In this document: in pieces, positions 1 to 32,000 of the stretch
Layout of the letters: the number at the start of each line of letters is the position of its first letter
Numbering within the stretch: the stretch's first letter is position 1
The notes under the pieces: generated by a model
What the model saw: the letters and a program-made list of their open reading frames with translations, nothing else
What the model was told of the DNA's origin: nothing
Database searches by the model: none
Made by a program: the position numbers and the translations under genes
Source of the DNA: Cyanobacteria bacterium FACHB-502
GTDB lineage: Bacteria; Cyanobacteriota; Cyanobacteriia; Elainellales; Elainellaceae
NCBI GenBank assembly: GCA_014695325.1
Contig: JACJNZ010000093.1
Coordinates: 21,915-53,914 of the forward strand
Reading direction: 5' to 3'
DNA: 32,000 bases

Positions 1-36
1 CCGGGTTCTGTTAGTACATGGACCCTCAGGGTAGCT

Positions 37-865
37 GGTTGTGTCGCAAAAACCAGCGAATGGTAAGGTAAGCAGTACCCCCTCTCCTCCCTGTCCTCCA
101 ATGTCTCCTCAGTCTCTGTTTAAGTGGCGGCACTTTCTGCCTGAAATCATTCTGCTGAATGTGCGCTGGTATTGCCGCTACTCCTTAAGCTACCGAGACC
201 TAGAGGAGATGATGCAGGAACGGGGCATGAAAGTTGACCACTCGACGATCAATCGGTGGGTTTTGCAGTACTCATCAGAGCTAGACAAACGAATTCGATG
301 GCACCTGAAACCGACGAGCAATTCGTGGAGGGTGGACGAAACCTATATCAAAGTTAGGGGCGTGTGGAAGTATCTGTATCGCGCAGTGGATTCTCAAGGC
401 AATACCCTCGACTTTATGCTCAGTGCGAAGCGGGATGGCAAGGCAGCTGCACGATTCCTTCGCAAAGTCCTGAAGGGTCAGCACCCCCAAGCACCACGGG
501 TTATTACCGTGGATAAGAATGCGGCTTACCCAGGGGCAATGGAGACTCTCAAAGCGGATGAGGTGATTGAACAGGAAACGGAACTGAGGCAGAGCAAATA
601 TTTAAATAACATCGTTGAGCAGGATCATCGAAACATCAAGTGCATCGTGAAGCCGATGATGAGGTTCAAGTCGTTCAACAGTGCCAGGAGAACCTTGAGT
701 GGGATTGAGGCAATGAATATGATGAGAAAACGACAAGTGAATGGTATTGACAGGGGGGATATTGTATCTCAGGTCAAATTTATCGAAGCACTCTTTGGCG
801 TAACTGCTTAAGACGATGACCTCGATAGGTATCGTTTGTCCTTAAACAGTTTTTGCGACACAACC
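37..865 (+). mobile_element. IS6-family insertion sequence (829 bp) with perfect 17-bp terminal inverted repeats
   Basis: GGTTGTGTCGCAAAAAC at 37-53 and its exact reverse complement GTTTTTGCGACACAACC at 849-865 bracket a single transposase ORF. The size (~0.8 kb) and GG-initiated IRs are typical of IS6/IS26-like elements. The 8-bp flanks differ (gggtagct vs atgcctag), so there is no target-site duplication. Confidence 0.85.
101..811 (+). CDS. IS6-family DDE transposase (236 aa from ATG 101)
   Basis: The translation (FKWRHFLPEIILLNVRWYCRYSLSYRDLEEMMQERG...VDETYIKVRG.WKYLYRAVD..G..LDF.LSAKRD...A..FL...ITVDKNAAY...LRQSKYLNNIVEQDHRNIK) matches the conserved layout of IS26/IS240-type transposases. 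The GTG at 41 given in the ORF track lies inside the left IR, so ATG 101 is preferred. Confidence 0.9.
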   Translation: MSPQSLFKWRHFLPEIILLNVRWYCRYSLSYRDLEEMMQERGMKVDHSTINRWVLQYSSELDKRIRWHLKPTSNSWRVDETYIKVRGVWKYLYRAVDSQGNTLDFMLSAKRDGKAAARFLRKVLKGQHPQAPRVITVDKNAAYPGAMETLKADEVIEQETELRQSKYLNNIVEQDHRNIKCIVKPMMRFKSFNSARRTLSGIEAMNMMRKRQVNGIDRGDIVSQVKFIEALFGVTA

Positions 866-1509
866 ATGCCTAGTTCTATTAGGAAGTTTCGGATGTGCTG
901 GACAAGAGCTTGCTCGAGCTCGCGTTCCTGCACGTTACCCTGTATGGAAAGAAACTGAAAATTGTAGGGGTCCTTAATTAGCCCCTTTGCCAGATCCGAC
1001 TGAGGTTTAGGCAGCGTGCGATCGAAATTCGTGACAGCCTTGCCCTGCCGTCCGAAAAGATTGCTTTCAATCTGCCAGACCAGGACATCTCGGCTCCAGC
1101 CGTTTTCAATCGCTTTTTCTGCGTACCAGAGTCGTTGCTCCTGAGTCTTTAGCTTATCGATGAGGGCAATGTTGTGCCGCCACGGTAATTTACCAACGCA
1201 GCGTTGGTAAATTGCTTCATCTGGGTATGCCTCTGCAAACGCCTTCATGTAGCCCAGGTTAGAACGAGAAAACCCTTTGATCTCCGGGAATTCCTTTCGT
1301 AGGTCTGTCGCCAAGCGTTCGATAACCCTGCTTCCCCATCCCTCACTTTGTTGCTGTTCCAAAATAGATTGCCCAATTTGCCAGTAGAGATAGATTAGTT
1401 CCTGGTTTACAGCTAGCGACACCCTGACTTGAGCGGTTCTGATGCGCTCTTTGAGTTGGTTCAGAAAATCATCGTAGCCTTGAGGTAGGGAAAGTCGGCG
1501 ATCGCTCAC
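866..1509 (-). pseudogene. DUF1016/YhcG-family PDDEXK nuclease gene, 3' end removed by the IS6 insertion
   Basis: The N-terminal ~214 aa (AVNQELIYLYWQIGQSIL...GWGSRVIERLATDL...GFSRSNLGYMKAF...LPWRHNIALIDKL...ENGWSRDVLVWQIESNLFGRQ) are typical of DUF1016. After ...FLIELG the reading frame runs into the right IR of the IS (MVVSQKLF...) and stops, so the C-terminal nuclease core is missing. Confidence 0.8.
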
Positions 1510-1650
1510 AAGAAGAGGGTTTTGAAAGGCTCTGGTTCAGTCCCTCATCATGACATGATCCCAATATTTTTGCTTAGAATTCGTAGAACTTTGCGTGTAT
1601 TGGGGATACGATTCTGGCATCATTGAGTGCGAAGGGATAGTGGAACAGCA

Positions 1651-2289
1651 ATGCTTATTGGAGTCCTGAATCGAAAAGGGGGATGTGGTAAGTCAACAAC
1701 AGCAGTTCACTTGGCATATTGGCTATCACAACAGCACCAGCGAGTCGTCTTGATTGACTCGGACGGGCAGATGAGTTCAAGTCAGTGGCTCAAGAAGCTG
1801 GATATGCCCTCTGTTGTAATCAACGATCCCGATGACCTGTTTGATCAGATTAGTAAGCTATCTGAAGAGTACGATTCGGTTATTGTGGACTCTCCTTCTG
1901 TTTTGGGAGAACCGGCTAAGTCTGTATTGCTCAGTGTGGACCTCGCGATCGTCCCGGTGCAGCCCTCCAACTTAGATCTGCTTTCTGCTAAGGATATTGT
2001 GCGCCTCGTCCACCAGGCACAGAAGATCAGAAGGGGCATCCCCAAAGCTGTCATGTTCCTCAGCCGTGCAGCACGCGGGACAGTACTGATGCGGGAAGCT
2101 CAGGAAGCTTTGAGCAATACCCAAGGCTTTGCCCTGCTAAATTCTGTAATTTACCAGCGTCAGGCGATCGCTGATGCGCCGGGACAGGCAGCAACAGTCT
2201 TCACGATGTCGGGAGAAGCTGCAAACTCAGCAGCTAAAGATTACACCAGTTTGTTTGAAGAGGCTCTGAGCTATGGCAAGGCGAAATAG
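1651..2289 (+). CDS. parA: ParA/Soj-type partition ATPase
   Basis: Deviant Walker A NRKGGCGKSTTAVHLA immediately after ATG 1651. The protein is ~210 aa, has the VLIDSDGQ motif, and overlaps the downstream parB. The GTG at 1627 is a less likely start. Confidence 0.9.
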   Translation: MLIGVLNRKGGCGKSTTAVHLAYWLSQQHQRVVLIDSDGQMSSSQWLKKLDMPSVVINDPDDLFDQISKLSEEYDSVIVDSPSVLGEPAKSVLLSVDLAIVPVQPSNLDLLSAKDIVRLVHQAQKIRRGIPKAVMFLSRAARGTVLMREAQEALSNTQGFALLNSVIYQRQAIADAPGQAATVFTMSGEAANSAAKDYTSLFEEALSYGKAK

Positions 2290-3184
2290 TTTAAAGGATG
2301 AGTGGCAGTTTGAGGCTGAAAGCACTTCAGATAAGCAAAGTCTCCCAATTAGTTCAATCGTCCTGCCACCTAGTCAGCCCCGGCGCTACTTTGACCCTGA
2401 GAAGCTTCGACAGCTTACAGAATCAGTTCGACAGCACGGAGTTCTTGAACCTGTTCTGGTGCGACCTGCTGGGAAGGAAGGTCTGTACGAGCTGGTTGCT
2501 GGGGAACGAAGATTTAGAGCCGCCCAGGAAGTGGGGTTGACTGATATCCCGGTAACAGTTCGAGAATTGAGTGATGAGGAAGCTCTACAGCTTGCCCTGG
2601 TTGAGAACTTGCAGCGTGAGGACTTAAACCCTGTTGAAGAGACAGAGGGAATTCTGCAATTGCTAGCTCTCAGGCTCAAAATCGAACCGATCGACGTTCC
2701 TCCTCTCCTCTACAAGATGCGAAATGAGGCGATCGGCACAGTTAATCAAAACGTTTTGATTAACTCTCAAGCGGAGGCAGTTCAAGCTGTTTTTGCTGAA
2801 GTGGGAACGATTACCTGGGAGTCGTTTGTGACAAGTCGGCTACCCCTGCTCCGGTTGCCACCAGAAATTCTTGAGGCTCTCCGCAGTGGCAAGCTGGCTT
2901 ACACTAAAGCGCAGGCGATCGCTCGTGTGAAGGATGATAATCAGCGCAAGGAACTTCTAGAGGAAGCAGTTTCACAAGACTTGTCTCTAAGTCAGATTAA
3001 GGACAAGATAGCTGTTCTCAAATCTCCTAAGACGAGCAATGACAGCGAGCTTTCTCTAAGGAGCCAGATTGATGACGTCTTGCAGTTGGCAAAGCGATCT
3101 AAGGTTTGGGATAACCCCAAGAAGCAACGAAAACTAGAAAAGATATTGGCGGATCTCAAAACTCTGATTAGTAATACTGACTAA
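2273..3184 (+). CDS. parB: ParB/Spo0J-family partition protein
   Basis: ParB N-terminal domain motifs are present: PRRYFDPEKLRQLTESVRQHGVLEPVLVRP, LVAGERRFRAAQEVGL, ALVENLQREDLNPVEE. The start overlaps the parA 3' end by 17 nt. Confidence 0.9.
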   Translation: MARRNSLKDEWQFEAESTSDKQSLPISSIVLPPSQPRRYFDPEKLRQLTESVRQHGVLEPVLVRPAGKEGLYELVAGERRFRAAQEVGLTDIPVTVRELSDEEALQLALVENLQREDLNPVEETEGILQLLALRLKIEPIDVPPLLYKMRNEAIGTVNQNVLINSQAEAVQAVFAEVGTITWESFVTSRLPLLRLPPEILEALRSGKLAYTKAQAIARVKDDNQRKELLEEAVSQDLSLSQIKDKIAVLKSPKTSNDSELSLRSQIDDVLQLAKRSKVWDNPKKQRKLEKILADLKTLISNTD

Positions 3185-3301
3185 TTGCTACTAGATAGGG
3201 ATCTTGATTGGAAGCACGAGTACTCACGAGGTAGATGAGTGGGTCAAGGTAATCAAGGCAATGGGGTGTATAAAAACAAATTAGAGTTAGATAGGGGGAC
3301 G

Positions 3302-3904
3302 ATGAAATATAGTATGTCTTTTACAACAGGCACTTTATTTCATCAGGAGTCAGTGAAGCTTGCCGGATTGTTCCTGGAGTTTCAGAACTGGAATCTCGTT
3401 CGGAGTGCCGTTCTCTCAAAAAATCTTTTACAGTCTCGAACTGTAAACACTTCAAAACGAGTTTGTAGGGAAGTTTGTTCTAGGTTGAGGACTCTTAGTG
3501 CAGCGCAGCTTGATTTACTAGTTCATGGGTCTACCCAGGATCAAGGCTACCTCTTGTGGCTAGCTGTTTGCCGCCGTTACAAATTCATTGCAGATTTTGC
3601 TGTAGAAATCGTTAGGGAAAAGTATATCAGCTTGCAATTTGCGCTCAATTATGACGATTTTGACTTCTTCTTCAATAAAAAGTCCGAATGGCATGGGGAA
3701 TTAGACCAGATTAAGCCAGCAACAAGAACGAAAACACGTCAGATTCTCTTCAAGATGCTGAGAGAGGCGGATCTCCTAACCCCTAATAACATAATCAACG
3801 CAGCCCTGCTTAGTCCTCAACTCCTTAGCGTTATTTCCCAGGACAATCGTCAGGATATTTTGATTTTTCCAGCGTTTGAATCCGACTTGAAGGAATGGGC
3901 ATAA
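3302..3904 (+). CDS. brxA: BREX protein BrxA (DUF1819-like), 200 aa from ATG 3302
   Basis: It is the first gene of a brxA-B-C-pglX-pglZ-brxL array. The size and the N-terminus YSMSFTTGTLFHQESVKLAGLF are typical of BrxA. The GTG at 3239 would add 21 unconserved-looking residues. Confidence 0.8.
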   Translation: MKYSMSFTTGTLFHQESVKLAGLFLEFQNWNLVRSAVLSKNLLQSRTVNTSKRVCREVCSRLRTLSAAQLDLLVHGSTQDQGYLLWLAVCRRYKFIADFAVEIVREKYISLQFALNYDDFDFFFNKKSEWHGELDQIKPATRTKTRQILFKMLREADLLTPNNIINAALLSPQLLSVISQDNRQDILIFPAFESDLKEWA

Positions 3905-4515
3905 TGAACTTGGTCGTAAGTAAAAACAATATGAAAGAACGGTTTCATCATTTATTCTCTGTTATCGCTGGGAAACGCTTCCTCCAGAAGCAGGGACTGG
4001 GTAATGAGGTGCCGTTTTTCATCTGCCCATTCAAGCCAGAAGAGTCCGTTGAAATGGAACAGTTGCAAAAGCAGCTTGTCAATCGACTGGAACAGTCTGG
4101 AGTCAGAGTCCTAGAAATTAATCTCTACGATCTCTCGGTTAAGCTGTTGAAAGAACGGGAGATTTGGGAGCAAATCCTTAGTGTGGAGCAGTCTACTTCA
4201 AAAGCTGAACTGAAGGAGCTTTTACAGGGTGTCCTTGATCCAGAAACTCATTTGGTTCCTGCTGTTGCAAGCCAAATCAAAAGCACTGAGTTTGATGTGA
4301 TGTTCATATCAGGAGTAGGACAAGTTTTTCCATACATCCGTTCCCACAATGTGTTGAACAACCTGCAAAGTACAGCTAAGGAAAAACCAACGGTTATGTT
4401 TTTTCCGGGTGACTACACCCATTCCTTAGAATCTGGTGCATCCCTTGATCTTTTCGGCAGACTGCACGACGACAAATACTACCGAGCCTTCAATATCTTT
4501 CACTGCGAAGTCTAA
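3895..4515 (+). CDS. brxB: BREX protein BrxB (DUF1788-like)
   Basis: About 200 aa with FHHLFSVIAG..FL...GLGNEVPFFICPFKPEE and FFPGDY near the C-terminus, in the position between brxA and brxC. An alternative start at ATG 3904 gives a TAATG overlap with the brxA stop. Confidence 0.85.
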   Translation: MGIMNLVVSKNNMKERFHHLFSVIAGKRFLQKQGLGNEVPFFICPFKPEESVEMEQLQKQLVNRLEQSGVRVLEINLYDLSVKLLKEREIWEQILSVEQSTSKAELKELLQGVLDPETHLVPAVASQIKSTEFDVMFISGVGQVFPYIRSHNVLNNLQSTAKEKPTVMFFPGDYTHSLESGASLDLFGRLHDDKYYRAFNIFHCEV

Positions 4516-4529
4516 GCGGGAAACCCACC

Positions 4530-7500
4530 ATGATGCTAAGCACTATTTTCGAGAAACCTGTCGATCGCCCAATTGAGGGGGTTATCAAGGCAGATGATGA
4601 GGTGAGTCTCCGGCTAGAACTTGAGGAATACATCCTAACCCGTGAAGTAGAAAAGCGACTTGAAGCATTTCTAGACGCATACATTGGCTATGAGGGGGCT
4701 AATGGGGTATGGCTATCAGGTTTCTTCGGCTCTGGCAAGTCTCACCTACTGAAAATGCTGGCACTGTTGCTGGAGAATCGGGAAATTGAGGGAACGCCTG
4801 CGATTGATTGGTTTTTACCGAAGTGCAACCACAATGAAGTCCTTCGGGGCAATTTAAGACGAGCTGTTGCCATTCCGTCAAAAAGCATTTTGTTCAATAT
4901 TGACCAGAAGGCTGATGTAATTAGCAAGACTGAATTCGATGCCTTACTGTCGGTCTTTGTAAAAGTCTTCGATGAAATGTGTGGGTACTATGGCAAGCAA
5001 GGACATATTGCCCAGTTTGAGCGCCATCTTGATAGTCGCGGTTTGTACGATGCTTTTAAGGAAGAGTATCAACTTGTTACAGGTAGGCCCTGGCATATGG
5101 GTAGGGAACAAGCGCTGCTAGAAGGCAAGAATATTGCAAAAGCGTATTCAAAAGTTACGGGTGACTTAGAGGATTCTGCTGCCGGAATTCTTGATAGATA
5201 CAGAAGCCAGTACAAAGTGTCTATTGAGGACTTTGCAGAGCAGGTAAAAGACTTCGTAGACAAGCAAGCACCTAATTTTCGGTTGAACTTTTTTGTTGAT
5301 GAGGTTGGGCAATACATCGCTGAAAACGTGAAGCTGATGACTAATCTGCAAACCATTGCAGAGAGTCTAGCAACTAAGTGTCGAGGGCGGGCCTGGGTAA
5401 TTGTTACTGCCCAAGAAGACATGGATGCGGTAATTGGGGAGATGGGTCATCAGCAAAGTAACGACTTTACAAAGATTCAAGCTCGGTTTGCAAATCGCAT
5501 GAAGCTAACCAGCCAGGACGTAGCAGAAGTTATCCAGAAGCGCTTGTTGGCGAAGAATGGGGAGGGTACAACGCTACTTACGGATGTCTATCGAAATCAA
5601 GTCAATAATTTCAAGACTTTGTTTGATTTTGCGGATGGCTCACAAACCTACCGAAACTTTCAGGATCAGGAGCATTTCATCCATAGCTATCCCTTCATTC
5701 CCTACCAATTCGCGTTATTTCAAGCTGCCATCAAGTGCCTATCGCAGCATAACGCCTTTGAAGGGAAACATAGCTCCGTCGGCGAACGATCGATGTTAGG
5801 TGTCTTTCAAGAGGTCGCGGTTCGAATTGGTTCTCAGGATTTGGGGCGGCTCGCAACCTTTGACCTTATGTTTGAGGGCATCCGCACCACACTAAAATCA
5901 AATATTCAACGCTCCGTTTTGCAAGCCGAGAACCATCTTGACAGTCCTTTTGCCATTCGTTTGCTGAAAACACTCTTTTTGGTCAAGTATGTCAAGGAGT
6001 TTAAACCGACACTGCGAAATTTGTGTGTCTTGATGCTGGAGAGCTTTGAGCAGGATTTAACCCAGTTACGTAAGCAAGTTGAGGAAGCACTCAGCCTTCT
6101 GGAGCAGCAGACCTACATCCAGCGCAATGGTGAGATGTATGAGTATTTGACCGATGAGGAGAAAGACGTTGAGCAGGAGATTAAGAACACGGAGGTAGAA
6201 GCATCCGATGTTGCTGAGGAGCTAGAAAAGCTCATTTTCGACCACATTATTAAGACTCGCAAGATTCGTTACGACAATAATGGGCAGGACTACTCGTACT
6301 CTCGAAAGCTCGACGATCGCCTTCAAAGTCGCGAGTATGAGTTAGCCATTCATATCATTACCCCCTTCCATGAGCATGCAGACGACATGCCGGTTTTGCA
6401 GATGCAAAGCATGGGTCGAGATGAACTGTTGGTGGTGATGCCATCAGACGATCTCCTGGTTAGGGACATCTTAATGTATAAGCGGACTGAGAAGTACATT
6501 AAGCAGAATATGTCTGTAACCCAGCAGGAAGTAATTAAGCGAATTCTAACGGACAAGGGTTTTTACAACCGGGAACGCCATACCGAATTGCAAAAACTGT
6601 TGCAAAGACTGTTGGGTAAAGCAAAGCTTTTTGTTTCTGGTACAGAGCTTGAGATTGGGAGTGAGGATGCTCAAAGCCGTATTATCAAGGGCTTTCACGA
6701 ACTGGTTACAAGAGTGTATCCCAATCTAAGGATGCTACGGGGGGTTCTCTATACTGAGGCTGATATTGGTAACTGCCTTAACCACTCCCAAGAGAGTTTG
6801 TTTGGTAGTGATGTTACAAGCTTGGCAGAGTCTGAACAAGAAATGATTGCCTTCATTCAAAGCAATCATCGAGGGGGTGTTCGCACTACTCTGAAATCTT
6901 TGCTGGAGCGGTTTGAGCGCAAGCCCTACGGATGGTACTACGCTGCAATCCTTTGTAATTTGGCAAAACTCTGCGCCCGGGGCAAGGTAGAACTGCGAAC
7001 GGACGGAAACCTTCTGGAAGATGATGACCTGGAACGGGCAATTCGTAACTCCCATGGACATGCCAATGTAGTTCTTGAGCCGCAGGTTGACTTCACGGCA
7101 TCCCAGGTTCGCAATCTGAAAGATTTTTATGCCGACTTTTTTGACACCCCACCTAGTTCAGGGGAGGCAAAAGCTTTAGGGAAAGAAACAGGTGTGGCAT
7201 TTCAGGAACTGAAACATTCTTTGACACCATTAGCGTCTCAAGTGTCTCAATACCCGTTCCTTAGCGCTCTAACTCCAGTACTCAACACGCTTAAGGACAT
7301 TTGTGGCAAACCCTATACCTGGTATCTCACCGAGTTACTTCGACAAGAAGATGCCCTTCTTGATTTGAAGGAGAAGGTGATTGATCCAGTCCGCAAGTTC
7401 ATGAATGGACCGCAGAAGGGGATTTTTGATGATGCTACAAAGTTCGTACAAGCTCAGCAACCAAATTTTGCCTATATCAGTGGTGATGAATCTGGGCAGG

Positions 7501-8090
7501 TAGTTGCAGCCTTAGCAGATCCAGAGTGCTTCAAGGGCAATCGGATGCAACAGTTGAAGGTGCTGATCGACTCTCTAGAGTCCACGGTATCAGCCCAAAT
7601 TGCTCTGGAAATAACTGAGGCACAAACAGCGGTGAATGTGTTGAGAAGCCGTTTGTGTAGTATGGATGAGTTTTCTGCTCTCACGCCAGAACAGCAGCAG
7701 CAGTTGACCCGACCGTTCGGTGCTTTTGAAGCTGAGATCGCCCAGCAAAAACTCATTGCTGTGATTCGCGACACGTTACGACAATTTGAGGAAACCGAGT
7801 ATCCGCAGTTGCTATCGCGAATGACCACTTGGGCACAGTCTGTTCCTTCTCCCGCAGATAATCGAGGAACAACCGATACAACACCCTCTACCTCTTACAG
7901 CGGTGCTAGCACCTCAGATGCAAGAACTACGGTTGCAGAACCCAAAATTGAATATGTTTCTAGCAAATCTGTGCGGGTTCCATTTGACAAAGCATGGTTG
8001 GCTGACGAAGCAGATGTAGATCGCTATTTAGCTGCTATGCGGAAAACTTTACTGGCAGAGATTCAGAGTGGGAAGAGAATTCAAATATGA
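4530..8090 (+). CDS. brxC: BREX ATPase BrxC/PglY (1186 aa)
   Basis: P-loop GFFGSGKSHLLKML near the N-terminus and FVDEVGQY Walker B. The ~1200 aa size and the position are typical of type 1 BREX BrxC. Confidence 0.93.
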   Translation: MMLSTIFEKPVDRPIEGVIKADDEVSLRLELEEYILTREVEKRLEAFLDAYIGYEGANGVWLSGFFGSGKSHLLKMLALLLENREIEGTPAIDWFLPKCNHNEVLRGNLRRAVAIPSKSILFNIDQKADVISKTEFDALLSVFVKVFDEMCGYYGKQGHIAQFERHLDSRGLYDAFKEEYQLVTGRPWHMGREQALLEGKNIAKAYSKVTGDLEDSAAGILDRYRSQYKVSIEDFAEQVKDFVDKQAPNFRLNFFVDEVGQYIAENVKLMTNLQTIAESLATKCRGRAWVIVTAQEDMDAVIGEMGHQQSNDFTKIQARFANRMKLTSQDVAEVIQKRLLAKNGEGTTLLTDVYRNQVNNFKTLFDFADGSQTYRNFQDQEHFIHSYPFIPYQFALFQAAIKCLSQHNAFEGKHSSVGERSMLGVFQEVAVRIGSQDLGRLATFDLMFEGIRTTLKSNIQRSVLQAENHLDSPFAIRLLKTLFLVKYVKEFKPTLRNLCVLMLESFEQDLTQLRKQVEEALSLLEQQTYIQRNGEMYEYLTDEEKDVEQEIKNTEVEASDVAEELEKLIFDHIIKTRKIRYDNNGQDYSYSRKLDDRLQSREYELAIHIITPFHEHADDMPVLQMQSMGRDELLVVMPSDDLLVRDILMYKRTEKYIKQNMSVTQQEVIKRILTDKGFYNRERHTELQKLLQRLLGKAKLFVSGTELEIGSEDAQSRIIKGFHELVTRVYPNLRMLRGVLYTEADIGNCLNHSQESLFGSDVTSLAESEQEMIAFIQSNHRGGVRTTLKSLLERFERKPYGWYYAAILCNLAKLCARGKVELRTDGNLLEDDDLERAIRNSHGHANVVLEPQVDFTASQVRNLKDFYADFFDTPPSSGEAKALGKETGVAFQELKHSLTPLASQVSQYPFLSALTPVLNTLKDICGKPYTWYLTELLRQEDALLDLKEKVIDPVRKFMNGPQKGIFDDATKFVQAQQPNFAYISGDESGQVVAALADPECFKGNRMQQLKVLIDSLESTVSAQIALEITEAQTAVNVLRSRLCSMDEFSALTPEQQQQLTRPFGAFEAEIAQQKLIAVIRDTLRQFEETEYPQLLSRMTTWAQSVPSPADNRGTTDTTPSTSYSGASTSDARTTVAEPKIEYVSSKSVRVPFDKAWLADEADVDRYLAAMRKTLLAEIQSGKRIQI

Positions 8091-9250
8091 TCACAAGACT
8101 CGAACTCACAGATTTTACTGTTTTTACGAAACTAGGGGTTGATTTTTCACCAAAAGTCAACTTAATTGTCGGTCATAACGGCACTGGAAAGACACATCTG
8201 CTTAAAGCTGCCTATAGCCTTTGTGCAGGTGCAACTATCTTTAAAGACAAGCCAGATGCCAGTGAAGCCGAGATCCAGGCAGCGCTTACAACCAAATTGC
8301 TGCGTCTCTTTACGCCTATAGAAGGAAAACTTGGCAAGCTGCGCCGCTATGGTGCAAAAAAAAATGCTCAAATGCAAGCTCATTTTGCACTGGGTGGGCA
8401 ATTAAAGCTGTCTTTTCATTCCAACTCGAAAGTATTAACTATTCAGGATAGTAATAGTTACGGTGAATACCAGGAAGCAGCAGTTTATATTCCAACAAAA
8501 GAAGTTCTTTCCTTGATCAAGGGCATAAGCAATAAAGAGCATGATCCAAAAACTGTCGAGCTTATCTTTGATGCTAGCTACCTTGATCTTGTAGCAAACC
8601 TTATGCGTCCCAGCTACGAGGACCCTGAAGCCGAACTTGCCCTTGACCCACGGTTTAGCTCTATAGTTCCCATGTTAGTTAACCTTATAGGAGGAAAATA
8701 TTGCTGGGAAGGTGGCGACTTTTACTTCCAATCTGGGAGCTATGAAGAGAAAGCTGATCCAGATCGACCCAAAGGTCAACATGCTCAGAGCTATCAGGAT
8801 TCTACAGTAGCTCGCTTTAAACCGACCAAGGATCCAGTGTACGCCAGCAGTATGACTGCTGAAGGTTTTAGAAAGATCGGGATACTCCATCGATTACTCT
8901 GCAACGGAACGTTGAACCCTGGTGTGAGTGGTCCATTGTTCTGGGATGAACCTGAATCTAATCTGAATCCCAAGATGATGAAGCATTTAGTGCAGGTTCT
9001 ATTGGAGCTATCTCGAAATGGTCAGCAAATTATACTTGCAACGCATGATTATGTTTTGCTCAAATGGTTTGACTTATTAATGGACAAGGGCAAGGAAGAT
9101 CATGTGAGATTCCATGCACTTTATCGAGATGCTGAATCTCACGAGATCAGGATAGAAAGCATGGACGATTACAACTTAATAAGCAAATCAGCAATTTCGG
9201 ATACATTTGCTGAACTTTACGACGCAGATGTAAGAAGAGCATTGGAGTAG
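8087..9250 (+). CDS. ABC/SMC-type (AAA_15/AAA_21-like) ATPase embedded in the BREX operon
   Basis: RecF/SMC-like N-terminus ITRLELTDFTVF...NLIVGHNGTGKTHLLKA (Walker A at 8171-8194), signature-like SMTAEGFRKI, Walker B LFWDEPESNLNP and H-loop ILATHD. Its ATG overlaps the brxC stop (ATGA at 8087-8090). Confidence 0.85.
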   Translation: MITRLELTDFTVFTKLGVDFSPKVNLIVGHNGTGKTHLLKAAYSLCAGATIFKDKPDASEAEIQAALTTKLLRLFTPIEGKLGKLRRYGAKKNAQMQAHFALGGQLKLSFHSNSKVLTIQDSNSYGEYQEAAVYIPTKEVLSLIKGISNKEHDPKTVELIFDASYLDLVANLMRPSYEDPEAELALDPRFSSIVPMLVNLIGGKYCWEGGDFYFQSGSYEEKADPDRPKGQHAQSYQDSTVARFKPTKDPVYASSMTAEGFRKIGILHRLLCNGTLNPGVSGPLFWDEPESNLNPKMMKHLVQVLLELSRNGQQIILATHDYVLLKWFDLLMDKGKEDHVRFHALYRDAESHEIRIESMDDYNLISKSAISDTFAELYDADVRRALE

Positions 9251-9257
9251 GAAAAGA

Positions 9258-9803
9258 ATGCAAACATACAAGGCAGAAACCAATGCGGAACTACTTTTCT
9301 CTTTTCCTGACGAACTTGAGTGGAGCGAACTTGATAGACAAGGTGTCAAACTACCAGTTCGAATGAAGTTTGTTGATCTCGTTATAGAAAGGGAAAAAGA
9401 TGTACTACTTGTTGAGATTAAAGATCCATCGCATTCAAAATCTCCTCATAATGAGCGAAATAGTTACTTAAAGCGATTATTAGATAACTCTATCTTGACG
9501 CAAGAATTGACACCCAAAGCTAGGGATTCATACGCCTTTTTGCATCTTATGGAACAGGATAGTAAACCATTTAAGTATGTTGTCTTAATTGGGCTTGATG
9601 CATTTGATGCAAATCATCAGAAAGCAGTTCTTACTGGATTTAAAGATCGTTTATTGGCTGATATTCGTTGTGAAGCCTACGAGGCGTGGAAACGCAAACA
9701 CATACAAGATTGCCTAGTATTGTCAGTTGATAGCTGGAATGCAATGTTTCCTGAATGGCCCATCAAAAGGCTGACTGGAACCGCTGTCTCAGGAGGCATT
9801 TAG
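9258..9803 (+). CDS. 181-aa protein of unknown family with a PD-(D/E)xK-like motif (putative small nuclease partner of the ATPase)
   Basis: The ATG lies 7 nt after the ATPase stop, with GGAG upstream, and the ORF ends 5 nt before the pglX ATG. FVDLVIEREKDVLLVEIKD gives D40...E53-x-K55 (9375-9422), with acidic residues in the N-terminal helix (E7, E11). The nuclease assignment is an inference from this motif only. Confidence 0.7.
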   Translation: MQTYKAETNAELLFSFPDELEWSELDRQGVKLPVRMKFVDLVIEREKDVLLVEIKDPSHSKSPHNERNSYLKRLLDNSILTQELTPKARDSYAFLHLMEQDSKPFKYVVLIGLDAFDANHQKAVLTGFKDRLLADIRCEAYEAWKRKHIQDCLVLSVDSWNAMFPEWPIKRLTGTAVSGGI

Positions 9804-9808
9804 GCATT

Positions 9809-12800
9809 ATGGACACCTCAAAACTCAAGAAGTTTGCTCAGTTTGCACGTCGTCGCTTGATGGAGGAGGTTGCAGCCAAGTTGAAATTGGTGCTGGCTCA
9901 AGATAGTGTGGCGCGGCGGGAGAGCGGGGAAGCTGTGCTGAAACTAGAAGAGCAGATTAAATCCCATAGCCAAGAGTGGGTAATTGAACGCATAGCCTAC
10001 ACTTGGTTCAACCGCTTCTGTGCATTGCGATTTATGGATGTGAATCGCTACACCCGTATTGGAGTAGTGTCTCCAGCAGAAGGGCAGTTTCAACCAGAAA
10101 TTTTGGCTGAGGCAAAGATGGGGCACATCGATGAAGAAATGGTGCCTCAGCCAATTCAAAAAAAGATTTTTGGTTTCTTAGATGGCTCTTTGCCTAGTCC
10201 CGATTCACAGACTGAAGCATATCGTTTGCTGGTAGTTGCCGCCTGCAATAGCTACCACAAAGCAATGCCCTACTTATTTGAGCGGATTGATGACTACACT
10301 GAATTGCTAATGCCAGATGACTTGCTTTCTGGTAATTCCATCCTGGCTTACACCCGCGAGGCGATGACGCCGGATGCCTGTGAGGATGTGGAAGTACTGG
10401 GCTGGCTGTACCAGTTCTACATCTCTGAGAAAAAAGATGCGGTGTTTACCGACCTCAAGAAGAATAAGAAGATCACTCCAGAGAATATCCCGGCAGCGAC
10501 CCAACTCTTCACGCCCCATTGGATTGTGCGCTACCTGGTGGAGAATTCGCTCGGTCGTCTGTGGCTGCTGAACCGTCCCAAGTCGCGGCTGATTGAGCAA
10601 ATGGAGTATTACATCCAGTCCGACCAGGCAGAGACAGAATTTCTGCGGATCAGCAAACCGGAAGACATCAAGATTTGCGACCCTGCTTGTGGCTCTGGGC
10701 ATATGTTGGTCTATGCATTTGACCTGCTGTACGCCATCTATGAAGAGGAAGGCTACGAGCCGTCGGAAATACCAGAAAAGATTTTGACCTATAACCTGTA
10801 TGGCATTGAGATTGATGAACGAGCTGGGACATTAGCAGCCTTTGCTTTGACGATGAAAGCAAGAGCTAAACAGCGTCGTTTCTTCCGTAAGCCGATCCAA
10901 CCAAATATTTGCATATTAGAAAGCATTCAGTTTGGTGACGGTGAACTGAAGGATTACATGGATTTTGTTGGACGGAATCTGTTTACGGCTCCCCTACTAG
11001 AAACTCTGCATCAGTTTAGAGAAGCAGACAATTTTGGGTCTTTAATTCGTCCAGAGATGACAGATGTCAAAGATATTTTGAGATTGTTAGAAGAGCAGGA
11101 TGTTGGGGGACAGTTACTGCTTTATCAAATTCATCAGAAAGTGTTGAAAGTATTGCAGCAGGCAGACTATCTTAGCCCTAAGTACCATATAGTGGTCGCT
11201 AATCCACCTTATATGGGTGGAAGGGGAATGAATGGTCGGCTTGGCGCTTGGATAAAAGATAATTATGCAGACAGTAAGTCTGATCTTTTTGCCGTATTCA
11301 TCGAGCGAAATCTGGAATTAGCACAACATCGAGGCATGGTCAGCATGATTACCATGCAAAGCTGGATGTTTTTGTCAGCTTTTGAAAAACTGCGCTTGCA
11401 CTTGCTCAATTATAAAACCATTCTATCAATGGTGCACATTGGAGCGCGGGGGTTTGACAGCATTGGAGGCGAGGTAGTGTCTACTACTGCCTTTGTATTA
11501 GAAAATGCCCATCATGAAGCTTTGAAAGGGCAATATTTGCGCCTTGTTGATGGTCAATCTGAAGCAGAAAAAGATAGCGCCCTAAAACAGGCAATCGTCA
11601 ATCCCAACTGTGGTTGGTTCTATCGTGCCTCTTCAGCAGACTTCACGAAAATTCCTGGTAGTCCGATCTCTTACTGGCTAAGTACAAGGTTTGTCGAAAT
11701 TTTTAGAAATCCAAAAGTATCTGAATATTCTATTGCTGAAAGCAGCCAATGCCTTACAGGAAACAATGACAAGTACTTGCGATTTGTTTGGGAAATCGAT
11801 CGCAATAAATTTGGATACCAAAAAAAATGGCTATCTTATGCGAAAGGTGGGCCATTTCGTAAGTGGTATGGCAATCTTAATAACGTCATTAATTGGAGTG
11901 ATGAGGCAATTGAACATTATCGGACTTCCAAAGTTCCGCGTATTATTCCTGAGTATATTTGGTATAAACCAGGAATCACATGGGGTTTCATCACAACAAC
12001 ACTACCAAGTTTTAGATTGTTGCCGGAAGCAGCAGTTTTTGACGTAGGTGGAAGTTCAATATTCTTTAAAGACGATTCTGATATCAATTATTTTCTGGGA
12101 TTGTTCAACACGAACCTAGCATTAAAAATTGTTAGTGCTTTCAATCCAACGATAAATTTTCAGCTAAAAGATATTAGGAATATACCTACACTCGATCTTA
12201 ATTCGAGTATTAGGCCGAGAGTTGAAATGATAGTTGCAAGCTGTCAAAAACTTTCCCAGCAAGATTGGGACTCTGCCGAGACTTCATGGGAATTTACGAA
12301 CTTAACGCTGCTGTCTAGAGATTTACGTCAGCCATCCATAAACGCCACATACCAAAGGCTCCGCGCCTATTGGTGGGAAATGACTCAAAAAATGCAGCAG
12401 CTTGAGGAAGAAAACAACTGCATCTTCATCGAAGCCTACGGACTTCAGGACGAACTCACACCCGACGTTCCTCTTAATGAAGTTACTATCAACTGCAACC
12501 CCCTCTATCGCTATGGCGGTGACAAAACTAAAGATGAACTAGAAGCTCTATTGCTAGCCGATACCATGCGCGAGTTCATCTCCTACGCCGTCGGCTGTAT
12601 GTTTGGTCGCTACTCCCTCGACAAACCCGGTCTTATCCTCGCCAACCAGGGCGAAACCATCGAAGACTACCTCCAGCAAATTCCTAACCCCACCTTCCCC
12701 GCTGACACCGATAATGTCATCCCCATGCTTGACGGAGACTGGTTCCCTGACGACATCTCCGAACGCTTCCGTAAGTTCCTGCGCATTACCTTCGGTGAAG

Positions 12801-13291
12801 AACACTACGAAGCCAACCTCAAATTCATTGAAAAAGCTCTAGGCAAAGACATCCGCAGGTACTTCCTGCGCGACTTCTACAACGATCACGTCCGTCGCTA
12901 CAAAAAGCGCCCGATCTACTGGCTCTTCTCCAGTCCCAAAGGCACCTTCAACGCCCTCATCTACATGCACCGCTACCGTCCTGACACCGTTAGCGTCGTG
13001 CTCAACGACTACCTGCGCGAGTTCCGCACTAAGCTGGTCGCCCACAGGAACCACCTGGAGCAGGTGAGCATCAGCACCGCTGCTTCTGCCGCAGAAAAGA
13101 CCAAAGCCTTGAAGGAAATCGAAAATCTCAGGAAGGCGATCGATGAGTTAGAGAGCTACGAGCGGGAAGTACTTTATCCTTTGGCAACAGAACGGGTAGA
13201 AATCGACTTGGACGATGGCGTTAGGATAAACTACGGCAAGTTTGGTGCAGCTCTGAAAAAAATACCGGGTCTTGAGGCAGTAGAAGATTAG
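9809..13291 (+). CDS. pglX: BREX N6-adenine DNA methyltransferase PglX (1160 aa from ATG 9809)
   Basis: The N-terminus MDTSKLKKFAQFARRRL is typical of PglX. The SAM-binding motif is ICDPACGSGHML and the catalytic motif is VVANPPYMG (NPPY at 11201-11212). AGGAGG at 9791-9796 precedes ATG 9809. The ATG at 9755 in the ORF track overlaps the upstream gene and is unlikely. Confidence 0.93.
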   Translation: MDTSKLKKFAQFARRRLMEEVAAKLKLVLAQDSVARRESGEAVLKLEEQIKSHSQEWVIERIAYTWFNRFCALRFMDVNRYTRIGVVSPAEGQFQPEILAEAKMGHIDEEMVPQPIQKKIFGFLDGSLPSPDSQTEAYRLLVVAACNSYHKAMPYLFERIDDYTELLMPDDLLSGNSILAYTREAMTPDACEDVEVLGWLYQFYISEKKDAVFTDLKKNKKITPENIPAATQLFTPHWIVRYLVENSLGRLWLLNRPKSRLIEQMEYYIQSDQAETEFLRISKPEDIKICDPACGSGHMLVYAFDLLYAIYEEEGYEPSEIPEKILTYNLYGIEIDERAGTLAAFALTMKARAKQRRFFRKPIQPNICILESIQFGDGELKDYMDFVGRNLFTAPLLETLHQFREADNFGSLIRPEMTDVKDILRLLEEQDVGGQLLLYQIHQKVLKVLQQADYLSPKYHIVVANPPYMGGRGMNGRLGAWIKDNYADSKSDLFAVFIERNLELAQHRGMVSMITMQSWMFLSAFEKLRLHLLNYKTILSMVHIGARGFDSIGGEVVSTTAFVLENAHHEALKGQYLRLVDGQSEAEKDSALKQAIVNPNCGWFYRASSADFTKIPGSPISYWLSTRFVEIFRNPKVSEYSIAESSQCLTGNNDKYLRFVWEIDRNKFGYQKKWLSYAKGGPFRKWYGNLNNVINWSDEAIEHYRTSKVPRIIPEYIWYKPGITWGFITTTLPSFRLLPEAAVFDVGGSSIFFKDDSDINYFLGLFNTNLALKIVSAFNPTINFQLKDIRNIPTLDLNSSIRPRVEMIVASCQKLSQQDWDSAETSWEFTNLTLLSRDLRQPSINATYQRLRAYWWEMTQKMQQLEEENNCIFIEAYGLQDELTPDVPLNEVTINCNPLYRYGGDKTKDELEALLLADTMREFISYAVGCMFGRYSLDKPGLILANQGETIEDYLQQIPNPTFPADTDNVIPMLDGDWFPDDISERFRKFLRITFGEEHYEANLKFIEKALGKDIRRYFLRDFYNDHVRRYKKRPIYWLFSSPKGTFNALIYMHRYRPDTVSVVLNDYLREFRTKLVAHRNHLEQVSISTAASAAEKTKALKEIENLRKAIDELESYEREVLYPLATERVEIDLDDGVRINYGKFGAALKKIPGLEAVED

Positions 13292-13293
13292 CA

Positions 13294-15087
13294 ATGGCTG
13301 GCGAATACGAAAAGGCAATCACTATTGAGAGAGCGGTTCAGCATGTGGTGAACCGTAAGTATCTGCTGCCTGCCATTCAGCGAAAATTCACCTGGAGCAG
13401 TTCGCAAATTTGCACCCTCTTTGACTCCATCATGCGGGGGTACCCCATCAACACCTTTATGTTTTGGGAAGTCAAAGACCCTGAAGTCAAAAAGAGCTTC
13501 CGTTTCTATCAGTTCTTAGAACGTTACTGTGAGCGATTTGAAGAAAATAATCCAGAATTCAGCACTACTGGGCATGGTGATTTTCATGCGGTGATTGATG
13601 GTCAGCAGCGCCTGACCTCGCTATACATCGGCTTGAAGGGCACCTACGCCTACAAACTATCCCGCAAGTGGTGGCCCAAAACGAAGGACGATAGTATTCT
13701 TCCCCCTCGCCGCCTCTATCTAAATCTAGCCAAGCCGCTAGACGAAGAAGAAAACGAGGAGATGATGGGCTATGAATTCCGCTTTCTGACAGCTTCTCAG
13801 TGGCAAGCCGACCAAGCCAAACCAGACAAATTCTGGTTTCTGGTTGGCGATATTCTGGACTGGCCCAACGCTGAAGCCGACGATGACATCCTCGATATCG
13901 TGATGGATTTTCTGGGAAAGGCAGGACAAACCGAAAATCGTTTTGCCCGCAAGACCTTGACCCGTCTCTACTTTGCGATCCGACGAGATCAGGTCATCCA
14001 CTACTACAACGAAACCAACCAGACCATCGATCATGTGTTGGATATCTTCATCCGCACCAACCACGGCGGCACCCCTCTGGCATTTTCTGACTTATTAATG
14101 TCGATCGCCATTGCTAATTGGCGGCACGACGCTCGGCAACAGATCGATGACCTGGTAGATGCAGTGCGGTTCGGCGCAGATATGGAGTTCTCGATCAATC
14201 GAGATTTCGTACTGAAGACAGCCTTGACGCTAACCGATGCTGATGTCCGATTTAAAGTGAAGAACTTCACCAACGATCAGGTGGGCAAGGTCGAGCAAGA
14301 ATGGGAAAACATTAAAGCCTGCATTCTGGCAACTTTTCGCCTCATTCGATCCTTTGGTCTCAATGATTCATCCCTACGCGCCAAAAATGCAGCGATTCCC
14401 ATTGCTTACTATCTTTACAAGAAGCATCTCTGGACAGAAATTAATAAGCCTCTAGAGAAATACACCCCTGAACGCAAGGCTATCCGGCAGTGGCTTCATA
14501 TGTCGCTCTTGAAGGGTGTGTTTGGGGGACAAGCCGATTCGGTCCTCACCAACCTCCGAAAAGTGATCAGAGACCACCTCGCTGAGCCACTCTTTCCACT
14601 GGCTCACATCGTTGAAGAATACCGTGGGAAAAGTAAGGATCTGCGGTTCGACGACGACTTCATCGATCGCCTGCTCAAAACTCAGAAAGACGACCCTGCT
14701 TGCTTCTCAATTTTGGCTTTGATTCAGCCTGATCTGAATTACAACCTGGCTTTAGACAAAGACCATCTGCATCCTGGAATCGCGTTTTCCCCTAACCGAC
14801 TGGATACGTATGAGTTTTTAACCGATGACGCAGACCTGAGAGCCTTTTACCAGAATCCAGATTACTGGAACAGCATCGTCAATCTACAACTACTAGACGC
14901 TTCCAGAAACCGTTCTAAGCTGGATGAACCATTAAAAGACTGGTTTGCGCGGCAGACGGGGCTAACTCTAACACAGTTACACATTCCGGATGGAACCAGT
15001 TTGAACTTTGAGGACTTTCAGACGTTTTTCTGGGCGCGATCGCAGCATCTGAAACAGCTCTTCCAATCTCTTGGAGAGGTGGTCTAA
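13294..15087 (+). CDS. DUF262/DUF1524 (GmrSD/BrxU-like) putative type IV modification-dependent nuclease
   Basis: N-terminal DUF262/ParB-like NTPase motifs IQRKFTWS, LFDSIMRGYPIN and IDGQQRLTSLYIGL (DGQQR at 13597-13611). The C-terminus has a His-Me/HNH-like DKDHLHPG ... NLQLLDASRNRSK. It starts 2 nt after the pglX stop, and its stop overlaps the pglZ ATG (TAATG at 15085-15089). Confidence 0.85.
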   Translation: MAGEYEKAITIERAVQHVVNRKYLLPAIQRKFTWSSSQICTLFDSIMRGYPINTFMFWEVKDPEVKKSFRFYQFLERYCERFEENNPEFSTTGHGDFHAVIDGQQRLTSLYIGLKGTYAYKLSRKWWPKTKDDSILPPRRLYLNLAKPLDEEENEEMMGYEFRFLTASQWQADQAKPDKFWFLVGDILDWPNAEADDDILDIVMDFLGKAGQTENRFARKTLTRLYFAIRRDQVIHYYNETNQTIDHVLDIFIRTNHGGTPLAFSDLLMSIAIANWRHDARQQIDDLVDAVRFGADMEFSINRDFVLKTALTLTDADVRFKVKNFTNDQVGKVEQEWENIKACILATFRLIRSFGLNDSSLRAKNAAIPIAYYLYKKHLWTEINKPLEKYTPERKAIRQWLHMSLLKGVFGGQADSVLTNLRKVIRDHLAEPLFPLAHIVEEYRGKSKDLRFDDDFIDRLLKTQKDDPACFSILALIQPDLNYNLALDKDHLHPGIAFSPNRLDTYEFLTDDADLRAFYQNPDYWNSIVNLQLLDASRNRSKLDEPLKDWFARQTGLTLTQLHIPDGTSLNFEDFQTFFWARSQHLKQLFQSLGEVV

Positions 15088-17582
15088 TGGAAAATCGGAT
15101 TGCCCAGGCCTTAACCCGATTATTTGAGCGACATCGTATTATTTTCTGGTACGACGTTAAACGAGAATTGCGAGCTGACTTTGAGGGCTTGCAATTAGCA
15201 GGTGTTGAAAAGATCGAACTGACCAACAATGAGTTTGGGGTGAAGTACCGCATTCTGCGAGAGCAGCCGGCACAGAAGTTTTTGCTTTACCGGGAAGGAT
15301 CCCAACCCGATGACCTGGACAACTGGCTGCTCGATGTCCAACTAGCCCATGGTGAATTTCGCACTGATCAAATAGGACTGTGGCTTTCTGAACTGGAATT
15401 GGGACTCGATTTTGCTGATGTGGTGCAGGCTCACGCAGAATTTTATCGAGCCATTAAGCGCAAGGATGCTCTGAAGCGGCTGCTTAAACCAGATGACACA
15501 CCCGGCATGATTCGGCTCAAGATGCTAGCTGTGTGTGCAGGCTCAGAACCCCGCATTGATTCAGTGCTAGAAAATCTTCTAGCAGAGCTATCTGACAAGC
15601 GGGATGAAAAAATTAAACTGATTCAGCGTTGCAGTCTGGATAAGTTTCTCTGGGAACAGATGAAGCGACACTATGGCTACGATTCCAAGGAACCTGGTAT
15701 CCAAGACTTCAGCATTGAGCTATTCAAGTCCTGTTATGCCATGGGAACCGATGGACAGGTTCAACTGACCAGTGATGCGATCGTCTTTTTGAAGCGTTGG
15801 AAGGACAGCCGCCAATTTGAGGAGTCCTTTGAAACTCTTTCTGAGGAGTGTGCAGAGATCCTTGGGATTGAGCATGATTTAGGCAAGCGAGACTTTCGTG
15901 AACTGCTGGAGCTAGATTACTTCCGTTTAATTGACCAAAAGATCGTCAGCGATTTGGTACGTGCGGTAGCTTCAAGAACCGTCTCTAGTGGTGATGTGAC
16001 TCTTTGGGTGCGCCAACGACGACAAGGACATTGGTATCGTGAATTTCAGCATCTATATGAAGCTGTAGATTACGCATCCCAATTTATCCATGCTCTAGAT
16101 GAAGCGAACCTGACAATGGACTCTCTAACAGACGGCATTGAGCGCTATACCCGTTCTTGGTTTCGCATAGACCAGCTTTATCGCAAGTTTGTTTACCACG
16201 TCCGAGGCTCCGGGCAGGCTTCCTTGATGGCTACATTGAGCGACCAAATTGAGAAGCTTTATTCCAATAACTACTTACTAAAGGTGAACGATCGCTGGCA
16301 GTCCTTCGTTGATGTTGTAACGAAATGGGAAGCAGCATCTATTCCCCTGCAGAAAAACTTTTTCAAGCGTTGGGTACAACCCTTTCTAGAGAAAGACAAT
16401 AAAGTCTATGTCATCATCTCCGATGCTTTCCGGTATGAGATTGGTGATGAGTTGTTAAGCCTCATTCGCCAGGAAGATCGGTATGATGCCACGCTAGAAC
16501 CTGCCCTGTCTATGCTGCCCAGCTATACTCAGCTAGGCATGGCGGCTTTGCTACCCAATACAGTATTGACCTTGGCAGACAATCAAACTGGAACTGTAGA
16601 AGTCGATGGGCAAAGCTCACAAGGCACTGCTAACCGCATCAAAATCCTTGACCGCTCCAATCCACAACGAGCAACGGCGATCAAGGCAGAAGAACTTATG
16701 GCGCTGAATCGAGAAGACTGCCGATCGCTCGTGCGTGATCATGATGTTGTTTATATCTACCACAATCGCATCGATTCTACTGGTAAGCCAGTTACAGAAG
16801 ACCGGGTATTTGATGCAGTAGAAGAAACCCTTCAAGAGTTGATTCGATTGATTAAGAAGCTGACGGGGGCTAACGCCAGTAATCTGCTAGTGACTTCTGA
16901 TCATGGTTTTATCTATCAGAATCAAGCGATTGAGGAGAGCGACTTTGCCCAGGAAGAAGCAGAAGGTAATCAAATCCTGTTTCGAGATAGGCGCTTTGTT
17001 CTTGGCAAAGGATTGAAGGAAAAAGCAAGCTTCCGTAAGTTCCAATCATCAGAACTGGCACTGAAGGGCGATATAGAAGTCTTGATCCCTAAATCCATCA
17101 ACCGATTGCGTCTTAAGGGCTCAAGTATACGGTTTGTCCACGGTGGGGCATCACTGCAAGAAGTCGTGATTCCAGTTATTCGTATTAATAAAAAGCGACA
17201 GAGCGATATTTCTACCGTAGAAGTTGAGATTATCAGAGGTTCAAATTCAGCAATCACTTCTGGACAAGTGGCTGTTACCCTTTATCAAGCACAACCCGTA
17301 ACTGACAAAGTACAGTCGAGGAACCTGCGAGCTGGCATTTATACTCAGTCTGGAGATCTAATCTCTGATTCCCACGACCTGACATTTGATTTAACTTCAG
17401 ATAATCCAAGGGAACGGGAGCTGCAAGTTCGGTTTGTGCTGACCCGCAAGGCTGATGACGCTAACGGACAAGAGGTCATTCTGCGACTCGATGAAAAGCT
17501 GACAGGCACCTCACATTACAAAGAGTACAAATCACTTCGGTATATGATGCGACGGTCATTTACCAGTGATTTTGATTTTTAG
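15087..17582 (+). CDS. pglZ: BREX alkaline-phosphatase-fold protein PglZ
   Basis: N-terminus RIIFWYDVKRELRADFE. PglZ domain motifs VYVIISDAFRYEIGDEL and LLVTSDHGF. The 831 aa size and position are typical. Confidence 0.93.
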   Translation: MENRIAQALTRLFERHRIIFWYDVKRELRADFEGLQLAGVEKIELTNNEFGVKYRILREQPAQKFLLYREGSQPDDLDNWLLDVQLAHGEFRTDQIGLWLSELELGLDFADVVQAHAEFYRAIKRKDALKRLLKPDDTPGMIRLKMLAVCAGSEPRIDSVLENLLAELSDKRDEKIKLIQRCSLDKFLWEQMKRHYGYDSKEPGIQDFSIELFKSCYAMGTDGQVQLTSDAIVFLKRWKDSRQFEESFETLSEECAEILGIEHDLGKRDFRELLELDYFRLIDQKIVSDLVRAVASRTVSSGDVTLWVRQRRQGHWYREFQHLYEAVDYASQFIHALDEANLTMDSLTDGIERYTRSWFRIDQLYRKFVYHVRGSGQASLMATLSDQIEKLYSNNYLLKVNDRWQSFVDVVTKWEAASIPLQKNFFKRWVQPFLEKDNKVYVIISDAFRYEIGDELLSLIRQEDRYDATLEPALSMLPSYTQLGMAALLPNTVLTLADNQTGTVEVDGQSSQGTANRIKILDRSNPQRATAIKAEELMALNREDCRSLVRDHDVVYIYHNRIDSTGKPVTEDRVFDAVEETLQELIRLIKKLTGANASNLLVTSDHGFIYQNQAIEESDFAQEEAEGNQILFRDRRFVLGKGLKEKASFRKFQSSELALKGDIEVLIPKSINRLRLKGSSIRFVHGGASLQEVVIPVIRINKKRQSDISTVEVEIIRGSNSAITSGQVAVTLYQAQPVTDKVQSRNLRAGIYTQSGDLISDSHDLTFDLTSDNPRERELQVRFVLTRKADDANGQEVILRLDEKLTGTSHYKEYKSLRYMMRRSFTSDFDF

Positions 17583-17595
17583 GGGCAGGTGAATC

Positions 17596-19662
17596 ATGAC
17601 TGATCTTGACCAAAAGATAAATACTTTTTTTCCAGGACTCGTTGTTCGGAAAGATCTTGTCAAGACTGTCAAGGGAAATGCGATCGTCCCATCTTATGTC
17701 CTGGAATATCTGCTAGGTCAGTATTGTGCGACCAATGACGAAGCCTCCATTCAAACGGGAATAGAAACTGTCAAGGAAATATTACTTAAGCACTACGTAC
17801 ATAGAAACGAGGCTGGACTTGTACGCTCCAACATTAAGGAAAGAGGTCGCTACAAAGTTATTGATAAAATCAGCGTTGCCTTAAATGACAAAGCTGATGT
17901 CTACGAGGCTGAGTTCGCGAATCTTGGCATCAAGAAAGTGCTGGTTGATTCTGGCACAGTTAAAGTCCATCCCAAATTATTAGTCAGTGGGGTCTGGTGT
18001 ATTGCAGACATCGAATATGAGTTCACCGAAAATACAAATACCAGCCCCTGGATCCTGTCTACACTGAAACCTATCCAATTATCTCACTTCGATTTTGAGG
18101 GTTATGTAGAGGCTCGGAAGCAGTTCACGACAGATGAGTGGATTGATCTGCTCATTCAGAGCATTGGCTTCAATCCAGATTTATTTGGTAAGCGGAGCAA
18201 GCTGATGCAGCTGATCCGTCTAATCCCTTTCTGTGAACGCAATTACAACCTGATTGAGCTTGGACCCAAGGGAACCGGCAAGTCCCATATTTACTCTGAA
18301 TTTTCACCTCACGGCATCCTGCTCTCTGGTGGTGAAGTCACTGTCCCTAAACTTTTTGTCAACAACGCTTCTGGGAAGGTCGGCTTGGTTGGCTATTGGG
18401 ACGTCGTAGCCTTTGATGAGTTTGCTGGGAAACAGAAGCGGGTCGATAAGTCCCTTGTGGACATCATGAAGAACTACATGGCAAACAAGTCTTTCTCGCG
18501 TGGTGTCGAAACGCTGGGTGCAGAAGCCTCAATGGTCTTTGTAGGGAACACACAACACACTGTTCCTTACATGCTTAAACATTCTGATCTGTTTGAAGAG
18601 CTGCCCAGTAAATTCTACGATTCTGCTTTCCTTGATCGCATTCACTTCTACATTCCCGGATGGGAAGTAGACATCATTCGAGGTGAAATGTTTTCAAGTG
18701 GCTATGGATTCGTAGTAGACTACCTCGCTGAGATCCTCCGGGCATTTAGGAGTCGTGATTATTCAGATCGCTACAAAGAGCAGTTCTCCTTATCTTCAGA
18801 CATTTCTACTCGAGATAAGGATGGAATTAATAAAACTTTTTCCGGCTTAATGAAGATACTCTTTCCACATAATGAAGCTACTACACAGGAGGTTGAGGAA
18901 CTCCTTAAGTTTGCAATTGAAGGACGGAAGCGGGTTAAAGATCAGCTGATGCGTATTGATTCAACCTACTCAACTGTCCAATTTATCTATTTTGATAGCT
19001 CAAACCACTTCAAATCAGTTACCACTTTAGAGGAGGAAGAGTATCCTCATTACTACCACAGGATTGCAGATGAAACTAGCATCGAAGATGCTGTGCTTGC
19101 TGACAACTCTCTACAGGCAACGTCTGTTTCTCAGAATGCTACTGTACTAACGAATGTTGACCTGAAGGAAAAACATCTCACTTTTCAGGAGAATCAACGG
19201 GGCGTTTCTTTTGAAACGCTGTTTGGCTCCTACTTGCAGGGGGTAAAAAGAGTTATTGTTACTGACCCTTACATACGTCTCTTCTACCAAGTGCGTAACT
19301 TTATGGAACTCCTCGAAACAATTGTGAAATACAAGAATTGTGAGGAAGAAGTTTCTGTTCACCTAGTTACAGCAGAAGACGATTTCAAGGGTACTCAGCA
19401 ACAGGAGTACTTTCAAAGAATTCGGGAATCTTGTAGCACAGTAGGCATAGATTTCACGTGGAAGTTTGACGAAAGCGGAACAATCCATGCCCGACACATA
19501 CTAACGGACCATGGGTGGAAGATTCTTTTAGATCGAGGTTTAGACATCTTCCAACACTACGATATGAATGATGCTTTTGCTTTTACCAATCGGCTTCAGC
19601 AATTCAGAGCATGCAAAGCTTTCGAGATAACTTATGTTAAAGACCAAGTTTTGAAAGATTAG
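17596..19662 (+). CDS. brxL: BREX AAA+ (Lon-like) protein BrxL
   Basis: The N-terminal region LVVRKDLVKTVKGNAIVPSYVLEYLLGQYCA...YKVIDKISVALN...VYEAEFANLGIK matches BrxL. P-loop ELGPKGTGKSHIY and Walker B VVAFDEF are present. The C-terminal ~160 aa carries DPYIR...IHARHI...GWKILLDRGLDIF, which resembles an MIT_C/PLD-like fold (see findings). Confidence 0.9.
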   Translation: MTDLDQKINTFFPGLVVRKDLVKTVKGNAIVPSYVLEYLLGQYCATNDEASIQTGIETVKEILLKHYVHRNEAGLVRSNIKERGRYKVIDKISVALNDKADVYEAEFANLGIKKVLVDSGTVKVHPKLLVSGVWCIADIEYEFTENTNTSPWILSTLKPIQLSHFDFEGYVEARKQFTTDEWIDLLIQSIGFNPDLFGKRSKLMQLIRLIPFCERNYNLIELGPKGTGKSHIYSEFSPHGILLSGGEVTVPKLFVNNASGKVGLVGYWDVVAFDEFAGKQKRVDKSLVDIMKNYMANKSFSRGVETLGAEASMVFVGNTQHTVPYMLKHSDLFEELPSKFYDSAFLDRIHFYIPGWEVDIIRGEMFSSGYGFVVDYLAEILRAFRSRDYSDRYKEQFSLSSDISTRDKDGINKTFSGLMKILFPHNEATTQEVEELLKFAIEGRKRVKDQLMRIDSTYSTVQFIYFDSSNHFKSVTTLEEEEYPHYYHRIADETSIEDAVLADNSLQATSVSQNATVLTNVDLKEKHLTFQENQRGVSFETLFGSYLQGVKRVIVTDPYIRLFYQVRNFMELLETIVKYKNCEEEVSVHLVTAEDDFKGTQQQEYFQRIRESCSTVGIDFTWKFDESGTIHARHILTDHGWKILLDRGLDIFQHYDMNDAFAFTNRLQQFRACKAFEITYVKDQVLKD

Positions 19663-20115
19663 CTTGTGCTGAATGTTAAAACATCCTCTAGTTGAATAGC
19701 ACTGGCATAAGATAGAAATTCTGATAGATATGAGATTCAAGAGCCGGCACTTGACCTCCTTATGTTTGGCTTAACGGAAGACTGGAACTTATAGGCAAGG
19801 CACTGCTTGTGCCCAGAACTGATTAAGTCGGTCAGCAGACCAGCTATCTGTCAGCTCAAATCCTTACAGGGCAGTACTTTCCTTCATTCAGCTCCTTCTT
19901 ATGTCAGTTTCATTCTCCTCTAGTTGAATTTTGCTTGGTTGAGAATTGATTGCAACGACTAAGCTAACCTCTTCTTGCTACAACGGGACTAATGAGAACT
20001 TTTTTAGATCTTTACATCTATTGAAGTAACATAAGTGATCCTACGCTATGTATAGAAGGGATAAATAGATATTTTGGAGAAATACTAGTAAATTCCAAGA
20101 GTAAGGAAGCGAGTC

Positions 20116-20364
20116 ATGTTGGACACAATCGCAAAGGCTCCAGTTCAAGCTGCGTGGAGTTGGTTGCAGAGTTCCTTATCAGGCATAGCAGATGCACCAG
20201 GAGTGCTTATGAAGGGAACACAAGCAATAATGTCTTTACTTGCAACAGGTGTCTTGACTCTAGCAGCCGGATGGTTCATCATCTTCAAGGCGTTTGACAT
20301 ATCGATAATAATTACAAAAGAAGCAATTCAAATCACAGCATCTGCTGGATCTAAGTCAGCATAG
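20116..20364 (+). CDS. Hypothetical small (82 aa) membrane protein
   Basis: ATG preceded by AAGGAAG about 7 nt upstream. There is one clear hydrophobic segment (AIMSLLATGVLTLAAGWFIIFKAF). I recognise no family, and it sits in an otherwise non-coding 1-kb gap. Confidence 0.3.
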   Translation: MLDTIAKAPVQAAWSWLQSSLSGIADAPGVLMKGTQAIMSLLATGVLTLAAGWFIIFKAFDISIIITKEAIQITASAGSKSA

Positions 20365-20544
20365 TTTGCAGGATTGTCCTTAGCTTGAGCTTTATTTCTG
20401 AAATTCTTCCGCTTGGATAGCAAAAATCTGGGCGGTTGTTCTTGTTCTCCTACCACTCATAAGTTTTCTTTAAGTTCAACCGGTTTTCAAGTCAAGCCTT
20501 ACCAGAAAATTAGCATTTGAGGTTAATACATCAACTTATATCAT

Positions 20545-20640
20545 GGGATTGCGACAGGATACACGTAAAAACCTGCAAAATAGCCCTCTAAGCCTTAATT
20601 TGCAAAGCTTCTAGCGATTCAATTCTAAATGGGATGAACA
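20545..20640 (+). repeat. Repeat family A, copy 1 (96 nt)
   Basis: GGGATTGCGACAGGATACACGTAAAAACCTGCAAAATAGCCCTCTAAGCCTTAATTT... aligns, by eye at roughly 80 percent identity, with the reverse complement of 22202-22297. Its first ~37 nt also align with 21952-21988. Confidence 0.8.
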
Positions 20641-20727
20641 GGTTGGTTAGTTGCTGTAGTCAGCAGAAAGGTAAGGTTGCAGATTTCTTGCTTAGATTAC
20701 GAGACCTAAATACTCAACAACAATCAG

Positions 20728-21846
20728 TTACAGCCGTTTCAGCCAGTACTCTAGTGCTAAATCTGTCAGCAAGTCCCAAAGGATTGTCTGTGTGGCATCC
20801 TCTATAAATTCTGGGAGAGAGCGGAAGTATTTCTCAATCTCTAACGGTATGTGCGAATTGAGAGCACCATCTCTACGCAGTCTCATTTGCATGACGTGTT
20901 TACCCGCCATATACCGATCATTCCCGAAGTCAAAAATAACTTCATGCTCTCTGAGCTTTTCGCTCTCAGGCTGTAGCTTGGTTCTCCACTCTGCAAGCAG
21001 TTTCATAGTTCCCATCCCTTCTGGCACATACCCGATGTGGGTTATATCCTGCCCATTACTCCACAGTCGCATTCGTCCAACTATTTGTCTTCTATTTGTC
21101 AGAAGATTGGGTCCGGGCAACCACAAGAAAAGAACCGGCTTGAGGGGATTCCTTGAAAACCTGATTTCTGCACAAAGTTTCTTCTGCCCGGCTCCGTAGG
21201 TAATACTTGCCGTTTCCACAATCTCCTGTATTTGAGGGTGAAAGGTCATCAGTTTTGCACGCACCTTTAGCATCTGTTCTTGCTCTGAAGGAGTACAGGC
21301 TCCTAAAGAATCAAGCAGCCGTCTGGGAGGAGGTGGAACATTGTCAAAAAGATGGGAAAGATCGGTTTCTTGATACAGAATGACAATTTTTCTATATTGG
21401 TTTTCGCCCTCCGTGAGGCAAAGGAGGAACGTGTCGTTTTCCTGAATAACCTTAACAACAAGGAACTCAATCAGAAGCTTGTTGAACTTACGATCAATTA
21501 AGTTATGGCGATGGAAGCTTGGTGCAAGCGCAATCAAACGAACTGGCTTGTCGTAATCGACTCGGTCTTGAAACGGCTTCACTTCAAGCATGTTGGCGTA
21601 GTACCGCGTTAACTGCTGAACTACATAGCGATCCTCTGTGTTTTTCAACTCTAGGATGGTCAGCGAGCGGTCACTGCTTACCGCTACAATGTCACAAATC
21701 TCACCGTTAATACCTAGCTGACGCGCAAGAGGGTCCAAGCTAAACAATTGGTTCAAATTCGCCCATATAAAGTCTTCTAAAACGGCTTCGCTAGCAAATT
21801 CCCACCCATTGCCTGTTTTTCGTAAAGCAACATTAGTTTGTAGCAT
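20728..21846 (-). CDS. 372-aa hypothetical protein with an N-terminal PD-(D/E)xK (NucS/DUF91-like) motif
   Basis: Long ORF starting at an ATG. The N-terminus EDFIWANLNQLF...GEICDIVAVSSDRSLTILELKNTEDRYVVQQLTRYY gives D...E-x-K spacing like restriction-endonuclease-fold proteins. I recognise nothing in the C-terminal 250 aa. Confidence 0.7.
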   Translation of the reverse strand: MLQTNVALRKTGNGWEFASEAVLEDFIWANLNQLFSLDPLARQLGINGEICDIVAVSSDRSLTILELKNTEDRYVVQQLTRYYANMLEVKPFQDRVDYDKPVRLIALAPSFHRHNLIDRKFNKLLIEFLVVKVIQENDTFLLCLTEGENQYRKIVILYQETDLSHLFDNVPPPPRRLLDSLGACTPSEQEQMLKVRAKLMTFHPQIQEIVETASITYGAGQKKLCAEIRFSRNPLKPVLFLWLPGPNLLTNRRQIVGRMRLWSNGQDITHIGYVPEGMGTMKLLAEWRTKLQPESEKLREHEVIFDFGNDRYMAGKHVMQMRLRRDGALNSHIPLEIEKYFRSLPEFIEDATQTILWDLLTDLALEYWLKRL

Positions 21847-21951
21847 TTGCTGTGTTTCGCTTCAGGTCTTTCCAGATTCGGTGTTTTGACATCCAGGAGT
21901 GTAATTCAAATTTAGTTCATGCTTATGGGATTGGAGCCAGCGAATCAGCAA

Positions 21952-22023
21952 GGGATTGCGACAGGATACATGTAAAAACCTACAAGATGAGGTTTAATTC
22001 CTTATCTTGCAAGCATTTCAGCG
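21952..22023 (+). repeat. Repeat family A, copy 2 (partial)
   Basis: GGGATTGCGACAGGATACATGTAAAAACCTACAAGAT matches copy 1 with 4 mismatches over 37 nt. Homology becomes patchy further on (TTAATT..TGCAAG...CAGCG). Confidence 0.7.
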
Positions 22024-22201
22024 TTTGCTTCTTTCGATATTCGATAAATGCTTAAATTCCTTAGGTAGTACATGTTTGGGCTATTTTTGGACTAAGTACT
22101 ACTCAAAAATGACTAGTACACACCCGCTTTTTTAGCCTCTTTGATGGCTGAAACCCTCATTCTTTCGTTAAGTAGTTGCATTACATAGCAGCTACACGGG
22201 A

Positions 22202-22297
22202 TGTTCATTCCATCTAATGCTGAGTCGCCAGAAGTTATGAAAATTAAGGCTTAGAGGGCTATCTTGCAGGTTTTTACACGTATCCTGTTCCAATCCC
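22202..22297 (-). repeat. Repeat family A, copy 3 (inverted relative to copies 1 and 2)
   Basis: The reverse complement reads GGGATTGGAACAGGATACGTGTAAAAACCTGCAAGATAGCCCTCTAAGCCTTAATTT...ATGGAATGAACA, colinear with 20545-20640. Confidence 0.8.
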
Positions 22298-22389
22298 CTG
22301 ATTGTCTTCAAAGGCTTGAATAGAGGAACTTTGAGAGAATCGGAAGAGAAAGTTGTCTTAGAATTGTCAGATAGAGATAAGTGAAGTTT
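22295..22389 (+). repeat. Repeat family B, left arm (~95 nt) of an inverted pair
   Basis: The reverse complement (AACTTCACTTATCTCTATCTGACAATTCTAAGACAACTT...CAAGCCTTTGAAGACAATCAGGG) aligns with 24050-24143 at roughly 85 percent identity by eye. Confidence 0.8.
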
Positions 22390-22484
22390 GTTCTACATAA
22401 GCAGCCTCAGTATGAACCCTAGATTGGAATGAAGCAATTTGTCACTACTCGATTGAGGGGTTAAGCGGCAGTACGAACGGAGCC

Positions 22485-23072
22485 ATGAGGGCAGATATGC
22501 CGTGCCGAACGATCTGTTGGACACCGATTTGGAACAAGGAGCGAGAGGGGATAGGGCTGGAGCATCTCCTTCTAACTGAGCATACAGCTGACAGCGTCGT
22601 GCTCGCGTTTGACGAAGAGCACGGCCCATTCCGCCTCACCTATCGCCTGAGATGGAACGAATCGTGGCAGCTCCGCACTGCAGATCTAGTCGTTGCCATG
22701 CAGCACTCCACTAAATCGCTAAGTCTGCAAACGGACGGACAAGGACAATGGCGAGACGGTGACGGACAGTCTAATGCAAAGCTGGATGGCTGCATGGATA
22801 TCGATATCTGGCCCACTCCTTTCACTAACAGCTTCCCCATTCGCCGCGAGCCGCTGGCTATTGGAGAGCGGCGGCAGTTCCGCATGGTGTGGATTGCCGC
22901 GCCGGATCTAACCGTGCAGCCACAACCGCAGGCTTATACGCGGCTGTCCGATCGGCTCTACCTGTTCGAGAATCTTGACGGTAGCGGATTCACGGCGCAG
23001 CTACCTGTGGACGAAGATGGTATCGTGTTAGACTACCCGGACCTATTCCAGCGGGTGATAGCTAGCAAGTGA
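22485..23072 (+). CDS. Putative glycolipid-binding domain protein (DUF1089-like)
   Basis: About 190 aa with W....EGIGLEHLLL..., YRLRWNESWQLRTADLVV, IDIWPTPFTNSFPIRR and VDEDGIVLDYPDLFQRV. This layout matches what I remember of the 'putative glycolipid-binding' family. Coding GC is high. The start may be ATG 22497. Confidence 0.65.
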   Translation: MRADMPCRTICWTPIWNKEREGIGLEHLLLTEHTADSVVLAFDEEHGPFRLTYRLRWNESWQLRTADLVVAMQHSTKSLSLQTDGQGQWRDGDGQSNAKLDGCMDIDIWPTPFTNSFPIRREPLAIGERRQFRMVWIAAPDLTVQPQPQAYTRLSDRLYLFENLDGSGFTAQLPVDEDGIVLDYPDLFQRVIASK

Positions 23073-23185
23073 GTAGCAAGAGGGATACTTGAGCACTTAT
23101 CCTGATTACACCCCAAACCTCACAACTCAACTAGTTCCTAAATCAATCGGTCTGACTAATTCACCTCACCGAATGGGTGTGATCG

Positions 23186-23848
23186 TCAACAGTCCGGGTC
23201 ATACTCATCGTCATCTTTCCGGCTCGTACATCCACCGCACGAGACCGTAGCAGACCAATCGACGACAGTGTCGGGCCAACCATATAACTGCCCTGGTACA
23301 AGCGCCAGGGAATTCAACCAGTCTACAAACGGCAAGAAGTAGGAAGCATTAGAATTACTGCGATGCCCCTGAGTCTGGTGGCAAATAGGTCGGAGATGCT
23401 CTGCCAGCCTGATTGCTCTATTGCCGAAATAATAGAAGTTGCGTGAAATCAGTACGTTCTTGCCCCGTAGATCAGTATCCATATTTCCCGGTCCATGTAC
23501 GCTTCGACGTTGCGTAGGGCGACCATTCGAGAAATTGTAGATGCAGTCCCCTAACCGTTCATGAAGCGCGAGGCTCTCTACGTTTGGGATGCGGTGAGTC
23601 CAGCGAGTCGGGGCAAAATAATCGTAGTCCTGGAGTGAAAGCACCTCCTCCACCTGCATGGCATACACCAGACGACCGCTGAGATCACCGCTGGGTGCTT
23701 TCTTTGAACCAAGGCCCGCAACCCAATCGCCGACCTGGGCAGTTCGACGAATGCCGGGCTTGCAGATGGCAAGTGAGCACATTCCGTAAAAGGGATTTGG
23801 GGCAGCACCGTCATCTATCGGGATAGTGTACGTGAAAAGGCGGGGCAT
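23186..23848 (-). CDS. Cys-rich conserved hypothetical protein, possibly Nmad2-like (nucleotide-modification-associated domain 2)
   Basis: From ATG 23848 the protein starts MPRLFTYTIPIDDGAAPNPFYGMCSLAICKPGIRRTAQVGDWVAGLGS. The GxAPNPFxGxC(T/S)LAxCKPxIRR...GDW motif is one I associate with Nmad2-type proteins, from memory and unverified. The ATGs at 23875 and 23959 are alternative starts. Confidence 0.6.
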   Translation of the reverse strand: MPRLFTYTIPIDDGAAPNPFYGMCSLAICKPGIRRTAQVGDWVAGLGSKKAPSGDLSGRLVYAMQVEEVLSLQDYDYFAPTRWTHRIPNVESLALHERLGDCIYNFSNGRPTQRRSVHGPGNMDTDLRGKNVLISRNFYYFGNRAIRLAEHLRPICHQTQGHRSNSNASYFLPFVDWLNSLALVPGQLYGWPDTVVDWSATVSCGGCTSRKDDDEYDPDC

Positions 23849-24049
23849 AGCATATGGCGATGAATAAGTTTCCATAGGGAGCAAGCTGAACAGTTTGTGA
23901 CAATGACCCATCAATTTCAGCTTGAATTTTCCCCACCGTATTCCCGATTCAGGAAGCACACCGGTTGTTCCGGTTTATTCAAACCTTTTGTGTCGCGTGG
24001 GGAAGTTAGGCATAGTCGAAGGAGAAGTTGTGTTGATTTCAGGTAGAGA

Positions 24050-24143
24050 TAACTTCACTTATCTCTACCTGACAATTCTAAGACAACTTCCACGTCCAAT
24101 CTTCTCAAAGCTCCTTTAATCAAGCCTTTGAAGACAATCGGGG
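24050..24143 (-). repeat. Repeat family B, right arm of the inverted pair
   Basis: See 22295-22389. This arm additionally forms a local hairpin, AGGTAGAGATAA-cttcac-TTATCTCTACCT, at 24041-24070. Confidence 0.8.
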
Positions 24144-24165
24144 TACTGCTAGATGCCAGTTCAAC

Positions 24166-24215
24166 TTGATGCGTGTCAAAATAAGGTCAAGCATTACGAA
24201 TTTGACACGCATCAA
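24166..24215. repeat. Hairpin H1: perfect 15-bp stems TTGATGCGTGTCAAA / TTTGACACGCATCAA with a 20-nt loop
   Basis: Direct reading: 24166-24180 is the exact reverse complement of 24201-24215. Confidence 0.9.
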
Positions 24216-24493
24216 AACTGAAGTACCTCCAACTAAAAGCCAGACTTGCAGAGCTAGAGACAGAGATCGCTGCCCTTCAAGCAGCGGGAGGGCAACCCTC
24301 AGTTCAGTATCGCTTGAGGGTGCAGGGGCAGAAGGCGCGCTACTTGAAAGCTGACCAAGTGGCAGAAATGCGAGCGGCGATCGAGCGAGGCAAGCGGCTC
24401 AAGCAATTAGCGCGAGAGCAGCAAAAACTAAGAGCAAAGATAGAGCAATTAGTAGTGAAGGCAGCGGAGCTAGGGTTGAAGCTACCGGATTAA
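24206..24493 (+). other. 95-codon open frame encoding a charged coiled-coil-like peptide, without an obvious canonical start
   Basis: The frame is open from the TGA at 24203 to the TAA at 24491 and reads ...LKARLAELETEIAALQAAGG...RYLKADQVAEMRAAIERGKRLKQLAREQQKLRAKIEQLVVKAAELGLKLPD. The only in-frame ATG is at 24368 (41 codons). Earlier in-frame TTG, GTG and CTG codons exist. It may be a gene fragment. Confidence 0.3.
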
Positions 24494-24512
24494 GCTGAAC
24501 CTGCATCATCGT

Positions 24513-24565
24513 TTTGATGCGTGTCAAAACTTGGCTAGTTGCTTTCAAACTTGACACGCATCAAA
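24513..24565. repeat. Hairpin H2: 15-bp stems TTTGATGCGTGTCAA / TTGACACGCATCAAA with a 23-nt loop
   Basis: 24513-24527 is the exact reverse complement of 24551-24565. It shares the 14-nt core TTGATGCGTGTCAA with H1. Confidence 0.9.
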
Positions 24566-25175
24566 TTTCTTCAGACTTGAGCAAGCTGAGAGATTCGCTT
24601 GCTCTCTAATGTCTCTCACAGTTAGCAAAAGCTCTTTAAAGTTAATAGGTGAGTCTGCGATCGAATCACCTTTCGGTGGGCAACGGTAAAGGAGAAGCAG
24701 GAGACGCGATCGGTCCCGGTGTCCCTAGAATTGGAGTAATTGCTGAAGGGGTATCGGAGTAAATCTCTGGGCAAAAAAGCCTCTCGCCGTTGCAGCGGTA
24801 TCTTGATGTGACTGAGAGGGATTAAGGCATAGCGCGCTGCTCCGCAGATACCGCAAGGGTCGTGACAACGCGTTTTCGACCCTAATAGGTTTTGCTTGTC
24901 CTTTGGCAATTCCACCTGCTCAGCCTACAAACATTGCCGAAAATGCCTCATTTTGGCTATGTTTTCGACAAGCTCAGCTTGTTCAAATTTGCGCAAATTC
25001 TTGTAGTGACAGTAAATATTCTCCTTAAAGAAAGTCTTGAGTATTCTAGGTCTCCCAAGTACTTCAAATAAAATTGCTTCAAGGTGCTAGTGATTGTTGT
25101 CGATGACTGAAGTCGTTTTCCTATCACTGATGTAGGGCTGACGATAGAACCTATTAGAAGTAAGGAATTAAGAAG

Positions 25176-26390
25176 GTGACAACTATACTCTTTGTGCATG
25201 GAACTGGGGGTAGAAAAGGAGCCTATGCTGAAACTTTCAAACAGATGGAGCAATCTCTTCAAAAACGCAGGCCTGATGCTAAGTTGGTTCCCTGCCTCTG
25301 GGGCGATCCTTTAGGGGCAAAACTTAATGCTGGAGGAGCTTCCATCCCTACCTATGAGGAATCACAAGGAGGGCAGGAGCTAACCCTTGAAGAGGAAAGT
25401 GTTCGCCTATGGGAAAATCTTTACAAAGATCCGTTTTACGAAATGCGGTTATTAGGGTTAAGACCCCTAAAAGCGCAAAGATCTGTCCCTGGTCAAGTCA
25501 CGCCTTCCCAGCAACTGAGAAGTAGAGCCGAATCCCTCACAGCCAATGTAGAACTACAGTCAAAGCTAAACGATTTAGGAATTGGTGCTGTTTTCAAACA
25601 GGCTTGTGAAGTGATCACGGGCATTAACTCTAGACCATTCGGTCGGTTACTAGAGACAACCTCTCGACCTTTAGATGGCGATTATGCTGCGATCGCAAGA
25701 GCGATTGTCTCTGTATCTCGAATTCTGTGCAAGGAACAGGAAATGTATCCCTGGCTTTTGGTAGACAATCATTTGCGGGATGAAGCAGTTGACGCAATCC
25801 AGCAGACTCTGACTCGTAACGAAACTTCAAGAGGTTTCCTTTTAGGCTGGATTAAAAGCCAGCTTACAGGGTTAGCTTTAGGAGTTAGTACGAATAAGAT
25901 TAGCCGGAAGCGAGGGGCTGTGATGGATGGAACCTATCCATTTGCAGGAGACATCTTGATCTATCAAGCTAGAGGCAAAAAGATCCGTGAGTTTATCCGG
26001 AGCCAGATTGAAAATGAGCAAATTCAGCCACCTGTTGTTCTGCTTGCCCATAGCTTGGGTGGTATTGCCTGTGTTGATTTGCTAATCGAACACGACTTAC
26101 GAGACAAGGTTAAATATCTTGTTACTGTTGGATCGCAGGCACCATTCTTCTATGAAATTGATGCGTTACACACTTTGTCTTATGGTGAGCTATTGCCCAA
26201 GCACTTTCCAAAATGGCTCAATATTTACGATTTAAGGGATTTTTTGAGTTATATCGGTAATTGCGAGGGGATCTTTCCCGGAAAACTCACAGATGTTCCA
26301 GTAGATAATAGGCAACCCTTTCCAGAAGCTCATGGGGCTTACTGGGCTAACGAACAGACCTGGGACGAGATTGAAAAGGTACTGCCATGA
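25176..26390 (+). CDS. Alpha/beta-hydrolase-fold serine hydrolase (lipase/esterase-like), 404 aa
   Basis: GTG start preceded by AAGAAGG. The N-terminal strand ILFVHGTGG, the nucleophile elbow VVLLAHSLGGIACVDLL, then YDLRDFLS and PEAHGAYW are consistent with a Ser-Asp-His triad. Confidence 0.75.
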   Translation: MTTILFVHGTGGRKGAYAETFKQMEQSLQKRRPDAKLVPCLWGDPLGAKLNAGGASIPTYEESQGGQELTLEEESVRLWENLYKDPFYEMRLLGLRPLKAQRSVPGQVTPSQQLRSRAESLTANVELQSKLNDLGIGAVFKQACEVITGINSRPFGRLLETTSRPLDGDYAAIARAIVSVSRILCKEQEMYPWLLVDNHLRDEAVDAIQQTLTRNETSRGFLLGWIKSQLTGLALGVSTNKISRKRGAVMDGTYPFAGDILIYQARGKKIREFIRSQIENEQIQPPVVLLAHSLGGIACVDLLIEHDLRDKVKYLVTVGSQAPFFYEIDALHTLSYGELLPKHFPKWLNIYDLRDFLSYIGNCEGIFPGKLTDVPVDNRQPFPEAHGAYWANEQTWDEIEKVLP

Positions 26391-29300
26391 CTACCGCTGC
26401 CATCCAGCCCATTAATGTTTATGCCTTGATCGTGGGGATCGAAAAATATCAAGCAGGTTCGGACTATGACTTAGATGGACCTGCTAACGATGCTTTGAAG
26501 TTTGCTAATTGGCTTTTAGCTCACGGAGTTGAACCTGGGCATATTTACCTATTTTTATCGCCCACAGATAGAAATCAAGGAATACTATCCTCAGCAGAGG
26601 ATAAAGGTTTGATGCCTTCACCTGCAACCCATGACCGGATCGCTCGCATCATCCGTGCTCGATTAACGAATGAAAGGAGCCGAGGCGATCTGCTCTATGT
26701 CTTCTGGGGTGGACACGGGATTATTACAAAGATGGGGATGACTACCCGACGTCTCTTTTTTGCAGATACTGATGATGATACTAAATGGAATCTAGACTTT
26801 AATTCATTGGTAGATGCGCTCAGCACCTCAGCGTATGGGGCGGGTTTCTCAAAACAGATATTTTTGATTGATGCTTGTGCTAATGCATTCTATGAAGGAG
26901 TGGCTCAGACGAGGCAAGGCGTTGCTGCTGGAGTCGAGTTCGCAGCTAATGGTGATCTCGATCAGGCTGAACAATTCATCTTATTTGCTTCGCCAGAGTA
27001 TGAGGTGGCGACCAATAACTCTAATACAGGTACAGGACATTTTTCTCAAGCTGTATTAGAGATTTTTCAGGAACAACCGCTATTGCCTAATATGAAAGCA
27101 ATAGCAGAGCAAATTCAATCAGATTTCATTGAAAAACAGAAGGTATTGCCTTCATACTGGATCAAACTTCCAAATAAGCAGATTCAATGTTTGTCAAAAA
27201 AATCTTCAGTGTTTGGTCATGCTAATAACATACCCCCTAGCAGCGTTAAGGAGTTTGTCGGGCGTGAGTCAAAGCTAGAGGAGTTGCATCAGATATTAGA
27301 AGAGAATGGTGGAGCCGAAATTTGCCACATAGAGGGAATGGGTGGCGTAGGCAAAACTGAGCTTGCTAAACAGTATGGACTAAAATATCTTTCGGATTAT
27401 ACAGGCGGTATTTGTTGGATAGATGCCAAAAATTCAGATATAGAAAGAAAGATTGTCAATTTTGCTGTTGAGAATTTTGGGGCAAAATTTGATGAAGTTT
27501 CAGGAAGCAAAGTCAACTATTGTTGGAATACTTGGCAGAAGTGGAGAGAGGGAAATGTTCTGATAGTATTTGATGATGTCACTAACTTCACCCAAATTAA
27601 GCCATACCTACCACGCCAAAACTCACAATTCTTTGTATTAATTACTACTCGAAAGACATTAGGAGCATCGCTTGTGTCAATTCCCTTGGAGCCACTCGAT
27701 CGTGATGCATCTATACAGTTACTAAAGTCCTTAATTGGAGATGAACGAGTTAATAGAGAATCGGTAGCTGCTAACGAACTCTGTGCATGGTTAGGTGACC
27801 TGCCGCTAGGATTGGATTTGGCTGGCAGATATCTATTACGAATGAGGAGATTAAGCCTAGAGCGCTTACTATATCTGCTTAGGGAAAAGTACTCCCTCAG
27901 GCATGGATCTATGAGATCAACTGACCCAACAATGGAATATCAGACAGGTGTAGCTGCTGCCTTTGACTTAAGTTGGGATGAATTATCTGAACCAGCCCAA
28001 AAACTGGGATATATATTAGCTTTATTTGACCTAGGCCCAGTTCCGTTAACACTGGTAGAAGAAGCCATTAATGTATCCTCTCCTAATGAAACTGCTAACC
28101 TAATCTTAGAAGATATTAGAGCAGATTTTTTAGATGGGGTAGATGCTTCAAATATAGTTGCAGAACTTGAAGTTCTGAACTTAATTAGAGATGAAGATGT
28201 GAATAATCAAATAGTTCGTTTACATGAGTTGATTCGAGAATTCTTTCGAGGTAAGCGAGATGAAGAATCATATACCGAAATTGCGACTGATCTTCAGCAT
28301 GAATTTTCAAGAGGCATGCTTGCAATAGCAGAACAAGCTCTAGAAGCAAGCAACTTTTCCCGACCTCATTTAAGGGCGCTCCTAAACTTTCTAATTCGTG
28401 TACCGAAAGCAGAGCAGATAGATACAACTCTTCTCGATTTTCTAGATCTACTGTCTCGTTACTATAGTTTTCAGCAATACATTTATGACACTGGTTATTT
28501 AGAAAGTGCAATCGCAAAATTAGAGGGAGCTAAGACTTATCTGCAGGGATTAGAAGTCCCTAATGAAAAGGCAAAAGTGCTTGTTGGTAAGCTACTTGGT
28601 CATGCTTACTACGCTAATCCTGGTCAACACAGACTTCAAGCTATTCAAAGCATGCTTGAAGCTCAAGGGATAGCAAACAGTGCTGATCAAGCAGATGTAA
28701 CTGGGGCTGATCATGAACTTTGGCTTTGGTATCAAATATTTCTACTTGACCATGTTCACAATCAACTCTCCAAGCTTCCTGAACCCGTCCTAAACTTAAC
28801 TGCTGAAGAGCTAGAAGCACAGATAGCAGAGTTACTTCCTACTAGCCTAGAAGACATAAATGTTCCGCCAGAGTCGGAAGATGTATTACCATCCATACTG
28901 CGTGCGGCTCACTACTGGGGACATCGAGGTAATCAAGTCACTGACCAACTACAACGCCTATTATTTAGTTCTCTCTCAACTGTTGAACCTGCTGAGATAG
29001 AGAGTTTATCTGAGCAAGGTATCCGCTATTATTCCCTTGCAGCAACTCTAAGGGCTGCAAACTTTCGCTTGTCATTTCCCCAAGAATTTCAACAGCATCT
29101 TGCTATTACCTTGGTGGAAGTACCCCATTTACCACAATGGTTATTAAACTGGAACCCTTCAACAAACTCGATAGAGTTTGAACGTTTTACAAGTGCATCA
29201 CAAGCCGTTGGTGATATTGCACATCAATATAGAGGTCTAGCAACAGTTCAGCTTTGGAAATATTTCTATGAGGTTTCTAGAGGTTTAGAAAGCACATTAC

Positions 29301-29614
29301 TTGACGAAGCCCGTATTGTTCTAGATATTGCATCTAGGCTTTGGGAGGAAGCTAAGTCTCTTCTTGCACCGGGTGAGCAAGTAATTAAATATTACATGTG
29401 GATGGCTAGTTCAGAGATGATGCTATTGCTATTAGAGAGGTACAACTCAAACGATCAGTTTCCTACCCAATCAGAGGTGGAAGAGCAGGCATCTGCACAG
29501 ATAGATGAGTTACAAGAGCAGTATGGTTTAGTCTATGAGTGGGCAAAGGACAAAGTTTTGGATTTAGCTAGGGGATTTCACAATTTGCTCTCTAACTTGC
29601 AACGTTCGCCCTAA
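26387..29614 (+). CDS. Caspase-like (peptidase C14) - NB-ARC STAND NTPase - helical-repeat protein, 1075 aa
   Basis: Caspase core: YALIVGIEKY, His in VFWGGHGII (H110, 26714-26716), Cys in IFLIDACANAF (C164, 26876-26878). NB-ARC: FVGRESKLEEL, P-loop GMGGVGKTELAKQY, Walker B VLIVFDDV, LITTR, GDLPLGLDLAG. The C-terminal ~500 aa look helical/TPR-like. The ATG overlaps the upstream stop (ATGA at 26387-26390). Confidence 0.85.
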   Translation: MTTAAIQPINVYALIVGIEKYQAGSDYDLDGPANDALKFANWLLAHGVEPGHIYLFLSPTDRNQGILSSAEDKGLMPSPATHDRIARIIRARLTNERSRGDLLYVFWGGHGIITKMGMTTRRLFFADTDDDTKWNLDFNSLVDALSTSAYGAGFSKQIFLIDACANAFYEGVAQTRQGVAAGVEFAANGDLDQAEQFILFASPEYEVATNNSNTGTGHFSQAVLEIFQEQPLLPNMKAIAEQIQSDFIEKQKVLPSYWIKLPNKQIQCLSKKSSVFGHANNIPPSSVKEFVGRESKLEELHQILEENGGAEICHIEGMGGVGKTELAKQYGLKYLSDYTGGICWIDAKNSDIERKIVNFAVENFGAKFDEVSGSKVNYCWNTWQKWREGNVLIVFDDVTNFTQIKPYLPRQNSQFFVLITTRKTLGASLVSIPLEPLDRDASIQLLKSLIGDERVNRESVAANELCAWLGDLPLGLDLAGRYLLRMRRLSLERLLYLLREKYSLRHGSMRSTDPTMEYQTGVAAAFDLSWDELSEPAQKLGYILALFDLGPVPLTLVEEAINVSSPNETANLILEDIRADFLDGVDASNIVAELEVLNLIRDEDVNNQIVRLHELIREFFRGKRDEESYTEIATDLQHEFSRGMLAIAEQALEASNFSRPHLRALLNFLIRVPKAEQIDTTLLDFLDLLSRYYSFQQYIYDTGYLESAIAKLEGAKTYLQGLEVPNEKAKVLVGKLLGHAYYANPGQHRLQAIQSMLEAQGIANSADQADVTGADHELWLWYQIFLLDHVHNQLSKLPEPVLNLTAEELEAQIAELLPTSLEDINVPPESEDVLPSILRAAHYWGHRGNQVTDQLQRLLFSSLSTVEPAEIESLSEQGIRYYSLAATLRAANFRLSFPQEFQQHLAITLVEVPHLPQWLLNWNPSTNSIEFERFTSASQAVGDIAHQYRGLATVQLWKYFYEVSRGLESTLLDEARIVLDIASRLWEEAKSLLAPGEQVIKYYMWMASSEMMLLLLERYNSNDQFPTQSEVEEQASAQIDELQEQYGLVYEWAKDKVLDLARGFHNLLSNLQRSP

Positions 29615-29638
29615 ATGTATAAATATATCAGCGAACCT

Positions 29639-30421
29639 TTAGCCCAAAGATGTTCTTGTTTTTTTCTTGTAAGGGTTTTGCGAAACTGTAACAATTGCTC
29701 CCGTCGCTGGAAAAGATTTATCACTAAGCCAGAAAACAACTTGATGTGCTATGTCTTCAGGCAAAATCATTCGACCAAAAGGAATATCAGATTCTGGTAG
29801 ATTGTTTTGCCAGCCGGGAGGAAACCCATCAGCAACTTTACGTTCTATTTCAGCCTCCGTCAAAACCCACCCAACATTTAAGTGATTTACTCGTATCCCC
29901 TTACGCTGTAAAGAGAAGTAATTTGCAACCGTTTGTGTAACATTTACCAATGCTGCCTTAGAAGCAGAGTATGAAACTTGGTTCTCTTCCCCGCACAATG
30001 CATTTGTTGAACCAATATTAACAATTGACCCACGAGTGTTTTCGAGGAATGGAGTAGCTGCCTTTATTAGTAGAAGTGGAGCCAATACATTAACCTTCAT
30101 AACTTCTAGAAAAGTTTCTGGTTGAAACTGATCTAAAGTATCCCTTTGGATCAAAGCGGCGTTATTAACGAGTCCATCAAGCTTACCAAATTTATCAAAA
30201 GTGTACTGAATAACATCTGTACAGAAAGAGGAATCTGCTAAATTACCAACTTGATAGCTTGATTGACTACCCAATTCAGTGCAAAGCGATTTAGCAAGAT
30301 CTTCTTCTAAACCAGTAATCATAACCTGTGCGCCTTCTTCAATACAGTTCCGTGCAATAGCTGCTCCAATTCCCTTTGTCGCTCCTGTAATAAGAATGAC
30401 TTTGTTTGATAAGTTTTTCAT
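29639..30421 (-). CDS. Short-chain dehydrogenase/reductase (SDR) family oxidoreductase
   Basis: Rossmann motif VILITGATKGIGAAIA, NNAA, catalytic S...YSASKAAL (YxxxK); 260 aa. Confidence 0.9.
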   Translation of the reverse strand: MKNLSNKVILITGATKGIGAAIARNCIEEGAQVMITGLEEDLAKSLCTELGSQSSYQVGNLADSSFCTDVIQYTFDKFGKLDGLVNNAALIQRDTLDQFQPETFLEVMKVNVLAPLLLIKAATPFLENTRGSIVNIGSTNALCGEENQVSYSASKAALVNVTQTVANYFSLQRKGIRVNHLNVGWVLTEAEIERKVADGFPPGWQNNLPESDIPFGRMILPEDIAHQVVFWLSDKSFPATGAIVTVSQNPYKKKTRTSLG

Positions 30422-30428
30422 GTTGTTA

Positions 30429-31025
30429 CTATTTTTGAAACTTCGTCACGGGACTATCTTCGGTGATATTGCTCAATTCAGAACTGATGTAGCGATAGTA
30501 GGTCGGACGGCTAATTCCAAGGTGTTCACAAATGGACGTGACGGATCGCTTCGGGTCTGCTGCCAGCGATCGCCCAATCTCAATCTCTTGAGGTGTCAAC
30601 TTCTGCTGTCGTCCCCCTTTCCGACCTCTGGCTCTTGCCGCTTGTAGCCCTGCTTGAGTTCGTTCCCGAATTAGATTCCGCTCAAACTCCGCCAGTGCGC
30701 CAAACATGTGAAAGATGAGTTTTCCACCGCTTGTGGTCGTATCAATGTTCTCCTGAAGCGATCGCAGTCCAATTTTGCGCTTTTCCATCTCCTCAACCAG
30801 CGCAATCAAATCCTTAAGCGATCGCCCCAATCGGTCAAGCCGCCAAGCGACAAGCGTATCCCCTTCCCTTGCGAAGTCAAAGGCTTTCTTCAGTCCAGGG
30901 CGATCAGCTTTAGTACCACTCATTTTGTCGGAAAAGATCTTTTCACACCCTGCGGTTTGAAGCGCGTCTTGTTGCAAGGCAAGATTTTGGTCATCCGTTG
31001 AAACGCGTTGATAGCCGATTAGCAT
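30429..31025 (-). CDS. Small serine recombinase (resolvase/invertase family)
   Basis: MLIGYQRVSTDDQNLALQ (catalytic Ser), DTLVAWRLDRLGRS, FGALAEFERNLIRERT and a C-terminal HTH (SICEHLGISRPTYYRY); 198 aa. Confidence 0.92.
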   Translation of the reverse strand: MLIGYQRVSTDDQNLALQQDALQTAGCEKIFSDKMSGTKADRPGLKKAFDFAREGDTLVAWRLDRLGRSLKDLIALVEEMEKRKIGLRSLQENIDTTTSGGKLIFHMFGALAEFERNLIRERTQAGLQAARARGRKGGRQQKLTPQEIEIGRSLAADPKRSVTSICEHLGISRPTYYRYISSELSNITEDSPVTKFQK

Positions 31026-31026
31026 A

Positions 31027-31080
31027 GCAGTAGCAGATCTAATGTACTGCTACTGTATCAGAACTCATTAGATCTGCTGC
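31027..31080. promoter_or_regulatory. Candidate recombinase crossover (res/hix-like) site directly upstream of the recombinase gene
   Basis: AGCAGATCTAATG (31032-31044) and its exact reverse complement CATTAGATCTGCT (31066-31078) are separated by 21 bp. They overlap a second dyad, CAGTAGCA (31028-31035) / TGCTACTG. Function is inferred from position only. Confidence 0.45.
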
Positions 31081-31469
31081 ATTTTGAAACATAGATTTAT
31101 TGACGGGATTTATTTACACATCAGGTGACGTAAAAGAGGCAATCGCCCTTCTCTAAGCAGACTGTAAATAAAAGGGTCGTTTTATTTACAAATCTAACTG
31201 GCACACCTAAATCGGCAGTTTGCCAAAAACAAATACTAAAATTCCCTAGCTGCAATCGTAGAAACTCTCACCAGTTGTCCGTTGCAGAAATATAAGGGAG
31301 TCTACCATTATCGAATTTAATCATTTCTCGAAGGGTTAACTAACGGCTCAAATCAGCGGCAGCAGATAAGCTTGAACTCAGCACTAGTGGCCTTCGACCG
31401 CCCGCTGCATTTGAATTGTTAGACTGCGTTGATTCTCCACCATTACTTAAATGAAAAGCTTTAATCTCT

Positions 31470-31931
31470 TCACTTTGCGAGACCTCTGATAATAACCTTG
31501 ATGGCTTGAATAGCAGATCTTTTTGCTCGCTGCCCAGAAATCCTTCCCTCAACATCTGAATCGAACGGATCAAGAAGCTTTCGATTTCCAGAACGGAAAC
31601 ATCTGATAGCCAGAAATGGATAACATCCCTCCTTGTAAGGGTCTTTGATTTCTACATCAACCATGCGCTTAAAATGTGTTTCAGTTTGAGCAAGTGACAA
31701 TGACTCAAATTCAACTAATTTTTTAATATTTAATAAATTCTGTAATTTGAGTATTTGTTTTGGATATTCAAACCAATTCCACTTTAAATGCCAGCCAACT
31801 CTCTGACAAAAAACATCGAAAACTTCTAATTCATCTCTACCCTCGGACAGTTTTAACCAAATGTCTTTCTGAACATTAAATCCATATAATCCTCCACTAT
31901 AATTGATCCATAAGTCATTAATTATATTCAA
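31470..31931 (-). CDS. GUN4-like domain protein (153 aa, TTG start as given in the ORF track)
   Basis: LWINYSGGLYGFNVQKDIWLKL......FCQRVGW resembles the GUN4 domain signature (W..yS.G.fGFsvQk.IW...vGW). An in-frame stop lies just upstream, so this is a stand-alone domain. The start codon is uncertain. Confidence 0.55.
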   Translation of the reverse strand: MNIINDLWINYSGGLYGFNVQKDIWLKLSEGRDELEVFDVFCQRVGWHLKWNWFEYPKQILKLQNLLNIKKLVEFESLSLAQTETHFKRMVDVEIKDPYKEGCYPFLAIRCFRSGNRKLLDPFDSDVEGRISGQRAKRSAIQAIKVIIRGLAK

Positions 31932-32000
31932 ATCTTGTAGCGGAAAATTTTCGAGCCGCTTAATGTTGTAGCCAGAGCCTAGAAGAAAAGCCAGTTTTAC

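Follow-up and report, generated by a model that had tools for sequence, protein, structure and literature searches.

The locus

[quoted passage not shown] Two extra open reading frames on the same strand lie between brxC and pglX. A further embedded gene, brxU/HEC-05, lies between pglX and pglZ. The blocks and genes, with E-values where a model was matched, are as follows.

3239..8090, + strand: upstream host-operon block, brxA-brxB-brxC
3239-3904, + strand: brxA (PADLOC BrxA, 2.9e-80; Pfam BrxA domain)
3895-4515, + strand: brxB (PADLOC BrxB, 1.8e-71; Pfam BrxB domain)
4530-8090, + strand: brxC (PADLOC BrxC, E=0; Pfam BrxC domain)
8087..9250, + strand: HEC-02A, ABC-type (AAA_15/AAA_21) ATPase, 387 aa (PADLOC PDLC04213)
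9258..9803, + strand: HEC-02B, small putative NERD-like PD-(D/E)xK protein, 181 aa (PADLOC PDLC04220)
9809..19662, + strand: downstream host-operon block, pglX-brxU/HEC-05-pglZ-brxL
9809-13291, + strand: pglX (PADLOC PglX, E=0; Pfam Eco57I/MmeI_Mtase)
13294-15087, + strand: brxU/HEC-05 (PADLOC HEC-05, 7.7e-211; Pfam GmrSD_N, 1.2e-29)
15087-17582, + strand: pglZ (PADLOC PglZ, E=0; Pfam PglZ domain)
17596-19662, + strand: brxL (PADLOC BrxL, E=0; Pfam BrxL domain)

The extra pair and its junctions are as an earlier, sequence-only reading of this DNA had described them: the ATG of the ATPase gene overlaps the brxC stop codon (ATGA), and the small gene follows the ATPase stop after 7 nt, with its own end 5 nt short of the pglX ATG. 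The start of pglX was taken as 9809, as alignments to the PglX models begin at the first residue encoded from there; a longer in-frame ORF, from 9755, exists. The start/stop overlaps and the absence of convincing internal signals fit a single operon comprising the pair and BREX, the promoter and terminator scans having given signals at or below shuffle expectation, which are uninformative. A scan of the DNA against Rfam gave no match.

The embedded BrxU/HEC-05 is GmrSD-like and DUF262-containing, and Payne et al. treat HEC-05 as equivalent to BrxU (bioRxiv 10.1101/2024.01.29.577857). The brxS/brxT genes of pEFER were considered as counterparts of the pair and rejected: both lie upstream, one encoding an IS3 transposase and the other a hypothetical protein, and brxU is all that pEFER embeds. 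The sequence context includes ParA/ParB, as on plasmids, and Leptolyngbya sp. FACHB-541 has the same gene layout and a protein with 99% identity; the window looks like a cyanobacterial (Leptolyngbya-like) plasmid. PLSDB yielded no close DNA match, in near or distant searches, to either the pair or the first 8 kb. A GUN4-like gene is also present.

Assignment to HEC-02

Detection models for HEC-02A and HEC-02B are contained in PADLOC-DB v2. At E 2.1e-109 and 364 bits, the PDLC04213 HEC-02A model aligns its positions 1-334 (of 337) with residues 1-386 of the ATPase. The PDLC04220 HEC-02B model aligns positions 1-168 (of 172) with residues 1-173 of the small protein at E 8.6e-73, and eight other PADLOC HEC-02B models match the small protein too. 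At E<=0.01 the small protein matches HEC-02B models only in PADLOC, and it matches nothing in Pfam, the Pfam NERD family included, or in NCBIfam. The sequence-only reading had proposed a two-gene defense module inside BREX that combines an ABC-type ATPase with a compact PD-(D/E)xK-like protein, and the full-length matches support this. It had also taken the pair to be undescribed and the 181-aa ORF to belong to no family that it could name, and it had set a match to a described system against its own proposal; such a match is what the PADLOC models returned. Because HEC-02 has already been phage-tested and modelled, the claim of novelty falls.

HEC-02, or Hma-embedded candidate 2, was described by Payne, Hughes, Fineran & Jackson as an ABC ATPase with a NERD-like PD-(D/E)xK protein, and in E. 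coli it gives phage protection for which both genes are needed (bioRxiv 10.1101/2024.01.29.577857). The tested pair came from Dickeya dianthicola NCPPB 3534, where it is Hma-embedded, and a cassette embedded in BREX/DISARM/RM was merged by the authors into the HEC-02 model (bioRxiv 10.1101/2024.01.29.577857). The literature searched contained no biochemical study of HEC-02.

The window pair resembles this system in that an ABC ATPase is followed on the same strand, in tight coupling, by a putative NERD-like PD-(D/E)xK protein of ~170-180 aa, and in that the ATPase motifs and the (D/E)xK motif are shared. There are also differences. The window proteins are 31% (HEC-02A, E 1e-38) and 27% (HEC-02B) identical to their Dickeya counterparts, the window clade carries an extra ~35 aa insert in the ATPase before the signature motif, and it is BREX-located, rather than Hma-embedded, in all close copies for which enough of the surroundings is available. 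Because identity to the tested pair is only 31% and 27%, we infer the anti-phage activity of the window subfamily from that of the Dickeya homologue.

Sequence features of the two proteins

The ATPase matches Pfam AAA_21 (2.6e-17) and AAA_15 (5.5e-14), and its PDB matches, which are at the motif level only, are to the ABC ATPases EcfA, PtuA, Rad50, FtsE, and UvrA. The following features were located in the two proteins.

8171..8194, + strand: Walker A/P-loop GHNGTGKT, G29-T36, the lysine being K35
8741..8836, + strand: clade-specific ATPase insert (residues ~219-250, ~35 aa) directly preceding the signature-like motif
8849..8875, + strand: ABC signature-like SMTAEGFRK, S255-K263
8936..8971, + strand: Walker B and D-loop region LFWDEPESNLNP, L284-P295
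9041..9049, + strand: H-loop THD, T319-H320-D321
9375..9422, + strand: putative catalytic core of the small protein, D40 ... E53-x-K55, then D56

The ATPase motifs and the positions of D40, E53, and K55 agree with those read earlier from the letters, and they are kept across homologues, so that the motifs of both proteins are not chance occurrences. In the ATPase, G29, N31, G32, T33, G34, and K35 of Walker A (Dickeya included), A258, E259, G260, and K263 of the signature-like motif, W286, D287, E288, P289, E290, N292, N294, and P295 of the Walker B/D-loop region, and all three H-loop residues are each kept in at least 25 of 26 homologues. The insert is clade-specific: in the alignment it is found in the window protein and in the related loci L001, L005, L017, and L028, is shorter in L039, and is missing from Dickeya, L031, L034, L036, and L040. 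The ATPase has 387 residues, compared with 337 positions in the PADLOC HEC-02A model.

Homologues of the small protein form 341 representative clusters at 50% identity; none was found in phage genomes. Among 112 homologues that are 26-54% identical to it, D40 is kept in 111, E53 in 110, K55 in 107, and D56 in 102, and the (D/E/Q)xK phosphodiesterase motif expected of HEC-02B is present in the window protein. The near-invariance of D40, E53, and K55, the putative catalytic residues, across these diverse sequences is a new result of the present analysis. A departure from the family pattern is seen at alignment position 9, a glutamate in 96/112 homologues, where the window protein and ~40% of the members of its close clade have asparagine. 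The AF2 model (pLDDT 79, pTM 0.78) predicts that D40 precedes a strand at residues 41-44 and that E53 and K55 lie inside a strand at residues 49-55; Foldseek with this model gave weak matches, mostly to PD-(D/E)xK nucleases. The weak Pfam matches of HEC-02B family members likewise all fall in PD-(D/E)xK families, and a PDB sequence search with the family profile returned chance-level matches only (ferritin, MukF).

Distribution and base composition

HEC-02A lies directly upstream of HEC-02B in 30/30 genome loci, and likewise in more distant copies. The pair also recurs in BREX loci: among 73 close BREX relatives the slot between brxC and pglX holds HEC-02 in 38, is empty in 9, and holds other cargo in 23. 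This spot is a common lodging site for add-on defense genes. HEC-02 is found there, upstream of pglX, from 99% down to 29% identity, and its pairwise divergence tracks that of BrxC (r=0.90 for HEC-02A and 0.81 for HEC-02B), the corresponding values for core BREX genes among themselves being 0.88-0.98. Copies are mostly chromosomal and BREX-embedded; a standalone copy lies beside plasmid replication genes on a Clostridium plasmid, which is consistent with an autonomous module. The range of identity over which the slot is kept, the co-divergence with BrxC, the slot occupancy, and the standalone copy are new here. In about ten loci, the domain hinge of PglX is the site of a split, and HEC-02 separates the methyltransferase half from the specificity half.

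The sequence-only reading had taken the AT-richness of the pair as the mark of an inserted cassette. Its hand-counted figure for 9421-9480, 20/60 GC, proved exact, and the two genes are modestly AT-richer than their neighbors (GC 0.43 and 0.39 and GC3 0.38 and 0.32, versus GC 0.42-0.49 and GC3 0.44-0.56 for the BREX genes). As a mark of recent insertion, however, this bias was rejected, since the GC3 deficit is repeated in 15/20 related loci, which is likewise a new finding. The recurrence of the deficit, together with the co-divergence with BrxC, indicates that the association between the pair and BREX is old.

Function of the pair

In all likelihood, the pair is an HEC-02 system, that is, a self-contained two-gene anti-phage module that occupies the slot between brxC and pglX, is co-expressed with BREX, and resides on an apparent Leptolyngbya-like plasmid.

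The old association with BREX might suggest a closer functional tie, in which HEC-02 would monitor BrxC/PglX or detect anti-BREX proteins, with Ocr-like DNA mimics and OrbA-like BrxC binders as candidate triggers, and the nuclease would fire upon loss of BREX, much as in the case of PrrC in EcoprrI. PrrC is the classic precedent of a guard that fires when its host system is inhibited, and Payne et al. suggested that embedded ABC-ATPase systems may back up the host system by such logic (bioRxiv 10.1101/2024.01.29.577857). The constancy of the slot across the whole range of identity, its occupancy by HEC-02 in about half of the close relatives, the divergence in step with BrxC at values near those of core BREX genes, and the overlap of the ATPase start with the brxC stop would all fit such a tie. 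The loci with a split PglX point the same way, as Ocr binds the PglX C-terminal domain; the clade-specific ATPase insert could then be the sensor, and the placement of the pair between the PglX halves could reflect physical assembly with PglX. However, the tested homologue, natively Hma-embedded, protects E. coli K-12 on its own, the host system being absent, a standalone copy exists in Clostridium, and BREX-embedded PARIS of Salmonella gave no response to Ocr (PMC11341690). Moreover, since some slots are empty and others hold unrelated cargo, a permissive hotspot and co-transfer may be all that lies behind the embedding. On balance, we consider a guard role for HEC-02 unlikely.

Far less probable still is the reading of the pair as a toxin-antitoxin-like or addiction module (AAA_21 "AbiEii-type") whose main role would be to stabilize the plasmid or BREX locus rather than to act against phages. 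The Pfam description of AAA_21, the plasmid context with ParA/ParB, the plasmid replication genes adjoining the standalone copy, and the persistence of the pair within mobile BREX loci would be in keeping with it, but a direct anti-phage phenotype is on record for the homologue, the majority of copies lie on chromosomes within BREX, and no antitoxin-like third gene accompanies the pair.

Relation to other ATPase-nuclease systems

That the pair is a divergent PARIS (AriA/AriB), Septu (PtuA/PtuB), Gabija, AbiL, or class 2 OLD system can practically be dismissed, and at the family level such membership is ruled out: AAA_15/AAA_21 is common to the window ATPase and PARIS/Septu/Gabija-type ATPases, but the matches to AriA (2e-18), AbiLi (2.7e-13), PtuA (1e-10), mad3, NsnB, and GajA in PADLOC are partial and span the P-loop or the Walker B/H-loop alone (33-65 bits versus 364 bits for HEC-02A), and the partner matches HEC-02B models only, with AriB, PtuB, Toprim, HNH, and DUF4276 absent. 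On the first three of these systems, the sequence-only reading had seen the same, finding neither a Toprim/DUF4435 nor an HNH signature in the partner.

PARIS resembles the window pair in combining an AAA_15/21-type ABC ATPase with a separate nuclease effector and in that it can sit in type 1 BREX, its embedding in an enterobacterial BREX, which the earlier reading had mentioned, being seen in Salmonella D23580 (PMC11341690). However, the best AriA model covers only residues ~248-325 of the window ATPase (65 bits), and AriB is a Toprim/DUF4435 protein, for which PADLOC, Pfam, and NCBIfam gave no match to the 181-aa putative PD-(D/E)xK effector of the window. Septu and Gabija likewise pair an ABC ATPase with nuclease activity, and Septu is itself embedded in the related BREX locus L003. 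PtuA and GajA, however, match only the N-terminal P-loop segment of the window ATPase (residues ~2-71 and 1-42, respectively, in PADLOC), and the window partner is neither an HNH protein such as PtuB, to which PADLOC gave no match, nor a helicase such as GajB; neither the Toprim domain of GajA nor a helicase gene was found with PADLOC and Pfam.

Two further comparisons are of interest. A PDC-M47/PD-T4-4-like pair, also an ABC ATPase (462 aa) with a small partner (189 aa), occupies the same slot in the sister BREX loci L083, L110, and L115, but its ATPase scores 7.7e-239 with PDC-M47A and only ~1e-15 with HEC-02A, and its partner matches PDC-M47B, not HEC-02B. PrrC is an effector containing an ABC-type ATPase inside a methylation-based defense operon, EcoprrI (type I R-M), but it is a single-protein anticodon nuclease for which physical control by EcoprrI has been demonstrated, whereas such coupling would be hypothetical for HEC-02.

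For HEC-02 as a self-contained module, analogy with other ABC-ATPase defense pairs makes restraint and release the likeliest mechanism, for which PARIS provides a plausible model of the ATPase scaffold. As in PARIS, Septu, and Gabija, an ATPase oligomer would hold the bound nuclease inactive, variable insert regions of the ATPase would sense an infection cue, and the ATPase would then license the nuclease, which would cut nucleic acid and stop the phage. Formation of an A:B complex, its trigger, its substrate, and any abortive-infection outcome are what we infer here.

Concluding remarks

As a claim of discovery, the pair carries little weight, in that PADLOC run on the contig would label it HEC-02 and the anti-phage phenotype of the system is published. 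On the other hand, the long residence of HEC-02 in its slot, seen in its presence in about half of the close relatives, its co-divergence with BrxC, and its occasional position inside a split PglX, makes the BREX-resident clade a reasonable system for testing the functional coupling of embedded defenses to their hosts.

BREX operon and embedded genes

A complete type 1 BREX operon lies on the forward strand of the window, and its six genes are top-scoring in PADLOC and Pfam searches. The gene order is as follows.

3239-3904 (+), brxA
3895-4515 (+), brxB
4530-8090 (+), brxC
8087-9250 (+), ABC ATPase HEC-02A, 387 aa
9258-9803 (+), small protein HEC-02B, 181 aa
9809-13291 (+), pglX
13294-15087 (+), GmrSD-like BrxU/HEC-05 (PADLOC E 7.7e-211; Pfam GmrSD_N)
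15087-17582 (+), pglZ
17596-19662 (+), brxL

The two additional same-strand ORFs that the sequence-only reading placed between brxC and pglX are indeed present: the ATPase start overlaps the brxC stop (ATGA), 7 nt separate the two ORFs, and 5 nt separate HEC-02B from the pglX ATG. The motifs assigned in that reading were recovered residue by residue, and its hand count of 20/60 GC in 9421-9480 is exact. BrxU/HEC-05 is a second embedded defence gene, between pglX and pglZ, so that the operon compared with the canonical one in that reading holds two embedded systems rather than one.

Identity of the pair

Both proteins are matched over their full length by PADLOC-DB models, the ATPase by HEC-02A (PDLC04213, E 2.1e-109, 364 bits) and the small protein by HEC-02B (PDLC04220, E 8.6e-73) and eight further HEC-02B models, with no match of the small protein to any other model in that database. 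Named ATPase-nuclease systems match the ATPase only at P-loop or Walker B/H-loop segments, at 33-65 bits (AriA, 2e-18; AbiLi, 2.7e-13; PtuA, about 1e-10; GajA, about 1e-9). In Pfam, the ATPase matches AAA_21/AAA_15 and the small protein has no match; NCBIfam covers neither with a specific model. The module had been called a candidate undescribed one, and a match to a described system model had been named as what would overturn this; the claim of novelty is thus refuted.

Payne, Hughes, Fineran and Jackson (bioRxiv 10.1101/2024.01.29.577857) described HEC-02 among nine "Hma-embedded candidates"; it is composed of an ABC ATPase and a NERD, PD-(D/E)xK-superfamily protein with a (D/E/Q)xK motif. 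Cloned in E. coli K-12, the pair from Dickeya dianthicola NCPPB 3534 lowered plaquing of BASEL phages, and defence required both genes (their Fig. S3). Their supplement lists a BREX/DISARM/RM-embedded cassette, CAS_00063 (count 347), as "incorporated into the HEC-02 model". The window ATPase is 31% identical to the Dickeya HEC-02A (E 1e-38) and the small protein 27% identical to its HEC-02B over 109 aa (E 1e-4); the two pairs belong to one family, the window pair to a divergent subfamily of it.

Features of the two proteins

Among 26 ATPase homologues, a set that takes in the Dickeya protein and copies with a partner at just 25% identity, at least 25 conserve the Walker A motif (G29, N31-K35), an I135-P136-x-K138 motif, the signature-like A258-E259-G260 with K263, Walker B (W286-D287-E288-P289-E290) and the H-loop (T319-H320-D321). 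Matches to PDB sequences are at motif level only, to ABC ATPases (EcfA, PtuA, Rad50, FtsE, UvrA). The window clade carries an insert of ~35 aa (residues ~219-250) directly before the signature motif, which is absent from the Dickeya protein and several other branches; inserts of this kind have been proposed to determine trigger specificity (Payne et al., bioRxiv 10.1101/2024.01.29.577857).

An exhaustive search returned 341 representative clusters of HEC-02B homologues, nearly all about 170 aa long. Across 112 aligned members (26-54% identity), D40 (111/112), E53 (110/112) and K55 (107/112) are near-invariant, as are V39, D56, K87, R89 and W144. Sub-threshold Pfam matches of single members are almost all to PD-(D/E)xK families (SfsA, SduA_C, DUF2726, NERD, Hjc, PDDEXK_14, TnsA-like). 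In an AlphaFold2 model built from 61 sequences (pLDDT 79, pTM 0.78), D40 directly precedes strand 41-44 and E53/K55 lie within strand 49-55, a predicted placement corresponding to the hairpin expected of PD-(D/E)xK.

At alignment position 9, in the N-terminal "EG-L-F-F" motif, 96/112 diverse homologues have Glu, where the window protein has Asn (N9, 9282-9284); within the close BREX clade the split is about 24 E to 23 N (N in about 40%).

Distribution and age of the association

The ATPase lies directly upstream of HEC-02B in 30/30 genome loci, which come from the Alpha-, Beta- and Gammaproteobacteria as well as from other phyla. All 29 copies at 62-80% identity are in type 1 BREX wherever the contig extends past the pair. 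pglX likewise directly follows the pair in copies at 55%, 52%, 49% and 29% identity, of which the 29% copy is carried by Methylomonas plasmid pLM6. On a Clostridium tagluense plasmid, a copy with 25% identity is standalone. Of the 30 genome loci, L029 alone (9303-10504, 41% identity) has its copy outside BREX, beside glycosyl hydrolase and transferase genes; the ATPase ORF there is short, at 227 aa, and corresponds to the N-terminal half of HEC-02A, so that this copy may be decaying. No copy was found in phage genomes. The closest HEC-02B (99%) is that of Leptolyngbya sp. FACHB-541, whose contig shares the window's layout, ParA-ParB-BREX-HEC-02-BrxU.

Pairwise distances correlate with those of BrxC at r = 0.90 for HEC-02A and 0.81 for HEC-02B, and for core BREX genes compared with each other r is 0.88-0.98. 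Of the proteins of the locus, HEC-02B is the most conserved (mean p-distance 0.25 vs 0.29-0.40). The AT-richness of the pair had been read as fitting an inserted cassette; its lower GC3 recurs in 15/20 loci, which makes it a trait of these genes themselves rather than evidence that they reached the window recently.

Metagenomes were scanned with the BrxC C-terminus, giving 73 assessable close BREX relatives. HEC-02 follows brxC in 38, brxC leads straight to pglX in nine, other inserts occur in 23, and three are unclear. The other inserts comprise Schlafen-AlbA2/HATPase_c_4 wHTH proteins, PDC-S13 (Bro-N) and a PDC-M47/PD-T4-4-like ATPase with a small partner. The brxC-pglX position is thus an embedding hotspot, of which HEC-02 is the most frequent occupant; it is mostly inherited with the BREX locus, yet often lost or replaced. 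In some sister BREX loci (L083 6905-8844, L110, L115) the position is taken by another ABC ATPase, of 462 aa, and a small partner (~189 aa), matching PDC-M47A/B, the ATPase also matching PD-T4-4_A (E 3e-164). The architecture parallels that of HEC-02, but the partner families are unrelated.

Split PglX and variable cargo in sister loci

PglX is divided between two intact, closely packed ORFs in about ten of the related BREX loci, and the HEC-02 pair lies between these ORFs. The N-half (~606 aa) holds a helical bundle and the methyltransferase, and the C-half (~597 aa) the specificity region; the break falls at about residue 600 of the window PglX, the equivalent of the hinge between NTD and CTD in Salmonella PglX (~661). 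The literature searched gave no account of PglX occurring naturally in split form. PglX is also split in L011 (10546-17742), but there a reverse transcriptase occupies the gap and HEC-02 lies upstream. This enzyme, a UG5-nitrilase DRT of ~1000 aa that is also present in L008, L010 and L014, lies between HEC-02B (or the PglX N-half) and the PglX C-half. In BREX loci with a 55% identical HEC-02B (L031 9417-13172, L032 10525-14280), PglX is 1251 aa long with an N-terminal GIY-YIG nuclease domain (precomputed Pfam).

Split PglX and cargo in sister BREX loci
L005 7045-12428; L006, L007, L008, L010, L012, L013, L014, L022, L042: split PglX with HEC-02 between the halves
L008 10555-13575; L010 and L014 10555-~13570; L011 12786-15755: UG5-nitrilase reverse transcriptase (PADLOC E=0)
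L003 14051-15963: Septu PtuA/PtuB
L010 15332-16357: PDC-S02
L003 6937-8706; L006 12577-14052: Schlafen-AlbA2 proteins

Surroundings in the window

ParA and ParB partition genes (1627-3184, +) lie directly upstream of brxA, as in the FACHB-541 contig (L038), with no BrxR/WYL regulator gene between. Further upstream, an IS6-family transposase (41-811, +) abuts a DUF1016/YhcG PD-(D/E)xK gene (PDC-S02; 808-1509, -) of 233 aa, in which the nuclease domain breaks off after its first ~40 residues; the gene is full length (350 aa) in FACHB-541 (L038 1196-2248), and the window copy was probably truncated by the IS6-family element. The partition genes, the IS6 element and a resolvase (30429-31025) suggest a plasmid; a cyanobacterial host would agree with the GUN4-like gene at 31470-31931.

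Downstream of BREX, a protein with a nucleotide modification associated domain 2 (Nmad2; 23186-23959, -; Pfam E 1.5e-53) and an ORF of 372 aa (20728-21846, -), for which a weak match to PDC-S18 (E 2e-7) is the only one, look like part of a wider defence island. Two ORFs overlapping at stop and start, a 404-aa protein with weak alpha/beta-hydrolase matches (25176-26390, +) and an NB-ARC/STAND NTPase of 1075 aa (26387-29614, +) that matches a PADLOC "caspase" model at its N-terminus (E 3.9e-15), form a candidate Avs-like or STAND defence pair.

Functional implications

Payne et al. proposed that embedded ABC-ATPase systems may back up their host system once phage anti-defence proteins disable it, citing Ocr with PARIS/Gabija as well as PrrC/EcoprrI; the family is therefore already published, and so is the hypothesis of the sequence-only reading. 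The observation underlying that reading was correct and its interpretation partly so. That the pair serves as a guard, backing up BREX when BREX is disabled, is considered unlikely, because the family also functions outside BREX, one copy is standalone and unrelated cargo is accepted at the brxC-pglX position. No mechanistic follow-up on HEC-02 was found in the literature searched; a restrain-and-release scheme, together with a trigger and a substrate, may be proposed for the pair by analogy with PARIS, Septu and Gabija. The best-supported reading is that the pair is an autonomous module of an ABC-ATPase sensor and a PD-(D/E)xK effector, co-transcribed with BREX.

Follow-up and report, generated by a model that had tools for sequence, protein, structure and literature searches.

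Positions 25176 to 29614 of the window, meaning the whole 32,000 nt stretch of DNA that was analysed, carry a two-gene cell-suicide or immune module, in which an NLR-like sensor bearing a caspase-like protease is encoded alongside a lipase-like hydrolase. The best overall explanation, which we favour with moderate confidence, is that this is a death module in which proteolysis activates the hydrolase under the control of the NLR-like switch. The module type is already known, having been catalogued by Kaur et al. in 2020 and a relative having been tested biochemically by Evans et al. in 2025. Hence the suggestion in a preliminary description that such an arrangement had not been characterised experimentally does not apply to the module class, although it stands for the form with a hydrolase of around 400 aa and for any version fused to an NB-ARC domain. 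The same description's attribution to the NTP-dependent conflict systems was correct; Kaur et al. describe the hydrolase-caspase pairing and state that an alpha/beta-hydrolase gene always adjoins the caspase domains of such systems (eLife 2020, PMC7159879).

Both genes lie on the forward (+) strand, as do the leader, the domains and the motifs located below. The alpha/beta-hydrolase gene (25176..26390) has a GTG start and encodes 404 aa; the second gene (26387..29614) has an ATG start and encodes a 1075 aa protein, in which domain searches and a structural model distinguish caspase, NB-ARC and solenoid regions. They share an ATGA stop/start overlap (26387..26390), which supports translational coupling, and both ORFs are intact across 4.4 kb, exactly as originally delimited. 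Ahead of the hydrolase GTG is a leader or promoter region (24977..25175) with a Shine-Dalgarno-like AAGGAA/GAAGG sequence. Similarity at the DNA level to the closest relatives (74-81%) starts at 24977-25138, and the last ~200 nt before the hydrolase are conserved in an alignment of the window with three related loci (L088, L089 and L002); the leader moves together with the hydrolase-caspase cassette. The region contains no conserved RNA structure and matches no Rfam family. The surroundings are, as previously recognised, a defence island: BrxL ends at 19662, placing BREX 5.5 kb upstream of the pair, and HEC-02, HEC-05 and PDC-S02 are also nearby. The locus is on an element bearing ParA/ParB, along with IS and resolvase genes.

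All of the motifs named in the preliminary description of the two proteins are present at the positions checked. In the hydrolase these are FVHGTGG (aa 6-12), containing the oxyanion-hole HG motif His8-Gly9 (25197..25202), and AHSLGG (aa 291-296), the HSLGG elbow of which carries the nucleophile Ser293 (26052..26054). The triad is completed by the acid Asp352 (26229..26231) and by His386 (26331..26333); triad and HG motif are unchanged throughout 32 homologues, and Asp355 is likewise invariant. The family is large, with at least 1982 word-index matches and 1889 representatives at 50% clustering. The alpha/beta-hydrolase matches in a Pfam scan were all below threshold, and the best Foldseek matches to the structural model, itself of moderate quality (pLDDT 72.8), were weak ones to minimal lipases of the Bacillus subtilis LipA type (E 7e-3). 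The model predicts a minimal lipase-like core interrupted between strand beta4 and helix alphaB by a helical insert of ~200 aa (aa 46-256; 25311..25943), which is proposed to be autoinhibitory. Its helices occupy aa 71-213, and pLDDT falls below 50 at aa 46-69, 72-79 and 217-255, such that a helical domain has a low-confidence segment on either side.

At the N terminus of the 1075 aa protein is a Peptidase_C14 domain of metacaspase-like type (aa 1-266; 26387..27184), in which WGGHG (aa 107-111) supplies His110 (codon 26714-26716) and IDACAN (aa 161-166) supplies Cys164 (codon 26876-26878). Pfam did not detect Peptidase_C14 in a scan of the full-length protein, but did so in a scan restricted to residues 1-285 (43.4 bits; cut-off 21.4); the PADLOC 'caspase' model also matches the protein (E=3.9e-15). 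Among solved structures, the domain most resembles the metacaspases TbMCA2 (E 5e-7) and AtMC4, which are Arg/Lys-specific. The NB-ARC NTPase follows (aa 294-481; 27266..27829; PF00931, scoring 48 bits with the cut-off at 23.5), complete with the P-loop GMGGVGKT (aa 317-324; 27335-27358), the Walker B motif LIVFDDV (aa 392-398; 27560-27580), LITTR (aa 418-422; 27638-27652) and a GLPLAL-like DLPLGLDLAG (aa 471-480; 27797-27826). The remainder is an all-helical solenoid of ~515 aa (aa 561-1075; 28067..29611), presumed to sense the trigger, which is modelled confidently (pLDDT 81.6, pTM 0.82) as ~22 helices. Thus Pfam, PADLOC and the model bear out the proposed combination of caspase-like dyad, complete NB-ARC module and helical C terminus. 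No Pfam repeat family matches the solenoid, and a comparison with the PDB gave no specific relative (best E 5e-3, TM at most 0.35). Its family is rare, comprising 24 homologues, nearly all of them NB-ARC proteins by annotation or match; these are stand-alone proteins in variable contexts, none long enough to include an added caspase domain.

On the strength of homology breakpoints on both sides, the 1075 aa protein is a recent chimera, in which the caspase of the cassette was joined to the NB-ARC and sensor regions of another lineage at around aa 266-280 (27185..27226). DNA homology to the hydrolase-caspase cassette of relatives stops at 27046-27184, while the alignment with a 57% identical protein (P0121) begins at aa 280, its N terminus being unrelated.

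Synteny in relatives indicates what is conserved about the arrangement. A caspase gene lies directly downstream of the hydrolase, on the same strand, in 70 of 75 informative loci (93%), the other five having no adjacent caspase; the two genes overlap in 29 of the 70, most frequently by 4 bp, as in the window. The expected co-occurrence therefore held, and the objection that the hydrolase belongs to a housekeeping family fails. The pairing is also present in Pseudonocardia and Rhizobiales, and in Hymenobacter a hydrolase-like gene is found between two genes for CHAT-domain proteases. Pairwise identities of hydrolases and caspase domains are closely correlated (r=0.95, Mantel p~0.001), despite the differing C-terminal modules. 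Degeneration of the catalytic sites was not seen, as the His/Cys dyad is kept in each of the 69 partner caspases covering those columns, and the P-loop and Walker B motif are intact in the window protein and in 42 of 44 NB-ARC partners. By contrast, the C terminus of the caspase is freely swapped between EAD1, NACHT-HEAT, NB-ARC-TPR, kinase, VMAP-C and FGE-sulfatase modules, there being at least seven interchangeable types of which STAND is one. Judged from these comparisons, the conserved unit is hydrolase plus caspase, not hydrolase plus STAND, which revises the hydrolase and caspase-NB-ARC unit originally proposed. The window's nearest relatives (83-88% identity) are in MoxR-vWA-VMAP ternary systems lacking STAND. 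Nor do hydrolase and STAND have any adaptor domain in common, a feature suggested earlier as worth looking for; in relatives the EAD1 adaptor is on the caspase, pairing with EAD1-VMAP.

The relative studied by Evans et al. (bioRxiv preprint, November 2025; PMC12642450) consists of LcHydrolase and LcCaspase from Lysobacter capsici AZ78. LcCaspase cleaves LcHydrolase at R|G motifs, after Arg73 and Arg117, and co-expression of the fragments from the N and C termini is toxic in Escherichia coli. By analogy, the window hydrolase may be cut twice in its insert. The candidate main site is Arg246-Gly247 in RKRG (25911..25916): the Arg is present in all of 191 homologues, followed by Gly in 144 (75%) and by Leu or Phe in 40, the latter being the state in the Nostoc NB-ARC clade; it is also kept in members from Actinobacteria and Bacteroidota and in most of the distant representatives aligned. 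The candidate first site, Arg219-Gly220 (25830..25835), is the weaker prediction of the two; it is conserved within the hydrolase's own clade, whilst across the 191 homologues there are 91 instances of R-G and 10 of K-G (basic-Gly ~53%). Given this figure and the Leu or Phe following Arg246 in Nostoc, the two-site R|G rule is not universal. Both sites fall in the low-pLDDT segment at 217-255, with Arg246 modelled in a low-confidence helix rather than a clear loop. The LcHydrolase cut sites would correspond to the beta4/alphaB position of the window protein, an equivalence of topology and motif rather than of aligned sequence. The cleavage and lethality reported for the relative, together with the Arg-Gly motifs in the window's linker, make it most likely that the hydrolase is a zymogen which the caspase cleaves and which acts as terminal effector, instead of the parallel second effector initially envisaged.

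In the mechanism we favour, the solenoid would bind a trigger that is probably a protein of a phage or mobile element, upon which the NB-ARC NTPase would bind or exchange nucleotide and oligomerise, juxtaposing and so activating the N-terminal metacaspase-like domains. These would cleave the co-translated hydrolase after basic residues in the beta4/alphaB linker, namely Arg246, which is invariant (RKR|G), and probably Arg219 (SR|G) as well. Autoinhibition would thereby be released, allowing Ser293, Asp352 and His386 to attack an ester-type substrate, which may be a lipid, and to kill or arrest the cell ahead of the spread of the invader.

It is distinctly unlikely, in our view, that the caspase is itself the executioner, broadly degrading host or phage proteins once the NB-ARC fires, with the hydrolase in an accessory role, for example in regulation, in co-sensing or as an enzyme whose substrate is a proteolytic product. 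Protection against PhiV-1, T4 and T2 is indeed given in E. coli by a caspase-like protease that lacks an effector, and is abolished by C131A, and no hydrolase substrate was reported (PMC12642450); the wording of Kaur et al. is limited to hydrolase and caspase that 'operate together' (PMC7159879). However, retention of the hydrolase by the caspase clade in 93% of loci argues against this, as does the invariant linker Arg, which fits the reported R|G logic, and in the relative that has been characterised, the fragments of the cleaved hydrolase are by themselves lethal. That the window copy is instead a non-functional recombination product, its cassette lately joined to a foreign NB-ARC/sensor gene, seems very improbable. 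Besides the chimeric junction, the STAND part has a G+C content of 0.414, below the 0.45 of the hydrolase and whole window, and the 24 sensor homologues include no second fusion of a caspase to the solenoid sensor; a fusion both recent and found nowhere else has a function not vetted by evolution. Set against this are the intact ORFs, the catalytic and nucleotide-binding motifs, the retained 4 bp overlap, and the fact that direct caspase-NB-ARC and caspase-NACHT fusions are common beside hydrolases of this family.

A protease-activated hydrolase might also serve a purpose other than phage defence, such as stress-induced programmed cell death, kin or allorecognition in filamentous cyanobacteria, or post-segregational killing by a plasmid. 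Kaur et al. tie such systems to a multicellular habit (PMC7159879), cyanobacterial caspase homologues are linked with stress-induced cell death in the abstract of a review (PMC7475262), and the element carries ParA/ParB, IS and resolvase genes; furthermore, Evans et al. report no phage trigger, phage-defence assay or substrate for the hydrolase module, nor a trigger for any such module (PMC12642450). Such a role nevertheless seems unlikely, given the embedding in a defence island, the response of the sister MBL, Pepco and EACC1 modules on STAND sensors to phage proteins, and the variable contexts of the sensor family's stand-alone NB-ARC relatives.

The closest characterised counterpart of the module is LcHydrolase/LcCaspase, which likewise pairs a lipase/esterase-like alpha/beta-hydrolase with a caspase-like protease fused to variable sensors, including STAND NTPases, and has the same Arg-specific R|G logic. 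From the fragment sizes, and the assignment of the N terminus of the 19.8 kDa fragment to a putative lid, the sites in both would fall after the N-terminal beta-alpha-beta unit and before the half that carries the nucleophile. However, LcHydrolase has ~295 aa, whereas the window protein has 404 (family ~400 aa), with an extra helical domain of ~150 aa in the insert; the LcHydrolase fragments are of 8.1 (N-terminal), 4.7 and 19.8 (C-terminal) kDa, against ~24, 3 and 17 kDa predicted here, and conservation of the second basic-Gly site does not extend throughout the window's family. The authors call their family widespread in Actinobacteria and Pseudomonadota, whereas the present host is cyanobacterial.

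By sequence, the window hydrolase (60-88% identity) and caspase domain (~65%) are closest to operons encoding hydrolase, caspase-EAD, EAD1-VMAP, MoxR-AAA and a large effector. These VMAP (MoxR-vWA) ternary systems have the same 'alpha/beta hydrolase-CASPASE pairing' (PMC7159879) and upstream leader, but the window has no EAD adaptor, VMAP, MoxR or vWA gene; its caspase is joined straight to an NB-ARC sensor, so that two genes remain of an adaptor-coupled system of five. Antiviral STAND or bacterial NLR-like systems (Avs, bNACHT, the MBL, Pepco and EACC1 protease modules, and Kaur et al.'s EACC1-caspase 'System 4') similarly combine sensor repeats, a STAND NTPase and an N-terminal protease with a small upstream gene for a latent toxin freed by proteolysis. 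In the window, though, the NTPase is of the NB-ARC/AP-ATPase type rather than of the Avs1-5 or NACHT families (no PADLOC Avs model matches the pair), the place of a nuclease or pore-former would be taken by a serine hydrolase as toxin, and neither a relative nor a trigger is known for the sensor domain.

Bacterial gasdermin operons, as far as they are outlined in PMC12642450 (citing Johnson et al. 2022), also place a latent killer upstream of a caspase-like protease with variable sensors and activate it by site-specific cleavage, but differ in effector fold and killing chemistry (pore against enzyme), and in removing a C-terminal peptide where an internal, probably double, cut is predicted here. 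Finally, cyanobacterial orthocaspases and metacaspase-like Peptidase_C14 proteins share the HG...DxC dyad and metacaspase-like catalytic domain, and the FGE-sulfatase fusion among the window's relatives and the GUN4-caspase fusions of Kaur et al. (PMC7159879) belong to the same repertoire; whilst orthocaspases are treated as stand-alone cell-death proteases in the abstract of the review (PMC7475262), the window caspase belongs to an obligate pair, the other member being a hydrolase.

The two overlapping genes of the preliminary description were recovered at the positions it gave, and comprise a 404-aa alpha/beta-hydrolase CDS with a GTG start (25176-26390, + strand) and a 1075-aa CDS with an ATG start (26387-29614, + strand), which share an ATGA stop/start overlap; all the motifs it had named in the two proteins were also found where it implied. 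When residues 1-285 of the long protein were scanned alone, Peptidase_C14 (PF00656) scored 43.4 bits against a cut-off of 21.4, whereas a full-length Pfam scan of the 26387-29614 product lacked this domain at E<=0.1; hence the protein needs to be scanned domain by domain. It also matches the PADLOC 'caspase' model (E=3.9e-15), has the caspase dyad His110/Cys164, and has as the closest solved structures of this domain the Arg/Lys-specific metacaspases. Its N-terminus is therefore a Peptidase_C14 domain of the metacaspase/orthocaspase type. The NB-ARC domain at residues 294-481 (48 bits against a Pfam cut-off of 23.5) contains Walker A, Walker B, hhhTTR and GLPLAL-like motifs and precedes a C-terminal helical solenoid, such that the Pfam score, motifs and C-terminal repeats identify the protein as a STAND NTPase of the NB-ARC (AP-ATPase) clade. 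No PADLOC profile for Avs1-5 or another named anti-phage STAND family matched it, the only matches being 'caspase' and a spurious one to Cas9. The solenoid, the presumed sensor, occupies the last ~515 residues and is predicted to form about 22 helices (pLDDT 81.6, pTM 0.82); comparison of this model with solved structures found no specific relative.

The Pfam alpha/beta-hydrolase matches of the hydrolase, all around the nucleophile elbow, are sub-threshold, and the best E value from a PDB sequence search with the hydrolase profile was no better than 0.1. Nevertheless, the Ser-Asp-His triad (S293, D352 and H386) is intact, as is the HG motif, with His8-Gly9, Ser293, Asp352/Asp355 and His386 being invariant when 32 homologues (51-88% identity) are aligned. 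The AlphaFold2 model (pLDDT 72.8) has a small alpha/beta core broken by a mostly helical insert of ~200 residues. In structural comparison this model came closest to minimal lipases of the LipA type known from B. subtilis, albeit weakly (E 7e-3, target TM 0.4-0.5). The suggestion that an adaptor might be common to the hydrolase and the STAND protein was not borne out, as Pfam and PADLOC scans found neither a shared adaptor domain nor an EAD in the hydrolase.

Homologues of the hydrolase are numerous: a word-indexed search returned at least 1982 matches to this family of ~400-aa proteins, and an exhaustive profile search gave 1889 representatives at 50% clustering, 615 of them with E<=1e-30. 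The best 150 of these 1889 are all ~400 aa long; the short plasmid-borne matches are Rhizobiales forms of 376-434 aa. Gene neighbourhoods were compared at 80 loci, almost all cyanobacterial, 75 of which had enough downstream DNA. A caspase-domain ORF lies directly downstream of the hydrolase on the same strand at 70 of these 75 loci. In 29 of the 70 cases the two genes overlap, and a 4-bp overlap like that of the window is the most frequent. The pairing is also found on plasmids of Pseudonocardia, Rhizobium, Sinorhizobium, Bradyrhizobium and Agrobacterium, and in Hymenobacter a hydrolase-like gene is flanked on both sides by genes for CHAT-domain proteases. Of the 69 partner caspases, every one that covers the relevant columns keeps the His/Cys dyad. 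The modules C-terminal to the caspase domain are diverse, and include the EAD1 adaptor, NACHT with HEAT repeats, NB-ARC with TPR, protein kinase, VMAP-C and FGE-sulfatase domains.

Pairwise identities between hydrolases correlate with those between caspase domains across 63 loci (r=0.95, Mantel p~0.001), and the order of nearest neighbours is identical for the two proteins despite the differing C-terminal modules of these neighbours. This shows the pair to have been inherited as a single unit whilst sensors were exchanged; it does not show interaction of the proteins, since physical linkage alone would give the same correlation. By gene adjacency, catalytic triad and dyad, the window pair is assigned to the alpha/beta-hydrolase-caspase protease-effector module (Kaur et al. 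2020, PMC7159879; Evans et al. 2025, PMC12642450).

At about 36 of the loci (L019-L080), mostly from Nostoc but also from Anabaena, Scytonema and Stigonema, the STAND part is in most cases split between a caspase-NB-ARC protein of 476-496 aa (usually 482 aa) and a second gene joined to it by an ATGCTAG stop/start overlap, for instance at 8365-11603 of locus L021; a minority have one undivided ORF of about 950-1190 aa. A programmed frameshift was considered for the Nostoc genes, in which a 482-aa ORF precedes an overlapping one in a different frame, and rejected, as the second gene has its own Shine-Dalgarno sequence in addition to the ATGCTAG overlap, indicating two coupled genes.

A biochemical precedent for the pair comes from Lysobacter capsici AZ78, in which LcCaspase cleaves LcHydrolase after Arg73 and Arg117 (Evans et al., bioRxiv, November 2025, PMC12642450). 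Each site is an R|G motif, conserved across 161 homologues, and the cuts fall between an N-terminal fragment of 8.1 kDa and a C-terminal one of 19.8 kDa, the N-terminus of the latter being assigned to a putative lid; the cut fragments are toxic, and nucleic acids were ruled out as the substrate of the enzyme (PMC12642450). Kaur et al. note a related hydrolase in GAP1 GTPase systems (PMC7159879), and in a paper of 2021 they count alpha/beta-hydrolases as effectors that hydrolyse membrane lipids (PMC8195603). The tie between the window protein and LcHydrolase is indirect, since it runs through the nearest relatives of the former, which have the VMAP context of Kaur et al., the study cited by Evans et al. 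for the hydrolase family (PMC12642450). The two enzymes differ in size: LcHydrolase has 295 aa, whereas the window subfamily has ~400 aa, with a helical domain of ~150 aa between beta4 and alphaB.

In the model of the window hydrolase, the insert (residues 46-256) sits between the HG-bearing N-terminal beta-alpha-beta unit and the helix that runs into the nucleophile strand, a position that, judged by topology and motif, we infer to be equivalent to that of the Lysobacter cuts. Two candidate R|G sites, Arg219-Gly220 and Arg246-Gly247, lie within segment 217-255, where pLDDT is below 50. Arg246 is conserved in 100% of 191 homologues; the next residue is Gly in 144 (~75%), whereas 40, mainly from the Nostoc NB-ARC clade, have Leu or Phe there. 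Arg246 is kept in homologues from Pseudonocardia (Actinobacteria) and Hymenobacter (Bacteroidota), and in all the distant representatives aligned, one of which has Thr rather than Gly next; the Rhizobium sequence is gapped there. Arg219-Gly220 is present in the window protein and its own clade, but a basic residue followed by Gly occurs in only ~53% of the family. All this is in keeping with a cut behind Arg246 and, probably, a second one behind Arg219, for which the predicted fragments are about 24, 3 and 17 kDa.

The origin of the long protein can be traced through the closest hydrolases (83-88% identity), which are partnered by a caspase-EAD protein of ~350 aa in five-gene operons, the remaining genes of which encode an EAD1-VMAP-C protein and a MoxR-like AAA ATPase, together with a large protein bearing FGE-sulfatase or gamma-PGA-hydrolase domains. 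DNA similarity of 74-81% between the window and these loci sets in at about 24977, ~200 nt 5' of the hydrolase start codon, and breaks off at about 27184, which corresponds to codon ~266 in the long ORF. From residue 280 onwards the long protein is instead 57% identical to another NB-ARC protein (P0121), the N-terminal 111 residues of which are unrelated to caspases. Only 24 homologues of the solenoid are detectable. Almost all of these are NB-ARC proteins by annotation or by match and, at 690-900 aa, are too short to hold a caspase domain as well; the genomic context of one homologue contains neither hydrolase nor caspase. As judged from these alignments, because the cassette similarity ends near 27184, P0121 matches from residue 280 and the sensor homologues lack caspases, the window protein is a recent chimera, in which a hydrolase-caspase cassette, together with its leader, was fused at residues ~266-280 with an NB-ARC/sensor part from another lineage that replaced the EAD adaptor.

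The leader (24977-25175, about 200 nt) is conserved with the regions upstream of the related loci L088, L089 and L002, whatever sensor follows the caspase. A structured RNA or riboswitch was considered here and rejected: RNAalifold found zero consensus pairs across 11 relatives and Rfam gave a single chance snoRNA match (E 0.069), the similarity reflecting shared ancestry among nearest relatives. A scan for sigma-70 promoters and terminators was uninformative, with fewer promoter-like sites than in shuffled sequences, and none upstream of the hydrolase. VMAP-C, MoxR-type AAA and vWA components are present at the related loci L002, L006, L089 and L090, whereas domain scans found neither these nor EAD coupling in any window ORF; hence the window does not encode a ternary MoxR-vWA-VMAP system. 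At L089 (15697-17215, Leptolyngbya sp. FACHB-711), the VMAP system with the closest hydrolase of characterised context is followed by genes with FGE-sulfatase domains and by a bAvd and reverse transcriptase pair, which looks like a diversity-generating retroelement beside putative sensor genes.

The surroundings look like part of a cyanobacterial mobile replicon with a defence island. A complete type 1 BREX locus (BrxA, BrxB, BrxC, PglX, PglZ and BrxL) is present, and its distance from the pair agrees with the earlier estimate of about 5.5 kb, as 5.5 kb separate the end of BrxL from the hydrolase gene downstream. Between brxC and pglX are an ABC/AAA_21 ATPase and a 181-aa partner (8087-9803; PADLOC HEC-02A/B, E 2e-109 and 9e-73), and between pglX and pglZ is a GmrSD-like protein (13294-15087; PADLOC HEC-05, E 8e-211). 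BrxL itself (17596-19662) matches its PADLOC model end to end, and its C-terminal ~150 residues match Pfam MIT_C, a phospholipase D-like domain (E 9e-45). An IS240-family DDE transposase adjoins a DUF1016/YhcG gene (41-1509; PADLOC PDC-S02), which the insertion has probably cut short, as only positions 1-41 of the 157 in the PD-(D/E)XK nuclease profile are matched. The island is flanked by ParA/ParB partition genes (1627-3184) and a serine resolvase (30429-31025), which points to a plasmid or some other mobile replicon; a search of PLSDB plasmids turned up no near-identical DNA. Three genes lie between BREX and the pair (20728-23959); their products are a protein of 372 aa that weakly matches PADLOC PDC-S18 (E 2e-7), one of the Glycolipid_bind family (PF06475) and one of the nucleotide-modification-associated Nmad2 type. 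Beyond the resolvase, a 153-aa ORF (31470-31931) partially matches the GUN4 profile (positions 59-110 of 141) and may be a gene fragment; GUN4 is mentioned as a caspase-fused domain in cyanobacteria by Kaur et al. (PMC7159879).

We favour, as the probable explanation of the pair, a protease-activated zymogen coupled to an NLR-like switch. The solenoid would detect a trigger, the NB-ARC domain would then oligomerise, and the caspase domains would be activated through proximity, by analogy with STAND proteins in general and with the sister modules of Evans et al. (PMC12642450). The active caspases would cleave the hydrolase, in keeping with the Lysobacter precedent and the R|G motifs, and the released enzyme would kill or arrest the cell, a step suggested by the toxicity of fragments from the Lysobacter relative. 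We consider improbable an arrangement in which the caspase itself is the executioner and the hydrolase an accessory. The same chemistry could also serve a purpose other than anti-phage defence, such as stress-induced cell death, allorecognition or plasmid addiction, which is unlikely too, if marginally less so. That the chimeric window copy is non-functional seems very improbable.

A further reading is that the ~400-aa hydrolase, a form found mainly in cyanobacteria among the loci examined here, is licensed otherwise than the Lysobacter enzyme; we regard it as speculative, with a small but appreciable chance of being correct. One obligatory cut at the invariant Arg246 would free the entire N-terminal helical domain, which could do more than inhibit, for example by targeting the enzyme to thylakoid or cell membranes, and the trigger recognised by the rare solenoid on NB-ARC would be a protein of a cyanophage or plasmid. 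If true, the locus would be the first known case in cyanobacteria of an NLR-like sensor that acts through a lipase-type executioner.

This natural chimera illustrates that the hydrolase-caspase cassette and its leader can leave a five-gene MoxR-vWA-VMAP system and fuse directly to an NB-ARC sensor. The window adds a member of the class in which NB-ARC is fused to the caspase and the sensor domain is rare, evidence that the cassette recently moved out of a VMAP system coupled through an adaptor and into direct fusion with a STAND protein, and predicted cleavage sites (Arg219 and Arg246) for the large ~400-aa subfamily. With only two genes, the locus is a clean and compact example of the module class, and hence easy to reconstitute. 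It opens no new category, this kind of system being already known computationally (2020) and biochemically (2025 preprint); the logic of the class, combining a sensor NTPase, a caspase-like protease and a latent killer enzyme, parallels that of caspase-activated effectors in animals.
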